Shown here one piece after another: positions 1-64,000 of a stretch of 64,000 bases of DNA (position 1 is the first letter of the stretch; each line of letters opens with the position of its first letter). The notes beneath the pieces were generated by a model, which saw only the letters and a list, made by a program, of their open reading frames with translations, had not been told where the DNA came from and searched no databases. Made by a program: the position numbers and the translations under genes. Source of the DNA: Planctomycetota bacterium (GTDB lineage Bacteria > Planctomycetota > Phycisphaerae > UBA1845 > UTPLA1); contig JAATGM010000055.1 in assembly GCA_015654675.1 (NCBI GenBank), positions 78,305-142,304 of the forward strand, read 5' to 3'.

Positions 1-1215
1 GACCTGCAGGGGCCGAAGATTCGGGTTGGGCCGTTAGCGCCGCCGGGGGAAGTGCGGCTGGTGGTTGGGGCGGTTGTTTCGCTGGCGCCGGTAGCGGAAT
101 ACAGCGGGCAGGCGGACTGCGTGCCGATTGACTATCCGCACCTGGCCGAAGAGGCGACGCCTGATATGCAAGTGCTGCTGGCGGACGGGGCGTTTGAACT
201 GCGCGTTGTGCGAATCGTCGGGAACAGCGTCGAGTGTCGTGTTGTGCGGGGCGGGGCGGTGGGCAGCCGGAAGGGTGTGAACGTGCCGGCGTTGCGGACG
301 CGGTTGCCTTCTCTGACGCCGAAGGATGAGGCGGATCTCGCGTTCGGGTTGGAGCAGGGCGTCGATGTTGTTTCGCTGAGCTTTGTGCGGAGCGCGGAGG
401 ATGTGCGGGCGTTGAAGCGGTTGCTGGCGGCGAAGGGCGTTTCGAAGCCGGTGGTGGCGAAGATTGAGAAGCCGCAGGCGATCGAGCACCTGGACGAAAT
501 CGTGAGCGAGGCGGACGTGGTGATGGTGGCGCGGGGGGACCTGGGGGTTGAGATCAGCCCGGAGAAGGTGCCGCTGCTGCAGAAGCGGATCATCGAGGCG
601 TGCAATCGGCGCGGCAAGCCGGTGATCACGGCGACGCAGATGCTGGAGAGCATGATCCGCGAGGCGCGGCCGACGCGGGCCGAGGCGGCGGATGTGGCGA
701 ACGCGATCATCGATGGGACGGACGCGGTGATGCTGTCGGGGGAGACGGCGGTGGGGGCGCATCCGGTTTTGGCGGTCGAGATGATGGCGCGGATCGCGCT
801 GGAGGTGGAGGCGGGGATCGAGTTCAAGAGCTATCCGCCGGCAGAGCGAACTCCGGGGCATGCGTTGACGGAGGCGGTGCGGACGATTGAGAAGATCATC
901 AAGCCGCAGTGCATCGTTGTGTTCACGGTGAGCGGAGTGACGGCGGCGCGGCTGGCGAGCGCGCGGCCGCGGTCAGCGGTGTTTGCCGTGACGACGGAGC
1001 GGTCGGTGTACCACGGATTGAACCTGGTGTGGGGGCTGCGGCCGCTGCTGATTGATGGGCAGGCGGAGACTTTTGAGGAGTTGTGCGGGTTGGCAGAGTC
1101 GACGCTGCGCGGGCGGGGGTTGGTTGATTCGGGGGATACGATTTTGATTGTGGGGGGGATTCCGGCGAAGAAGACTCGGGGGACGAATTTCATCAAGCTG
1201 CACGTGGTGGGGTGA
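1..1215 (+). CDS. pyk: pyruvate kinase, 5'-truncated by window edge (frame 1 is open from nt 1: DLQGPKIRVG...)
   Basis: Conserved PK blocks seen in translation: VAKIEKPQAIEHLDEI, MVARGDLGVEI, ITATQMLESM, AIIDGTDAVMLSGETAVG, plus the C-terminal allosteric domain. TGA stop at 1213-1215. Confidence 0.85.
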   Translation, partial: DLQGPKIRVGPLAPPGEVRLVVGAVVSLAPVAEYSGQADCVPIDYPHLAEEATPDMQVLLADGAFELRVVRIVGNSVECRVVRGGAVGSRKGVNVPALRTRLPSLTPKDEADLAFGLEQGVDVVSLSFVRSAEDVRALKRLLAAKGVSKPVVAKIEKPQAIEHLDEIVSEADVVMVARGDLGVEISPEKVPLLQKRIIEACNRRGKPVITATQMLESMIREARPTRAEAADVANAIIDGTDAVMLSGETAVGAHPVLAVEMMARIALEVEAGIEFKSYPPAERTPGHALTEAVRTIEKIIKPQCIVVFTVSGVTAARLASARPRSAVFAVTTERSVYHGLNLVWGLRPLLIDGQAETFEELCGLAESTLRGRGLVDSGDTILIVGGIPAKKTRGTNFIKLHVVG

Positions 1216-1241
1216 GGGGAGCGGAGCGCTTGTGGATGCGA

Positions 1242-2648
1242 TCAGTTTTGGCTTAGTTTCGCTTTTTTCTTTCTTGTGGGCGCTGGGAGGGGCTTGGAGA
1301 GATTGTTGAAGAGCCCCGATAAATCGTGGGGCGGCCAGTAGACATAATCGGTGTCGGGATTCGTTTCTCCATAGCGTCGATCGTGTACGCCGCCGTCATC
1401 CACTCCGTTTGAGCTGACGCTGTAGAGCAGCGGCTCTCCCTTCACAAGGCGGTAGACGAACGGTTTGTTTGACAGCGGGTCCTGACGGTAAGCATCGACC
1501 AATTCTTCTGGCAGATCATCGAGCGTTGCAGGCCATTTTTTGTGTTGCAATTTGTAGGTATGCATTGCCAGGAGCAGCCGAGTCGCGGCGCGAGAAGACC
1601 CGACGCGTAGCCGCAGGCCGTTGGCACGCGTGAGATCGGGCGCAAAACCTCTCAGAACCGGGTGGGTCTCGCGAAACTTCTGAGCGCTGTCGAGCTTTTT
1701 CTTTCGCGGCGCGTCGGTTGGCAGTCCTGCTCCTGCAAAAGCCTGCGCGAGCAGTTTGAAGTATTTCTCCAAATCCAGCGAGACCTGTTCGAGTGTCAGG
1801 CCGCTCTGCTGAAACATGGCATCGAAGACTTTGAGCACGGGATCTGAACGGATGCCGGGGTGCTCGATGGAGTATTGAAAGAAATCAAAGGATATTGCGC
1901 ATTCGCCCGGAAACGAAAATGCAGCATTCGCCAAGGGAACATCGCCCTTCAGAACGGAATTGAGTTCATCCAGTTGAGGTGAGTCGAAGACCGAGTAGTA
2001 CAGGGCGAATTGAATGTCTTCGTAAATGTTCGCGCGAATCGCCATTCCGACGAGTTGATCGAGCAGCATCGGTATTCGCTCGAGTTGTCGGACCGCGCCC
2101 AAACGGGCGCGAATGGATTCCAGAAACAATTTACGATCAACCTTGCCCTCCGGCGCACGCCAGGCCACGTCGGAGACCGCCTTCGAATAGAGGCGGAGCT
2201 GTGCCCGCATTGGATCTCGGAGGTACATCAACCGTGGACCGTTCTTGTCCGCGTCGTCTGTGAATGCGTTCGGTTGAAAGTAGTACGGTTTTTCAGAAGC
2301 GAGTTTGAACTTGCGGATGGCATCCTGCGTCCGTTGGAACGATGCTTCCCAGTCGGGATGGTCTTTAGGGTCCCAGGGGCCCAGCACGCTCGGTTTCTGA
2401 TCGATACGCGGGCCTGAGAACGTGAACTGCTCCGGTGGCTTGGCATCGGGGTCTTTAAGCGTTGGGAAGATTTCCTTGTAGATGGGGAAGGCGTCGTCTT
2501 CGGGTTTCATGCCGGCGCGGCGGATGTTGTCGTACCACTTAATGTAGTCAACATGTTTGCCTTCCTTCGGCAAGGGCGGCCATTTGACTGGGGCCTGGTC
2601 GGCAGTGAGAGCGAGAGACGAGAGTGCTATGGCGAGTGCGTGGATCAT
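1242..2648 (-). CDS. secreted hypothetical protein (N-terminal signal peptide MIHALAIALSSLALTA)
   Basis: 468-aa ORF with coding-like high GC3 and a hydrophobic N-terminus. I recognise no family. Confidence 0.5.
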   Translation of the reverse strand: MIHALAIALSSLALTADQAPVKWPPLPKEGKHVDYIKWYDNIRRAGMKPEDDAFPIYKEIFPTLKDPDAKPPEQFTFSGPRIDQKPSVLGPWDPKDHPDWEASFQRTQDAIRKFKLASEKPYYFQPNAFTDDADKNGPRLMYLRDPMRAQLRLYSKAVSDVAWRAPEGKVDRKLFLESIRARLGAVRQLERIPMLLDQLVGMAIRANIYEDIQFALYYSVFDSPQLDELNSVLKGDVPLANAAFSFPGECAISFDFFQYSIEHPGIRSDPVLKVFDAMFQQSGLTLEQVSLDLEKYFKLLAQAFAGAGLPTDAPRKKKLDSAQKFRETHPVLRGFAPDLTRANGLRLRVGSSRAATRLLLAMHTYKLQHKKWPATLDDLPEELVDAYRQDPLSNKPFVYRLVKGEPLLYSVSSNGVDDGGVHDRRYGETNPDTDYVYWPPHDLSGLFNNLSKPLPAPTRKKKAKLSQN

Positions 2649-2730
2649 CGCTTGATCGTAACCGCGCGGTGCGCGCTCAGAAATGGGAGCGCGATCGGCG
2701 GGTCGCGGAACTTCGCGGGGGCGCGGGCGA

Positions 2731-4272
2731 TCAGGTGGGCTTGCCGACGAGGGCCGCGGCCTTATGGCCGAAGATGGCGGAGAAGATGTCGGCGCCGCGG
2801 GCGTTTACGCGGCGGGTCAGCAGGAGGAGCACCGCGAGCACGACGCCGGCGATGAAGCCGCCAAGATGGGCCCAGTGGGCGACGCCGTCCTTCAGGCCCA
2901 GAGCGGTGTAGAAGACGTCGAAGGCAATATAGAACAGCACCACCCAGATGCCGCGCACGATGAACGCTTTGTAGTGAAGCCGAAATCCGGTCAGCAGTCC
3001 CAGGCGAATCCAGGCGGCCATGTGCACCTGATGAATCGGGAAGAAGACGAGATACATGCCGGCCAGGCCCATGACCGCACCGGAGGCACCGATCATGGGA
3101 TAGAGATGGGCGTTTCGGGAGGCGACCATCTGCGCGATACCGGCGGCGGCGGCCAGCACGGGATAGAGGATGGCGGTCCAGATGTTGCCGATCAGTGCGT
3201 TCACGCGCGAGCCGAGGATGAGGAGGAAGAGCATGTTGCCGGCGAGGTGAATCGGGCCTGAGTGCAGGAAGGCACAGGTGACGAGCTGATAGGGTTCGAA
3301 GCGCGGGGTGGTGGCTTGTTCTTCGCGGATGGCATTGTCGATTTCGCGAATGTCGTCGGCGGTGAGCTTTTTCCCATCAGAAAGTTCCTCGGTGGCGGCA
3401 GCAGTCAGTTGGGCCCGCAGCTCAGCGGCAGATTGGGGTTTGCCGGCCCAGAGTGCGAAGCGATCGAGCGCCGGTGATTCGCCCCCGCCGCGAATGACGA
3501 CGACCAGGAAAATGGCGCTGATGACGCATGTCAGAATGGCGAGTACGCGCGTTGTCCAGGGCTTTCGGGTGCCGAATGCCTCGGACGCGACGGGATAGAT
3601 TCCGATCGGGATGAAAAAACTGAGGAAGCGCACGACGCCTTCGGTCGTTTCGTAAACCTTGTCGAGATCGCCGGCGTCGGATGTAACGAGGCGGCGGCCG
3701 GTCTTGAGGTTGATGCCGCAGGCGACGCAGATCTTGGCGCCGGCTGGGAGAGTTTTCTTGCAGCCCGGACAGATGGGAGCGGGAGCGGCCGGATCGGCGG
3801 CGACGGGAGTGGCCAGGTCGTGGCCGCATTGGAGACAGATTGAAGCGTCGCCGCGGGCGAAGGCGCGGCAGTTCGGGCATTTGAGGGGACGCTTGATCGC
3901 TGGAGCGGGCGGCGTGGTTGGCGCGATGGGCGGAATCGCTTGGGGCGGCGCTGGACGTGCGGACTCGGCTTTCGAAGGAGTCGGTGGCGTTGAAGACGCG
4001 CGCGGCTCGATGACGGCTTTGCATTTCGGGCAGCGGGCGGTTCGGCCGATTGGAATGCGGATTCGAGCGCCGCACCTGCACTGGACCACTCGAGTGGCCG
4101 GCGCGGGGTCGGGTCTTGTCGGTGTGTCAGCGGTTGGCGCCTGGGCCGGGGCCCGGAGCGTCAGATGGCATTTGGGGCATCGGACGCTTCGGCCGGCGGC
4201 GTTTTCGGGGATGGCGAGTTTGGCGCCGCATTCGCAATGAAGAGTAAGGCGTTGGGGTGAGTGTTGGTGCAT
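2731..4272 (-). CDS. rhomboid-family intramembrane serine protease with N-terminal tandem zinc-ribbon modules
   Basis: The N-terminal 200 aa carry at least five CxxC...CxxC pairs (CPKC, CPNC, CPGC, CVAC). The C-terminal polytopic domain has the rhomboid GASGAVMG (GxSG) and AHLGGF (catalytic His) motifs. Confidence 0.75.
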   Translation of the reverse strand: MHQHSPQRLTLHCECGAKLAIPENAAGRSVRCPKCHLTLRAPAQAPTADTPTRPDPAPATRVVQCRCGARIRIPIGRTARCPKCKAVIEPRASSTPPTPSKAESARPAPPQAIPPIAPTTPPAPAIKRPLKCPNCRAFARGDASICLQCGHDLATPVAADPAAPAPICPGCKKTLPAGAKICVACGINLKTGRRLVTSDAGDLDKVYETTEGVVRFLSFFIPIGIYPVASEAFGTRKPWTTRVLAILTCVISAIFLVVVIRGGGESPALDRFALWAGKPQSAAELRAQLTAAATEELSDGKKLTADDIREIDNAIREEQATTPRFEPYQLVTCAFLHSGPIHLAGNMLFLLILGSRVNALIGNIWTAILYPVLAAAAGIAQMVASRNAHLYPMIGASGAVMGLAGMYLVFFPIHQVHMAAWIRLGLLTGFRLHYKAFIVRGIWVVLFYIAFDVFYTALGLKDGVAHWAHLGGFIAGVVLAVLLLLTRRVNARGADIFSAIFGHKAAALVGKPT

Positions 4273-4342
4273 GCCATGTTGATTCTACCAAATGGCGTTT
4301 GAAGTCCAGCGCGAACATTTGACGAAGTAGCGTGTTTGTTCG

Positions 4343-5893
4343 TCAGGGGCAGAGTGGGTTGGGGTCACTGGTACCGATAAGTTTGTCGATCATGGGGGAG
4401 ATGTCGGCGGCGGAGAGTGCGTTGTCGTTGGAGAGGTCGGCGCAGCGGCAGCCCGGGGTGGCGATGCTTCCCGTGAGGAGGCAGTTGGCGAAGGGTTGGA
4501 TGTCGTCGCCGTCGATCTGGTTGTTGCCGTTGGCGTCGCCGAGGCAGGTGACGCATTCGCATTCGTCGGGGACGAGGTTGGCGTTGATGTCCGGGCTGGA
4601 ACCGTCTGCAATGTCGCAGTTGTCGCGCTTGCTATTTGCGTTGCAGTCGGGGCCCTGGGGGGATGCAGCGACGATTTTTCGGATTTCGCCGGAGGTGATG
4701 CGGCAGATATAGAGTTCGCCGTATGCGTCCTCGCCGAAGGAGGAGAGCGTGCCGGTGCCGGCGTTGAGGGCAGCGGTGCGGTCGGTGTAGTTGGTCAGGC
4801 CGCCGCCGATCGTGTAACGGAAGGAATAAAACTTGTTAGTCCAGTCTCCGAAGATGTAGGTTCCGCCCAGTTCGGGGATGGCACAGCCGCGATAGACATA
4901 GCCGCCGATGATTGAGATGCCGACGGTGCGGGGGTAGTCGTGGATTGGCGGCGTGGGCGCGGTCGGCGGGGAACCGCACGAGAGGCCGGTGCTGAGCGTT
5001 CCTTCCCAGCAGCGCCAGCCGTAGAAGAGTCCGAGGGTGCCGTTGGCGGCAAATGAGACCTCTTCGCGCTGCACCTGGCCGACGTCGCCGATGTAGAGCT
5101 CGCCGGTGGCGCGATCGAAGCAGCAGCGCCAGGGGTTGCGCAGGCCGTAGTGGCAGATTTCGGCGGCTGCGCCAGGGGTTGCTAGAAATGGGTTGTCGGC
5201 GGGGATGACGTAGTTCTTGTTCGGGTCGGCGGGGAAGGCGTCGTCATCGGCGTTGCCGGGGATGTTGTCGGGGCCGTCGACGTCTAGGCGAAGAATTTTG
5301 CCTTTGAGGACGGTGAGGTCGGCGCCGGCGTTGGAGGGGTCGTTTTCTCCGCCGTCGCCGGTGGCGATGTAGAGGTAGCCGTCGCGGCCGAAGTCCATCC
5401 AGCCGGCCCGATGTTGTTTGAGGGTGTAGGTGAAAGTGAGGATGGTGGTTCGCGAGCTGAAGTCGGCGACGTCGGGATCGGCGGAGACGCGGCAACTGAT
5501 GATGACGGGTTGGGCGAGGTTGGAGTTGCCGGCGGTGTAATAGAGATAGAAGGTGCCGTTTGATGCGTAGTTGGGGTGGAAGGCCATGCCGAGCAGGCCG
5601 TATTCGAGGTATGTCTCGGAGCCGCCCATGAGGGATTGTACGTCGATGAACGGGGTTGAGAGAACGGTGCCATTCTTCAGGATTTTTACCTTGCCGTTTT
5701 CCTCGACGATGAAAAGGCGCTGATAGTCGCCGGGGGCGTGGGTGACAAAGAGGGGCTTTGTGAGGCCGGAGGCGACGGAGACGGTGGTGAGGGTGGGTTC
5801 GGAGGCAGCGGCGGTGGATGCTCCCAGGAGGTGGGCGCTTATGGCCAGGAGGAAGGTTTGGCGCTGATGGTTCATCTGCCTACTCCCACGCAT
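4343..5893 (-). CDS. PQQ-dependent glucose/sorbosone dehydrogenase-family beta-propeller enzyme with C-terminal dockerin-like module
   Basis: Motifs GLLGMAFHPNYASNGTFYLYYT, GDGGENDP and ICHYGLRNPWRCCFD are typical of the soluble glucose/sorbosone dehydrogenase fold. Signal peptide present; an alternative start M7 lies at 5875. The C-terminus (DANGNNQIDGDDIQPFANCLL...ADLSNDNALSAADISPMIDKLIG) looks like a dockerin/EF-hand pair. Confidence 0.7.
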   Translation of the reverse strand: MRGSRQMNHQRQTFLLAISAHLLGASTAAASEPTLTTVSVASGLTKPLFVTHAPGDYQRLFIVEENGKVKILKNGTVLSTPFIDVQSLMGGSETYLEYGLLGMAFHPNYASNGTFYLYYTAGNSNLAQPVIISCRVSADPDVADFSSRTTILTFTYTLKQHRAGWMDFGRDGYLYIATGDGGENDPSNAGADLTVLKGKILRLDVDGPDNIPGNADDDAFPADPNKNYVIPADNPFLATPGAAAEICHYGLRNPWRCCFDRATGELYIGDVGQVQREEVSFAANGTLGLFYGWRCWEGTLSTGLSCGSPPTAPTPPIHDYPRTVGISIIGGYVYRGCAIPELGGTYIFGDWTNKFYSFRYTIGGGLTNYTDRTAALNAGTGTLSSFGEDAYGELYICRITSGEIRKIVAASPQGPDCNANSKRDNCDIADGSSPDINANLVPDECECVTCLGDANGNNQIDGDDIQPFANCLLTGSIATPGCRCADLSNDNALSAADISPMIDKLIGTSDPNPLCP

Positions 5894-5944
5894 TGGATTA
5901 CCCCAGTCGATGTTGTTGATGCTACAGAATGCGGGCGTTTCGAG

Positions 5945-7504
5945 TCAATGCTGGACGTGTGCCGGGAGGGGGTGAGAGAAGATGGTGTGCGATTTCTTGA
6001 ACAAGTGGGAAGGCCAATAGAGCCAGCACGCGATGGCGAGGCCGATGGCTGTGAGTGTGACGAGGGTGGCTTTCAGGTTGATGACTTTACGGTCGAAGCG
6101 GTTTAGTTCGCTGGGGTGGTCGGCGAGATTGTGAACCAGGCGGCAGCGGGAGCTGATGCTGCCGTGTCGCCAGCTTGGGGCTTCGCGGGGAATACCGTTC
6201 AGTTCGGCGATTCGTTGCAGCGTTCCGCCGAAGACGTGGGCGGCGGCGAGGCAGAGGCCGGGGGCGAAGAGGCCGGCGTTGGCCTCGGGGTGGGCGTGAA
6301 TGACGCAGTCGGGGGTGCAACTGTCGATGTCGGCGGTGATGGCGCGGACGCCGAAGATGTCGGCCTGACGCTCGAAGCAGCGCGAGACCCAGCCGAAGCC
6401 GGCACCCCAGACGAGGAGGGTGGCCACCATGGCGATGAGTTGGAGGATACCGTCGCCGATGTTGGTGAAGCGGTTGAGGAGCTCGAGGATTCCGCCGACT
6501 ACGAGCATGCTGAGGACGGAAAAGACCACGAAGAATTGCAGGTGGTGGTGGCGGACGTGGCCTGCCTCGTGGCCGAAGACGGCTTCTATCTGGCGCGGGG
6601 ACATGGTTTCGATCAATCCGTCGGAGAGCAGGACGAAGCGAATCGGGGCGATGAAGCCCATGACGGCTGCGTTCACGATCAGGCCGTGACTGTCCCAGAC
6701 AAGAATTTCGCGGTACTTGAGGCCGACCCGTTTGCACTGGCGTTCGAGGCGATCGCGGAGGTCGCCGTTTTCGAGGCGGCGGGTGGCCCAGATATAGCGG
6801 ATGAAGAGCGGGGCGATGAAGAGGACGATCGAGACGGCGGAACCGACGAGCAGGTCGGCGGCATAAGGCAGGCGGGTGGCACGATTGACGTCGTAGCGGA
6901 TGCGGTCGATGTAGTGCTTGGCGAAGAGGACGACCAGCATCGGCGCCGCGATGATGGCGATGTGGTGGCGGAATTTGTAGGCGAGATAGACGCCGCGTGA
7001 CCAGACGGGGCGCGGGGCGGCACCATCCAGGACGCGCTGGTCGATGGCGGCCCGGCGGATGACGCGGTCGGCCGGGTAGAGGGCGAGCCATGCGGCGGTG
7101 AGTGATGCGAAGAAGGGGGCGAGGATGACGAGTTCGGCGGCGAGGGGCCAGCGATCGAGCCGCCAGACGGTTCGAACGAGGGGAAGCCACGGGGTGCAGA
7201 TCATGAGGAAGAGGGTGGTTACGGTGAGGAGGATGAGGAGGCCGAGGCCGGCACGGCTGTGGCGTTCATGGGTGCGGTCGAGGCCGGCGTGGGTGCCGTC
7301 GTTGGCGCGGATGATAAACTGATTGGCGATGATGGCGTACGCAGCGGAGAGGAGAACCTGGGCCGTGACGAGGATCAGGGTCATATTGATGGCATGAGCG
7401 GGGTTGGCGGCATTCAGTCGACCGAGCGGGAAGAGGTTTAGCTCGCGCGGGGGGAGGCCGTCGGCGAGGAGGAGGGCGAAGACGATGATGACGACGAAGT
7501 ACAT
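5945..7504 (-). CDS. M48-family membrane zinc metallopeptidase (HtpX/Ste24-like)
   Basis: Polytopic membrane protein with an HEAGHVRHHH (HExxH) zincin motif in a cytoplasmic loop, as in the M48 topology. Confidence 0.75.
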   Translation of the reverse strand: MYFVVIIVFALLLADGLPPRELNLFPLGRLNAANPAHAINMTLILVTAQVLLSAAYAIIANQFIIRANDGTHAGLDRTHERHSRAGLGLLILLTVTTLFLMICTPWLPLVRTVWRLDRWPLAAELVILAPFFASLTAAWLALYPADRVIRRAAIDQRVLDGAAPRPVWSRGVYLAYKFRHHIAIIAAPMLVVLFAKHYIDRIRYDVNRATRLPYAADLLVGSAVSIVLFIAPLFIRYIWATRRLENGDLRDRLERQCKRVGLKYREILVWDSHGLIVNAAVMGFIAPIRFVLLSDGLIETMSPRQIEAVFGHEAGHVRHHHLQFFVVFSVLSMLVVGGILELLNRFTNIGDGILQLIAMVATLLVWGAGFGWVSRCFERQADIFGVRAITADIDSCTPDCVIHAHPEANAGLFAPGLCLAAAHVFGGTLQRIAELNGIPREAPSWRHGSISSRCRLVHNLADHPSELNRFDRKVINLKATLVTLTAIGLAIACWLYWPSHLFKKSHTIFSHPLPAHVQH

Positions 7505-7707
7505 GGGGTGGGAGGGAGTCCTAAGTTTCGCTGGTCGCTGGCCTTGTCGGGCATTCTAGACGCTGGTTGGGGGCACACCAAGACGGTATGCTGATTATCG
7601 GTCAGGCAATAAAGCGGCGTCGTGCCGCGTTGTTCGAAGTAGAGCGAAGGCGAGGCGGCGCGGGACGGTGAGCTTTCCGCGCGAGCATGCTTGCCGAGGA
7701 GTAATTC

Positions 7708-8622
7708 ATGTTTAGCCGTTGTCGTCGGGTGGTTGCATTGTCGGCCTGGGTGGGGATTCTGAGTATTTCATCGATTGCGATGGCCGATCCACCGTCGCCG
7801 CCACCGGGTGATGGTCCTCCGCCGGGTGGCGAGGGGCCGGGGAACGGCATGGGCGGCGGGATGGGCCGGCGAATGATGCGGCGCGGGCCGTCGTGGATGA
7901 TGCCCGGCGCGATCGAGCAACTGCTGGACTCGCTGAAGCTGGACGACGCGCAGCGGAAGACGATCGACGGCAAGGTGGCGGAGCTGCGCGAGCAGAGTCG
8001 CGAGAAGATGCGGGCGTCGCGGATGTCTCCCGAGCAGATGACGAAGATGCGCGAGATGCAGGAGCAGATGCGCGCGGCGCGGGATAGCCAGGACACGGCG
8101 AAGATGGAGGAACTGCGCGGCGAAATGCAGAAGATGATGTCGGCGCAGCGCGAGGCGAACGAGCAGGCCGAGCAACAGTTTCACGACGCGATCAAGGCCG
8201 AGCTGAAGCCGGACCAGGTCGAGGCGTTTGAAAAGAAGTGGAGCGAAGGGGCCGCGGCGGGGATGCGCGGGATGATGGGCGGGCGGGGCGGCAGCGTTCG
8301 CGATCTCCATCGAGCGGTGGGCGAATTGGATCTGCAGGCGGATCAGAAGACCAAGATCGAAGAGATTTTCACCGAGGCGCGGAAGTCGTCGCGGGCGACG
8401 CCGGGCGGCCCCGGTGGACCGGGTGGCGAGGGTCCGGGGGAGATGAAGGCGTTGCGGGAAAAGATTGACGCGGTTTTGACCGATCCGCAGAAGGCGGAGC
8501 TGGATAAGAAGATGGCCGAAATGGGCGGCCGGCGGCGTGGACCTGGCCGACGGCCGGGGCCTCCGGGCGGGCCGGGCGAGGATGGCATGCCGCCACCGCC
8601 GCCGGAACCAGAGAATCCGTAA
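7708..8622 (+). CDS. periplasmic LTXXQ-motif protein (Spy/CpxP family-like), Gly/Pro-rich termini
   Basis: Signal peptide. Repeated helical LxxxQ motifs (LDDAQRKTI, LKPDQVEAF, LTDPQKAEL) as in the CpxP/Spy/ZraP family. Charged coiled-coil-like body. TAA stop. Confidence 0.55.
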   Translation: MFSRCRRVVALSAWVGILSISSIAMADPPSPPPGDGPPPGGEGPGNGMGGGMGRRMMRRGPSWMMPGAIEQLLDSLKLDDAQRKTIDGKVAELREQSREKMRASRMSPEQMTKMREMQEQMRAARDSQDTAKMEELRGEMQKMMSAQREANEQAEQQFHDAIKAELKPDQVEAFEKKWSEGAAAGMRGMMGGRGGSVRDLHRAVGELDLQADQKTKIEEIFTEARKSSRATPGGPGGPGGEGPGEMKALREKIDAVLTDPQKAELDKKMAEMGGRRRGPGRRPGPPGGPGEDGMPPPPPEPENP

Positions 8623-8650
8623 GGAATATTGATCGCAAATAAGCTAGTCG

Positions 8651-8688
8651 GACCCCGGTCGCTTCGCGGCGATCGGGGTCTTTCTGTT
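8651..8688 (+). terminator. intrinsic terminator downstream of the LTXXQ gene
   Basis: GACCCCGGTCGC-ttcgcg-GCGATCGGGGTC, a 12-bp stem with one G-U pair, followed by TTTCTGTT. Confidence 0.6.
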
Positions 8689-8768
8689 CAGCGGAACCTG
8701 CTTGACCCGGGATAGGGACGTCGCCTAGTTTCCCAGTGCGACCGAATATCAGAATAAAGGAGCGACAG

Positions 8769-9506
8769 ATGCAACCGACGCGGCGGGAGATGTTGGGATC
8801 GTTGGGCGCTTTGGCGACGGCGGGCGGATGGATTGCGCTGAATGCGGGCGAGGCGGCTGCGCAGCCGGCCGGCGGCGCGCTGCCGGCGGCGAAGGAATAT
8901 GTGCTGCCCCCGCTGCCGTATGCCTACGACGCTCTGGAGCCGTACATCGACAAAGAAACGATGATGCTGCATCACGACAAGCACGAGGCGGCCTATGTGA
9001 AGGGGGTGAACGAGGCGATCGCGGGGCTTGCCGCGGCACGGCAGTCCGGGAAACCGGAGGACATTGCCAAGGTGCGGGCTCTGACGGATTCGCTGGCGTT
9101 CAACGGTTCGGGCGTGATCCTGCATGACATTTTCTGGCCGAACATGAAGAAGGGCGGCGGCGGGGAGCCGAAGGGCGACCTGGCCCGTTATGTGGCGCGC
9201 GATTTTGGGAGCTTTTCCGGGTTCCAGGCGCAGTTCAACGAGGCCGGGCTGAAGGTGCAGGGGAGCGGCTGGGCGATCCTGGCGTGGGAGCCGCTGGCGG
9301 CCCGGCTGGTGGTGCTAGGGGCCGAAAAGCACCAGAACGTGACCATGTGGGGATGTGTTCCGCTTTTGGTACTGGATGTCTGGGAGCACGCGTATTACTT
9401 GAAATATCAGAACAAGCGGGCGGATTATATTCAGGCGTTCGGCAAGGTCGTGAACTGGGACAACGTGGCCGAGCGACTGAACGGGGCAATGAAGCTGACG
9501 GCCTAG
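8769..9506 (+). CDS. Fe/Mn-family superoxide dismutase with twin-arginine (Tat) signal peptide
   Basis: AAGGAG SD 8 nt upstream of ATG 8769. RREMLGSLGALATAGG Tat motif. SOD signatures LPPLPYAYDALEPYIDKETMMLHHDKHEAAYV and DVWEHAYYL. TAG stop with a natural SOD C-terminus. Confidence 0.85.
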   Translation: MQPTRREMLGSLGALATAGGWIALNAGEAAAQPAGGALPAAKEYVLPPLPYAYDALEPYIDKETMMLHHDKHEAAYVKGVNEAIAGLAAARQSGKPEDIAKVRALTDSLAFNGSGVILHDIFWPNMKKGGGGEPKGDLARYVARDFGSFSGFQAQFNEAGLKVQGSGWAILAWEPLAARLVVLGAEKHQNVTMWGCVPLLVLDVWEHAYYLKYQNKRADYIQAFGKVVNWDNVAERLNGAMKLTA

Positions 9507-9726
9507 GCGGTCGAGCTACGGCGTATCCCTAATCAGTCGCGCGCGGATCTGGTAACGCAATCCGTGTGCCATTTCTGTATTAATATTTTGGCGCGTGGCC
9601 GCCAAACGGTTTCGTTCGTCCAAATAAGTGGTGGAAATCGCTTTGCGACGTGTTAAGGATTGCTTAAGATTAAACATGTGGCGGGTTCGGGTGGAAGTTC
9701 GGGGCGCGGTCGCGCGTATTGTTTCG

Positions 9727-9750
9727 AGGGCAGGTGAGCCCGTCTTTTTT
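9727..9750 (+). terminator. possible weak intrinsic terminator/attenuator between sod and the VTC gene
   Basis: GGGC-aggtga-GCCC (only 4 bp) followed by GTCTTTTTT. Confidence 0.3.
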
Positions 9751-9802
9751 CGCTTGAGCGACACGGATCGGCATTTGCAAATTCAATTCACAAGCCGGTA
9801 CA

Positions 9803-10666
9803 GTGCCGCGTCTCGCCGTTAGATTGGAACAGGAAACCGTGGGGACGGACGTTCGAGGGATTGCGCGGGCCGGGCGGAAGACGAAGACCGCCCTGATCGC
9901 ACCCTCCAAGAACACCTGGCAACGGTACGAGGTGAAGTACCTCATCGACGACGTCCTTGCTCTGCGTCTGCGCCGATACTGCCAGCGTCGAATGGAATTC
10001 GATCCTTATTCGGCGAATCGTCCCAACTTCGAATATCCGATTCATTCCTACTATTTCGATACGCCGGGCGAGGACATTCTGCGGAGTGTGCTCGAACAGC
10101 ACATCGACCGGCTGAAGCTTCGCGTTCGCACTTATCGCACCATGACGGCGAAGGCGGACGGCTTGCCGGCGTATTTCGAGATCAAACGGAAAATCATGGG
10201 CATCGTGCACAAGAAGCGAGTTCAGGTGCCGCGCGAGGATACGGACCGGTTGCTTTGGAAGGACGGCTGGGCCTGGTCGGATTCGTCCGGGTCGGCGAGC
10301 GTGCAGGCAAGCGATCTGGAGGCATTCCTTCGGCTGCGCTGTCAGATGGAAGCCAAGCCGGTCATCGGAGTTTTCTACACGCGCGAGGCGTACGAGAGCC
10401 CGAACGACGGAGTGCGGATCAGCTTTGACCGGAATCTGCACTACGGACTATTCGAGAAACGCGATTCGAAAGTTCGCGAGATGTGGTGGCCGGTACCGAT
10501 CCGCGGAGTGATTTTTGAGATCAAGTTCAAGAACACCTATCCGTCGTGGATTCGCGAGGTCGTGGGAAATTGCGATCTGATGCGTGAGGGTGTCTGCAAG
10601 TTTCTGATGTGCACGCAGGCGTCGCGTGGAATCGATCCGAATCGCCAGGCGACAAGAATGTCATGA
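9803..10666 (+). CDS. VTC-domain protein (CYTH-like triphosphate-tunnel / polyphosphate-polymerase domain)
   Basis: Tunnel-strand motifs YEVKYLI and YFEIKRKIMG plus alternating charged beta-strands typical of VTC/CYTH. The start is uncertain. GTG at 9838 is preceded by AGGAAA. The stop overlaps the next start (ATGA). Confidence 0.6.
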   Translation: MPRLAVRLEQETVGTDVRGIARAGRKTKTALIAPSKNTWQRYEVKYLIDDVLALRLRRYCQRRMEFDPYSANRPNFEYPIHSYYFDTPGEDILRSVLEQHIDRLKLRVRTYRTMTAKADGLPAYFEIKRKIMGIVHKKRVQVPREDTDRLLWKDGWAWSDSSGSASVQASDLEAFLRLRCQMEAKPVIGVFYTREAYESPNDGVRISFDRNLHYGLFEKRDSKVREMWWPVPIRGVIFEIKFKNTYPSWIREVVGNCDLMREGVCKFLMCTQASRGIDPNRQATRMS

Positions 10667-11301
10667 ACTGGATCAGCGACTTTTTTCCGACGATCGGCGG
10701 GACATCGCAGGTATCGCCTGAGATGGTGCTGCTGGCGCTGATCGTGGCGTTCATCATCGGGCAGTTCAACGCCTGGTGCTACAAGTGGACGCACCGGGGG
10801 ATTTCATATTCGCGGACGTTTACGCAGGCGCTCATTCTGATCAGTATGGCGGGCGCCCTTTCGATGTCGCTGATCATGACCAACCTGCTGGCGGCGTTCG
10901 GCCTGCTGGGCGGGCTGGCGATCATTCGATTTCGAACCATCGTGCGCGACGCGCGGGACAACGTGTATGTCCTGTTGAGTCTGATCTGCGGCATGGCGGC
11001 CGGCCTGGGCTTTCCGGTTGTGGCGGTCATTGGTTCGATCACGACCAATCTGGTTTCACTTTACATGTATCACACCGGGTTCGGCGCCTGGCGCAGTATT
11101 GAGAGTCTGCTGCGATTCCAACTGGTTGGCGACCCGGGACCGGACGCGGAAGTCGATGCGATCCTGCGGCGATTCTGCCGACGGCACAAGATTGTTTCGG
11201 TGGATGAGTCGGCCGGCGGCGATCCGGACGAGGCAAGCATTTTTCAATGCGTTTACAAGATTCGCCTGCGCGATCCACGCACGGCGGAAGAGATGGTGTA
11301 G
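10663..11301 (+). CDS. DUF4956-family membrane protein
   Basis: About 210 aa with four TM helices and a C-terminal soluble domain. It sits in the canonical neighbourhood with a VTC-domain gene. The ATG overlaps the VTC stop by 4 nt. TAG stop. Confidence 0.6.
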   Translation: MNWISDFFPTIGGTSQVSPEMVLLALIVAFIIGQFNAWCYKWTHRGISYSRTFTQALILISMAGALSMSLIMTNLLAAFGLLGGLAIIRFRTIVRDARDNVYVLLSLICGMAAGLGFPVVAVIGSITTNLVSLYMYHTGFGAWRSIESLLRFQLVGDPGPDAEVDAILRRFCRRHKIVSVDESAGGDPDEASIFQCVYKIRLRDPRTAEEMV

Positions 11302-11377
11302 ATGCTGCGGGGGGCGGAGCCGGTGAGAGCGGTTCACCTGCTGGTGGATCAAGAGAACGAGGAAGTCGCATAGATCG

Positions 11378-12544
11378 ATGGCACACGAAGCAGCTAACAA
11401 ATTTGCGGGGGGACGTCGTCGCAGTTCGCGGGTTCGACGGATCGTGCGCAGCGCGGGTCCGATTGTGGTCTGGGTCGTGGCGATCGCGGCGGCGCTGGGG
11501 CTGGCGAAGCGGATCAGTCATACCGGGCCGATGACGGGCTACGCCGAGGACCGGACGGTCACGCTGGTCAATCTTGCATCGGGTCTGGTGCGCGATGTGC
11601 GACCGCGGCTGCATGAGGAAGTTCAGGAAGGCGAGATCGTCGCCCGGCTGGATGATACGGCGGACGCACTGCACCTGAAGACGCTCGAGGTGGACGTCAA
11701 ACGGCTGCAGAGCGAAGTCGAGGCGGAGTCGGCCAAGCTGGCCATGGACGCGGCGCGCGAAGACACGAGCGAGCGCGATCTGGCCAGGCGGTTCATGGTG
11801 GACCGTGAATCTGCCCATATACAGTATCTCACTCAATTGCTGACGGACGCGAACGATCGGGCGCTTTTGAATGGCGCGGTGTTCGAGTTCGAGATTGTCC
11901 GCGACCTGATGGACAAGAAGACGGCGAGCGCCCGCGAATTGAATCGGGTGCGCACGGACGTCGATGCATTGCGGGCGCGGATTGACGAGAACAAGGCGAC
12001 GATCGCGCGGATGAAGCTGGCGTTCGACGACGCCGACCGGCGCTGGCACAACTACGAGAAGCAAAAGCGCGAGCCGGTGGACTATTCGCCGGTGCTGACG
12101 GCGGCGCGACTGGCGGCCGACGTTCGCGAGCGCGAGATCGCCGAGGTTGTGCATCGGATCGACGAGCATGTCGTGCGGGCCCCAATCCGCGGACAGGTGA
12201 CGGCGTTGTATGCTGATGCGGGCGACTCGGTGATCGCGGGCGGTCCGCTGATGGCGATTTCGCCGACGCTGACGAGCCGGGTGATCGCCTACTTGCCGGA
12301 GAGCGGCGTGGCGTCGGTGCGGATCGGCGAGCGCGTGCGAGTGTTGCCGGTGGCGTCGGCGACGGGTCGGCCGCGATATTACCCTGGCATGGTCGTGAGC
12401 ATGGCGGACGTCGTGGCGGAGGCGCCGGCGCGCTATCGGCGGGCACCGCAGTGGCCGTTGTGGGGGCGGGCCGTGGTCGTGCTGTTGGATTCGGGGGCGG
12501 GACTCATGCCGGGCGAGGCGGTCACGCTGGGTCCCGAGAACTAA
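11378..12544 (+). CDS. HlyD-family membrane-fusion / secretion protein
   Basis: N-terminal TM anchor, long coiled coil, and C-terminal beta-barrel/lipoyl-like segments (VRAPIRGQVTALYADAGDSVIAGGPLMAI). Confidence 0.65.
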   Translation: MAHEAANKFAGGRRRSSRVRRIVRSAGPIVVWVVAIAAALGLAKRISHTGPMTGYAEDRTVTLVNLASGLVRDVRPRLHEEVQEGEIVARLDDTADALHLKTLEVDVKRLQSEVEAESAKLAMDAAREDTSERDLARRFMVDRESAHIQYLTQLLTDANDRALLNGAVFEFEIVRDLMDKKTASARELNRVRTDVDALRARIDENKATIARMKLAFDDADRRWHNYEKQKREPVDYSPVLTAARLAADVREREIAEVVHRIDEHVVRAPIRGQVTALYADAGDSVIAGGPLMAISPTLTSRVIAYLPESGVASVRIGERVRVLPVASATGRPRYYPGMVVSMADVVAEAPARYRRAPQWPLWGRAVVVLLDSGAGLMPGEAVTLGPEN

Positions 12545-12581
12545 TCAGCCAGTGTTCAAGTCGGATTTTCGCTGGCAATCA

Positions 12582-13838
12582 TCAAGCATCGGGGGGTTTC
12601 AGTTGGGCTGGATCGAGGTGTAGCGCGCGCAATTTCGGGGCGAGCGCGGCGGTCGATGCGACCACGACGAGCGTTGCTATTCCACCCATCCAGACGGAGC
12701 GGACAGTTCCGAGCAGACTGGCGGCGAAGCCACTTTCGAACGCGCCGAGTTCGTTGGATGAACCAATGAAGATCGAACTTACGGCTGAGATGCGGCCGCG
12801 CATGTGCTCGGGGGACATGAGGCGGATGATGGCGCGACGGATGACGACACTGACGCCGTCGAACGCGCCGGCGGCGGCCAGGGCGGCCAGCGACAGAGCG
12901 AAACTGGTCGAGAAGGCGAAGACGATCATGGCGACGCCGAAGCCGGCGACGCAGAGCAGGAGGTTGCGCCCGGCGTTGCGAACCGGGGGGCGGCGGGTGG
13001 ACCAGAGGGTGACGAGCAGCGCGCCGGCGGACGGGGCGGCGTTGAGGAAGCCGAGGCCGCGCGGACCGACGTGCAGGATGTCGGTGGCGAATACCGGCAA
13101 GATGGCGATCGCGCCGCCGAAGAGAACGGCGAAGAGATCGAGCGACATGGAGCCGACGAGGATCTGGTTGGTTACGACGTAGCGGATTCCGAAGGCGATG
13201 CTTTCCCAGACCGACTCGCCTTCGGGCGGAGTGGGGCGGGGCTTGGGGGCGATGAAGAAGACGCATGCGAGCGCGGCGGCGAAGAGGCAGGCGATGAGCA
13301 GATAGGTGCGCGGGACGCCGAGTGCGCCGTATGAGAAGCCGGCGAGTGCGGGGCCGGCGATGGCGCAGGCCATCCAGGCGCTGCTGAGCCAGGCGGAGGC
13401 GGGGACGTATAGCTCGCGCGGGACGACCTGGGCCTCGAAGGCGGCAGCGGCGGGATCGGCAAAGCCGCGTGCGACGCCGGCCATGAAGATGACGGCGTAC
13501 AGAAGAGGTAGGCCGCGGGCGTGGGGATCGAGCGAGATTGCCGCGAATAGAAAAGCGCACGCGACCGAGACGAACTGGGTGATGAGGACAATGCGGCGGC
13601 GGTCTTTGCGGTCGGCGACGTGACCGCCGAAAAGGGCGAGCGAGAGGGCGGGGACGGCCTCGACTAGGCCGAGCATGCCGAGGGCCTTTGTGCTGTGGGT
13701 GATTTCCCAGATCTGGAAGCCGATGACGACGGCGAGCGCGCGCGCGGCGAGCGTCGAAAACGAGACGGCCGCGAGCAGCAGCCGAAACTCGGTCAGTTGA
13801 AGGACAGGATGCGCCGGGGGTCGTTCGGTTTTATTCAC
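12582..13838 (-). CDS. MFS transporter (EntS/MFS_3-like)
   Basis: 12-TM organisation and an [15 protein letters not shown]-motif. The track ORF runs to 13910 and would overlap the next gene by 59 nt. A later GTG near 13838 is more plausible, but the start is uncertain. Confidence 0.65.
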
Positions 13839-13851
13839 GCGGACGCGGCCG

Positions 13852-15564
13852 TCAGAATTCCGACTCGGGCCGGACGCTCTCCTTCTTGTCGGGGAGTTCG
13901 GGAGAGACAAGCGGTCGCTCGAGAATAAACGTGGCCGGGAGAGCGCCGCGCTTGTTCAGGTCGTACAGGATGCGGACGACCTCGGAATAGTCGAGCCCGA
14001 GTCCGCGGACCTTGCCGTCGGACGTTGGGCGGGCGTCGTCTCCGAGGAAATGGATGAACTCGGGCAGCGAAAGACTGCAGGACAAGACTGGGGAGGTGGC
14101 CTTGGTTCGCAGATTCGAGCGGACGACGCGGAGCTGACTGTCGTCGCTGTCGGCCGCGATGGTGATTTCGTCGTCGTGAAAGTTGACCGGCGTGCGAAGT
14201 TTCGCGGTGCGGCCGATGAGGGCGATGCGTTCTTCCTCGGTGGTGGAAACGTGAATGAGCGGCGGGCCGTCGCATTCGAGCAGGTCGAGGACGAAATTGG
14301 AGGAGCCGACGCGCGTAGGATGGACGACCGGGTTGCGCTGAAAGAGGAGCCCTTTGTAGGCGGCGATGCGAATGCGATTGTCCGAGTCGGCGGCGAGTTT
14401 GATGAGGGCGTCGGAGCCGGCGGCGGTGCGCTGGGCTGCGCCGAGTTCGTCGGTGGCGACAAGGCGGAACGGGTCTTTGAAAGTTGAGGCGTGGCGGGCG
14501 ATGACGGCGACGGCGTCGGTATCGCCGAGGCGAAGGCCGGCGCGGGATGCGTAGTAGCTGGTGGCGACGGTGGCATGGGAATAGAGCGGACGGATGACGG
14601 GGACGACCGTTCGACCGATGGCTTCCCAGGCGAGCGAAATATCTTCATAGGGGGCGGATGGATGGACGATTTCGCCGACGAGCTCGGTGGCGCGACGGTT
14701 CACGATGGCGGCGCTTCCGTTGATGGTGGTGTGAAGCACGAGGTCGAGGAATCGCTTTTCGCGGAAGCGGTATTCCTCGGGGATGGTGAGCTGGATGACG
14801 TCGGGTGAGGTGGCGTCGGCGACGGTGCCGGAAGCGCCGTAGCGGCTGTTAAGCCGGTCGCGAATGCGCGAGGCGACGCTGTAGGCGGGCGTACTGAGGG
14901 TCAGGCGGACGCGGCGCGATTCCTTGAGCTTTCCACCGCCGAGGATGCGCCCGTTGCGCTGCTGCTCGGACTCCTTCGCTTCCTTGGTAAATGGGGAGAT
15001 GAAGATCGAGCCGGAGGCGGTGGCCAGTGCTTTTCCTTCGATGATGCCCTGGGCGGTATTGGCGAGGAGCTTGAGATCGGTTTCGAGGAGTGTTCCGCCG
15101 CGGAGGGACGTGGCCTGGCTTCCGAGGGCGCGGACGGCGAGGTCGAAATGATTTCCGGCCTGCGCGGCGGCCGGGATTTCTCCGGTGATGACAACGACGG
15201 CGGAGTTCTTGGTGTCGAGCAACTCCTTGGCCGGGACACCGACGCGGCGGCGGAGGATTTCCTGCTGGAGGTATTTGCGGATGTCGTCGGGACAGTCGGT
15301 GCCGCCGGTGCCGATGAGGCCGACGACGATGCCGTAGCCGCGGACGACGGTGAAGCGCATGCCGTCGAGGAAGGCGACGGACTGGACGGTGTCCTGCACG
15401 GCGAGACTGGAGGCGAGAGCGGGCGGGGGCGGAGGGGCCTTTTCGTCTTCGACGTCTTTCTTGAAGGCGCTATCCCACGCACCCTTGAAGTCGAATTCTG
15501 AGCAGCCGGTGACGGCGAACAGAACGGCGAGCGCGACTGGGGCGGCGAGGGAACGGCGTTGCAT
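13852..15564 (-). CDS. FlgI (flagellar P-ring)-like domain lipoprotein with ~200-aa C-terminal extension
   Basis: Lipobox [26 protein letters not shown] and [46 protein letters not shown] align with the FlgI core (GYGLVVGLDGTGD ... KSLRGGTLL, recalled from memory). Confidence 0.55.
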
Positions 15565-15600
15565 GGTGGGTTCTCTGGGGTTCAATCGGCGGGCGAGGCG

Positions 15601-17340
15601 TCAGGGTTTGAATCGGGCTGCGATCGGCATTCGCCGGCCGGAGCCGAAGGCCCGGGAGGTCACTTTGAGTCCGAGGGCGGCCTGCTTCCGCTTGTATTCG
15701 TTCAAATCTACCTTGCGGGCCACGTCTCGCACAACCCCGGCGTCGAAACCCGCGGCGATGATTTCATCGGCGGATTGGAGGTCTTCGACGTAGCGTTTGA
15801 GGATGGTGTCGAGGGTGTCGTAGGGGGGCAGGGAGTCCTGATCAGTCTGATTGGGGCGGAGTTCGGCCGAGGGGGCCTTGTCGATGCTGCTTTGCGGGAT
15901 GAGCGGGCGGCCGGCACGCTGGTTTACGAGGCGCGAAAGCTCGTAGATGGTGGTCTTGGGGACGTCGCTGATGACGGCGAGACCACCGCACATGTCGCCG
16001 TAGAGGGTGCAGTAGCCGACGGCGAGTTCGCTCTTGTTGCCGGTGGTAAGGAGGAGCCAGCCGAACTTGTTGGAGAAGGCCATGAGGAGATTGCCGCGGA
16101 TGCGGGCCTGGAGGTTTTCTTCGGTGATGTCGGGTTCGCGACCTTTGAAGGCGTCGGAGAGGGTGGATTCGATCGCGGTGTGGGCGCCGTCGATCGGGAG
16201 GATGCGGAAGTCAATGCCGAGGTTTTCGGCGAGCTGCCGGGCGTCGTTAATGCTGTGGTCGCTGCTGAAGCGCGAGGGCATCGCGACGCCGTGAACAGCT
16301 TCCTTCCCGAGGGCATCGACGGCGATGACGGCGGTGAGGGCGGAGTCGATACCGCCCGAAAGTCCGAGGACGACGCCTTTGAAGCCGCACTTGCGGACGT
16401 AATCGCGTGTTCCAAGGATGAGGGCGGCGTAGATGGATTCAAGGCGGTCGGGGTACTTTTCGATGCGCGCGGCTGGGGCGTTGGGGCCGAGGTCGGCGAG
16501 GAGCAGGTCTTCTTCAAAGGCCTTGGCACGAGCGACGAGGCGATTCTGGGGGAGGAAGACGGCGCTGGCTCCGTCAAAGATGAGGTCGTCGTTGCCGCCA
16601 ACCTGGTTGACGCAGACGATCGGAATGCTGTGGCGCGTGGAGTGAGCGAAGAAGAGTTCGCGGCGGTAGTCGTCTTTTCCGGCTGAGTAGGGCGAGGCGC
16701 TGAGGTTGACGATGATCTTCGCGCCGGCGCGGGCGAGGTCGGCGGCGGGGTTGCGCGGGTAGCGGCGGTGCGAGACGATTTGCTCCTGATTCCAGAGATC
16801 TTCGCAGATGCTGATGCCGACGGGCCATTCGCGGCCGAAGGCGTCGGCGAGGTTGAGCACGTCGCAGCGGTCGCCGGGCTCGAAGTAGCGGTCTTCGTCG
16901 AAGACGTCGTAGGTGGGGAGCAGGCACTTGTGATAGCGGCCGATGACGTCGCCGTCGCGGCAGATGGCGGCGGCGTTGTAGAGCGGTCGGCCGGTTTCGC
17001 GGCCGGTCGGCTCGGCGAAGCCGACAACCGCGGTGATTCCGTGGCATGCGGCGGCGACGCGATGGACGGCTTTGACATTTTCCTCGACGAGCTTGGTCTT
17101 GAGGAGCAGATCCTTCGGCGGATAGCCGAAGAGCGCGAGCTCTGGAAATACAGCGAGGTCGACTTTTTGGGCCGCGGCGCGGCGCAGGGCATCCAGTACC
17201 TTGTCGGTGTTGCCGACGATGTCACCCACGACGGGATTTAACTGGGCGAGCGCAATACGAATGGCAGTGCCCTTTCCGATCCCGAAAGCCCCTTCCCTCG
17301 AATCGATGCTGCCGGCTTCATATCTGAAACTCCGCTCCAT
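15601..17340 (-). CDS. nadE: glutamine-dependent NAD+ synthetase (N-terminal nitrilase/CN-hydrolase domain + NAD synthase domain)
   Basis: The CN-hydrolase domain has FPELALFGYPP and a catalytic Cys in ISICEDLW. The NAD-synthetase domain has the P-loop VVLGLSGGIDSAL. ATG at 17340. Confidence 0.85.
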   Translation of the reverse strand: MERSFRYEAGSIDSREGAFGIGKGTAIRIALAQLNPVVGDIVGNTDKVLDALRRAAAQKVDLAVFPELALFGYPPKDLLLKTKLVEENVKAVHRVAAACHGITAVVGFAEPTGRETGRPLYNAAAICRDGDVIGRYHKCLLPTYDVFDEDRYFEPGDRCDVLNLADAFGREWPVGISICEDLWNQEQIVSHRRYPRNPAADLARAGAKIIVNLSASPYSAGKDDYRRELFFAHSTRHSIPIVCVNQVGGNDDLIFDGASAVFLPQNRLVARAKAFEEDLLLADLGPNAPAARIEKYPDRLESIYAALILGTRDYVRKCGFKGVVLGLSGGIDSALTAVIAVDALGKEAVHGVAMPSRFSSDHSINDARQLAENLGIDFRILPIDGAHTAIESTLSDAFKGREPDITEENLQARIRGNLLMAFSNKFGWLLLTTGNKSELAVGYCTLYGDMCGGLAVISDVPKTTIYELSRLVNQRAGRPLIPQSSIDKAPSAELRPNQTDQDSLPPYDTLDTILKRYVEDLQSADEIIAAGFDAGVVRDVARKVDLNEYKRKQAALGLKVTSRAFGSGRRMPIAARFKP

Positions 17341-18298
17341 CGGCGGACGTGCGCGGTGCTCGGCCCTTACGGACCTTCAGCTCGGGCGGGCTGCTGCTGA
17401 CCGTGCAGCCCGGCGGGACGCTGGAGGTGAGGAATGTTGAGCCGCCGATGGTGGAGCCCTCGCCGAGCACCGTGTCGCCGCCGAGGATGATGGCGTTGGC
17501 ATAGATGGTGACGTTGTCGCGGACGGTGGGGTGGCGCTTGTAGCCCTTTACCATCCGGCCGCGTTCGTCCTTCAGGAATGATAGGGCGCCGAGCGTGACG
17601 CCCTGATAGACCTTTACGTTGTCGCCGATTTCCGTGGTTTCGCCGATGACGACGCCCGAGCCGTGATCGATGAAGAAGCTCTTGCCGATGCGGGCGCCGG
17701 GGTGGATGTCGATGCCGGTCACGTGATGGGCCCACTCGGTCATCATGCGTGGGAGCAGCGGGATGTCGAGATTCCACAGCTCGTGGGCGAAGCGATAGAC
17801 GGTGACGGCCAGGAGGCCGGGATAGGACATGATGATTTCGTCGCAGTTTGTGGCGGCGGGGTCGCCGTCATAAGCGGCCTGGACGTCGAGGCCGAGCATG
17901 GCGCGGACGTCGGGGGTACGTTCGAGGAACTGGATGGTGACCTCGCGAGCGCGGGTATCGAGGGGGCGGGCCTGCTCTGAGTCTCCGAGCGGGTCGTAGC
18001 GGCCCTCGGTTTCGTTGCGGTAGCACAGGGCGCGGAAAATCTGGAGGTAGAGCTTCTGGGCGAGGCGCGGCAGGAGCTCTCCGATGTGAAACTGGAGATT
18101 GGCGTGTGAGAGGTTCTGCCGTCCGAAGTAGCCGGGATAGGCGACTTCGAGAAGCAGGTGGATGAGCTCGACGGAGTCGGCGGTGGCCGGGAGGTATCCG
18201 CGGCCGATGTGGCGCGTGCGCGGGTCGGCGTCGTAGCTTTGGCAGAGGGCCGAGGTGAGACGCGGGAGATGGGGGTCGAGGTCGAATTCACCCAGCAT
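17318..18298 (-). CDS. cysE: serine O-acetyltransferase
   Basis: SAT N-terminal helical domain plus hexapeptide left-handed beta-helix (GARIGKSFFIDHGSGVVIGETTEIGDNVKVYQGVTLG). The 3' end overlaps nadE by 23 nt. Confidence 0.8.
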   Translation of the reverse strand: MLGEFDLDPHLPRLTSALCQSYDADPRTRHIGRGYLPATADSVELIHLLLEVAYPGYFGRQNLSHANLQFHIGELLPRLAQKLYLQIFRALCYRNETEGRYDPLGDSEQARPLDTRAREVTIQFLERTPDVRAMLGLDVQAAYDGDPAATNCDEIIMSYPGLLAVTVYRFAHELWNLDIPLLPRMMTEWAHHVTGIDIHPGARIGKSFFIDHGSGVVIGETTEIGDNVKVYQGVTLGALSFLKDERGRMVKGYKRHPTVRDNVTIYANAIILGGDTVLGEGSTIGGSTFLTSSVPPGCTVSSSPPELKVRKGRAPRTSADGAEFQI

Positions 18299-18481
18299 GC
18301 AGTAGCGACTCCGAGTTGAAAAAGGGCCGCCCGGCCCATTGTTGCGGGCTTGGGCTTTCGCGGTAAGTATAGCTTACTAAACGTATTGCGATAACCAGCG
18401 GACGTTTGTTGCGAATGGCCGAATGTCCGCGTAAACTGGCCGCCTATCGAAACGTGGCGGTAAAGGCGCGGTATCGGGCTG

Positions 18482-20215
18482 TTGCGCGGTGACCGGCCGC
18501 CACTGGCGTGGCGAGATCATTTAGACGTGCATCGATCCTACCTTGACGGGAATGGGAACTACGCCGGCGGGGCGTATTCGAGTCCGTGGGCAGAGCGGCG
18601 GTTTCGCCGTGTCCTGATTATCGGGCTGGATGGGGCGACCTTCGACGTTTTGAATCCGATGATGGAGCGCGGGTTGATGCCCAACCTGCGAATCCTGATC
18701 GGAGACGGGACGGCTGGTCCGCTGGAGTCGACCAAGCCGCCTATTACGCCCGCCGCCTGGACGACCTTCATGACCGGCAAGGGGCCCGGCCGGCATGGGA
18801 TCGTTGATTTCCTTCGCTATGATCCGGCGGCTGATCGGCTGTCGTTCAACAACCACATTGAGATTCGCGAGAAGACGATCTGGGAGATCCTGTCGGACAA
18901 GGGTCTGCGGGTGGGATCGATCAATGTTCCGATGACCTATCCGCCGCGGCCGGTGAATGGGTTCATGATCAGCGGGTTTGATACACCGAGCGTTGATCTG
19001 GATTTCACTTATCCGCGCGATCTCAAGAACGAGATTCTGTCGCGATGGCCGGACTACACACACGAGAAGAAATGGGAGCGGCGTCCGCTGGGTGGCGATG
19101 CGCTGTTCCGCGAGAACCTGGAATACATCTGTCAGAGCTTTGATCGGGGCGTCGAGTTGGCGCGGTTCTGCGGGGATCGCTACGGCTGGGACGTGATGAT
19201 GGTGCTGTTCAAGCTGGTGGACAATCTCCAGCACAAGACGTGGCGCTATCTCGATCCGCGGACGGCGAAGAAGTATCCGCGGCGGGCGGAGTGGACGGCG
19301 CAGTGCTTCGCGCGGCTGGATGTGGCGATCGGTCGGCTGGCTGAACTGGCGAACGAGAAAGATGCGACGATCTTCGTCATGTCGGATCACGGGCATGGCA
19401 GCTTAGAGGGCAAGGCGCAGCCCAATTTGCTTTTGAAGCAGTGGGGCTACCTGTCGCTGCGAAATCAGTCAGCGCGGTTCAAGACGCGCGCCTCGCAGAT
19501 GGCGGCGCGGCTGCTCGGGCGGAAGAATGGATTTGGATCGGCTGTCAGCCATGCGGTCGACAATGAACTGGCGGTCGAATGGGACCGCACGCGGGCGTGT
19601 GTTCTGCATGCCGGCATTTACGGATTCCTGTATTTGAATCTGCGCGGGCGGCAGGCGCGCGGCATTGTTGAGCCGGCGGACTTTGAGCCGCTGCGCGACG
19701 AGATTCGCGAGTGTCTGCTGGCGGCGAAGGCGCGGGATTCGTCCGGGCGCGAGATTGCGATATTCCCCGAGGTGCATCGCAGCGAGGAGCTTTATGGCTG
19801 CTCGCGCGAAGAGCATCCGTGGCTGCCGGACCTTCTGCTGGTGCCGGCGCCGGGGCTGGCGGTGGTGAAGAAGATTCGCGGGCTTTCGCCGGTGCGGTGG
19901 CTGCCGCTGCGGCGGATGGAAGGCACGCACCGCGTGGACGGGATTTTCGTCGCGACCGGGCAGGGTGTTCGCGGGGCGCGGACGATTCGGGCCGGGATCG
20001 CCGACGTGACGCCGACCATTCTGGCGGGATTGGGGTTACCAGTGCCGGCCGACATGGAAGGGCGGGTCATTCATGACCTGTTCGATCCGCCGGTTACGGT
20101 GGAATATGAACCGCCGCGGCCGCGCGAGGTCGACGAGGCGGAGAAGCCGGTGCTGACGGCGGCGCAGCAGGAAGTGCTGACGAGCCGGCTGAACGATCTG
20201 GGTTATCTCGAGTAA
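18482..20215 (+). CDS. alkaline-phosphatase-superfamily protein (type I phosphodiesterase / nucleotide pyrophosphatase-like)
   Basis: VLIIGLDGATFDVL metal-binding N-motif, TKPPITPAAWTTFMTG nucleophile region, VMSDHGHG. The start is uncertain: the TTG at 18482 is the first in-frame start, and the real start may be nearer RRFRRVLIIG. Confidence 0.6.
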   Translation: MRGDRPPLAWRDHLDVHRSYLDGNGNYAGGAYSSPWAERRFRRVLIIGLDGATFDVLNPMMERGLMPNLRILIGDGTAGPLESTKPPITPAAWTTFMTGKGPGRHGIVDFLRYDPAADRLSFNNHIEIREKTIWEILSDKGLRVGSINVPMTYPPRPVNGFMISGFDTPSVDLDFTYPRDLKNEILSRWPDYTHEKKWERRPLGGDALFRENLEYICQSFDRGVELARFCGDRYGWDVMMVLFKLVDNLQHKTWRYLDPRTAKKYPRRAEWTAQCFARLDVAIGRLAELANEKDATIFVMSDHGHGSLEGKAQPNLLLKQWGYLSLRNQSARFKTRASQMAARLLGRKNGFGSAVSHAVDNELAVEWDRTRACVLHAGIYGFLYLNLRGRQARGIVEPADFEPLRDEIRECLLAAKARDSSGREIAIFPEVHRSEELYGCSREEHPWLPDLLLVPAPGLAVVKKIRGLSPVRWLPLRRMEGTHRVDGIFVATGQGVRGARTIRAGIADVTPTILAGLGLPVPADMEGRVIHDLFDPPVTVEYEPPRPREVDEAEKPVLTAAQQEVLTSRLNDLGYLE

Positions 20216-20286
20216 CAATTCCGGTCCGTTGGTTTTGCAAGGGCGGCGAGGGAACTCGCGGTTCGCGGCGGACGTTTCACTTTATC

Positions 20287-22584
20287 ATGCTGCCGATGAG
20301 GCATGTGGCTGTCATTGCGTGGATGGTCTGCGCTGCGGGCGCGCTGGCGGGTGGGCCGGCGCGCGGCGGAGCGTCTGCGGAGTGTGACAGGCTTGAGAAG
20401 ATTCTGCTGAGTGATCCGCCGGAGAAGGAGCGCGTCGCGGCGCTGCGCAAGCTGTCTTTCGTGGTGCGCGAGTCACCACCGCCATTGAGCGGCGCGGAGC
20501 AATCGTTCATAGACGGGCTGAAGCGCGAGAATCCGGCCGGGACCGAGATGCTGATCGGGCGGCACGTGATTGTGCTGGCGACGCCGAAGTTTGCGGCGCG
20601 GGCACGAGCGAATGGATTTGTCGCGGCGATGGACCTGGGGTACGTCGTGCTGCGCGATTTGTTTGCGGTCGATCCGGTGGCGACTGTCGGACATCGATTC
20701 GTGATCGTTCCGCAGCAGGGCAAGCCGGGTGGGCACACGACCAACACGCCGACGCTCAAGATCATGGTGGGGCAGGCGGATTGGGATAACGCCGACTGGA
20801 TCGAGCGATTTTTCCACGAGATGTAGCATCCGTTCATCAATTTGCAGCCGGTGGAGCATTGGCGGGCGGAGGGATTTGGCGAAGGATTCGCGCAATTTTG
20901 CCAGGCGTATGTGGTGGAGCGACTGGGTTGCCTGGGGGCGCCGTATGCGGGGCGGTTTGAGCAGTACGTGAAGGATTTTCGCGGGGCGGGGCAGAACGAG
21001 TATCTGGGGACGCGGCTGCCGATCGAGCGGATCGTGGCGTACGACCCATCGAGCGCGGTTTTCATGGCGCTGGCCGTTTCGACGCGGCGCGGCGGTGGAG
21101 CGGTGGATTGGATGCCGTTCAAGCGCGTCTTTCGCGACGGGATGAAGTCGCCGCCGCGGCGCGTGGGAGGCGATTGGCTGCTGCAGTTTGCGGTGGATGC
21201 GCTGAAGTATTTTGACGCGAAGCAAGTGTGGCCGATCCTGCGGAAGTTTCGGTTTCCGCCGGAGGAGGGTATCGCGGCGTGGCCGCGGCGGCCGGGCGGA
21301 TGGACTGACGGGCCGGTGGACTGCGCAAAGGAGCGAGCGGCGTGGAAGGCGGCGGGCGAGACGGTCATCACGAAGTGGAAGGTGCTCGGGCCGATTCCGG
21401 ATTCGCGGAAGCTGCGGCTGGGACTGGACGCGATCGATGATGAAAACTTTCGGCTGAAACAAGAGTATGTCGTCGAGGGCAAGACGTATCGGTGGCGCGA
21501 CGATACGCGGGTGGATGGGTGTGGGACGGTGATTCTGAACGAGTTGCCGGGTGGGGACGGGTCGTGCGTGTTCTATCTGACGGCGCAGATCGCCGTGAAG
21601 AAGGGCCGGCCGGTGCGGTTCTGGATTTCGAGCGATGACGATGTGCGCTGCTGGCTGGATGGGCGGCGATTTCACACCGTCTGGGCGGAGCGTGGGGTTG
21701 ATGTTCGCGCGACGGATTTTGCATGGGCGCTGCCGGAGCGGGATGAGGCGACGATTCTGGTCAAGGTCGCGAATCACTATGGGACGGCGGGGTTTCATCT
21801 GCGGTATGCGATGGATGACTGGTATTCCGGCGTATGCGAGCGCGAGATGGCGACCGGCGATACGGCGCGGCGAGCGGCGCTGATGGAGTATCTGGGATCG
21901 CGGCAGGTGGACGCGGGGATTGTGCGGCCGTTGCTGTTGAAGGGGCTTGGGGATCGCGAGGCAACGGTGCGCGCGGCGGCGGCGCGGGCGCTGGCGGGGC
22001 GGCGGAACGATGCTGCGTCGGTCGATGCGCTGGTCGGTGCGTGGGGCAAAGAGTCCGACGCGGTGGTTGTTGAGGCACTGCGAGCCGGGCTGCGCGAATT
22101 GACGTTTGAGACGTTTTCCGATGCGAAGGCCGCCGCGGCCTGGCGGACTAAACGGCGCGACGAGTTGTCGAACGGAGCATTTGTTGAATGTGAGATGGTA
22201 TACGGCGTCGAGCCGGTGGTGGGCGGATTTTACGGCAACAATGCCGGGGCGTTTGCCGGGCAGCATATCGGGCGCGGGTGGGGGATGGCGGCCGATCATT
22301 TCTATTCAGTCGTGCTGGATGTGGCGCGGGCCGGTCCGCGCGTGCTGCGGCTTCGATACGCGGCGGCCGATGCGAATCCGGCGCGGTTGAACATTGTTGT
22401 GCGGCGCGGGGCGGCGACGGTGGCCGAGAAGCGCGATATCGCCGTGAACAAGACCGCCAACTGGACGAACTGGCGATGGCTGGAGATCAAACTCGGTGAT
22501 CTGCCGGCGGGGCGCTATCACGTGGACGTGTCGGTGGCGCGGCCGGGCGGGGCGGTGGATTGTGATGTGATCGGGTGGCGATAG
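20287..22584 (+). pseudogene. secreted HExxH metallopeptidase-like protein (BSP-like N-domain, HEAT repeats, C-terminal beta-sandwich) interrupted by an in-frame TAG at 20824-20826
   Basis: ORFs 20287-20826 and 20842-22584 lie in the same frame, separated by a single TAG. The TAG falls exactly at the x of a zincin motif: FFHEM-TAG-HPF gives HEMxH. Signal peptide at the N-terminus. The downstream part is long (580 aa) and coding-like. Confidence 0.5.
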
Positions 22585-22596
22585 TTCGGGACGGCA

Positions 22597-23400
22597 TCAG
22601 GCCGGACTCGCCGTGGGTTGAGCGACGGGCGTGCCGCATTCGGGGCAGTTGGCTGAAGTAAGTTTGTAGATCGCGTAGCCGCATTTCGGGCAGTGTTCCT
22701 CTTCGATTTCGATGTTGAACCTGAGGCCGCAGCTTGCGCATTTTGAGCGGCCGGCGGGGAGGGTTTGCGAGGAACTGCAGCGCGGACAGGTCAGCGTGAG
22801 GACAAGTGCCGTGGTTTGGATCGCATTTTCGTCGCGGATGGCTGAGACACGGTGTAGCACGGGTACGGCGATCGTGCCGCAAACCGAGAGTATGGCGAGC
22901 GTGCCCATGCCGCGCCACAGGTCGTCGGATTCGTGGAGTTTGAAGCAAATGATGGAGATGATCAGCGTGGCGAGCAGGGCGATGGCGAGAATGGTCAGTG
23001 CGCGAATCCATTCGAACGATTTGCGGAGTCGGGCCAGGGAGAGCAGGCCGACGTGCGGAAAGGCCACGGCCAGCACCAACACACATCCGAGCGCTTTGAC
23101 GAATAGTTCGCTGCGCCATGCGTCGACCCAGATCAGGATGAGCAACATGACGAGGGCCGCCAGCGCGGCGGCGATGCCGATCGGGCCGATGGGGTGCCAG
23201 CGGCGTTTCTCGGTCGGGATGGCGGCGGCGAGAGCGAGAATGGCTGCGCCGCCAGCGGAGGCGGTGGAACCGAGGATCATGCCTTCGAGGGCCCCGAAGT
23301 TGCCGGTGAGGAGTGTGTAGATTCCGATCAGACCGCAGAGGGCAATGGAACCAATGAAGGTGAAGAGAAGGATTCGCTGCGTGCGTGATTTCATGGCCAT
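22597..23400 (-). CDS. polytopic membrane protein with C-terminal tandem zinc ribbons
   Basis: Six predicted TM helices, then CPRC...CASC and CPKC...CPEC pairs. Confidence 0.5.
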   Translation of the reverse strand: MAMKSRTQRILLFTFIGSIALCGLIGIYTLLTGNFGALEGMILGSTASAGGAAILALAAAIPTEKRRWHPIGPIGIAAALAALVMLLILIWVDAWRSELFVKALGCVLVLAVAFPHVGLLSLARLRKSFEWIRALTILAIALLATLIISIICFKLHESDDLWRGMGTLAILSVCGTIAVPVLHRVSAIRDENAIQTTALVLTLTCPRCSSSQTLPAGRSKCASCGLRFNIEIEEEHCPKCGYAIYKLTSANCPECGTPVAQPTASPA

Positions 23401-23471
23401 GGCGGCTCCGATGCTACAGCAAGGTCAGGCGTTGTCGAATGATGGGGTTGTCATTGTCGTCGCGGCGTGTT

Positions 23472-23921
23472 TTAGCCGGCGCGGGCGTTCCAGCAGGCCC
23501 AGTCGTTTTGCGCGGTTGCGGGGCTTGGTGTTGGCGGGGGATGGCGGAGGGTCAGGGGTTGGGATTGGTCGGGGGCAATGTGAGAGAGCGTGGTCGCTGA
23601 TAGCGTGATTTCGAGGCGGGCCAGAGCGCTTGCGACAGGTTGAGGCAGTTCGGTTGAAGCGGGTGCGCGGCCGGGGGATGCGGCGCGGAGGACGTCGAGC
23701 CAAGTGATCGTGTAGGGCGGGCGGGCGAGGGCGTAACCGCCGTTGCGGCCGCGCGCGGCGCGGAGGATTCCGGCGCGGGCGAGAATCTGGAGGACTTTGT
23801 ACAGATATTGGGGCGGGATGTTTGTCGCGGCGGCTAGTTGGTCGTGGGTCGGGGCGGTTGGGTGTTGGGTTGCGATAGCGGCGGCCTCGCGGAGGGCGTA
23901 GTCAGCGGTTTGGGAGAGCAT
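23472..23921 (-). CDS. Rrf2-family transcriptional regulator
   Basis: N-terminus MLSQTADYALR and a winged-helix with GGYALARP. ATG at 23921 (plus-strand CAT 23919-23921). Confidence 0.75.
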   Translation of the reverse strand: MLSQTADYALREAAAIATQHPTAPTHDQLAAATNIPPQYLYKVLQILARAGILRAARGRNGGYALARPPYTITWLDVLRAASPGRAPASTELPQPVASALARLEITLSATTLSHIAPDQSQPLTLRHPPPTPSPATAQNDWACWNARAG

Positions 23922-23932
23922 GGGGACACCTC

Positions 23933-23984
23933 TATTGTGGATATCGGCATCCACTATTCACAGGGCCGAGTCTTTATTGTGGAT
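23933..23984. promoter_or_regulatory. candidate Rrf2 operator in the Rrf2 5' region
   Basis: Perfect inverted repeat GTGGAT-atcggc-ATCCAC at 23937-23954. A direct repeat TATTGTGGAT occurs at 23933-23942 and 23975-23984. The first element begins 12 nt upstream of the Rrf2 start codon. Confidence 0.4.
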
Positions 23985-24007
23985 GAAATGGTCCAGATAT
24001 GTCGGCA

Positions 24008-24394
24008 TTAGCCGAGGCGCTGGCCGAAGGAGAACTCGATGAGATTGCCGTCGGGGTCTGACAGGCCGCAGTAGTAGCCGACGATGGGGCCGGCGTCTTT
24101 GGGGGGCCACGGGGCTGGGACGCCGTCGGCGGATGCTCGCTGGTAGATCGCATCGACCTCGGTGCGGCTGTCGACTGCCAGGCCGATGTGCTGCCATTCG
24201 GGTTGGCGGTTTTGGTCGTAGGGCTTGTGGAGCAGGACGAAGGCGAAGCGGGGCGGGTCTTCGCCCCAGCCGAGCCAGACGACGCGGATGTCGTCGGTGC
24301 GGTCGTGGACGACTTTGAGGCCGGCATAGCGGGCGTAGAAGGCGATGGACTTTTCGATGTCGCGGACCTGCAGGGCGACATGCGTGCATTTCAT
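24008..24394 (-). CDS. VOC-family (glyoxalase/bleomycin-resistance/dioxygenase fold) protein
   Basis: 128 aa. THVALQVRDIEKSIAFY ... GNLIEF is the VOC beta-alpha-beta-beta-beta pattern. Confidence 0.7.
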   Translation of the reverse strand: MKCTHVALQVRDIEKSIAFYARYAGLKVVHDRTDDIRVVWLGWGEDPPRFAFVLLHKPYDQNRQPEWQHIGLAVDSRTEVDAIYQRASADGVPAPWPPKDAGPIVGYYCGLSDPDGNLIEFSFGQRLG

Positions 24395-24468
24395 GATGGT
24401 TGGGCCTCCGAAGACGTCCAGTGGGGGCGTCGTTGAGGGGGGGGCTTTTCGCGGATATTGTGGGGATT

Positions 24469-25275
24469 ATGGCGATTCATCCGACTGCCGTCATTGATAA
24501 GAAGGCCGAGATTGACCCGACGGCCGAGATCGGGCCGTTCGCGGTGATCGAGGGGCCGGTGAAGATGGGGCCGGGGTGCCGGGTCTATCCGAATGCGTAC
24601 ATCTCGGGGTGGACGGAGATCGGGGCGAAGGTCGAGATCCATCCGAACGCAGTGGTGGGGCACTTGCCGCAGGATTTTCACTTTTCGGGCGAGCGGTCGT
24701 ATTGCCGGATCGGGGATGGGACGATCATCCGCGAGGGGGCGAGCATCCATCGCGGGACGCAGCCGGAGTCGTGGACGATTGTTGGGAAGAATTGCTTCAT
24801 CCTGGCTTCTGGGCATGTGGGGCATAACTGCGAGGTGGGCGACGGGGTGAAGATTTACAACTGCACGGCGCTGTCCGGGCATGTCGAGGTAGGGCGGAAC
24901 GCGATCATCTCTGGATATTCGCTGGTGCATCAGTTTGTGCGGATCGGCGAGTTTGTGATGGTGGGCGGCGGGACGCGGCTGGGCAAGGACGTGCCGCCGT
25001 ATTTCTCGGCGCTCGGCGAGAGCGAGTGCTATGGCTACAACGCGATCGGGCTGCGGCGCAGCGGTGAGTTTTCGCCCGAGGAGATCGCGGAAGTGAAGAC
25101 AGCCTACCGGACGCTCTATCGCAGCGGAAAGACGTTCGGCGTCGCCCTCGAAGAGATGGCGGGCGCGATGAAGACAAAGACCGGGCGGCGGATCGTCGAG
25201 TTCATCAAGGCGCCGAACAAGCGCGGGATCATCGGGGGGAGCAGCGAGCGCGGCGAGGAGTGCGACGGGGAGTGA
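24469..25275 (+). CDS. lpxA: acyl-ACP:UDP-N-acetylglucosamine O-acyltransferase
   Basis: IHPTAVIDKKAEIDPTAEIGPFAVIEG hexapeptide beta-helix, a catalytic His region (ASGHVGHNCEVGD), and a C-terminal helical domain. ATG at 24469. Confidence 0.8.
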   Translation: MAIHPTAVIDKKAEIDPTAEIGPFAVIEGPVKMGPGCRVYPNAYISGWTEIGAKVEIHPNAVVGHLPQDFHFSGERSYCRIGDGTIIREGASIHRGTQPESWTIVGKNCFILASGHVGHNCEVGDGVKIYNCTALSGHVEVGRNAIISGYSLVHQFVRIGEFVMVGGGTRLGKDVPPYFSALGESECYGYNAIGLRRSGEFSPEEIAEVKTAYRTLYRSGKTFGVALEEMAGAMKTKTGRRIVEFIKAPNKRGIIGGSSERGEECDGE

Positions 25276-25352
25276 GCGCGGGGATTTGCGGGCATTCCAA
25301 CATCATTGGATGAGTATCACGTGACCTTGGAAACCGGGATGGCGTCCACTGC

Positions 25353-26648
25353 ATGACCTGGCTCCAGCGATATCGGGTTCGCAGTTACGTTCGAAATTCC
25401 ATTTGGATTCTCCCGGTCGCGGGCATGCTTTTGGCGCTCGTCGCGGTGCGTGTTGTATCAGCGCTGGACGGGCGGCTGGGGTTGGAATCGCAGCATGATC
25501 CGGGGGCGGCGCGGGATCTGTTGGGAATTCTCGCCGGGTCGATGTTTACGTTGATGGTCTTCGTGTCGTCCTCGCTGCTGTTGGCGATGCAACTGGCCAG
25601 CGCGCAACTCACGCCGCGCGTCATCGGGCTGGTGTTCAAGGACTCGCTCACCAAGATGGCGCTGGCGCTGTTTGCGTTTACGTTCACGTTTGCGCTTTCG
25701 GTCGAGGTTCGAATTCGTGCCGCCGTTCCGCCGCTCTCGGCGCAGATTGCGGCGTACAGCTGCCTGCTGAGCTTTGGGTTCTTCCTGTTTTTGATCAATC
25801 ATCTCGGAAAATTCCTGCGCCCGAGCGGCGTCCTCAACGTTGTGGCCACGCTGGGCCGCGAAGTGATCCGGAGCGTGTATCCGCGACCGTTCGCCGGATC
25901 CGAATTGAAATCCAAGGCGGTCGATGGCCTGCCGATCCGGACAGTGTTGAGTAATCGAAGCGGCGTTGTGCTTGCTATGGACGCCCGCGGGCTGGCATCC
26001 CTTGCGCAACTATACGACTGTGTGATCGAGCTGGTGCCGCAGGTCGGGGATTTCGTGGCAGCCGACGAACCGCTGTTTCGAGTGTTCCATGGCGGGGCCG
26101 ACCTGCCGGCCGGCGCGCTCTATCAATCAGTCGCCGTGGGCTCCGAGCGAACGCTTGAGCAGGACCCAGCGTTCGTATTTCGAATCATCGTCGACATCGC
26201 ATCCAAAGGCCTGTCGCCGGCGATCAACGACCCGACGACCGCCGTCCTGGCGATCGATCAGCTTCATCGGCTGCTACGCGATGTCGGAAAGCGCATGCTT
26301 GACGAAGGGCATGTCCGCGACCCGGCCGGTCGGGTGCGGCTCGTTTATCCTACGCCGGATTGGGAGGACTTTGTCCCGCTGGCCGTGACCGAGATACGGC
26401 AATTCGGCTGCACCAGCATACAGATTGCGCGACGCTTACGGGCCATGCTCGACAATCTGATTCAGACACTGCCGGCTGAGCGTCTGCCGCCGCTTCGGCA
26501 GGAGTTGAGTCGGCTGGGGCGGACCGTGGAGAGATATTTTCCGGAATTGGATGATCGGGCACTGGCGGAAGCCAGCGATTCGCAGGGCATGGGCGGCAAG
26601 CGCGGAGCGCAGTCAGGCAGTGGGGGCGGTGACTCGATAGCAACGTGA
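25353..26648 (+). CDS. DUF2254-like membrane protein
   Basis: Four to five N-terminal TM helices plus a ~250-aa soluble domain. Family assignment is by general resemblance only. Confidence 0.4.
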   Translation: MTWLQRYRVRSYVRNSIWILPVAGMLLALVAVRVVSALDGRLGLESQHDPGAARDLLGILAGSMFTLMVFVSSSLLLAMQLASAQLTPRVIGLVFKDSLTKMALALFAFTFTFALSVEVRIRAAVPPLSAQIAAYSCLLSFGFFLFLINHLGKFLRPSGVLNVVATLGREVIRSVYPRPFAGSELKSKAVDGLPIRTVLSNRSGVVLAMDARGLASLAQLYDCVIELVPQVGDFVAADEPLFRVFHGGADLPAGALYQSVAVGSERTLEQDPAFVFRIIVDIASKGLSPAINDPTTAVLAIDQLHRLLRDVGKRMLDEGHVRDPAGRVRLVYPTPDWEDFVPLAVTEIRQFGCTSIQIARRLRAMLDNLIQTLPAERLPPLRQELSRLGRTVERYFPELDDRALAEASDSQGMGGKRGAQSGSGGGDSIAT

Positions 26649-28426
26649 GTCAGATGCGAGGCGGTGGCCGGACGTCCTTGGCCGGAACGAGACAGGTTGG
26701 CGAAATGTCCTCAGGCACAACGAGCCGCGTATGCGAAGTTTTCCCGATTCTCGGGATGCTCGGTGCGCAGCCGGGTCGATCGCTCGTGTCGGACCTGGTA
26801 GCAGGGATCAGCGTGTGCGTGGTGATGATTCCTTCGGTCATCGCGTACGCGGAACTAGCCGGGCTGACGCCGATTCATGGGCTGTATGCGGCGTTGGCGG
26901 GGATGCTCGGTTATGCGTTGTTTGCCAGCTCGCGGCACGTGATCGCGGGTCCGGATGCGGCGATCGCGCTGCTGGTTGCGTCGGCCGTGGGACCGCTGGC
27001 CGCGGGTGACCCGGTGCGCGCGGCTGCGTTAGCCGGCATCACGGCAATCCTCGGCAGCGGGCTGATGCTGCTGGCCGCGTGGTTACGGGCCGGGGTGGTG
27101 GCGGATTTTCTTTCGAAGCCGGTGCTGGTGGGCTACCTGACCGGGGCGGCGCTGATTCTGGTTTCAACGCAGTTGGGGAAGCTGTTTGGAATCCGTACAC
27201 AGGCGCATGATTTCTTTCCGTTGCTGGCTGAGTTGGCGCGGCGGCTGCGCGAGATACACCCGCTGACCCTCGGTCTGGGCGCGGCGATGATCATCGTGCT
27301 TGAATTAATGCGGCGGCTATCGCCGCGTATTCCCGGCGCGCCGGTAGTCTTTGTTGTCGCGCTGCTCGCGTCCGGAGTTTTTCATCTGGGAGACCGTGGG
27401 GTGAGACTGGTCGGCGACGTGCCGAGCGGTCTGCCGGCGTTCCGGCTCCCCGCGGTGGGGCTGCACGACATTCGCGAAATCTTTCCGGCGGCTGCGGGCA
27501 TCGTGATGCTCACGTTTCCGGAAGGCGTCCTGCTGGCGCGGGCCTTCGCAGCGCGAAATGGCTATTCGATTCGTCCGAACCAGGAGCTACTGGCACTCGC
27601 GGCGGCCAACTTCGGCGCCGGGTTGTTTCAGGGCTTCTCGGTGGGGGCGAGCCAGTCGCGGACCACCGTGAACGAGGCCAGCGGCGGGCGATCGCAGGTC
27701 GCGAGTCTTGTCGCGGCCGGTGCGTTGGTGGTTTTCCTCCTGTTCCTGACGCCGCTGCTGCGCGTGCTGCCGACGGTAGCGCTGGCGTCGATCCTGGTGT
27801 CCGCCGGGGTGCATCTGATCGAAGTGCGCGAATACCGCTTGCTGCTGCAGAACAGCCGACGCGCCTTCTGGCTTGCCATGAGTGTGTCCGCTGGAGTGCT
27901 CATCGTTGGAGTGGTGCCGGGAATTCTGATCGGGGTGATGGCCTCGCTGATCTATGTTCTGGCGCGGCTTGCGCGGCCGCTCGACGCCGTACTTCGAGAA
28001 CAGCCGGGCACGGGCCGGTTTCACGATTTAGGCGAGGCCGACGAATCGTTCACGGTCCCGGGGTTGATCGCCTACCGCTTCTATGCGCCGCTGTTCTTCG
28101 CGAATGCGGAGCATTTTGCACATCGCGTGCGGCAACTGATTGCATCCAGCCCGCATCAGGTTCGCTGGTTTTTGATTGACATGCAGGCGGTGTGGGAGAT
28201 CGACGTGACGGCGACCGAGGCGCTGACGCGGCTGGCGGCTGAGCTGCAGAAGGGCGGCGTCGCGTTGAAGATCGCCCGCGCGAACCGGCCGCTGCGTGAA
28301 ATGCTCGACCGAATCGCGATTCAGGGTCAGCCGGGCGAGACGGTATATTTTCCGAGCGTGCATGCGGCGGTTGAGGCGTTTCGGCGCGAAGTCGGCGCCG
28401 ATGGAGCGGAGCTATCGCCGGAGTGA
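26645..28426 (+). CDS. SulP-family anion transporter with C-terminal STAS domain
   Basis: SulP signature GLTPIHGLYAALAGMLGYALFASSRHVIAGPDAA. STAS domain at the C-terminus. The GTG start overlaps the upstream stop (GTGA). An alternative ATG lies at 26705. Confidence 0.8.
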   Translation: MSQMRGGGRTSLAGTRQVGEMSSGTTSRVCEVFPILGMLGAQPGRSLVSDLVAGISVCVVMIPSVIAYAELAGLTPIHGLYAALAGMLGYALFASSRHVIAGPDAAIALLVASAVGPLAAGDPVRAAALAGITAILGSGLMLLAAWLRAGVVADFLSKPVLVGYLTGAALILVSTQLGKLFGIRTQAHDFFPLLAELARRLREIHPLTLGLGAAMIIVLELMRRLSPRIPGAPVVFVVALLASGVFHLGDRGVRLVGDVPSGLPAFRLPAVGLHDIREIFPAAAGIVMLTFPEGVLLARAFAARNGYSIRPNQELLALAAANFGAGLFQGFSVGASQSRTTVNEASGGRSQVASLVAAGALVVFLLFLTPLLRVLPTVALASILVSAGVHLIEVREYRLLLQNSRRAFWLAMSVSAGVLIVGVVPGILIGVMASLIYVLARLARPLDAVLREQPGTGRFHDLGEADESFTVPGLIAYRFYAPLFFANAEHFAHRVRQLIASSPHQVRWFLIDMQAVWEIDVTATEALTRLAAELQKGGVALKIARANRPLREMLDRIAIQGQPGETVYFPSVHAAVEAFRREVGADGAELSPE

Positions 28427-28571
28427 GAGCCGGCGGGTGCGGCAGAGTGGGCAAATGCGGGATTATCGGGGGAAGCACGCGGGACGAGGACTCGGCCGGC
28501 GGCGTTTGAGAATCGAGACAACTGGGGTCGCGATACACTGATTCACGAGCCGGCAGGAAGAGGAGCGGATC

Positions 28572-30368
28572 GTGCGTCGATGCACAGTTGGAATTGGAGC
28601 GGTACTGTTCTGCGCCGGCTCGGCGTTTGGGACCATTTTCGTCAACGGCGGACTGGCTGGCGGGGCGAACGACGGTTCGTCGTGGGCGAATGCGTTTCGC
28701 GGGCCGCAGGCGCTGCATGGAGCGCTTGCCGCGGCGACGGCGGACTCGGGGACGCAGATATGGGTAGCGGCCGGGCAGTACACGCCGGCGGTGCCGAGCG
28801 GATCGCGGACGATCAGCTTTGTGCTCAAGAGCGGCGTCGAAGTCTATGGTGGCTTCGTTGGCGGGGAGACGCTGCTGTCGCAGCGCGATCCGATCGCGCA
28901 TGTGACGATTCTTTCGGGCGACCTGAATGGCAATGACCTGCCGAGTGGGGCGGATGGGGAGAATAGTCTGCACGTTATGCGCGGTACGGGGCTGAGTGCG
29001 GCCACGCTTGTCGATGGATTGACGATTCGGGGCGGGCGGGCGAGCGGCAGCGCGAACCTCGATGACGAGAACGGCGCCAACGTGCTGCTGATCGGCGGGT
29101 CGCCGGTGTTTCGTGGCTGCACGTTCAGCGAGTCGTTCGCGATCGGCTCGGGTGGCGGGGCGGCACTGATCAATTCTTCGCCGCGATTCGCGCATTGCAA
29201 GTTTGTCGATAACACGGCGCAGGGCACCGGCGGCGGGATCGCCAACCTGGACGGCGGCTCGCCGATTGTTGAGTCGTGCGAGTTCACGCTGAATGTCGGC
29301 GGGCATGGGGCGGGGATCTACACGGGGTCGTCGCTGCTGAACGTGGCGGTTGCAGGTGAGATTCGCGTGGTTGACTGCGACTTCGACGGCAACATTGGCA
29401 ACATCGGGGCGGCCTCGGGCATCGGGATGATGATCGATCGCGCCGCGGCGAAGGTTTCGCGGAGCCGATTTCATAACAACGTGACCGGGGCCGGCGGCGG
29501 CGGAATCTATGTTCTTGACAGCCCGCTCGAAGTTGTTTCGTGCGATTTTTCCGGCAACTCCGCGCCGGGCGACGGGGGCGGCGGGGTGTATGTCGATGGG
29601 GGCAGTTTCTCGGGTGGGCCGACACCGGGGATCAAGCCGCGATTTGCGAACTGCCGATTCGTCGCCAATAACGGGGCGATATTTGTGAACTTTGACGGCA
29701 CGGCCGAGGCGGTGAACTGCACGTTTGCCAACAACAGCTTCGGGTTTTCCATTTTTGTCTGGCCGGCGCTGCTGGCGCCCAACGGGTCGACGCTTACGAT
29801 TCGCAACAGCATCGTCTGGGGCAACAAGCCGTTCTTCTCGGACGGTCTTGAAGGCATCATTTTGGGAGGTGGGTTGATCACACTTGATTCGTGTTGTGTG
29901 GAACGCTGGGACGGCTCGCGGCCGGGCGTCGGCACGTTTGGCGATGACCCGCTCTTTGTGGATGGCGACGGAGGCGACGGCGTCGTGGGCACGGCGGATG
30001 ATGACGTGCGGCTGACGGCGGGATCACCGTGCGTGGAGATTGGCGTTGCGGGATTTCTGCCGGCGGATGTTACGGATGTGGATGACGACGGGAATAACGC
30101 GGAGCCGGTGCCGCTGGATCTGGCTGGATCGCGGCGTGTGGCGAATTGCGGCATCGATCTCGGGGCGTATGAACGATTTGGCGGATCGCCGCACTCTGGC
30201 GACATGGACGGAGACGGGTTGGTCGCGCTGGGTGATGTCGGGCCGTTTGTGACGAAGTTACTGACCGCGGGCAGTGACTGCGTGGCGGACGTGAATGCGG
30301 ACGGTGCGTGCGACGGGCGGGACGTGAGCGGGTTTGTGGCGTGTCTCGTTTCGGGCGGGTGCGGGTGA
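28572..30368 (+). CDS. secreted right-handed parallel beta-helix repeat protein with C-terminal dockerin-like module
   Basis: Signal peptide. More than 10 PbH1-like turns (e.g. RFAHCKFVDNTAQGTGGGIANL, SCDFSGNSAPGDGGGGVYV). C-terminus DMDGDGLVALGDVGPFVTKLL...ADVNADGACDGRDVSGFVACLVSG. Confidence 0.6.
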   Translation: MRRCTVGIGAVLFCAGSAFGTIFVNGGLAGGANDGSSWANAFRGPQALHGALAAATADSGTQIWVAAGQYTPAVPSGSRTISFVLKSGVEVYGGFVGGETLLSQRDPIAHVTILSGDLNGNDLPSGADGENSLHVMRGTGLSAATLVDGLTIRGGRASGSANLDDENGANVLLIGGSPVFRGCTFSESFAIGSGGGAALINSSPRFAHCKFVDNTAQGTGGGIANLDGGSPIVESCEFTLNVGGHGAGIYTGSSLLNVAVAGEIRVVDCDFDGNIGNIGAASGIGMMIDRAAAKVSRSRFHNNVTGAGGGGIYVLDSPLEVVSCDFSGNSAPGDGGGGVYVDGGSFSGGPTPGIKPRFANCRFVANNGAIFVNFDGTAEAVNCTFANNSFGFSIFVWPALLAPNGSTLTIRNSIVWGNKPFFSDGLEGIILGGGLITLDSCCVERWDGSRPGVGTFGDDPLFVDGDGGDGVVGTADDDVRLTAGSPCVEIGVAGFLPADVTDVDDDGNNAEPVPLDLAGSRRVANCGIDLGAYERFGGSPHSGDMDGDGLVALGDVGPFVTKLLTAGSDCVADVNADGACDGRDVSGFVACLVSGGCG

Positions 30369-30411
30369 TGCTACGGCCAGTCACTTCGCGAAAATAATCT
30401 GAGAATGTGCG

Positions 30412-30439
30412 TTGACTTCGGCAGTTTTGGCCGTATTCT
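30412..30439 (+). promoter_or_regulatory. sigma70-like promoter (TTGACT - 16/17 nt - TATTCT) preceded by an AT-rich UP-like tract
   Basis: -35 at 30412-30417 and -10 at 30434-30439, in an otherwise gene-free region. Confidence 0.35.
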
Positions 30440-30446
30440 TATGACT

Positions 30447-30770
30447 GTTCCGGCGTAGACAACCTATGTAGTCAGTGCGGCGAAGGGCCGCCGGGCTTGA
30501 ATTGTGTACGGAATGAGTCGGATTGTGAGTATGTCAGTACGGTTTGGACAACATGACCAGTCGATGCGAGCGGACGCTCCGTTCGCGACGGACGCGGTGT
30601 GCGCCGGGCCAGCGAATCGATTCGCGCCGAATTATGCACCCATGTTTGATCGCAAGGTCGAGACCAGTGCGCTTGGTATCGAACTGCTCGCGCTGCGGCC
30701 TCCGGACTGACGGGACTTAACTGAGAATCCCGAAGCCCCGGAAGCCGATGGTTTCCGGGGCTTTTTTATT
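30447..30770 (+). ncRNA. candidate small RNA (~320 nt) bounded by promoter and intrinsic terminator
   Basis: The only ORF inside (30504-30710, 68 aa, GTG start, no SD) has low GC3, atypical for coding DNA in this genome. The 3' end is a strong terminator. Confidence 0.3.
30735..30770 (+). terminator. intrinsic terminator
   Basis: GCCCCGGAA-gccgatggt-TTCCGGGGC (9-bp stem) followed by TTTTTTATT. Confidence 0.7.
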
Positions 30771-31424
30771 GGTTTGCGCGACTTCTGAATGACCGCGCGA
30801 GCGGCCGCGGAGAGGGTACGCGCGAAATGTGTGAGCGAGGTGTGATGTAACTCGCAAATCGAGAGACATGAGTGCGATTCCGCTGCGTTGGCGGAAACCG
30901 TTGCGCGTGCATGTGGCGCGCGGCAGGCACGGATGGATCAGTCACCCGAGTGGACTGAGTGTTGTTGGCGGGCGGCATGTGCGAGGTCTTCGGAATTACT
31001 CGCACGTGTTCCGCTACCGAATCGAAGCGACGGCACTCGACACTTTTGCGAGGTGACCATGGTGAAGCGGATCGGCTTGCCGATTCGTGAGCGGGTTCGA
31101 GCCCCGTATTACCCGAGGACCGGGGTACTGGTCCACTAGCTTGAAGCGCTAGAAACAGAACCGGGATGGATGAACGCGATGCCGGCGGAAGCAGCCGCCT
31201 TCGAGCGGCAACCGATTCGCGGCTTTGAGATTGTGTGGATGTGTCGGGTGATGCGTCGTGGATGTGCGCCGGCCGGTGACGGGGGGCACCGGTCCGGCGC
31301 GGCGGAAGGGGCGCACACCGGACGGCCGCATGATCCCGCATGCGAGCGGCGCTGAAGCGGCGAACCGTTCATCGTCCCGGCTGATTTGAATGTGACTGCA
31401 CCGTGAAGGGAGGTGCGTGCAGTT

Positions 31425-32576
31425 ATGTGGATGACTATTCGAGTATTGCAGCATGAGCGGGGCCTCTGGTTCCGGCACGGGAACTTTCGCCGGTTGCTCG
31501 GGCCGGGCGTGTACCGGTTCGTGGCTGACTGGCTGCGGCCGGGTCGCGACCGCCTTGAGGTCATGGACACGCTCTGCACGAAGTTCGAGCACCGGTTGCT
31601 CGACGTGCTGTTGGCGCATGACGAGGTTCGCGACGCGCTGGAGGTCGTGGATCTGGCAGATGCGGAGCGGGCGCTGGTCTGGAAGGACGAGCGACTGGCT
31701 TACATCTGCGGCCCGGGTCGGCACGCGTTCTGGCGGCAGCCGGCGCGGCTGGCGGTTGAGGTGTTCGAGGTCGGCGATGGCCGGTTCGAGCACCCGCGGC
31801 TGGCGACGATCGTTCGTCATCCGCAGGTGGCGGCGTTTTTCGAGCGCGTGACGGTGTCGCGTGGCTCTGAAACGGTGCTGTTGCGGGATGGGCGGTTGGC
31901 AGCGCTGTTGAGCGAGGGCCAGCATGTTCTGTGGAAGCATGCGGCGGACTGGGTGGCTCGGTCGGTGGATCGGCGCGAGCAGGTCCTGGATGTCGCTGGT
32001 CAGGAGATCATGACGGCGGACAAGGTTTCGCTGCGTGTGAACCTGGTTGTGACGTTTGCGGTGACGGATGTTGTCGCGTCGGTGACGGTGGCGTCGGATG
32101 CACCGCAGGTGTTGTACCGCGAGGCGCAGCTTGCATTGCGGGCGGCCGTCGGGACTCGCTCACTGGATGTGATGCTGGCGGAGAAGGAGTCGCTGGGGCG
32201 CGAGCTTGCGGCGGCGCTGGGTCCGCGGGCGGCCGAGTTCGGCGTGACGGTTCGGAGTGTCGGACTGCGCGACGTCGTGTTGCCGGGCGAGATGCGGTCG
32301 CTGTTGAACAAGGTTGTCGAGGCCACGAAGGAGGCCGAGGCGAACCTGATTCGGCGCCGCGAGGAGACGGCCGCTGCGCGGAGCCAGGCGAACACGGCGC
32401 GTTTGATGGCGGAGAACCCGACGCTGGCGCGTTTGAAAGAGCTGGAGCTTCTGAAGGAGGTTCTGGCGGGCACGAAGGCGACGTTTGTGCTGGGCGGCGG
32501 CGACATCGCGGAGCAGGTGAAGAGCCTGGTCCGGACGGAGTTGACGCCGACGGCAGGGGCGGACGCCGGAACATGA
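31425..32576 (+). CDS. SPFH/band-7 (stomatin/slipin-like) domain protein
   Basis: GGGAGG SD 11 nt upstream of ATG 31425. The SPFH core runs from IRVLQHERGLWFRHGNF to EIMTADKVSLRVNLVVTFAVTDV, followed by a coiled-coil tail. Confidence 0.7.
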   Translation: MWMTIRVLQHERGLWFRHGNFRRLLGPGVYRFVADWLRPGRDRLEVMDTLCTKFEHRLLDVLLAHDEVRDALEVVDLADAERALVWKDERLAYICGPGRHAFWRQPARLAVEVFEVGDGRFEHPRLATIVRHPQVAAFFERVTVSRGSETVLLRDGRLAALLSEGQHVLWKHAADWVARSVDRREQVLDVAGQEIMTADKVSLRVNLVVTFAVTDVVASVTVASDAPQVLYREAQLALRAAVGTRSLDVMLAEKESLGRELAAALGPRAAEFGVTVRSVGLRDVVLPGEMRSLLNKVVEATKEAEANLIRRREETAAARSQANTARLMAENPTLARLKELELLKEVLAGTKATFVLGGGDIAEQVKSLVRTELTPTAGADAGT

Positions 32577-32669
32577 GAGAGTTTGTAGAAAGGAGGTGAT
32601 CTCTCTGCGAGGGGGCGGGCATCCGGGCCAACGCCGGCCGGGTGCCCGCTTTCGTTTTTCGCCGTTAGT

Positions 32670-33032
32670 ATGCTTGCGGGAGTTGTCACGATGTCAGCAA
32701 TTGGCGGCAGCGATAGGGATCTGGATTCGCTTCGCCGCAATCTCGAGAAACCCGAGCGACGACCAAAGAGCCCAAATGTCTTGGTTTGGGTGCTCGCCCT
32801 GGGCTTGGAGATGATTGGACTTTTTCTTTCAAATATTACCCTGGCGGGTGGGTCGTACGTTCCAATTCTCGTGATTTCGCAGTGCTCGTTTGCGGCGTGT
32901 GCCTTGATTGTGATCTGGCAGTGCGTGGCGCATGGCGGTTGGGGCCGCTGGTTGTTGGCGTTCCTCGCGATTGCGGTTAGCTCGGTTTTCTTCGTTGATA
33001 ATCTGGGACGATTGTGCTTTTCTTTGCGGTAA
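32670..33032 (+). CDS. small hypothetical membrane protein
   Basis: Three predicted TM helices. Weak call. Confidence 0.35.
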   Translation: MLAGVVTMSAIGGSDRDLDSLRRNLEKPERRPKSPNVLVWVLALGLEMIGLFLSNITLAGGSYVPILVISQCSFAACALIVIWQCVAHGGWGRWLLAFLAIAVSSVFFVDNLGRLCFSLR

Positions 33033-33167
33033 CGTGATGGTTGTCGCACACTATTACGTCGGCTTGATTGATGGGAGCGCGGGATGACCGGCCGAGGCAA
33101 GGTTTCGTCGGCTTGCTGGTCGCTTTTCCTGACTCCGTTTCTTTTCCTTCCTTATTGATATCTTTGG

Positions 33168-34028
33168 TTGCCTGCGGCACTAGGGGCTACGTTTCTTGTT
33201 TTGCCGGGTTGGGCTGTTTGGCGTGAGACGCTTCGTCGCCACGGTACTTTGATTCTTGGGGCATTCATTCTGCTACTCGTTCGACAGTTGCTCGATCCTT
33301 TTTTGTGGGGGCCGTGGGTATTGTTTGTTGCTGTCGTCTGGTGGTGGCGGGGCCGGCGGAAATTGAACCGGCTCGTCCTGGGTGGTTTGGCGATGGTGAT
33401 TTGGGTCGCGGCGTTTGGGTGGCTGGCGAGCCCACATCAGATCTGGTCGGTTCCAAGCGAAGCCATTCCGGCAGACGCGGTTGTTGTTTGTGCAGGGGAT
33501 AGTCTGACTTCGGGCGTCGATATCAACTCGGATGATCACACTTACGTTGCAGAATTGCGTGAGCGGCTTAAGCGTCGCGTGATCAACGCCGGTATTGCCA
33601 ATGACAAGGCCGGCGATTTGCTCAAGCGAGTGCAGAGAGACGTCGTGAGCCGGAAGCCGAGCGTGGTGGTGGTTTTCATCGGCGGGAACGACTTTCTGGA
33701 TGGGACGCCGCGCGCGGAGTTTGCGCGTGAGCTTGATGAGGTTGTCGCGGCCATCTCGGCGGCGGGTGCGCGCGTGATACTTGTGGAGGTCCCGACCGGG
33801 ATCGTCTGGAATCCGTATGCGGGAGTCTATCGACGGGTTGCTTCGCGATACGGCGCGTTGCTTGTTCCGGAGAGCACGTTGCGGCTGTGGTTCAGTATAG
33901 AGCTGGTTGCGCGCGATCACCTGGCTGAGCCGCTGACGATTGACGGCATTCACCTGACGCCGAGCGGGGCGCGGCGGGTGGCAGATTGGCTGGAGCCGTA
34001 TATTGAGGAATTGCTGCATCGGCGATGA
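33168..34028 (+). CDS. membrane-anchored SGNH/GDSL-family hydrolase
   Basis: Three N-terminal TM helices. Block I VVCAGDSLTSG, block III FIGGNDF, block V DGIHLT. Confidence 0.7.
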   Translation: MPAALGATFLVLPGWAVWRETLRRHGTLILGAFILLLVRQLLDPFLWGPWVLFVAVVWWWRGRRKLNRLVLGGLAMVIWVAAFGWLASPHQIWSVPSEAIPADAVVVCAGDSLTSGVDINSDDHTYVAELRERLKRRVINAGIANDKAGDLLKRVQRDVVSRKPSVVVVFIGGNDFLDGTPRAEFARELDEVVAAISAAGARVILVEVPTGIVWNPYAGVYRRVASRYGALLVPESTLRLWFSIELVARDHLAEPLTIDGIHLTPSGARRVADWLEPYIEELLHRR

Positions 34029-34118
34029 GCGCCAGGGCATATTTCCGGGTTGGTGATCGTTCGACGGGGGTGTGTTAGAATGAACCGCATCGGAACCAGC
34101 CGCTAATCTGAGGCGCAC

Positions 34119-35489
34119 TTGGGTCGCGCTGGCCGAGGCCGTTTGGGAGGAAAGGCGATGCACACGTATTTTTCGCGCGGGCTGGTTTTCGTATTCACGC
34201 TGGTTTGTTTGGCGGAGCGACCTTCATCGGCGCAATGTGGTTATTCGTGGCGCGATGGGCCGCAGATGGACGGCGGAGTATCCGCTTTTCTTCAGTTCAG
34301 AGGGGAGCTGATTTCCGGCGGGTCGTTCACGATCGTGGATGGCATCGCAGCAAGGAACATCGTGGCATGGGACGGCCTGCGCTGTCGCCCGATCGGTCTG
34401 GGCACGGATGGGGGCATCACCTCACTGGTCGAGTACCGGGGCGATCTGATTGCCGGAGGACGGTTCAGCCTGGCGGGTGGCGCTTCGGCGATCGCCATCG
34501 CGCGATGGGACGGATCGCAATGGCATCCGCTTGGTTCAGGCATGATTTCCACAAGTGGCCTGGCAACTGTCGCCACGCTGACGGTCTATCAGGGTGACCT
34601 GATCGCAGCCGGCCGATTCAGCAGCGCCGGAGGCGTCACCGCGAAGGACATCGCGCGCTGGGACGGCACAAGCTGGCATTCGATGGGGTCGGGCGTCAAT
34701 CAGAATGGCGAAATCGCGAACTTGTGCGTTTACGGTGACAAGTTGATCGCATGCGGACGGTTTACATCGCTGGATGGTGTGTCGGCGCAGAATGTCGCCT
34801 CGTGGAACGGGTCAAACTGGGAGCCACTGGGCGGTGGGCTGGGTGGCAACGACGCAGTCGTCATGACCGTGTTCGATGGCAAATTGATCGTTGGCGGGTC
34901 GGTCAGGGTTGGCACCGCTCGCTGCCTCGTCGCGTCGTGGGACGGATCGACGTGGCAGGTGCTGGGATTTCAGAATTATGACGACCTGGCGACTTCATTC
35001 ACGACGTTTGAGAACTCACTGGTCGTCGGCGGCGAGGGGCCGGGCGTGCAGCGATTCGTGAACGGCGCGTGGGAGCATCTCGAATACTACGAGGCGAAGG
35101 CGCTCGCGGAATATCACGGCGAATTGGTGGTCGAACTGTTCCGGCGCTGGGGCCCGGCGGGGCCGGTCATGGTGCAGCAGCCGGGATCGCGGGGCATTGT
35201 TGCGGGTGGAAGCGCGACGTTTCGGGCGCTGGCGATCGGGAGTGATACGCTGGCGTATCAGTGGCGGCACGATGGCGCCGCGCTCGAGGATGGCGCGGGT
35301 GTTTCCGGCAGCGCCACACCGGAATTGAAGTTGACCGGCGTGACTGCCGCCAACGCGGGCGAGTATGACTGTGTCATCCAGAACGGGTGCGACGATGTGA
35401 CATCCGCGCCGGCGAGACTGCGCGTGTTGCAGGCCGTTGCGCCGCCGAAGGGGCCGCCGGTTATGGTTGGGCCGGCCATTTCGGAATAG
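34119..35489 (+). CDS. secreted repeat protein: six ~47-aa beta-propeller-blade-like repeats + C-terminal Ig-like domain
   Basis: Periodic motif IA.WDG..W..LG.G.........L.VY.GDLIAGG.F. C-terminal YQWRHDGAALEDG...AGEYDCV I-set-like signature. Signal peptide, perhaps starting at the ATG at 34158. Confidence 0.55.
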   Translation: MGRAGRGRLGGKAMHTYFSRGLVFVFTLVCLAERPSSAQCGYSWRDGPQMDGGVSAFLQFRGELISGGSFTIVDGIAARNIVAWDGLRCRPIGLGTDGGITSLVEYRGDLIAGGRFSLAGGASAIAIARWDGSQWHPLGSGMISTSGLATVATLTVYQGDLIAAGRFSSAGGVTAKDIARWDGTSWHSMGSGVNQNGEIANLCVYGDKLIACGRFTSLDGVSAQNVASWNGSNWEPLGGGLGGNDAVVMTVFDGKLIVGGSVRVGTARCLVASWDGSTWQVLGFQNYDDLATSFTTFENSLVVGGEGPGVQRFVNGAWEHLEYYEAKALAEYHGELVVELFRRWGPAGPVMVQQPGSRGIVAGGSATFRALAIGSDTLAYQWRHDGAALEDGAGVSGSATPELKLTGVTAANAGEYDCVIQNGCDDVTSAPARLRVLQAVAPPKGPPVMVGPAISE

Positions 35490-35612
35490 CGTCGAGGCGA
35501 TTGATTGCGCGGCGTCGGGGCCGCGCGCTGGCAAGCACGTATGAGTCCGAGTGGTCGGAAGACCGCCAGGATGCAGTTGGTCTATCGGAGTTTTCGCATG
35601 ACCGGGACGACG

Positions 35613-36320
35613 ATGAGCGCGGAGCAGATTATCAAGGAGTTGTCGCGGCTGGGCTCGGCGAGCTACAAGGCGACGATGATGCGGCATGGGGCTCCGGATT
35701 CGATCCTTGGGGTGTCGATCGCGGAGCTCAAGAAGTATCAGAAGAAGATCAAGAAGCACCATGAGCTGGCGATGTCGCTGTATGACTCGGGCATTTCCGA
35801 GGCGATGTACCTTGCGGGCCTGATTGCCGACGAAACGCGGATCAAGAAGAAGGACCTCGAACGCTGGGCGAAGAAGGCCACGTGGGGAATGATCGGGGAA
35901 TACACCGTGCCGTGGGTCGCGGCGGAGAGTCCGTTCGGAGAGGAGCTGGGGCTGGCGTGGATCGACTCGAAGGATGAGAACATCGCGGCGACCGGCTGGT
36001 GCACGCTGGCGGGGATGGTGGCGGTGCGGCCGGATGACGAGCTGGATTTGAAGTTGCTCGAGAAGCTGATGGGGCGGGTGGTGAAGACGATTCACAAAGC
36101 GCCGAACCGGGTGCGCTACACGATGAACTCGTTCATCATCGCGGTGGGGTCGTACGTGGCGGCGCTGACGGACAAGGCGGTGGCGGCTGCGAAGCAGATC
36201 GGAAAGGTGAGCGTGGACATGGGCGACACGGAGTGCAAAGTGCCGAGCGCGGTTGAGTACATCGGCAAGGTGGCGAAGATGGGGCGGGTTGGGCGGAAGC
36301 GGGCGACGGTGCGGTGCTAA
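35613..36320 (+). CDS. DNA alkylation repair enzyme-family protein (AlkC/AlkD-like HEAT-repeat fold)
   Basis: MSAEQIIKELSRLGSASYKATMMRHG ... HEAT-like helical repeats of the PF08713 type. The start is chosen at the ATG at 35613. Confidence 0.5.
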   Translation: MSAEQIIKELSRLGSASYKATMMRHGAPDSILGVSIAELKKYQKKIKKHHELAMSLYDSGISEAMYLAGLIADETRIKKKDLERWAKKATWGMIGEYTVPWVAAESPFGEELGLAWIDSKDENIAATGWCTLAGMVAVRPDDELDLKLLEKLMGRVVKTIHKAPNRVRYTMNSFIIAVGSYVAALTDKAVAAAKQIGKVSVDMGDTECKVPSAVEYIGKVAKMGRVGRKRATVRC

Positions 36321-36345
36321 GAGGGCGGTGGACTGCCCGGTCTGA

Positions 36346-37098
36346 ATGTCCGCGTATCAGCCGATGATCGAATCAAGCCCGCGATTTCGGCTTCACGCGA
36401 TTATGCAGCGGGGCCCTCGTCCAGGGCGGACGACGGTATTCCACGACACGATGTTTCACGGACTGGCCTGGAGGATTGGACGTCGACCGGCTGTGCTTGA
36501 TCCTTTGTTCATCGAATCGGATCGCACGCGCCCGCTCACGCTCGTTCGAAATGGCTCCATCGTTCCTCAAGTCACGAAACCCGCGAATAATCTGGTTGTA
36601 TCCGAAGCGATCAGGGACAAACTTGCCGGGATTCCGGGAGTCGAGTTTCTACCCGTTGTATTCTTCAGACTGTTTCATTATCCATTCAAGGCAGGCGACT
36701 TTTCATACGAGAGCGATCCGTTTTGGAAGCATGCCTGCGAGCATGCCGGAGCAGATACGGACTGGTTCTATTTCGCGCAGGTTGACGATTCTGATCTCCA
36801 TGACGCCATCGGGAATCACTATGAGTTACTACTTCATTCACCCAACGCGCTCGCGGAAGAGGATCGTGAATCAAAGGAGCTTTGTCTCGCGACGGCGCAC
36901 GCACTGATTTCGCCGAGGTTGTTGCGCAAATACGGGATGCTCGCAGCGCCGCCCTCCGTTCTCGTGAACGACGAGGTTCTCAGCGTGCTTCAACCTTTTC
37001 TTGACGAAGATTATTTTGGAAGGCAGACGTTTGAAGTCGAATTTCCCGCGAATGTCGCGACACCTATCAGCATCAGAGTTTTGTCGAGCTCCACATAA
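36346..37098 (+). CDS. hypothetical protein, compositionally atypical (lower GC, AT-richer codons)
   Basis: 250-aa ORF with visibly lower GC than its neighbours and no recognisable family. Confidence 0.45.
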   Translation: MSAYQPMIESSPRFRLHAIMQRGPRPGRTTVFHDTMFHGLAWRIGRRPAVLDPLFIESDRTRPLTLVRNGSIVPQVTKPANNLVVSEAIRDKLAGIPGVEFLPVVFFRLFHYPFKAGDFSYESDPFWKHACEHAGADTDWFYFAQVDDSDLHDAIGNHYELLLHSPNALAEEDRESKELCLATAHALISPRLLRKYGMLAAPPSVLVNDEVLSVLQPFLDEDYFGRQTFEVEFPANVATPISIRVLSSST

Positions 37099-37234
37099 AC
37101 TGCGGATTGTCACAGTGGACACGGGCGGCGCGCGAGGTACCGTGCGCGAAGGCGTATCTTGCCAACGTGGCGCAGGTTGGATGGGTTGGGCGCGAGAGGG
37201 CGACGACATGGTGCTAAGTGCCCCGAATACTTGC

Positions 37235-38704
37235 TCAGCTTCCTGTTGAGCGCCGGAGCGAAATCGTGCTAGGGGCGTGCTTCTCGTAGTAGGTTATGCC
37301 AGCTCTTCCCTGCTCTTCATTCCAATCGACTCGTTCCGGGATCGCGAAGCCAGCATCGGTTACATCCGTCAGCAGTTGCGACTTCCGATCGAATAGCTGA
37401 AGTTTCCCGCTCTGTTCAAACAAAGCGTATTGACCGGTTGGGGAGATGAAGTACTTCCCCACCGTGCCAAGTCGCTTTGAACCGAAATACAGGTCTCGGT
37501 AGTGAGCTACCGACTCAAAGCTGCTTGCACTCGGAGCAGTTCTCGCGACTAGCGAGTAATCGTGGCCTAACGCGCGAGATGCATTAGACCGGGTGAATCC
37601 GGGGCGATTCTCGGGTTGCCAGTCGTATTCCATGTCGTGGGCAGCGCTTTGGGCGGCTTCTTTGCCGTAGAGGCGCGAGACTACCTGTAGCGCGCCGTCT
37701 ATTCCGGCTGAGATTCCCGCCGTTGTGATTACGTGACCATTATCGACCCAGCGGGCGCCTTCTTTCACTTCTATCGCGCTCGAGGCGCGGCGGAGGGCGG
37801 GGATGGCGGAGAAGTGTGTGGTGGCCGCGAGGTCATCGAGCAGACCCTGGTCGGCTAGCGTGAATGCGCCGGTGCAGACGGTCATTACTATTTTCGTGTC
37901 GGCGAATTTTGTGCGGACCCAGTCCATGAACTTTTTGTCTTTGGTCAGGTTCTGCGTTGCGCCGCCGGGGATGACGAGGATGTCGATGCGCGGGCAGGTG
38001 TCGATGGTGAAGTCGGGGGCGACGGTGACGCCCTGGCCGGTGACGCAGGGGCCGGGCTGCGGTGCGACGGTGAAGACGTGGCAGGCGCGGCGGCCGTCCT
38101 TGCGGGCGTGGGCGAAGACTTCGGCGGGGCCGGCGAAGTCGAGCAGCTCGACGCCTTTGTGGACGACGACGGCGACCTGGGTGGCGTCGGCGTCGCGTTT
38201 GCGCTCGGCGTCGGTGACGCGCTGGAGGATGGCGGCGAAGCGCGGGTCGGAGCGGATGTTGGCGAGGTCGGCGTCGTTTTCGAAGTAGTAGCGCTCGGTC
38301 ATGCCGGCGTCGAAGGCGGCGTTGAGGCGGCGGAAGGCGTCGTCGTTCTGTTTTCGCATGGCGTGGATGCAGGCGATGTTGTAGAGGGCGGTCTGGCGGG
38401 TGTCGGGGAAGGTGGCGGCTTTTTCGTGGATGGGCATGGCTTCGTCGAGCCGGCCGGCGGCGTGGAGGGCGTGGCCGAAGCGCTGCCAGTATAGGCCCTT
38501 GGTAGGGTCGGTTTTGGTGAGGTATTCGAAGGCGGCGATGGCTTTGGGCCAGTCCTGGGCGCGGAAGAGTTGTTCGGCTTGTTCGGGGGTGACGGCTGCG
38601 GATGCGGCGGGGGTTGTTGGATTGGGGGCGGGCGGGGTTTCGGCGAAGGTGGCGGCGGAGCAGAGGGCGGCGATTGTCAGCGTCGCGAGAAATCGGGCTG
38701 GCAT
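37235..38704 (-). CDS. secreted TPR + DJ-1/PfpI (class I glutamine-amidotransferase-like) domain protein
   Basis: Signal peptide from the ATG at 38704, with GGAGA SD upstream. TPR helices in the N-half. DJ-1/PfpI core IDILVIPGG...VMTVCTGAFTLADQGLLDDLAATTH with a nucleophile-elbow Cys. Confidence 0.7.
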   Translation of the reverse strand: MPARFLATLTIAALCSAATFAETPPAPNPTTPAASAAVTPEQAEQLFRAQDWPKAIAAFEYLTKTDPTKGLYWQRFGHALHAAGRLDEAMPIHEKAATFPDTRQTALYNIACIHAMRKQNDDAFRRLNAAFDAGMTERYYFENDADLANIRSDPRFAAILQRVTDAERKRDADATQVAVVVHKGVELLDFAGPAEVFAHARKDGRRACHVFTVAPQPGPCVTGQGVTVAPDFTIDTCPRIDILVIPGGATQNLTKDKKFMDWVRTKFADTKIVMTVCTGAFTLADQGLLDDLAATTHFSAIPALRRASSAIEVKEGARWVDNGHVITTAGISAGIDGALQVVSRLYGKEAAQSAAHDMEYDWQPENRPGFTRSNASRALGHDYSLVARTAPSASSFESVAHYRDLYFGSKRLGTVGKYFISPTGQYALFEQSGKLQLFDRKSQLLTDVTDAGFAIPERVDWNEEQGRAGITYYEKHAPSTISLRRSTGS

Positions 38705-38819
38705 GACTGGTCTCCGATCGTGGGTTGCTGGGAGGCGCCCCGGGTGAGTCGGGGCTGGGCTTGCTCGCGGGAGCATTGTAGCGGCGGGCGGCTCGCGCTG
38801 GGATCGGCGAAGTCGCGGC

Positions 38820-39233
38820 TCAGTTCCTCAAAAGGGCCTTGAAGCCCATTTGCTCAAAGTGACGGTCGAATGTCAGAGCCTCGCTGATGCCGTTTTGCTG
38901 CATGACGAGGAAGGATGCGCAGTCGGTGAGACTCCAGGCTTTGTCGGAGCGCTCAGCGAACAGGTCGGCGGCATCCCAGAACTGATTGCTGGATTGCGCG
39001 ATGATCGTCACAGCGGGATCATCTAATAGTCCGTCCACGAAAACAGACGCCGTGTGCCGGAATTTTTGATCTCGCGAACCGGCATCATTCAGCAGTTCCG
39101 TGAGGACCATCTCGGTGGTGATGATGTCGCGAATGCCGGGTGACGCGTCGAGCTCGCATGCCTTTTCGTGGAGAGAATCACGTGGATTTAGCAGGGCGAT
39201 CCAGAATCCGGTGTCTGCGAAGACAGTGCTCAA
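38820..39233 (-). CDS. vapC: PIN-domain toxin (VapC)
   Basis: PIN acidic residues in FADTGFWIALL, TTEMVLTEL, LTDCASF and FDRHF. Confidence 0.7.
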   Translation of the reverse strand: MSTVFADTGFWIALLNPRDSLHEKACELDASPGIRDIITTEMVLTELLNDAGSRDQKFRHTASVFVDGLLDDPAVTIIAQSSNQFWDAADLFAERSDKAWSLTDCASFLVMQQNGISEALTFDRHFEQMGFKALLRN

Positions 39234-39533
39234 TCAGTCCTCGCGCGGATAGCCGTAGCGATAGTGCTCGAAGTTCTTCGCTAAGTCGGCCGGGAGTCTC
39301 GCCCAGTCGTCGCCGGTCATGTCGGCGCCGGCAGCCTCCGCGAGTTCGGCGAGTCGTCGGCGAGGTCCGGGCGAGAGCCGACCACCGTTTGAGCTATGGA
39401 CAGACAAGTACTCCTCGACCGCTTTCTTGAGGATTTCCGTGGCCGACTGGCCGGTCGACTCGGCGAGTTGCTCGACGGAGCGCCTCAACGAATCGTCGAG
39501 TTCAATGCGATTGTCGGGATACTTGGCGGCCAT
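39234..39533 (-). CDS. vapB: ribbon-helix-helix antitoxin (VapB-like)
   Basis: 99 aa. RIELDDSLRRSVEQLAESTGQSATEILKKAVEEYL is an RHH fold. The stop abuts the vapC start. Confidence 0.55.
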   Translation of the reverse strand: MAAKYPDNRIELDDSLRRSVEQLAESTGQSATEILKKAVEEYLSVHSSNGGRLSPGPRRRLAELAEAAGADMTGDDWARLPADLAKNFEHYRYGYPRED

Positions 39534-39596
39534 GTGGACAATTGTATCGCGATGCGGTTCTACGGGGCAACAATCAGCTTCATAGGAATACCACGG

Positions 39597-40796
39597 TCAG
39601 CCGACTTCGCGGGTTTCGAAGAGGGCTGCCGCGAGTGCGAGGGCGGCGGAGATGTAGAGGACGGCGTAGCAGGTTGTAGTGATGACGTATTTCCAGGGGA
39701 TGACGCGGTCGTCGGTCAGCGCGTCGATGAGCCACATGAATTGGAAATTGGGAATGGCGGCGTTGGCGATTTTCGCCCAGGTGACGCCCTCGGTTGCGAG
39801 CGGTTGCAGATAGTAGTCGGTGATCATGCCGGCGCAGAGGATGACAATGCAGATCAGGAGCGTGGGCACGGTGCTGAATCGGGTCGAGCAGGCGAGGGCG
39901 ATGGACGAGAGCACGAGGACGGCGAGCAGCACGAGGAAGGCCGCCTTGAGGATGTCGGGCGTGGCGATTTTTCGCGTTTCGGCGACGAGCCAGTCTATGG
40001 CCTGATTCCAGCGGAACTCGTCGGTGATGGAGCGAAGGGTGGCACGCTCTTCGTCGGTGATGGGGCCTTTGAAATTGCTGCGGACGAGTCTGCCGGGCGA
40101 GCCGGGCAGCGGCTTGAAGCCCTCATCCGGCACGAACTCGACGATGTGATTCAGCTTCTCGATCGCGATGAGTTCATCGGGGAGTTTGTCGATGTGCTGC
40201 ACCGTCTCGTAGCGGCTGAGCTTCCAATCGCGGTCGATGACGCTGAGGACGATGATCGAGACGGTGAGCGCGGGGGCAATCAGGCCGATGGCGGTGGGGA
40301 GGAATTTCCAGTCGAAGAGGTAGTTGAGGATCGCGGCGGCAATCAGCATCAACAGGCAGACGCCGGGTCCGAAGGCGATGACGGTCATGTCCGATGTTTC
40401 GGAGGCCATCTGGAGGACGCCGTGCCGGAGGGACATGACGTAGGCGATGGTTGAGAGGTAGAAGGCCAGAATGACAGCCGCGAAGACTCCCAGCGCTTTT
40501 CCGAGAATGAAGAGGCCGCGTGTCACGGGCTTTGAGACGGTGGTGAGGACGGTCTTTTGCTCGATTTCGAGGTTGACGACGGCTGAGGCGGAGAACGCGG
40601 CGAGGAACAAGCCCTGCATGAGGAGCGTAGATAGACCAAGGTCGCGCAGGAGCTTGTTGTCGTCGTCGAGCGTCCAGCCAGTCAGGGACGGGGCCAGGAC
40701 GAAGGAACCGAGGGTAGCCAGGACGAGAATGGCATAAATAGGCTGCCGGACGGTTTGCAGGAAGGTATTGGACGAGATGGCAAAAAGTTTATTCAT
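39597..40796 (-). CDS. ABC-2-type transporter permease (no adjacent ATPase)
   Basis: Six to eight TM helices with a central extracytoplasmic loop. This resembles the ABC-2 / GldF-NosY-type permease architecture. Confidence 0.5.
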   Translation of the reverse strand: MNKLFAISSNTFLQTVRQPIYAILVLATLGSFVLAPSLTGWTLDDDNKLLRDLGLSTLLMQGLFLAAFSASAVVNLEIEQKTVLTTVSKPVTRGLFILGKALGVFAAVILAFYLSTIAYVMSLRHGVLQMASETSDMTVIAFGPGVCLLMLIAAAILNYLFDWKFLPTAIGLIAPALTVSIIVLSVIDRDWKLSRYETVQHIDKLPDELIAIEKLNHIVEFVPDEGFKPLPGSPGRLVRSNFKGPITDEERATLRSITDEFRWNQAIDWLVAETRKIATPDILKAAFLVLLAVLVLSSIALACSTRFSTVPTLLICIVILCAGMITDYYLQPLATEGVTWAKIANAAIPNFQFMWLIDALTDDRVIPWKYVITTTCYAVLYISAALALAAALFETREVG

Positions 40797-41029
40797 CGGG
40801 AACCGCCGGTCGGGCTGGATGATCTAAGAGGAATAGACGCGACTGGTCAAGGATTGGTTCCTGCAAAGGTTTCACACGCGAGAAAGGCCCTGTTTTGCCG
40901 GACATTTGCACTGGTAGGTTCGGGCTAGCCCAACAATTAGGTGGGGCGTAGAATCGCCCGCTCGCCGTATCGTGGTCGGTGTGGGCCGCTTGGCGCGCCG
41001 CACTCCGTGATTCCAGGATGGATGATTAG

Positions 41030-43141
41030 ATGGTGACTTCGGATCGCAGGGGCGAGGGTGTCGCCGGCTTTGGGCTCGGAATCAGCGTTATTGGTTTCCT
41101 TGCGCTGGTTTTCCTGGGGGCGTCAAAGCTGAGTCTGGCGACCTATGCAGCCGGCTGGCAGATGCTGGGCTCGGCCGGCGTGTGGCTGTTGATTCTGGTG
41201 CGACTGCATCAGGGGCGGCTGCTCGAACAGGAAAAATTTGAGCTGGCCGAGCTGGAGCGGGAGCGGCGCGAGCGGCTGGGTGGCGCGGGGACGATCTTCA
41301 AGGAAGAGGACGCCGACCAGATGGAGGCCCTGTCGATGGGCCGCCGTCTGCGAACGATCGAGCGTTGGTTTGTTCCGATTTTCGCGATGGTCACGGCGGC
41401 GTTTCTGGCCGCCTTTGGGATGCGGTTTCTGGGGAAGGTCTGGCCGTGGGCATTGGCGATGGAGGCGGGGGACAAGCCCGTCATCGATGCGTCGATGCTG
41501 GCGTTTGTGGCCGGCGGGCTGGCGTTTGTGACGTTTGCGATGTCGCGCTACGCGCTGGGGATGGCGCGGGTGACTTCGGGCGGCGATTGGACGGCGTTGC
41601 GGGCGGGTGGAGTATTTTTCTTCGGCAACGCGGTGACCTGCCTGCTGCTGGCGATTGCGCTGGTGTTGGCGCACAACGGCTATGACTGGCCGGAGCGGTG
41701 GCTGGCAGTCGGCATCGGCATCGTGATGGTGGTGATGGCGGCCGAGATGGTCGTCAACTTTGTGCTGGAGTTCTACCGGCCGCGGGTGGCCGGCGAGCGG
41801 CAACGCGTGTTTTACGAGAGCCGATTGCTGGGGGTATTTTGCGAGCCGGAAGGGATTATCCGGAGCGTTGCACAGACGATCGATTATCAGTTCGGGTTCA
41901 AGGTCAGCGAGACCTGGTTTTATCAACTGCTGGGGCGGGCGATTATTCCGCTGGTGCTCTTTCAGGCGGTCGCGCTCTACTTCATGACGTGCTTCGTGGT
42001 GGTGCCGCAGGGGTATCAGGCGGTGGTCGAGAAGACGACGCTGGGCGCCCCCGAGCGGTGGGCGGCGATGCCGGGGATCGAATTCACCTGGCCGTGGCCG
42101 TTCGCGCGATCGACGCTTGTTCCGGTAGAGCGGATTCGACGGATGGAACTGGGCTACGACGCGGCCGCCGAGAAGAAGATGGCGGAGTTGACGGGCGCTT
42201 CGAAGATCAAGCAGCGGTCGAAGGAAGAGACGGTACTTTGGACGCAGAAGCACCGTGTACGCGAGTATCAGCTTCTGGTGGCCGATCGCAACGCGTCGGC
42301 CGAGGCCAAGGTTCCGGTGAACCTGCTGTCGGTCACAATGCCGGTGCAGTGGAAGGTGAAGAAAGACAAGGCGGTGGAATTCTATCGCCAGTCGGACGAC
42401 GTTGAAAAGTTGATCGAGTGTCTGGCCTACCGGGCTCTGACGAAGTATGCGGCCGGGGCGGACCTGTTGGAGTTGATTGGTCGCGGGGGCATTCAGGCGA
42501 CCGAGGAAGTGCGGAAGTCGCTCCAGGCGGCGTGCGATCGGGGCGGGATCGACGGGGGCGACCTGGGTGTCGAGATCATGTTTGTCGGCCTCGGGGGACT
42601 TCATCCGCCGACGGATGTGGCGGACGCCTACGAGACGGTGATGAACGCGGTCGAGCAGAAGGTCACGAAAATTCTGGAAGGGCAGCGGGATGCGCTGCTG
42701 ACGCAGATCAGCGCTGGTGGGGAACAATACGCGAAGCTCGCAACGGCGATCACGGCGGAGGAAAAGGCGCGCAACGACGGCTCGAAAGACATCGATGCGA
42801 AGTCGGCCGACGTGGAGAAGTTGCTGCGAACGGTAGCCGGTGGCACGGCCGGACAGATCGCCGCGGAAGGCGAGACGTATTTCTATCGCCGTGTGACGCT
42901 CGAGGGTGCTCGGGCGGCGTTGTTCAAGATTCAGAGCGAGGCGTGCGCGAAGGCGCCGGCCGTCTATTCGCGGCGGGCGTATCTGCGGACGATGGTGGAC
43001 GGGCTTCGCAACAAGCGGATTTATGTGGTGGCGGTGAAGCAGTTGGAGCGGATTCTTTACCAGTTGGATCTGAAGCCGCCGCCGCCGCTGGAAGTATTGC
43101 AATCGGAAGTGAAGAACTTCAACGAGTCGAGTGGACAGTAG
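41030..43141 (+). CDS. polytopic membrane protein with C-terminal SPFH/band-7 (HflK/C-like) domain
   Basis: About 8 TM helices in the first 300 aa. SPFH core from VVPQGYQAVVEKTTLGAPERWAAMPGIEFTWPWPF to GVEIMFVGLGGLHPPTDVADAYETVMNAVEQK, then a coiled coil. TAG stop. Confidence 0.6.
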   Translation: MVTSDRRGEGVAGFGLGISVIGFLALVFLGASKLSLATYAAGWQMLGSAGVWLLILVRLHQGRLLEQEKFELAELERERRERLGGAGTIFKEEDADQMEALSMGRRLRTIERWFVPIFAMVTAAFLAAFGMRFLGKVWPWALAMEAGDKPVIDASMLAFVAGGLAFVTFAMSRYALGMARVTSGGDWTALRAGGVFFFGNAVTCLLLAIALVLAHNGYDWPERWLAVGIGIVMVVMAAEMVVNFVLEFYRPRVAGERQRVFYESRLLGVFCEPEGIIRSVAQTIDYQFGFKVSETWFYQLLGRAIIPLVLFQAVALYFMTCFVVVPQGYQAVVEKTTLGAPERWAAMPGIEFTWPWPFARSTLVPVERIRRMELGYDAAAEKKMAELTGASKIKQRSKEETVLWTQKHRVREYQLLVADRNASAEAKVPVNLLSVTMPVQWKVKKDKAVEFYRQSDDVEKLIECLAYRALTKYAAGADLLELIGRGGIQATEEVRKSLQAACDRGGIDGGDLGVEIMFVGLGGLHPPTDVADAYETVMNAVEQKVTKILEGQRDALLTQISAGGEQYAKLATAITAEEKARNDGSKDIDAKSADVEKLLRTVAGGTAGQIAAEGETYFYRRVTLEGARAALFKIQSEACAKAPAVYSRRAYLRTMVDGLRNKRIYVVAVKQLERILYQLDLKPPPPLEVLQSEVKNFNESSGQ

Positions 43142-43153
43142 GAATCGGACTGT

Positions 43154-44083
43154 ATGAGCGGATTCTGGACGAAGTTTTCGGCGCTACTGGTGGTGATCGT
43201 CTTGCTGCTGGCGATGACGGCGCACCAGGTGCGATTCACCGAGACGGCAGTGGTGACGCGGTTTGACCGGGTGAAGCGCGTCATTCCGGCCAATGAGGCG
43301 GGTCTGATCTTCACGGCGCCATGGCCGATCGAGCGGGTGCAGAAGTTCGACGCGCGGCTGCGGACCTATCAGACCGAGTTCAACCAGTTGAGCACGGAGG
43401 ATCAGAAGACGATCACCGTGGCGGCGTTTGCAACCTGGCGGATCGCGGACGCGGAGCTGTTCCTGCGGGCGGTGGGACGCGAGGAGGCGGCCGACAACAA
43501 GATCGGCGACCTGCTGAAGAACGAGGTGAGCAACACGCTTCGGCGGCACAATCTGGCGAGTCTCGTGAATATCGACCCGAAGCTGATGAAGTTTGACCAG
43601 ATCGAGACTGAAGTGCTGGCGGCGGTTTCGGCGCAGTCGAAGCAGAGCTACGGCATTGCGGTGGCTTCGGTAGGGATCGAGCGGCTGGGATTGCCGGAGG
43701 CGAACACGAACGAGGTTTTCGCGCGCATGAAGGCGGATCGTAAGAAGGTCAGCGATGCGTACGTGGCCGAGGGTGACGCTCAGGCGAAGAAGATCCGCAG
43801 CGACGCGGAGCAGGTCGCGAGCCGGATCGTGACGCGGACGCAGGCGTACGCGAAGAAGCTTCTGGGAGAAGGCGACGCGCGGGCGGCACAGTACTACTCG
43901 GAGTTCGAGAAGAACCCGCGCTTGAGCGCGTTCATCAAGGACCTCGAGGCGTTGGGCGAGATCCTGCGATCGGGCAAGTCGACCATTATTTTCGATTGGA
44001 AGACGGAGCCGTTTACGCCGCTCGGTCCCATCGGCGATTCGACGCCGCCGCACGGCGAGCCGAAGCCCAGCAGCGAGAAGTGA
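43154..44083 (+). CDS. HflC-like SPFH/band-7 protein
   Basis: N-terminal TM anchor. VRFTETAVVTRFDRVKRVIP...GLIFTAPWPIERVQKFDARLRTY. The coiled coil contains ARMKADRKKVSDAYVAEGDAQAKKIRSDAE. Confidence 0.7.
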   Translation: MSGFWTKFSALLVVIVLLLAMTAHQVRFTETAVVTRFDRVKRVIPANEAGLIFTAPWPIERVQKFDARLRTYQTEFNQLSTEDQKTITVAAFATWRIADAELFLRAVGREEAADNKIGDLLKNEVSNTLRRHNLASLVNIDPKLMKFDQIETEVLAAVSAQSKQSYGIAVASVGIERLGLPEANTNEVFARMKADRKKVSDAYVAEGDAQAKKIRSDAEQVASRIVTRTQAYAKKLLGEGDARAAQYYSEFEKNPRLSAFIKDLEALGEILRSGKSTIIFDWKTEPFTPLGPIGDSTPPHGEPKPSSEK

Positions 44084-44087
44084 TGCG

Positions 44088-45227
44088 ATGACCGACCAAC
44101 CTGCCAGCAATGTCGCGCTGCCCGTGCTTCCGGGCGATTCGTTCGACCCGGCCAACCAGTCGCTGGCCGATGCACTGCGCAAGAGCTTCGCGGTGCTGAA
44201 AGGGTTGATGCTCATTCTGGTCGTGGCGTACGCGCTCTCCGGTTGGTTTCGCGTGCAGCCCGGCGAGGTGGGATTCGTTGTCCGGCTTGGGAGGGTTGTG
44301 AACGACGGGCAGTCGGGCATTTTGAAGCCGGGCTGGCACTGGGCGTTTCCGTATCCGATCGATCAGGTAATGACGGTGGCGACGCAGAAGGAGCGATCGC
44401 TGCCAATCCAGTTTCTGTTTCAAATGACGGATGAAGACAAGGTGCGCGGTCCGCGGCGGATTGTTTATAGCGCGCTGGGTCCGATGAATGATGATTACCT
44501 GCTTACCGGCGATCTGAGCATATTCCATGCGCAAATGCTGGTGCGATACCGGATCACGGATCCGGTGGCGTATATCGCCAACATCGTGGATATGACGCCG
44601 GGCGATGAGAATCCGGCCGAACATGAGATGCTGCGGAACCTGGTACGCGACTCCGCCATCAGCGTGGCCGCGCGAACCCCGCTTGGACAGATTTATGGCG
44701 CGAGCCAGTCGGCTTTCCTGGAGAACGTCGGCGAGGAATCGCGGGGAAATCTGAAAAAGCTGGAAGTCGCGGGGCAGGCCACGGGAATCGAAATCGTGGG
44801 CGTAATCGCACCGCAGGTCGCGGGCGTCGAGGCCATTCTGCCGCCGCGACAGACGCGCGAGGCGTTTGATGAAGTGGTCTCGTCGGAGCAGAAGAGAAGC
44901 ACCGCCATCAGCACGGCACAGGGCCGCGCATCGGAGTTATTGCGACAGACGGCCGGCGGGGGATATGAGGAGATTGCGACGGCGATCGAGGCGGAGTTTG
45001 ATTCGCTGCTGGCGTATCTGCGGGCGGAGCGGGCGACGGAGGATCGCGAATCGAAGATCGCAACGGCACTGGCGGAGTTGCAGAAGCGCGGCGAGGAGAG
45101 TGAGCGGCTGCTGCTGAATGCATCGGGCGACGTGCAGCAGGTCGTCAACGAAGCGCGGAGCGAACGCGATCGAATCATCAATGAGTCCATCGCCGACGCG
45201 AAGCAGGTCGAGCAACTGGCGGATTAG
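44088..45227 (+). CDS. HflK-like SPFH/band-7 protein (conserved C-terminal tail appears to continue in frame past TAG 45225-45227 to 45479)
   Basis: N-terminal TM anchor. GEVGFVVRLGRVVNDGQSGILKPGWHWAFPYPIDQV. Long coiled coil. See the finding on the in-frame stop. Confidence 0.65.
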   Translation: MTDQPASNVALPVLPGDSFDPANQSLADALRKSFAVLKGLMLILVVAYALSGWFRVQPGEVGFVVRLGRVVNDGQSGILKPGWHWAFPYPIDQVMTVATQKERSLPIQFLFQMTDEDKVRGPRRIVYSALGPMNDDYLLTGDLSIFHAQMLVRYRITDPVAYIANIVDMTPGDENPAEHEMLRNLVRDSAISVAARTPLGQIYGASQSAFLENVGEESRGNLKKLEVAGQATGIEIVGVIAPQVAGVEAILPPRQTREAFDEVVSSEQKRSTAISTAQGRASELLRQTAGGGYEEIATAIEAEFDSLLAYLRAERATEDRESKIATALAELQKRGEESERLLLNASGDVQQVVNEARSERDRIINESIADAKQVEQLAD

Positions 45228-45485
45228 TATCGCCGGAACGGTGAGTTCCTGACGTCGCGCCTGCGGACCGAATTCACGCAGCAGATTCTTTCGGGTCAGG
45301 GCGTTCGAAAGATGTGGGTTCCTCCGGGTGACGAAAAGATCTGGTTCCAGATACCAACTGAGTCGGAGGCATCGGCAGGAGACGCGAAGGGCGACAATAC
45401 GGCCACTTTCCTGAGGCCGGCGCCACAGACGGGGTACATTGACCGGGCGCCGATGCGGAACAGACCAACAAGGGATTAGACGCGG

Positions 45486-46709
45486 ATGAGCAAGGCCATC
45501 AAACCCGCGCCGGTGGTGGAGTGCGCGGCGCTGACAAAGGTGTTCGCGGACTTCTGGGGCCGGGGGAAGGTGCTGGCGGTCGACAATCTCAATCTGGAGA
45601 TCTATCCGGGTGAGGTGTTTGGGCTGCTGGGGCCGAACGGTTCGGGCAAGAGCACGACGATCAAGATGCTGCTGGGGTTGCTTTATCCCACGCGCGGGCG
45701 GGCGCGAGTCTTCGATCGGCCGACGACGGACACGTCGGTGAAGAAGCGGATCGGTTTCATGCCCGAGGAGTCGTATCTCTATCGATTCCTGAATGCTTCC
45801 GAGACGCTGGATTACTACGGCCGGCTGTTCAAGCTGGATCGGAGCGAGCGGCGGAGCCGGACCGAGCAATTGATCGACATGCTGGGACTCAAGCGAGCCG
45901 CGCATCGATCGGTGGGGCAGTACTCGAAGGGAATGGCGCGACGGATCGGGCTCGCGCAGGCGCTGATCAATGATCCGGACCTGCTGATTCTGGATGAGCC
46001 GACGACTGGGCTGGATCCGATCGGCTCGCGCCAGATCAAGGATGTCATCGTTGAGCTGGCAAAGCGCGGCAAGACGGTCATCCTGTCGAGCCATTTGCTG
46101 GCGGACGTGGAAGATGTCTGCGATCGCGTGGCGATCATGTATGGCGGCAAGCTGCAGGCGATGGGGCCCGTGAAGCAGCTCTTGCAGCGGCAGGACATCA
46201 CCGAGATCACTATTCCGAAGACGGAGGGCGCTTCGCTTGACCGGCTGCGGAGCACGATCGAGGGGCAGATCGGGCGGCCGGTGCTGGATGTGCGCCATCC
46301 GACGGACAAGCTCGAAGACCTGTTTCTCCGAATTGTGGAGCAGGCACAGCGCGACAAGCTGGAGACCAGCGGGGCCGAGTCGCGGCGGGGCGTGAGCGAC
46401 TTCCTGGCGGCTGCGCCGGGCACGGTGCGTCAGGCGCCCGAAGCGGTGCTGGAATCGCTTGTGGCGGCGGGGGCGGACGTCGGCATGGTCGAGCCCGAAG
46501 CGCCGACGGTAACAAAGAAGGCAGCGCCGAAGTTCGAAGTGCTGGAAGATCTTGCCACGCCGGCGGACGAACCCACGGTTGAGCCGGAACCGGTCGAAGA
46601 CGGGCCGCGGGCGATCAAGTCGAAGCCGGTGCAGCCGAATCGATCGGTGCTCGATCGATTGACGAAATCCGATGACTCCGATTCGAGTTCGGGAGCGGGG
46701 AAGGGCTGA
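45486..46709 (+). CDS. ABC transporter ATP-binding protein with ~160-aa low-complexity acidic C-terminal extension
   Basis: Walker A GPNGSGKST, Q-loop, signature YSKGMARRIGLAQAL, Walker B LLILDEPTTGLD, H-loop SSHLL. Confidence 0.85.
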   Translation: MSKAIKPAPVVECAALTKVFADFWGRGKVLAVDNLNLEIYPGEVFGLLGPNGSGKSTTIKMLLGLLYPTRGRARVFDRPTTDTSVKKRIGFMPEESYLYRFLNASETLDYYGRLFKLDRSERRSRTEQLIDMLGLKRAAHRSVGQYSKGMARRIGLAQALINDPDLLILDEPTTGLDPIGSRQIKDVIVELAKRGKTVILSSHLLADVEDVCDRVAIMYGGKLQAMGPVKQLLQRQDITEITIPKTEGASLDRLRSTIEGQIGRPVLDVRHPTDKLEDLFLRIVEQAQRDKLETSGAESRRGVSDFLAAAPGTVRQAPEAVLESLVAAGADVGMVEPEAPTVTKKAAPKFEVLEDLATPADEPTVEPEPVEDGPRAIKSKPVQPNRSVLDRLTKSDDSDSSSGAGKG

Positions 46710-46721
46710 GCCGCTTCTGCA

Positions 46722-48455
46722 ATGGACGTCATCTACGACTCATTTATGGTGGCCGTATGCGTGCTGCTGCTGATCACGGCGGCGGCGATTCTGCGGTCGG
46801 CGTTCGGTCGCGGCGGGGGCGAAGTCGGCGGGTGGGAGGCATCGGGGGCGTGGCGACGGCTGCGGGCTGTCGCGCGGGTGACGATTGCCGAAGGACTTCG
46901 TATGAAGCTGGCGATCGTGTTCATCGGATTGCTGGTAATAACCCTGCCGGCCCTGTGCTTCGCTGCGAAGGGGGATGGGACTATCAAGGGCCGGGTGCAG
47001 ATGTTTCTCGGCTACTCCATCGGGTTGACGGGCTTCTACCTTTCACTGCTCACGATTTTCTTTTCGTGCCGAACGCTCGCGAACGAGATTGCGACGCAGC
47101 AGATCGTGATCCTCGCGACAAAACCCGTTCCACGCTGGCAGATTTTGGTCGGAAAATGGCTGGGGATCATGGTCTTGAACGTCATGCTGGTGGCATTCGC
47201 CATGGTCTTCACGTATGCGGGGACGCGCTGGATTGTCGGCCGGTTCGAGCGATCGCTGCGCGACGAACTGGCGAACCGAGGCGGACTGACCGTCGAGCAG
47301 GCGGACGATTGCGTCGCGGCGATCACCGATGTCCGGGGGCCGGGCGGACAGGGCGCGTTTAGCCCGATCATTCCAGCCATGGCGGCGGCGCTGGGGCGGT
47401 CAGAAGAACAGATTGCCGACCTTCTGCTCAAGCTGCCCGAGCCGGTACGGATGGATTTGCGTCGGCTGGATGAACTGCGACGTCAGGTACTGACTGCGCG
47501 GGCCGCCGTAAAGCCGGAAGAGCCCGACCTGAGGAAGGCGATCGACGAATACTACAAAAAGCTTGAACAAGAGAAGCGGCTGCCCAACGGGCCGGAATGG
47601 CCGATGGATCGGATTCGCGACACGATTCGGGCGGTAGTGAGCGGCCAGTTCACGACCGTTCCGTACATGGGCTATCGCGAATGGAAAATGAAGGGGCCGG
47701 TTCCGAAGGCGGACGACAAGTTTCTCTTCAGCGTTCGTTACAAGATTCGGATCGGCGGATATGCCGGGGACCTGGTATTGCCGAACGGCTTGAAGTTTCC
47801 GGAGAACACTTTTTTCCCGCAGTGGATCATCGGCGACCGGAAGAGCCCGACGCACTTCATTCCCAGGACCGTTCCGGAGGCGATGAACGCGTTTCACGAG
47901 CTCGAAATACCAAACAACGTTGTCGAGCCGGATGGGACCATTCGCGTGACGCTGGTGAACCAGGATCCGCGGCGGGTCGATGCGATCGTGCCGCTGGAGG
48001 ACGGGTTGGAAGTGTTGTACCGGGTCGGCTCGTTCGAGGAGAACCTGGTTACGGCGGGGTTGGCGATGTTGCCTTCGCTGGGATTGCTGGCGGCGCTGGG
48101 GCTGCTGCTGACGACATTCTGCACGTTTCCGGTGGCGGTGCTGGTGAGTCTAGTGTTGTTCGGGGTTTGTGAAACGCGCGGGCTGATGGCCGAGGCGCTG
48201 GCCATGACGCCGGCGCAAGCGCCGGCCCACATGACTGCGCGCGACAAGTTTCGGCGAATTGCGACGCAGGGGATGTTCGAGGCGGTTTCGCTTGGAGAAT
48301 TGGACCCGCCCGAGATGACGCTGCAGGGGCGGAATATCGGCTGGCCGGCACTCGCCGAAGAGACGCTCAATGTAATGGTTTTGCGCGGCGGCGTGCTGTT
48401 GTTTGTCGGCGTGCTGGTTTTTCGGCGGCGCGAGCTGGCCGCCGTGATTGTGTAG
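46722..48455 (+). CDS. ABC-2-type permease with large (~280 aa) extramembrane insertion
   Basis: Four N-terminal TM helices, a long soluble insertion, and two C-terminal TM helices. It is tightly linked to the ATPase. The stop overlaps the next gene by 8 nt. Confidence 0.5.
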   Translation: MDVIYDSFMVAVCVLLLITAAAILRSAFGRGGGEVGGWEASGAWRRLRAVARVTIAEGLRMKLAIVFIGLLVITLPALCFAAKGDGTIKGRVQMFLGYSIGLTGFYLSLLTIFFSCRTLANEIATQQIVILATKPVPRWQILVGKWLGIMVLNVMLVAFAMVFTYAGTRWIVGRFERSLRDELANRGGLTVEQADDCVAAITDVRGPGGQGAFSPIIPAMAAALGRSEEQIADLLLKLPEPVRMDLRRLDELRRQVLTARAAVKPEEPDLRKAIDEYYKKLEQEKRLPNGPEWPMDRIRDTIRAVVSGQFTTVPYMGYREWKMKGPVPKADDKFLFSVRYKIRIGGYAGDLVLPNGLKFPENTFFPQWIIGDRKSPTHFIPRTVPEAMNAFHELEIPNNVVEPDGTIRVTLVNQDPRRVDAIVPLEDGLEVLYRVGSFEENLVTAGLAMLPSLGLLAALGLLLTTFCTFPVAVLVSLVLFGVCETRGLMAEALAMTPAQAPAHMTARDKFRRIATQGMFEAVSLGELDPPEMTLQGRNIGWPALAEETLNVMVLRGGVLLFVGVLVFRRRELAAVIV

Positions 48456-50169
48456 GCGACTGATGAGGCCGACGACGCGACGGTGGATATATGCGGCAGC
48501 GGCGGCGGTGCTGCTGGCAGGGGCATCTTCAATTGTGCCATCCATTCAGTCGCAGCGATTGGCGGGCGGTCTGGTGGTGACCAATCCGCTGGCGACGTCA
48601 CAGCCGAATGGCGAGGGCATGTCGGCGTCGGCTCAGCCCGGGATGCTGCTCGGGCCGCTGCTGGCGATTGGTCGCGCGCCGATCGTCGATTTTCTGTGGA
48701 TGCGTGCATCGAAGCTCAAGGAAGAAGGGCGATACTTCGACGCATATCAGTTGGCCGAGCTGATCGGGCGACTGCAACCGCGTTTCGCAGCCGTGTGGGG
48801 GTTCAACGCCTGGAACATGGCGTACAACATTTCGGTGTCGCTGCGGCCGCCGGAAGAGCGCTGGCGCTGGGTCTGGAACGGGATCGTGCTGCTTCGCGAT
48901 CAGGGGATTCCGCAGAATCCGCGTAATGCGGTGATGTACAAGGAACTGGCGTGGATTTTCTTCCACAAGGTGGGCGACTACATGGACGACGCCCACTACT
49001 ACTACAAGCTGCAGCTCGCGCTGCTCATGCAGGATATTCTGGGGGCGGGGGGGAACGCGGACTATGCGGGCATGGCGGCTGCGCCGACGAAGTGGGCGAC
49101 GCTGGCGTCCGACCCCGCGGTGGCGGCGGTGGTCAAGTCGTTTGAGCAGGAACTGAAAGCGGACATTTCGAAACCGGGGGTGTACCTGGGATTGTTGGCG
49201 CAGACGGATCCGTCGCGTGAACTGACGGCGATGCTTTCGAATGAAGCGACGGCCACACCACGAAAGCAGATCGAGAATTTCTGGCGCGCGAAGCGGCTGC
49301 GCGAAGAAATGAAGCTCGATCCGGTGCGAATCGTGGAACTGCGAAAGGTGTTCGGACCGCTCGATTTTCGAACACCCGAGGCGAATGCGATCTACTGGGC
49401 CAGCCTGGGAACGCAGGTCAGCCAGGGAAACCGGCTGGCGGTCGATATCGATATTCTCAACACGGACCGGATCTACCTCTATTGCCTTCAGTCGTTATTT
49501 CGTCGCGGAAAGATGATCATGTCGCCGCGGGCGAGGGACGGCGAGCCGCCGATGATGCTGCCGGATGTGCGATTCGCACCGGTCATGCGCGAGGCGTTCA
49601 AGACGGCCTCGAAAAAGTTTCCGAAGCAGCCGGGACAGGGACCGGTGCATACGAACTTCGAGTCGGCCTACGTGAACTTCATGCGCGAGGCGATCCTGAG
49701 ATACAACGAATCGGGGCAGGTGGCGAAGTCGCGCGAGTGGTTCGACGAGCTGAAAAGGGAATATCCGTCGCACGATTACGACGGTGGTTATGAAAAGTAC
49801 CTGAGCTCGCAGTGGCTCAAAGTACAGGACTTTACGCAATTGCGCGATGTTGAGAATCGCCTGCTCAGCGTGCTGGAGACGGCCGTCCAGCTTATGGCGT
49901 ACGGTGAGGATCAGGACGCCGCGACCTATGTTGCGTTCGCCAAGCGCATGCATGCAAAATACGAGAAAGAACAGAACAACGAGCGGTATCGAATGAAGCC
50001 GTTCAAGACGATGTACGAATATGTCGTGCACGGGATGGGGCAATACATGACGGAGGCGCAATACGAGCGCGTCCTGAAGATCACCGGATTCAAGCGGCCT
50101 CCGGCCACGCAGCCGGCGAAGAAGAACTCGGAAAAATCGACTTCGCCGAAGGCCGGGGCTACGAAGTAG
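48448..50169 (+). CDS. hypothetical signal-anchored protein, last gene of the SPFH-ABC operon
   Basis: 573 aa with a hydrophobic N-terminus (WIYAAAAAVLLAGASS). Mixed alpha-helical, Trp/Tyr-rich body. No family recognised. Confidence 0.5.
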   Translation: MCRRLMRPTTRRWIYAAAAAVLLAGASSIVPSIQSQRLAGGLVVTNPLATSQPNGEGMSASAQPGMLLGPLLAIGRAPIVDFLWMRASKLKEEGRYFDAYQLAELIGRLQPRFAAVWGFNAWNMAYNISVSLRPPEERWRWVWNGIVLLRDQGIPQNPRNAVMYKELAWIFFHKVGDYMDDAHYYYKLQLALLMQDILGAGGNADYAGMAAAPTKWATLASDPAVAAVVKSFEQELKADISKPGVYLGLLAQTDPSRELTAMLSNEATATPRKQIENFWRAKRLREEMKLDPVRIVELRKVFGPLDFRTPEANAIYWASLGTQVSQGNRLAVDIDILNTDRIYLYCLQSLFRRGKMIMSPRARDGEPPMMLPDVRFAPVMREAFKTASKKFPKQPGQGPVHTNFESAYVNFMREAILRYNESGQVAKSREWFDELKREYPSHDYDGGYEKYLSSQWLKVQDFTQLRDVENRLLSVLETAVQLMAYGEDQDAATYVAFAKRMHAKYEKEQNNERYRMKPFKTMYEYVVHGMGQYMTEAQYERVLKITGFKRPPATQPAKKNSEKSTSPKAGATK

Positions 50170-50195
50170 AAATTGGGGATTAGCGCGGGGGCGGG

Positions 50196-52310
50196 TCAGC
50201 GGGCGGCGGAGTTTTTCCGCATGATTTCGAGGTAGGCGCGGAACTCAGCGTTGCCGGGTTCGAGCTCCACCGCTTTCTGCATGTGTCGGACGGCCTCGGG
50301 CCAATGACTATCGGCGGCGAGCAGGGCAGCCTGCAGCGCCCAGGCGCGCGGATTTTGCGGAGCGGCCGCGAGAGCCTTGGCGACAAGCGGTCGGGCCCTG
50401 GCGGGCTGCGCGGCGGTCATGTATTGGTTGGCGAGGCGGAGCAGCAGATCGGGGTCGGTGGAGAGTACTGTAAGGGCGAGTTCGTAGTCGGCGATCGCGC
50501 CGCGGAGATCGCCGGCGGCTTCGAGGCACTGGCCGTGATACTTGCGGGCAATGGCGTCGGCGGGATATGCGCGGAGGGCGTCGGCGAGGATCGGTTCGGC
50601 GATTCCCGGAAATCCGAGGGCGAGTGCGAAGGCGCCGAGCTGCTGATAGGGAACGGACGAAGCGATCGAAGTAAGGAAGCCGGCGGCGTTCCATTCGATC
50701 GGCGGGCCGAGCGATCTTCGCACGGGATCGGTGAGGGCGATGAGATCGGATGAGGTTAGTGCTGAGGCAGGGGAACCGGGGGTGTCGGCGCGGATAAAGA
50801 CGCCGGCGACGTCATCGATGTAAGCGAGCCGCCAGTTCGGATCGGCGGCGAGCGTGTTAATGAGCCGCGAGTTGAGCCCGACGACGGCGGTTCGGAATCC
50901 ATAGCTTTTTGCGGCTTGCTTCCAACCGGATTCGGTTTCGACGATGCGGCGGTATTCGTCGAATCGGTCTTCACCGTAGACCTCGAGTCGTCCGTCGTAG
51001 AAGACCGGGTGGTCGCAGTAGAGGAGGTAACTGCTTTCGACCATGGTACTGAAGATGGGGTCGGGCCAGTGTTGCTCGCGCAGGCGGCGCTCGGCTTCGA
51101 TCGGGGCGCGATGCTGGGCGAGCCCAAGGCCGAACTGATTGGTGTCGAGGTGGCGCACGTAGAAGCGATTGGTGGCGAACTCGCGGACGAAATAGAGGCA
51201 AAAAACGATTGCAGCGACGGCGATTGGAATCTGCAGCCAACGGACGAGATGTGCGGCTGCGGGCCGATGAAGCAGCGCAGATCTGCGAAAGTTCTGGATG
51301 GCGACGGGCGCGGCGGCGAGGCAGAAGAAGGGGATATTTCGGACGGACTGGATTGAGAGATACAACTGCGAAATCACGAGAAGAGTCCAGAAGGCGTCGA
51401 GCTTGCGGATGTTGCCGAGCAGTGAGAGGACGAAGAGGACGATCAGGGCGCGGAAGTAGAAGATGGGAATAGCAGCGGCGTCGTAATCGAAGGCGCCTTT
51501 CAGCTCTACGATCTGCTCCTTGAATGATGAGCCATGTGTCATTCGCAGGACCTGCGCGGCGTGTTCGAAGCTTCGCCAGCCATAGGGATTGACGAGGCAT
51601 GCGAGCAGCGTGAGGGCGAGCACGATTGCAGCGCGGCGCAGGGCGTGCATCAGATGGCGTTGGACATCCGCGGGGGCGTTTTGTCGCCGGCTAAGTAGAG
51701 TGCGGACGAGCAGGACTACTAACCAGAGACCAGCGATAGCCGGTCCGAGGGCGAAGACAGTGTGGAGGTTGACCCAGGCGATTTGGAGCAGTGGGATCGC
51801 GTAGAGCCAGGGGCGCGACGATTTTTCCTGCCGGTGCAGGACAAAGAGAAACGCCGCGAAGAAGAAGTAGCTGAAGAGCTCTGGACGGAGGAAGTATCGT
51901 TGGGCTGCGGCGAGGATGGCGACTGGGAGAACGATGAATGCAGCTAGAGTCGGTTGTCGGAGGGCGGGTGCCGCGGCGAGTGCCCAAGTGAGGGCAATGA
52001 TTATGGCGGATGCGAGGGAGAGACCGCCGAATCCAATCGACGAATGGATGGCGTGGAGGAAGAGGCAGTAGAGCCAACGAAGTTCGATCCAGCGAGCCCC
52101 GGCTACGGTGTATGAGAAGACGTCCACCGTTGGTATGCCGTGGGCCGCGATGTATTCGCCGGTTTTGAGCTGCCACCAGAAGTCGGCGGGCCAAATTCGC
52201 CGGATGGCCGCGCAGGCGAGGAGGGCGAGGACGGCGCCAAGGACGATGTAGTAAAGATGTCTGGAGACGGTGTTTTCAGACGAGGGGAGTTGAGGGTCGG
52301 ATGTGGTCAT
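50196..52310 (-). CDS. polytopic membrane protein with C-terminal TPR repeats (GT-C-like architecture)
   Basis: More than 10 TM helices followed by TPR helices (ALTVLSTDPDLLLRLANQYM...). The start is chosen at MTTSDP (52310); the track ORF extends to 52505. Confidence 0.55.
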   Translation of the reverse strand: MTTSDPQLPSSENTVSRHLYYIVLGAVLALLACAAIRRIWPADFWWQLKTGEYIAAHGIPTVDVFSYTVAGARWIELRWLYCLFLHAIHSSIGFGGLSLASAIIIALTWALAAAPALRQPTLAAFIVLPVAILAAAQRYFLRPELFSYFFFAAFLFVLHRQEKSSRPWLYAIPLLQIAWVNLHTVFALGPAIAGLWLVVLLVRTLLSRRQNAPADVQRHLMHALRRAAIVLALTLLACLVNPYGWRSFEHAAQVLRMTHGSSFKEQIVELKGAFDYDAAAIPIFYFRALIVLFVLSLLGNIRKLDAFWTLLVISQLYLSIQSVRNIPFFCLAAAPVAIQNFRRSALLHRPAAAHLVRWLQIPIAVAAIVFCLYFVREFATNRFYVRHLDTNQFGLGLAQHRAPIEAERRLREQHWPDPIFSTMVESSYLLYCDHPVFYDGRLEVYGEDRFDEYRRIVETESGWKQAAKSYGFRTAVVGLNSRLINTLAADPNWRLAYIDDVAGVFIRADTPGSPASALTSSDLIALTDPVRRSLGPPIEWNAAGFLTSIASSVPYQQLGAFALALGFPGIAEPILADALRAYPADAIARKYHGQCLEAAGDLRGAIADYELALTVLSTDPDLLLRLANQYMTAAQPARARPLVAKALAAAPQNPRAWALQAALLAADSHWPEAVRHMQKAVELEPGNAEFRAYLEIMRKNSAAR

Positions 52311-52343
52311 GCTTGGGCAGCATCGAGTATAGGGCAGGCGAGG

Positions 52344-54212
52344 ATGACGACGCCAGAGACGAAAGCGACGAGCGACGACGGCGGGGAGAAGTCCCGATTC
52401 GGATGGATCTACCCGCTGGTTGTGGGGCTTGTGGCGTTCGCGACATTTCATCGGAGTCTGTTCAACGAACTGGTGAATATCGACGACTATGAGAACCTCA
52501 TCCAAAACACGCAGTTCCGAGGATTAGGATGGGAACAGCTTCGTTGGATGTTCACGTCATTTCACCTGGGGCCATATCAGCCATTGAGCTGGATGACGCT
52601 TGGAGCGGATTGGGTGGTCTGGGGTGGTCGGCCCGTAGGTTATCACCTGACAAACTTGCTGCTGCACAGCGCGGCGGCGGTGATGTTTTATTTTCTGTCG
52701 CTTCGTTTGCTGCGATTAGCGCGCCCTGAGACAGACGGCGTCGCCGTGCGAGTCGGGGCGGCAGCGGCGGCGCTACTGTTCGCGATCCATCCGCTGCGGG
52801 TGGAGTCGGTGGTATGGGCGACGGAGCGGCGGGATGTTCTATCGGGGCTGTTCTACTTCGCGACGGTGATCGCGTATTTGCGCTACGTGGAGGCGACGGG
52901 TTCGGCGCGCGTACGGTGCTACGCGCTGACGATCGGGCTTTTCGCCATGTGCCTGCTTTCGAAGGCCATGGGAATGACTCTGCCGTTGGCGCTTCTGATT
53001 CTTGACGTATATCCATTACGGCGCGTACGCGAGGCCGGGGTATCGAGAGTACTTATTGAGAAGCTGCCGATGCTGGCGCTGGCGGCCGGGGTGGCGATTG
53101 CAGCGATCATCGGGCAGCGGCAGGTTGGGGCCTTCCAATCATTGGAGCGGATTGGATTTGTGGATCGCGTCCAAATCGCGGCCTATGCGAGTTGCTTCTA
53201 CGTGGTCAAGACATTGGCGCCGTTCGGGTTGGCGCCAATGTATGAGATTCCGCGTCCGCTCAATCAGTTGCAGCCGTATCTGGTAGCGTCGGTCGGCGTG
53301 GTGCTCGTCACTTGCCTGCTGGCGGTTTTGCTTCGTCGACGCTGGCCGGGGTTTCTCGCGGCTTGGGCGTTTTTCTTAATCACGCTTGCGCCGGTTTCGG
53401 GGCTGGCGCATGCGGGGCGACAGATAGCGGCGGATCGATACACCTATCTTCCGATGGCGGGATTTGCGGTGCTTGCGGGCGGCGGAATTGCGTTTGGGTT
53501 TAGCAGATCGGGTCGGCCGCGGCGGCGCTTGCCGCTGGGGATAGGCGTCTGTGCGGCTGTATTGGGGTTGGCGTTCTTGAGCGTTCGGCAGAGTTTGATT
53601 TGGCATGATTCAATCCGCCTTTGGAACCGAGTGCTCGAGATCGATCCGCAGAGTGGGACGGCGCACATGAACATCGCAGTGCAGCTGCATATGGGGGGCG
53701 CGAATGAATCGGCATTGCCGCATGCGATGCGGGCGGCAATGCTGCGGCCGGATAGTTCGGATTGCCAGTTCGTTTGCGGACGCGTCTTGCGCGGGCTTGG
53801 CCGGGACGATGAAGCGTTCGAGCATTTTCGTGTTGCGGCATTGGCGGAGAATTCGAGTCCGGAGGCGCAGGCCGAGTACGGAATTGCGTTGGCACGTCGC
53901 GGAGACCTCGACGCGGCGGCACCGTTTCTTGAGCGAGCAACGACAGCGATGCCGGAGCACGCGCAGGCACAAATGACGCTGGGGCTGATTCAGGCGGGCC
54001 GCGGGAACGGCTTGGCGATGCGGAAGTGCTTCGAGCAGGCCAGCATTGGTGACGGGCTGACGGTCGAGTCAGTTCGGGCGATGATGATTGCAACGACGCG
54101 AGTTCTGGGGCGTCCAGCCGCGGCAGAGATCGTCAGGCGAGCACTCGAAACGGCATCGAAGACGAGCGACAAAGCACTCGAAACTGGATGCCGAGAGCTG
54201 TTGGCCGAATGA
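52344..54212 (+). CDS. TMTC-like (PMT_2/DUF1736-type) GT-C-family glycosyltransferase-like membrane protein with C-terminal TPR repeats
   Basis: GYHLTNLLLH motif, a polytopic N-domain, and a C-terminal TPR array. The start is chosen at ATG 52344 (MTTPETK). Confidence 0.65.
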   Translation: MTTPETKATSDDGGEKSRFGWIYPLVVGLVAFATFHRSLFNELVNIDDYENLIQNTQFRGLGWEQLRWMFTSFHLGPYQPLSWMTLGADWVVWGGRPVGYHLTNLLLHSAAAVMFYFLSLRLLRLARPETDGVAVRVGAAAAALLFAIHPLRVESVVWATERRDVLSGLFYFATVIAYLRYVEATGSARVRCYALTIGLFAMCLLSKAMGMTLPLALLILDVYPLRRVREAGVSRVLIEKLPMLALAAGVAIAAIIGQRQVGAFQSLERIGFVDRVQIAAYASCFYVVKTLAPFGLAPMYEIPRPLNQLQPYLVASVGVVLVTCLLAVLLRRRWPGFLAAWAFFLITLAPVSGLAHAGRQIAADRYTYLPMAGFAVLAGGGIAFGFSRSGRPRRRLPLGIGVCAAVLGLAFLSVRQSLIWHDSIRLWNRVLEIDPQSGTAHMNIAVQLHMGGANESALPHAMRAAMLRPDSSDCQFVCGRVLRGLGRDDEAFEHFRVAALAENSSPEAQAEYGIALARRGDLDAAAPFLERATTAMPEHAQAQMTLGLIQAGRGNGLAMRKCFEQASIGDGLTVESVRAMMIATTRVLGRPAAAEIVRRALETASKTSDKALETGCRELLAE

Positions 54213-54224
54213 CCAAGTTACATG

Positions 54225-54261
54225 GCAAAAAGAAAGAGGCGGCATCTGTCGATACCGCCTC
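54225..54261 (-). terminator. intrinsic terminator for the PEP-CTERM gene (minus strand)
   Basis: GAGGCGG-N12-CCGCCTC hairpin at 54236-54261. On the minus strand it is followed by TTTCTTTTTGCC. Confidence 0.55.
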
Positions 54262-54290
54262 TCGTGGATCAAACCTTAAGGATTCTCGAC

Positions 54291-55028
54291 TTAGCGCTTG
54301 CGGCGGATGAGGCCGAGGACGCCGAGGCCGAGAAGACCGATGCTGGTCGGCTCCGGAAGGAGGGCCAAGGTCCATGTGGGGACCGCACCCGTGTCCTGGA
54401 GAGCATTGTCAGTGATTTTGATGGTCCAGTTACCATTCGACTGGCTGCCGAGGAGAGTCAACAGGTTGACTTCGACGTACGAGCCAGCGTAATTGGTGGA
54501 AAAATTGTTGCTGCTCGCGATGTAGTCGCCTGAGCGCATGTTGTAGGTATCGCCACCACCGGTATCACCGAGGGGGGCCGGTGCGCCAGTGACGCCAGCC
54601 TCGCTCCACCAGTTACCGGACGGAGTTCCGGCGTTCTGGAGAGAGATGTTGGTCTGGCCACCGCCGAGAGCGCTGAAGTTGGTCGCGCCAGTTCGGCTGG
54701 TGAACCGATAAGTGCCATTGAGCAGGTTGGAGGAATCGCCGACGCCACCGGTGGTGAAGCTGCCGGTGCGGCGCATGATGGTTCCGACGCCGCCATTCGG
54801 TGCCGTGACCGTAATGACGAGATCGCCAACCCATGTGTGAGATGCGTTATTCAGCGTGACGGCGATGCCAGTGATGCCGAACGAGTTCGGGACGTTAATG
54901 GTCGAGCTGATGCCCGTCGCGTTATTGTCCGGAATCGCGCCGACATTGGCGCTGCCCAAGAATTGGGCATTCGCCGATGCAGCGAACACCGCGATGGCTG
55001 CGACTGAAAGTCCAATGATCTTCTTCAT
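54291..55028 (-). CDS. PEP-CTERM sorting-domain secreted protein
   Basis: Signal peptide MKKIIGLSVAAIAVFAASANA with a GGAGGAGA SD. The C-terminus LLPEPTSIGLLGLGVLGLIRRKR is the PEP motif, a TM helix and a basic tail. Confidence 0.75.
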   Translation of the reverse strand: MKKIIGLSVAAIAVFAASANAQFLGSANVGAIPDNNATGISSTINVPNSFGITGIAVTLNNASHTWVGDLVITVTAPNGGVGTIMRRTGSFTTGGVGDSSNLLNGTYRFTSRTGATNFSALGGGQTNISLQNAGTPSGNWWSEAGVTGAPAPLGDTGGGDTYNMRSGDYIASSNNFSTNYAGSYVEVNLLTLLGSQSNGNWTIKITDNALQDTGAVPTWTLALLPEPTSIGLLGLGVLGLIRRKR

Positions 55029-55535
55029 GTTCTCTCCTCCCTTGTTTGTTCCATGCGACGGGTATTGATACCTGCCGCCTTCTTTCGCCCTGGACTGTTT
55101 TGAAGGGGATACCGCGGAAATGCTTCCCGTCCGGCTTCCTTCCCTCTTCTCGCGCCGATCGTAACCGAAACCATGCCGGAAATTCAAGGGGAATATCGAT
55201 GTTCTTGTGCGATTTCACACAATCATTCATAGCGAAGTGGAGCCGAAAAGATGGGGCAGTCCGTTTTTTCAAAAATGACTCCTCAAATTATGCAAGAGCA
55301 TTGACTTAACGGACGTGCCCTGCCTACTGCATTCTCATTCTGACCCCAATTTCGTCCGCCTTGGATACCGAGTTTCAGTTTTGATGGAGTGTGAATATTT
55401 ATGCGGGCGATGTCCGCGCGCGGTGAGCTTCGATGAACTTGCCTTGGGCGGGGTACCGTCGATTTCAATCCTCAGGAGGACGCGCTGCTTTGCGATATTT
55501 CCCTTCGTGAAAAAATGCACTAAGCTCCGGCCGCG

Positions 55536-56783
55536 ATGATTCAGGAAATTCTCGGCTCACAGCTTGGTTTGAGCATCTGCATCATCTGCCTGGGGCTGGC
55601 CGTGATCCTCACGGCGGACGCATACTGCATCTACTTTGAGCGAAAAGTGTCGGCCTGGATGCAGGATCGGTATGGTCCGAATCGGGTAGGACCGCTGGGG
55701 CTGCTCCAGCCGCTGGCGGACGGGATCAAGTTCATCCTGAAGGAAGAGTTCATCCCGGCTCGGGCGGACAAGATACTCTTTTACATCGCGCCGGCCCTGG
55801 GGGTGATCATCGCGCTGGTCGGCTTTGTCATTCTGCCGATTGGCGGGCGGGTGCATTGGTCCTGGATGCCCGAAGGGACCACGCTTCTGGCCCAGGGTGC
55901 GAGCGTCGATATCGGCGTTTTGTATCTTCTGGCGGTCGGGTCGTTGACGGTCTACGGCGTGGTGTTGGGGGGCTGGGCCAGCAATAACAAATATGCGTTC
56001 TACGGGGCCATGCGGTCGGCGGCGCAGATGCTGTCGTACGAAGTGCCACTCGGGCTGGCCTTGATGACGCTGATCCTCACGATGGGTCAGCTTCGACTCG
56101 AAGGAATTGTGACCGGGCAGATCGACTCGGCCTGGAACGCGTTTCTGCATCCGGTCGCGTTTCTGATCATGCTCATCACAGCGCTGGCCGAGACGAATCG
56201 CGCGCCGTTTGATCTGGCAGAGGCCGAGCAGGAACTGATCGGCGGATATCACACCGAATACAGTTCGATGAAGTTTGCGCAGTTCTTTCTGGCTGAATAC
56301 ACGCACATGATCACGGCGTCGGGCCTGCTGACGGCGTTGTTCCTCGGCGGCTACGAAGTTTTGCCGTTTTCGCGACTGTTGGCGGGCGTGAATGGGCTTT
56401 CGTGGCTGTACTGGATTTCAACTTCGGTGTCGCCGTGGGCGATGGTCTTGCGCATGGCAGTGTTCTGCGGCAAGATTTCATTCTTCATCTTTGTGATGAT
56501 GTGGCTGCGATGGACGCTGGTGCGGTTTCGATTTGATCAGCTTATGCGATTGTCGTGGAAGGCGCTGGTGCCGATCGGGATGGCGATTGTCGTCGTGCAG
56601 GGTGTCCTGCTCTACTTCGGACGACCAATCAGTTGGATTTCGACGGCGGCGGAGATTGGAATTCTTGTCATTGCGGCGATGATCAGTCTGCTTTCGGGCA
56701 AGCCGATCACCGGGCGACAATTGAGTCTGGTGGAAGATGACGAGCATGCGATCCGGCCGAGCAAAACGCCGGTGACGGTATAG
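55536..56783 (+). CDS. nuoH: NADH-quinone oxidoreductase subunit H
   Basis: 8-TM ND1 homologue. [30 protein letters not shown]. Confidence 0.9.
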
Positions 56784-56790
56784 GCGCGGG

Positions 56791-57366
56791 ATGAGTCTGG
56801 ATTGGAAACAGACTGATATCGTTTTCGTCGACCAGCCGGCGCTAGGCGCGGCCGAGCGGCTTTATTTGCCTCAGATCTGGGGCGGAATGAAGACGACGCT
56901 TCGGCACATGTTCAAGAAGGCGCTGCGGGACCGGACGGTGGTGCAATATCCCGAGCAGGAACGGCCGCTACGGGTCGAGATTTATCGCGGCGTGCATCGG
57001 TTGAATCGCGACGAAGATGGGCGCGTGGCGTGCGTTGCCTGTTTTATGTGTGAGACGGCCTGCCCGGCGCATTGCATCCATATTGAGGGCGCGGAGTCGC
57101 CGTGGGCGGATCGCGAAAAATATCCGATCAAGTTCGACATCGACGAGCTGCGGTGCATCTACTGCGGCATGTGCGAAGAGGCCTGTCCGGTGGATGCGAT
57201 CGAGCTGACACCGGAGTTCAAGCTGGTCGGCAAGAGCCGTGAGGAGATGATCTTCGATAAGGAGAAGCTTCTCATGGTGTACGAGCAGACGAAGAACCTG
57301 AAGCCGCGGAAAGATCCGGCGATTACAGGGTACCCGGAGACGGGGCACCGGGATCGTGTGCCGTGA
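56791..57366 (+). CDS. nuoI: NADH-quinone oxidoreductase subunit I (2x[4Fe-4S])
   Basis: CVACFMCETACPAHCI and CIYCGMCEEACPVDAI ferredoxin motifs. Confidence 0.9.
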   Translation: MSLDWKQTDIVFVDQPALGAAERLYLPQIWGGMKTTLRHMFKKALRDRTVVQYPEQERPLRVEIYRGVHRLNRDEDGRVACVACFMCETACPAHCIHIEGAESPWADREKYPIKFDIDELRCIYCGMCEEACPVDAIELTPEFKLVGKSREEMIFDKEKLLMVYEQTKNLKPRKDPAITGYPETGHRDRVP

Positions 57367-58124
57367 ACGCTGTCGCATGGGCCTATCTTGCGTATGGGTT
57401 AATGGCGGCGGGGGCGCTGGGGATTTACTTCGCGTTGCCGCGCGGCGGGCGGATCAATCGAGCGGCGGCACTGCTGTTTGGCGCGATTGCGGCCGGCGGG
57501 ATTCTGCTGGTCATGTATCAGGGGCTGGGCGACACGGCGCGGCCTTCGGTGGTGTTTGCGGTGTTTTCGCTGCTGGCGGTTGGCTCTGCGGCGCGAGTAA
57601 TTACGCATCGCAAGCCGGTTTATTCGGCGCTCTATTTCGTGGTGGTTGTTCTGGCGACTTCCGCGCTGGCTGTGATGGCCGGTGCCGAGTTTCTGGCGAT
57701 GGCGCTGCTGATCGTTTACGCCGGGGCGATCCTTGTCACGTATGTCTTCGTGATCATGCTGGCGCAGCAGTCGGCCGACGATCCTGAGTCGCTCTCGATG
57801 GTGGACTATGACGCGAACTCGCGCGAGCCGGCCACGGCCATGCTGGCAGGCTTTGTGCTCGCGGCGACGTTGAGCGGGCTGTTCATTCAGCGAAAGTGGC
57901 CGAGCGTCGCTGCGATCGAAGAGCCGGCCGGAAACACGGTCGCAGTGGGACAGGAATTGTTGGCGCGCTACGCAATACCGGTTGAGTTGGCAGGTGTGCT
58001 GCTGATGGTGGCGATGATCGGGGCGCTGGCGATTGCGCGGCGGCACCTGCCGAATGACATGCTGCCGGCGCGGCCACCGGAGTTGCCGGTGGGCGAGATT
58101 GGTAAGACGGTCGAGCCGTTCTAG
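57363..58124 (+). CDS. nuoJ: NADH-quinone oxidoreductase subunit J
   Basis: ND6-like, 5 TM helices. The GTG start overlaps the nuoI stop (GTGA). Confidence 0.8.
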   Translation: MNAVAWAYLAYGLMAAGALGIYFALPRGGRINRAAALLFGAIAAGGILLVMYQGLGDTARPSVVFAVFSLLAVGSAARVITHRKPVYSALYFVVVVLATSALAVMAGAEFLAMALLIVYAGAILVTYVFVIMLAQQSADDPESLSMVDYDANSREPATAMLAGFVLAATLSGLFIQRKWPSVAAIEEPAGNTVAVGQELLARYAIPVELAGVLLMVAMIGALAIARRHLPNDMLPARPPELPVGEIGKTVEPF

Positions 58125-58145
58125 GCGCCGGCCGAGGAAGTACGC

Positions 58146-58448
58146 ATGACGACAGCACCGCAGCTCATGTTCATCGGCGCGATCCTGTTCGCGCTGGGCG
58201 TCGCGGGATTTCTGACGCGGCGAAACCTCATCATCATGTTTCTCTGCACGGAGATCATGTTTCAGGGAATCCTGCTGAACCTGGTCGGAATGGGGCTGAT
58301 GCGCGGCAATTTGCAGGGTCAGGCCGTGGGGCTGTTCGTCCTCGTGGTCGCGGCGGTGGAGGCCGGGCTGGGGCTGGCGATCGTGGTCATGCTGTATCGG
58401 CGGCGCGGGACGTTGGACGCGGAGAAGTGGAGCTTGATGCGCGGCTGA
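58146..58448 (+). CDS. nuoK: NADH-quinone oxidoreductase subunit K
   Basis: 100 aa, 3 TM helices, ND4L-like (LMFLCTEIMFQGILLNLVGMG). Confidence 0.85.
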   Translation: MTTAPQLMFIGAILFALGVAGFLTRRNLIIMFLCTEIMFQGILLNLVGMGLMRGNLQGQAVGLFVLVVAAVEAGLGLAIVVMLYRRRGTLDAEKWSLMRG

Positions 58449-58455
58449 CGCGCTG

Positions 58456-60405
58456 GTGAACATGCCCTCGCAGACTTATGCAATCTGGATTCTTCTGGCG
58501 CCGTTGCTGGCCGCCGTACTGATCGGGGCGGTCGGGTTGCGCGGATTGCGCGACAAGTCGCACTGGCTGGCCATTGGCGGCGTTGCGGCGGCGCTCGTTT
58601 TGGCACTGATGCTCTTCGGGCAGATTCGGGCCGTGCCGGAGGAGGCGCGGGCCGACATTTTCACCAGGTCGCACAAGATCTATGAGTGGTTCCGGCCGGG
58701 CTTCGGCGGGCTGGCGTCACTGAAATGGTTTGATTTTGAGTTTCGGATCGATCCGCTGACCGGCGTGATGCTGGTGACCGTGCTCTCGGTCTCATTGATG
58801 GTCGTCATTTATTCGTCGGGCTACATGCGCGACCACCACGGGCATCCGGAGCGCGGGTATGAGCGTTTCTTCGCGTTTCTGGCCCTGTTCATCTTCTCGA
58901 TGTGCCTGCTCGTTCTGGCCGGCAACTTCGTGCTGCTCTATGTCGGCTGGGAACTGGTGGGGTTGTGCAGCTACCTGTTGATCGGGTTTTACTATCCCAA
59001 GCCGAGCGCGGCCGCCGCGGCGAAAAAGGCATTCATCGTTACGCGCATCGGCGACTTCGGCTTCGCGATGGGGATCTTTTTGATCTTCTGGCGCTGCGGC
59101 GATGTGAGTTTTGCATACGTCTTCTCGCAGGCAGGTCTGGCGAAGCTGGTCGGATGGGAGACGCCGGTCGCGCTGCTGCTCTTTTGTGGAGCGGTGGGCA
59201 AGAGCGCGCAGTTGCCACTGCACACGTGGCTGCCGGATGCCATGGAAGGACCCTCGCCGGTCAGCGCGTTGATTCACGCGGCCACGATGGTGACGGCCGG
59301 TGTGTACATGGTGGCGCGTTGCGGGGCGATTTTCACCGAGTCGCCGACGGCGATGGCGACGGTCGCGTCAGTGGGAGCGATCACGGCATTTTTCGCGGCA
59401 ACGATCGCGATTACGCAGTTCGACATGAAACGGGCGTTGGCGTATTCGACGATCAGCCAGCTCGGGTACATGTTCCTTGGGCTTGGAGTGCATGCCGCCG
59501 ATGCGGCCGTGTTTCACCTGTTTACACACGCGTTCTTCAAGTCGCTGCTGTTCCTGGCGGCCGGCAGCGTGATGCACGCGATGGGCGGGTGCATCGACAT
59601 TCGACGGTTCGGCGGATTGGCCAAGGGGATGAAGGTCACGGCGTTCGTGTTCTGGGTCGGCGGACTTGCGCTGGCCGGGTTCCCGTTCCTGTCGGGATTC
59701 TGGAGCAAGGACGAGATTCTGCATGCGGCGCTGGGTGTGTCGCTGCCGCTGGCGATCGTCGGATATGTGACAGCGCTTCTGACTGCTTTCTACACATTCC
59801 GCCTCATCTTCATTGCGTTCCATGGACCGTTGAAGCTGCCGCAAGGCGTCGAGCATGCCCATGAATCGGTTCCCGCAATGACGATTCCGATGTTGCTACT
59901 ATCGATCGGTGCGGCCGGGGCGGGGTATATCGGCCTGCAGCACGGCGGGAAGCTGAATGAGTTGCTTCGAACGGTGCTCGTTGGGCGACTCGAGGAACAT
60001 GCACCCGGCATGGCGCATGTCATGAGTCCCGAGGCGGCCATGGCGATGTCCGGCGTGCTGTCGGCGATTGGCATTCTGTCGGCGTGGTACATCTATCGCC
60101 GCAAGCCGATGATCGCGATGGCGGCGGCGTTTGCGATGCGCGGGCCGTATGAGCTGATCAAGAACAAGTACTACATCGACGAGCTGTACGACGCAGTGAT
60201 CGTCCGGCCGCTGCATGACCTGGGCAAGTTTTGCTATGGGTTTGATCGTTACTTCATCAATGCACTGTTGTGGATCATTACGGCGATTCCGCGGGCGGCG
60301 GGTTTCATGTTGCGAAGTTTGCAACAGGGGGCGATTCAGGGATACGCGATGGGGATGGTGATCGGGTTGCTGGTAATTGTGGTGGCCGTGTTGTCGGCGA
60401 CATAA
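58456..60405 (+). CDS. nuoL: NADH-quinone oxidoreductase subunit L
   Basis: 649 aa ND5-like antiporter subunit with a long C-terminal amphipathic helix region. Confidence 0.9.
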   Translation: MNMPSQTYAIWILLAPLLAAVLIGAVGLRGLRDKSHWLAIGGVAAALVLALMLFGQIRAVPEEARADIFTRSHKIYEWFRPGFGGLASLKWFDFEFRIDPLTGVMLVTVLSVSLMVVIYSSGYMRDHHGHPERGYERFFAFLALFIFSMCLLVLAGNFVLLYVGWELVGLCSYLLIGFYYPKPSAAAAAKKAFIVTRIGDFGFAMGIFLIFWRCGDVSFAYVFSQAGLAKLVGWETPVALLLFCGAVGKSAQLPLHTWLPDAMEGPSPVSALIHAATMVTAGVYMVARCGAIFTESPTAMATVASVGAITAFFAATIAITQFDMKRALAYSTISQLGYMFLGLGVHAADAAVFHLFTHAFFKSLLFLAAGSVMHAMGGCIDIRRFGGLAKGMKVTAFVFWVGGLALAGFPFLSGFWSKDEILHAALGVSLPLAIVGYVTALLTAFYTFRLIFIAFHGPLKLPQGVEHAHESVPAMTIPMLLLSIGAAGAGYIGLQHGGKLNELLRTVLVGRLEEHAPGMAHVMSPEAAMAMSGVLSAIGILSAWYIYRRKPMIAMAAAFAMRGPYELIKNKYYIDELYDAVIVRPLHDLGKFCYGFDRYFINALLWIITAIPRAAGFMLRSLQQGAIQGYAMGMVIGLLVIVVAVLSAT

Positions 60406-60408
60406 GCA

Positions 60409-62145
60409 ATGGACTTTGTAACGAGCCACATACTGTCGATCCTGATCTTCCTGCCAATCGTAGGGGCAGCGTGCCTTTGGGTATTTCCACCGCGCGCGGC
60501 GGCATCAATTCGCCGGGCGGCCTTTGGGATTTCGCTTGCGACGATGGCAGTGGCCATCGCCGCCACGGTGATTTACTACTCGTCGTCTCAGGACGACGTG
60601 CGCGCAGTCCGAGTCGGCAAGCTGGGGCTGGTCGAGCAGCACGATTGGATCGGCGAGTCCGGGATGCCCAACCCGCCACGCGAACGGTGCCACGAAACAC
60701 CGCTGCTCGTGCAGTTCTACGTGGGGGTGGATGGCATCAGTCTGCCGCTGATTCTGCTGACCTCATTGCTGACGCCGCTGGCGATCTGGGCGAGTTTTCA
60801 CGCGATCCAGGATCGAGCGAAGGAATACTACAGTCTGTTTCTGCTGCTGTTCGGGGCGATGCTTGGCGTTTTCTGCTCGCGCGACCTGCTGCTCTTCTAC
60901 GTGTTTTTCGAGTTCACGCTGATTCCGATGTATTTCCTGGTAGGGATCTGGGGCGGGGCGAATCGGCGAAAAGCGGCCGACATGTTTTTCCTCTACACCT
61001 TCGCGGGGAGCGTGTTGACGTTCGCCGGCGTGCTCTACCTGGGCTGGAAGACATACGCCACAGGTGGCGGGTCGTTGCGATTCGATCTTGATTCGCTGTA
61101 TCGGCTGGCGGCACAGGGGCATTTGTCGGCGACCGAGCAAACCTGGTTGTTCCTGGCGTTCTTCGCCGGGTTTGCGATCAAGGTGCCATTGTTCCCGATG
61201 CACACGTGGCTGCCGCTTGCCCACACGGAGGCACCGACGGCGGGCTCGGTGATTCTGGCGGGCGTGTTGCTCAAACTGGGGACGTACGGCTTCCTGCGTA
61301 TGAGCGTGCCGATGCTGCCCGAGGCGGCGGTGAACTGCGCGTCATGGTTGGCGGTGCTTTCGGTGGTCGGAATCATCTACGGCTCACTGGCGGCGTGGGT
61401 GCAGACCGACATGAAAAAATTGGTGGCCTACTCGTCAGTAGCGCACCTTGGGTTCTGCATGCTTGGCATGTTCAGCTTGAAGATGGAAGGGCTGACCGGC
61501 TCGCTGCTCTACATGGTCAATCATGGACTTTCGACCGGGGCGCTGTTCCTGTGCGTGGGAATGATTTACGAGCGCTACCACACGCGTGAAATGTCGAAGA
61601 TCGGCGGGCTGGCGCGGCGCATGCCGGTGCTGACGTTCTTTTTCGTGTTCTTCACGCTTTCCAGCATCGGCCTGCCTGGGTTGAACGGCTTCATCGGCGA
61701 AGTGCTCGTGTTAATGGGAACATTCATTTCGCACACAGCGCAGCGCGGTTCACCGGCCGGTCCGCTTGGGCCGCTCTACGCAGCCGTTGCCGGGACGGGG
61801 ATCGTTCTGGGTGCGGTGTATATGTTGTTTCTGTGCCGCAAAGTATTGTTCGGGCCGCTGCACGAGCCGGAAGATCACGCCGAGCACGAGCATGATGCCG
61901 GCGCGCTACCGATCGATCTGACTGCGCGTGAAGTCAGCATCCTGGTGCCGATTGCGCTGGCCTGCCTCTATATCGGGATTGCACCGAAGCCGCTGTTCGA
62001 ACTCGTCCAGCCGGCGCTCAAGACGCAGGTGCTCGCGCGAGTCGAGCCGGCCATGAAGCCGGAAGGCAGTTTTGCGCGGGTGGCGGGCCGGCCATTGGCA
62101 GTGGCGGAGTCGGCTTCGACTGAACGTTCGGCGAGGGTGCGATGA
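60409..62145 (+). CDS. nuoM: NADH-quinone oxidoreductase subunit M
   Basis: 578 aa ND4-like (WLPLAHTEAPTAGSVILAGVLLKLG). Confidence 0.9.
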   Translation: MDFVTSHILSILIFLPIVGAACLWVFPPRAAASIRRAAFGISLATMAVAIAATVIYYSSSQDDVRAVRVGKLGLVEQHDWIGESGMPNPPRERCHETPLLVQFYVGVDGISLPLILLTSLLTPLAIWASFHAIQDRAKEYYSLFLLLFGAMLGVFCSRDLLLFYVFFEFTLIPMYFLVGIWGGANRRKAADMFFLYTFAGSVLTFAGVLYLGWKTYATGGGSLRFDLDSLYRLAAQGHLSATEQTWLFLAFFAGFAIKVPLFPMHTWLPLAHTEAPTAGSVILAGVLLKLGTYGFLRMSVPMLPEAAVNCASWLAVLSVVGIIYGSLAAWVQTDMKKLVAYSSVAHLGFCMLGMFSLKMEGLTGSLLYMVNHGLSTGALFLCVGMIYERYHTREMSKIGGLARRMPVLTFFFVFFTLSSIGLPGLNGFIGEVLVLMGTFISHTAQRGSPAGPLGPLYAAVAGTGIVLGAVYMLFLCRKVLFGPLHEPEDHAEHEHDAGALPIDLTAREVSILVPIALACLYIGIAPKPLFELVQPALKTQVLARVEPAMKPEGSFARVAGRPLAVAESASTERSARVR

Positions 62146-63737
62146 TGCTGGCGATGCACCCGATTATTTCGACGCTGGGCCCCGAGCTACTGCTGATCGC
62201 GGGCGCGTCATTCATGCTATTGGCCGGTCTATCGGGGAGCGGCCGGGCGAATCGCGCGTTGCCGGCGTTTGCATTCATCGTGGTGCTGGCGGCCCTGGGA
62301 ACGGCATACATGGGTCGCGAGGGGCCGAGTCAGGCGCCATCGTCGCTGATCGTCGACTCGCTTTCCTGGTATGTGCGGCTGATCACGCTCACGATCGGGC
62401 TGGCGATTTTATTAGTGAACTTTCACGTTCCGGCGGAGAAGGAGCGCGGCGAATTTCTGGCGCTGCTGCTGTTCTCGCTGGCCGGCGTTTTGATGGTCGG
62501 CGTCGCGGACGATCTCATCTTGCTCTTCCTGGCTTTGGAATTGGTGAGCATTCCGACCTACATCCTGATTGCGATGTCGCGCACGGATGTGAAGGCGCAG
62601 GAGTCGTCGGTCAAGTATTTCTTCTTGGGGTCGTTCGCCGCCGCCTTGATGCTGTACGGATTCAGCTTTCTCTATGGGACGGGCGGAACGACCACAATGT
62701 TCGGCTCGTCGGGCGTGGCTTCGCTGGCGAGCCACCTCGCGGCCAACCCGGCGGCAGTTACTGAGCCGCTGACGATGATCGGCCTGTTGCTTGTGTTCGC
62801 CGGGCTGGCGTTCAAGATGACGGCGGTTCCGTTCCATTTCTACGCGGCAGACGTCTATCAGGGCGCGGCGTCGCCGGTTTCGGGGATGCTCGGGTTCGTG
62901 CCGAAATTTGCGGGGCTGGTGGCGCTGATTCGGCTCATGTCGATGTTTGGATGGAGCTTGCCGGCCTCGGCATTCTGGATGCTGTGGGGCGTGGCGCTGA
63001 CGAGCATGACGGTCGGCAATCTGCTGGGTCTAATGCAGCACAACGCGAAGCGGATGCTGGCGTACTCGGGCATCGCCCACACGGGGTACATGCTGGTGGC
63101 CGTACTGGCGGGCCCCGGGCTGGCGGGTGAGACGGGACCGACTCGGAATGGAGTCAGCGCCGCGCTGTTCTACATTGCGGTTTATGGACTGATGAATGTT
63201 GGGGCCTTCGCAGCGCTGGGGTCGATGCGACGCGCGGACAGCGACGATTCGATCGAGGAGGTCGATGATTTGTCCGGCGCCGCAGCGACTTATCCGGGGG
63301 CTTGCCTGGCTCTGGCGATATGCGTTCTAAGCTTGATGGGATTCCCCCCGACGGCCGGTTTTCTCGGAAAGTTCTACGTGTTTTCATCGGCGTTCGCGTC
63401 GGCCGGGGCGTCATCGCATGGTAAGGCGATGGTCTGGCTGGCGATTCTGGGGTTTGTGAATGCGGCTATCGCGGCGGGCTATTACCTTCGGCTCATCGCG
63501 ACCTGCTACCTGCGGCCGGCGACGACGGAACTTCGCAGCGCGGGGCATCGGTCGCTAAGAATCGGCGTTGCAGTTTGCGCTCTGGCGATGCTGGTGCTGT
63601 TTGCACTGCCGGCGCTTGTGACGTCGGAGTCGGAGCCGGCGGGGCAGGTTGCGCGTTCTGCGACGATCGATCGAGCGGGGACAACCGAGGCGGCCGCGGC
63701 GGGGCGCGTGTCGCTCACTGCGGATGCGGGGCGTTAG
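62142..63737 (+). CDS. nuoN: NADH-quinone oxidoreductase subunit N (with ~50-aa C-terminal extension)
   Basis: ND2-like. The ATG overlaps the nuoM stop (ATGA). TAG stop. Confidence 0.85.
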   Translation: MMLAMHPIISTLGPELLLIAGASFMLLAGLSGSGRANRALPAFAFIVVLAALGTAYMGREGPSQAPSSLIVDSLSWYVRLITLTIGLAILLVNFHVPAEKERGEFLALLLFSLAGVLMVGVADDLILLFLALELVSIPTYILIAMSRTDVKAQESSVKYFFLGSFAAALMLYGFSFLYGTGGTTTMFGSSGVASLASHLAANPAAVTEPLTMIGLLLVFAGLAFKMTAVPFHFYAADVYQGAASPVSGMLGFVPKFAGLVALIRLMSMFGWSLPASAFWMLWGVALTSMTVGNLLGLMQHNAKRMLAYSGIAHTGYMLVAVLAGPGLAGETGPTRNGVSAALFYIAVYGLMNVGAFAALGSMRRADSDDSIEEVDDLSGAAATYPGACLALAICVLSLMGFPPTAGFLGKFYVFSSAFASAGASSHGKAMVWLAILGFVNAAIAAGYYLRLIATCYLRPATTELRSAGHRSLRIGVAVCALAMLVLFALPALVTSESEPAGQVARSATIDRAGTTEAAAAGRVSLTADAGR

Positions 63738-63740
63738 TTA

Positions 63741-64000
63741 GCGTACTTCAAGGTGAATGACGATATCGTCGGCGTTGGTCACGCGCCAGACGACCTGGTT
63801 TTGATTTGGGAATGGGCTGGTCACGCGATCGAGCACTGTGATGATGAGCGTCCCGCCTTTGACGTATTCAAATGAGCGGGCGGTCAGGTCATTCAGGAGC
63901 GGGTCGCGCAAGACCCATTCGGGGCGATTGCTGACGAGTGCGTTGCAGAGCGTATCCTGCGTACGCGAAGCGGGGACTGTGCTTCCGACACTGTAGCGGA
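63741..64000 (-). CDS. hypothetical protein, 3' end only (continues beyond window)
   Basis: The minus-strand frame is open from the window edge to the TAA (plus-strand TTA at 63741-63743). The C-terminus reads ...FPNQNQVVWRVTNADDIVIHLEVR. It converges on nuoN with a 3-nt gap. Confidence 0.3.

Follow-up and report, generated by a model that had tools for sequence, protein, structure and literature searches.

A seven-gene membrane module is conserved in Phycisphaerae, with g0 divergent from the co-directional genes g1 to g6 (Table 1). It was studied in a stretch of 64,000 nucleotides, referred to here as the window. All six plus-strand genes described in an earlier note on this DNA were present, with the domains given there. 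The tight packing of the genes and their conservation argue for one uncharacterised membrane machine, and we propose with moderate confidence that in this module an SPFH assembly would corral or enclose an ABC transporter. The pairing of SPFH and ABC genes was not described in what the literature searches returned, in agreement with the note's remark that it had not been characterised.

Table 1. Features of the cluster and its surroundings (positions in the window)
Feature	Position	Strand	Description
fourth SPFH gene	31413-32576		outside the cluster
g0	39597..40796	-	399 aa, second ABC-2 (NosY-like) permease, divergent from g1
intergenic region	40797..41029	.	233 nt, divergent, with conserved TAGAAT box
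TAGAAT box	40949-40954		putative promoter element, 76 nt upstream of the g1 ATG; aligned in the window, L087 and L089
g1	41030..43141	+	703 aa, 7-TM N-terminal domain, HflK-like SPFH domain and coiled-coil region
g2	43154..44083	+	309 aa, HflC-like SPFH, single N-terminal TM
g3	44088..45479	+	HflK-like SPFH; in-frame TAG at 45225-45227; 463 aa if restored
g4	45486..46709	+	407 aa, ABC ATPase (DrrA/NosF/GldA class), acidic Pro-rich tail
g5	46722..48455	+	NosY-fold ABC-2 permease, ~270-residue insertion (about 173-440)
g6	48463..50169	+	N-terminally anchored, predicted TPR-like alpha-solenoid; ORF opens with TTG at 48448

Conservation of gene order

Two independent samples were compared, species genomes with g1 as the anchor and metagenomes with g6 as the anchor. 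The g1-anchored sample comprised about 590 matching genome stretches, of which 80 were examined. In both samples nearly all loci that were long enough retained the order g0 (minus strand), g1-g2-g3-g4-g5-g6. With the g1 anchor, g0 was adjacent and divergent in 67/67 assessable loci, while g2 was present in 75/75, g4 in 56/56, g5 in 51/51 and g6 in 47/50. Gene g3 was detected by tblastn in 63/67 loci, and two of the four loci without a match were checked and both carried an ORF of 438 aa in the g3 slot. With the g6 anchor, the metagenome loci contained g5 in 57/58, g4 in 46/47, g3 in 34/35, g2 in 32/32 and g1 in 29/30 cases. A neighbourhood that is not conserved would have spoken against the earlier note; with both anchors, the three SPFH genes and the two ABC genes kept together across the class Phycisphaerae, as one co-directional, tightly spaced unit.

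The cluster was nearly intact in hundreds of Phycisphaerae (Planctomycetota) genomes, and synteny extended to loci with a g1 identity as low as 31%. Large Phycisphaerae/Planctomycetota records with the cluster include CP054187.1, CP070678.1 and CP030884.1. The flanking families were less conserved, the next commonest being found in at most 38 of the 86 sequences compared (85 loci and the window region). Among single neighbours, HypA adjoins g0 in locus L091, and a weak NosD/DUF1565 neighbour was seen in L001. Since hundreds of full-length homologues were obtained for each of the genes tested (g1, g5 and g6), and all seven genes are syntenic in related loci, they are real genes and not spurious long ORFs of a genome with 62% GC. 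A PADLOC scan of the seven proteins gave no match to a defence system; g4 had only generic ABC-ATPase hits and the other six had none.

The gaps between the ORFs from g1 to g6, as called, were 12, 4, 258, 12 and -8 nt. The first four values agreed with the earlier note, but the overlap of 8 nt probably does not hold, because the most likely start of g6 is the ATG at 48463, which matches the family consensus MRPxTRKW and gives a gap of +7 nt.

The TAGAAT box in the divergent intergenic region was also found in L001, and the surrounding 15-mer occurs only once in the window. A sigma-70 promoter scan remained at background level, and no inverted repeat was found in the divergent intergenic region. 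Folding of the g1 leader was no better than that of shuffled sequence (z = +1.06). Rfam searches of positions 38500-51000 with E values up to 1 gave no match, including none to a metal riboswitch. Terminator-like sites numbered 19, compared with a shuffle mean of 9.7; all were weak and none was located between the genes of the cluster.

The SPFH proteins

The proteins encoded by g1, g2 and g3 belong to the SPFH/Band_7 family, with Pfam scores of 51.6 bits (g1, residues 324-554), 78.4 bits (g2) and 75.5 bits (g3 as read up to the TAG, 379 aa) against a gathering cut-off for Band_7 (PF01145) of 23.6 bits. Their closest solved relatives in the PDB were HflK for g1 (family profile, E 2.4e-19) and g3 (E 3.8e-8), and E. 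coli HflC for g2 (E 3.4e-24), so that the earlier descriptions of g2 as HflC-like and g3 as HflK-like were upheld. Pairwise identity within the trio did not exceed about 20% over any long alignment, which points to an old heteromeric set and not to recent duplicates.

Hydropathy analysis of g1 revealed seven peaks with the N-terminus inside, from which the SPFH domain is predicted to lie in the periplasm. The SPFH domain recognised in g1 by the earlier note was correct; its count of about eight TM helices was one too high by hydropathy. The cytoplasmic loop 249-300 of g1 (YRPR...DYQFGFKVSETWFY) was invariant among 16 diverse homologues. When the N-terminal domain was used as the sole query, 843 cluster representatives were obtained, nearly all of them 630-870 aa long, and the 7-TM domain is specific to this family. 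Both g2 and g3 fit a single N-terminal TM helix with the N-terminus inside and a periplasmic SPFH domain; for all three proteins this placement is a prediction from hydropathy.

The in-frame TAG of g3 stands opposite a Glu codon in the orthologues of L087, L089 and L001; L087 is an orthologous locus whose g1 is 89% identical. The 83 codons downstream of the TAG are conserved, and the restored g3 ends at 45479, 6 nt ahead of g4; orthologues of g3 are 440-483 aa long. By these alignments the apparent gap of 258 nt corresponds to the end of g3, as the note had suggested in observing that the gap vanishes on reading through the TAG. Either the TAG arose very recently by nonsense mutation, or it is an error of the assembly. 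Programmed readthrough was rejected because an ordinary Glu codon occupies this site in orthologues.

The trio shares much with E. coli HflK/HflC-FtsH (PDB 7vhp, 7wi3, 9cz1): g1 and g3 are nearest to HflK and g2 to HflC, SPFH, coiled-coil and C-terminal strand regions occur in all three, and the paralogous genes are adjacent, with a predicted N-in, periplasm-facing arrangement. HflK/C-type proteins classically act on FtsH. It is conceivable, though rather unlikely, that g1 to g3 are simply the HflK/HflC of Phycisphaerae and modulate an FtsH encoded elsewhere, the ABC proteins, g6 and the P-type ATPase described below being co-regulated clients and not the core of a cage. The nearness of g2 to the hflC equivalog TIGR01932, which it missed narrowly (125.5 against 134.4 bits), favours this explanation, whereas g3 (68.7 bits) and g1 (54.2 bits) fell far below the hflK equivalog TIGR01933 (159.4 bits). 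The FtsH signature GPPGTGKT...HExGH, a crude regular expression, was found neither in the window nor in 89 other loci, and thus not within 10 kb of the cluster. Pfam matches to NfeD were absent from g0 to g6 and from the genes called in eight related loci. The earlier statement that these partners are missing at the cluster is thereby upheld, but the weight it gave to a missing adjacent ftsH is not: ftsH and hflKC are unlinked in E. coli, so its absence is uninformative, and FtsH may be a partner in trans. Against the trio being an ordinary HflK/HflC stand the three paralogues instead of two, one of them fused to a 7-TM domain that is unknown in HflK/C, and the linkage to an ABC transporter, instead of hfq-hflX, that is near-invariant across a class and is lacking in canonical hflKC operons (PMC13086221).

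A precedent for three SPFH genes in one predicted operon is found in Pseudomonas aeruginosa (PaFlo5-6-7; PMC13086221). The distribution of PaFlo5-6-7 is narrow and patchy, and the text of that paper does not mention an ABC transporter. The fourth SPFH gene of the window, which the earlier note had placed near the operon, does not belong to the cluster: none of the related loci carries a counterpart of it in the surrounding 10 kb.

The ABC proteins and g6

The product of g4 matched ABC_tran with 111.5 bits, as expected from its earlier assignment as an ABC ATPase with an acidic tail, and the DrrA subfamily with 223.7 bits, while every equivalog model remained under its cut-off. Its identity in related loci was 46-67%. 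The permease g5 matched ABC2_membrane_2 with 33.4 bits and was closest to NosY both by profile and by fold. An insertion of about 280 aa had been noted in g5; it comprises about 270 residues, is located between core TM helices and consists of a stalk and a beta-sandwich. From ABC-2 topology we infer that the insertion is periplasmic. With an ABC_tran protein and a permease of the six-helix ABC-2 fold, the pair is of type V (ABC-2). The scores did not place it in GldA/GldF/GldG (GldA 191.7 against 402.6; GldF 21.4 against 288.5), and it also lacked the features taken to define LptB2FG, an LptB equivalog with the LptF/G fold as the best match.

The match of g0 to ABC2_membrane_2 was weak (E 2e-4), but its orthologue in L027 exceeded the Pfam threshold with 37.3 bits, and hhalign aligned g0 with the g5 family over the EIxxxT..SKPxxR motif region (E 5.5e-5). 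This permease had been regarded as an orphan; its invariable position beside g1 makes it a member of the cluster.

Among known ABC systems, NosDFY (PDB 7o0y) resembles the cluster in that the membrane domain of g5 matches NosY best, g4 is of the NosF/DrrA class, and the action is probably on the periplasmic side. Unlike NosDFY, the cluster has an extra permease paralogue (g0) and no matches to NosD, NosL or NosZ among its genes, and g5, with only 14% identity to NosY, has its own stalk and beta-sandwich domain.

No Pfam family was found for g6, in line with the earlier impression that it belongs to no recognisable family. Its solenoid is predicted to be periplasmic from the N-in anchor seen in hydropathy. 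The gene was missing from 3/50 loci, and in L005 and L094 it stands by itself. For L007, L011 and L053, the possibility that the ORFs after g5 are divergent forms of g6 was examined and rejected.

The P1B ATPase and a possible link to metals

In 60/86 loci a P1B heavy-metal ATPase was located inside or beside the cluster. Its position varied, either beside g0 or between g3 and g4, the latter in 41/80 metagenome loci. The protein has a CPC motif and matched TIGR01525 with 548 bits, and it is atypical in being HMA-less. The window and several close relatives are without it. Neither this ATPase of the relatives nor the membership of g0 was mentioned in the earlier note.

The cluster could instead be a metal-trafficking unit, in which a NosFY-like mechanotransducer and the P1B ATPase would deliver or remove a transition metal on the periplasmic side and the SPFH proteins would stabilise the platform. 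The analogy is with PacL-CtpC efflux platforms: in Mycobacterium tuberculosis the operon-encoded membrane scaffold PacL1 stabilises the P1B ATPase CtpC in membrane foci (PMC9374683). PacL differs in being a small DUF1490 protein and not SPFH; the platforms are independent of flotillin and involve no ABC transporter. The affinity of g5 to NosY, the frequency of the CPC-motif ATPase and the HypA gene adjoining g0 in L091 agree with a role in metal traffic. It is nevertheless quite improbable, as the ATPase is absent from the window and several close relatives, NosD, NosL and NosZ are lacking, no metal riboswitch was detected by Rfam, and the invariant columns of the g5 insertion and of g6 contain no Cys/His/Met metal-ligand cluster.

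Proposed machine

The synteny gives good support to a functional link between the SPFH and the ABC genes. Synteny speaks for coupling and not for caging; we infer the cage around the ABC transporter from it. In six loci with called genes, the lengths of the junction between g3 and g4 were 3, -4, 3, 11, 154 and 29 nt. That the SPFH genes and the ABC genes with g6 are two independent operons, adjacent merely by inherited gene order, is very improbable despite the 154-nt gap in L090 and the whole ATPase gene that can separate g3 from g4, since order and orientation are retained even where g1 identity is down to 31%, whereas the neighbours on either side are all subject to turnover, and several loci have junction gaps of 3 nt or overlaps of 4 nt.

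In the proposed enclosure of the transporter, g1, g2 and g3 would be inserted N-in and face the periplasm like HflK/C, and together would build a hetero-oligomeric ring or dome, similar to that of HflK/C, on the cytoplasmic membrane. Two copies of g4 would form a type V ABC machine with g5 and g0, whose periplasmic domain would serve for handing on a substrate or for mechanical work and not for simple pumping, as modelled on NosDFY and LptB2FG. A role as periplasmic adaptor is suggested for g6. The SPFH assembly would enclose the transporter, together with the P-type ATPase where present, and could thereby control its assembly, its stability or the local lipid environment. A more specific form, which is unlikely and put forward only tentatively, is a periplasm-facing dome of g1, g2 and g3, with a rim strengthened by the g1 7-TM domains, that encloses the ABC machine, g6 and, in most lineages, the P1B ATPase.

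SPFH cages solved by cryo-EM include those of HflK/C, prohibitin, flotillin, stomatin, erlin and QmcA. There is still debate over how such cages affect their contents, in part because few clients have a genetic definition. The stomatin dome, which encloses AQP1 and UT-B, is an example of an SPFH oligomer surrounding particular transport proteins within a patch of membrane (PMC12407830). The stomatin, flotillin, prohibitin, erlin and QmcA cages differ from the assembly proposed here in being eukaryotic or homo-oligomeric and cytoplasm-facing, and their clients are not encoded together with them. If the dome exists, it would be the first SPFH cage with clients encoded alongside and would provide the planctomycetal periplasm with a closed chamber for export or hand-off. 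The cluster brings together three uncharacterised families restricted to Planctomycetota, the 7-TM-SPFH protein g1, the NosY-like beta-sandwich permease g5 and the solenoid g6; an atypical, HMA-less P1B ATPase is associated with them. With candidate clients encoded next to the scaffold and conserved throughout a class, it offers a defined system for co-purification, cryo-EM and genetics.

Conservation and gene content of the cluster

Sixteen diverse homologues of g1 were aligned, and species genomes, one per species, were searched with the alignment. Of the 600 stretches among the matches listed, 592 coded for a relative, and the named sources were all Planctomycetota, mainly MAGs of Phycisphaerae, Sedimentisphaerales and Phycisphaerales. 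Two contigs among these matches carried an Acidobacteria label. The window proteins were then compared by tblastn with 80 loci taken from the listed matches. The order g0 (minus strand), g1, g2, g3, g4, g5, g6 was found in essentially all loci of assessable length and held down to 31% g1 identity; the counts for single genes are included in the table. A 438-aa ORF filled the g3 slot in both loci checked of the four without a g3 tblastn match. In a second, independent sample, consisting of metagenome contigs anchored on g6, g5 was present in 57 of 58 loci, g4 in 46 of 47, g3 in 34 of 35, g2 in 32 of 32 and g1 in 29 of 30. The earlier note had raised the question whether the neighbourhood is conserved in relatives, and both samples answered it clearly in the affirmative. 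As a control, all ORFs from 85 loci and the window region were clustered; no flanking family occurred in more than 38 of these 86 sequences, and recurring flanking families were confined to one subclade. By synteny, the components of the cluster were co-inherited as a single unit, and they very probably constitute one functional module. Loci L005, L006 and L094 contained g6 homologues alone, with neither SPFH nor ABC neighbours, so the g6 solenoid family is not strictly tied to the cluster.

All six plus-strand ORFs of the proposed operon were found where the earlier note had placed them. The genome has a GC content of 62% and many long antisense ORFs. Despite this ORF-rich background the six ORFs are judged to be genuine genes, because full-length homologues of g1, g5 and g6 number in the hundreds each and every cluster gene recurs syntenically in related loci. 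The permease gene g0, previously regarded as an orphan, is a member of the cluster, since it was divergent from and adjoining g1 in every assessable locus.

Features in the window, with the presence of cluster genes in assessable g1-anchored loci (Pfam cut-off for Band_7, 23.6 bits)
Feature	Coordinates	Strand	Assignment or position	Present
g0 permease	39597-40796	-	divergent from g1, adjoining g1	67/67
g1	41030-43141	+	Band_7, 51.6 bits (Pfam)
g2	43154-44083	+	Band_7, 78.4 bits (Pfam)	75/75
g3	44088-45227 (to TAG)	+	Band_7, 75.5 bits (Pfam)	63/67
g4	45486-46709	+	ABC_tran, 111.5 bits (Pfam)	56/56
g5	46722-48455	+	ABC2_membrane_2, 33.4 bits (Pfam)	51/51
g6	48448-50169 (as ORF)	+	no match (Pfam)	47/50
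In-frame TAG in g3	45225-45227
Stop of g3 readthrough frame	45477-45479		6 nt ahead of g4 start
TAGAAT box	40949-40954		76 nt upstream of g1; aligned in intergenic regions of L087 and L089
PIN-domain gene	38820-39233	-	variable slot downstream of g0
DJ-1/PfpI gene with TPR	37235-38776	-	variable slot downstream of g0
Large multi-TM/TPR protein	50196-52505	-	downstream of g6
Large multi-TM/TPR protein	52140-54212		downstream of g6
Fourth SPFH protein	31413-32576

Stop codon of g3 and start of g6

Reading through the in-frame TAG of g3 added 83 sense codons and closed the 258-nt gap before g4, as the earlier note had supposed. The g3-to-g4 junctions in gene-called loci measured 3, -4, 3, 11, 154 and 29 nt. 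In the closest relative, L087, whose g1 is 89% identical, the g3 orthologue is an unbroken 460 aa, and the ABC ATPase gene follows it after 3 nt. In the alignment Glu stood opposite the TAG in L087 and two other related loci, L089 and L001, and the sequence past it (YRRNGxFLxxRLRTEF...) was conserved in all three; the 83 codons of the window are intact. These findings are most simply explained by one change from GAG to TAG, whether a nonsense mutation of very recent date or a consensus error of the assembly. Programmed readthrough was rejected in view of the Glu in the three orthologues. The start of g6 is probably the ATG at 48463 because the family consensus opens with MRPxTRKW; with this start the 8-nt overlap of g5 and g6 described earlier disappears.

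Properties of the encoded proteins

In comparisons with solved structures the g1 family profile matched E. coli HflK (E 2.4e-19), g2 matched HflC (E 3.4e-24) and restored g3, read through the TAG, matched HflK (E 3.8e-8). Against the NCBIfam equivalogs, g2 scored 125.5 bits with hflC, just below the cut-off of 134.4, while g1 and g3 were far below that of hflK. The three proteins are old paralogues, since pairwise identity was at most about 20% over any long alignment. Hydropathy indicated one N-terminal TM helix each in g2 and g3, and seven in g1 instead of the approximately eight counted before. The charged g1 loops 59-110 and 249-296 fall in the cytoplasm in this topology, which places the SPFH domain on the periplasmic side; the SPFH domains of all three proteins are predicted to be periplasmic, like those of HflK/C. 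Loop 249-300 (YRPR...DYQFGFKVSETWFY) was invariant in 16 homologues of 33-63% identity and is a strong candidate interaction surface on the cytoplasmic side. Searched by itself, the N-terminal domain of g1 gave 843 cluster representatives, nearly all of 630-870 aa and matching N-terminally, the named ones all from Planctomycetota. Judged by these lengths, positions and names, the domain is lineage-specific, and it appears to be always SPFH-fused.

The fourth SPFH protein, listed near the operon in the earlier note, lies outside the unit and had no counterpart near any related cluster. It has no predicted TM helix, carries about 146 residues before Band_7 and shares less than 28% identity with g1-g3, in short stretches only. 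No nfeD was found among its window neighbours.

By NCBIfam, g4 belongs to the DrrA/GldA/NodI class and missed every equivalog cut-off. The g5 family profile matched NosY by sequence (E 4.2e-4), and hhalign identified g0 as a paralogue of the g5 membrane core (E 5.5e-5); the g0 orthologue in locus L027 exceeded the Pfam threshold. As there is one ATPase gene for two unlike permeases, the membrane domain may be a heterodimer. In the predicted model of g6 (pLDDT 85.7) an N-in anchor is followed by an almost all-alpha solenoid. Positions 76-200 hold 35 of the 59 invariant residues of this protein, and this concentration, with many Trp, Arg, Asp, Asn and Tyr among them, suggests a surface for specific binding or catalysis and not a bland scaffold. 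A longer variant of about 770 aa (L090:18072-20375; homologues P0106, P0110 and similar) has an internal segment duplicated or inserted between the conserved N- and C-terminal parts.

Surroundings of the cluster

Most relatives contain an eighth gene, which encodes a 644-aa P1B heavy-metal ATPase (TIGR01525, 548 bits) with an SCPC motif and a His-rich N-terminus and without an N-terminal HMA domain (L027:14331-16265 in locus L027; 59-97% identity among the other loci). Sixty of 86 loci had it in or beside the cluster; of the 80 metagenome loci, 41 had it between g3 and g4. The latter position is that of the Sedimentisphaerales-like clade; in L008-L016, L003 and L090 the gene is just downstream of g0. 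No copy was found in the window. The TM8 motif, HFASS, matches neither the MxxSS of Cu-type nor the DxG of Zn-type P1B ATPases, and the protein may represent a P1B subgroup not yet described.

In the variable slot downstream of g0, relatives have the P1B ATPase or an AI-2E transporter. The TAGAAT box is a candidate -10 element of the operon; L001 likewise contains a TAGAAT. The minus-strand multi-TM/TPR gene downstream of g6 was retained in the closest relatives only (L087, L089) and is thus lineage-level synteny outside the core. Beyond g0, the Sedimentisphaerales-like clade (L021:2695-8824; about 20-38 similar loci) has genes for GNAT, ACP, a FabA-like dehydratase, ketoacyl synthase and SerRS, and an LpxA-like acyltransferase is encoded near the cluster in nearer relatives; the neighbourhood may be related to lipids or reflect mere synteny. 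The plus-strand GC skew was strongly positive (0.10-0.29) in every 2-kb bin of window 1-64000 regardless of gene orientation, an unusually high skew for a stretch of bacterial chromosome.

Discussion

In the proposed mechanism g1, g2 and g3 would assemble into a heteromeric HflK/C-like ring or dome. Two copies of g4 with g5 and g0 would form a type V ABC machine that spends ATP on moving a periplasmic domain and not on simple pumping (compare NosDFY and LptB2FG). The g6 solenoid, predicted to lie on the periplasmic side, would serve as adaptor; the g5 insertion is likewise expected to be periplasmic from ABC-2 topology. The SPFH ring would corral the transporter, plus the P1B ATPase where one exists. 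For a physical assembly of SPFH proteins and transporter the chances are about even. Precedents are the stomatin dome that surrounds AQP1 and UT-B (PMC12407830), a P. aeruginosa operon with three SPFH genes (PMC13086221) and PacL1-CtpC, in which a scaffold for a P1B ATPase is encoded in the operon (PMC9374683).

A partnership of g1-g3 with FtsH encoded in trans is possible but rather doubtful. Neither the window nor the 10 kb around the cluster in 89 other loci contained an FtsH signature. This lack of a linked ftsH is not counted against the partnership, because in E. coli the ftsH gene is not linked to hflKC. A role in metal trafficking, which is compatible with the SPFH-transporter assembly, is unlikely: the NosY fold of g5, the P1B ATPase of relatives and, in one locus, a neighbouring HypA speak for it, whereas NosD, NosL and NosZ genes are absent from the cluster, g5 and g6 have no conserved metal-ligand pattern, no riboswitch was found and the P1B ATPase is missing from the window. 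That the adjacency is merely inherited is highly improbable, as all flanking genes turn over.

The proteins g1-g3 fall within the SPFH superfamily, and the ABC components belong to the type V ABC transporter class. Identities as HflK, HflC, GldA, GldF or LptB failed the equivalog tests. The cluster differs from NosDFY and from SPFH-NfeD systems in that the defining partners of the former and the defining partner of the latter are absent from g0-g6. A literature search, in agreement with the earlier opinion that the pairing had not been characterised, found SPFH-ABC-2 clusters described neither in Planctomycetota nor in other organisms, and transporters are not mentioned in a 2009 survey of SPFH operons in prokaryotes. 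On genomic evidence and structure prediction the cluster is classified as a putative SPFH scaffold encoded together with candidate clients, and the SPFH field thereby gains a defined set of such candidates.
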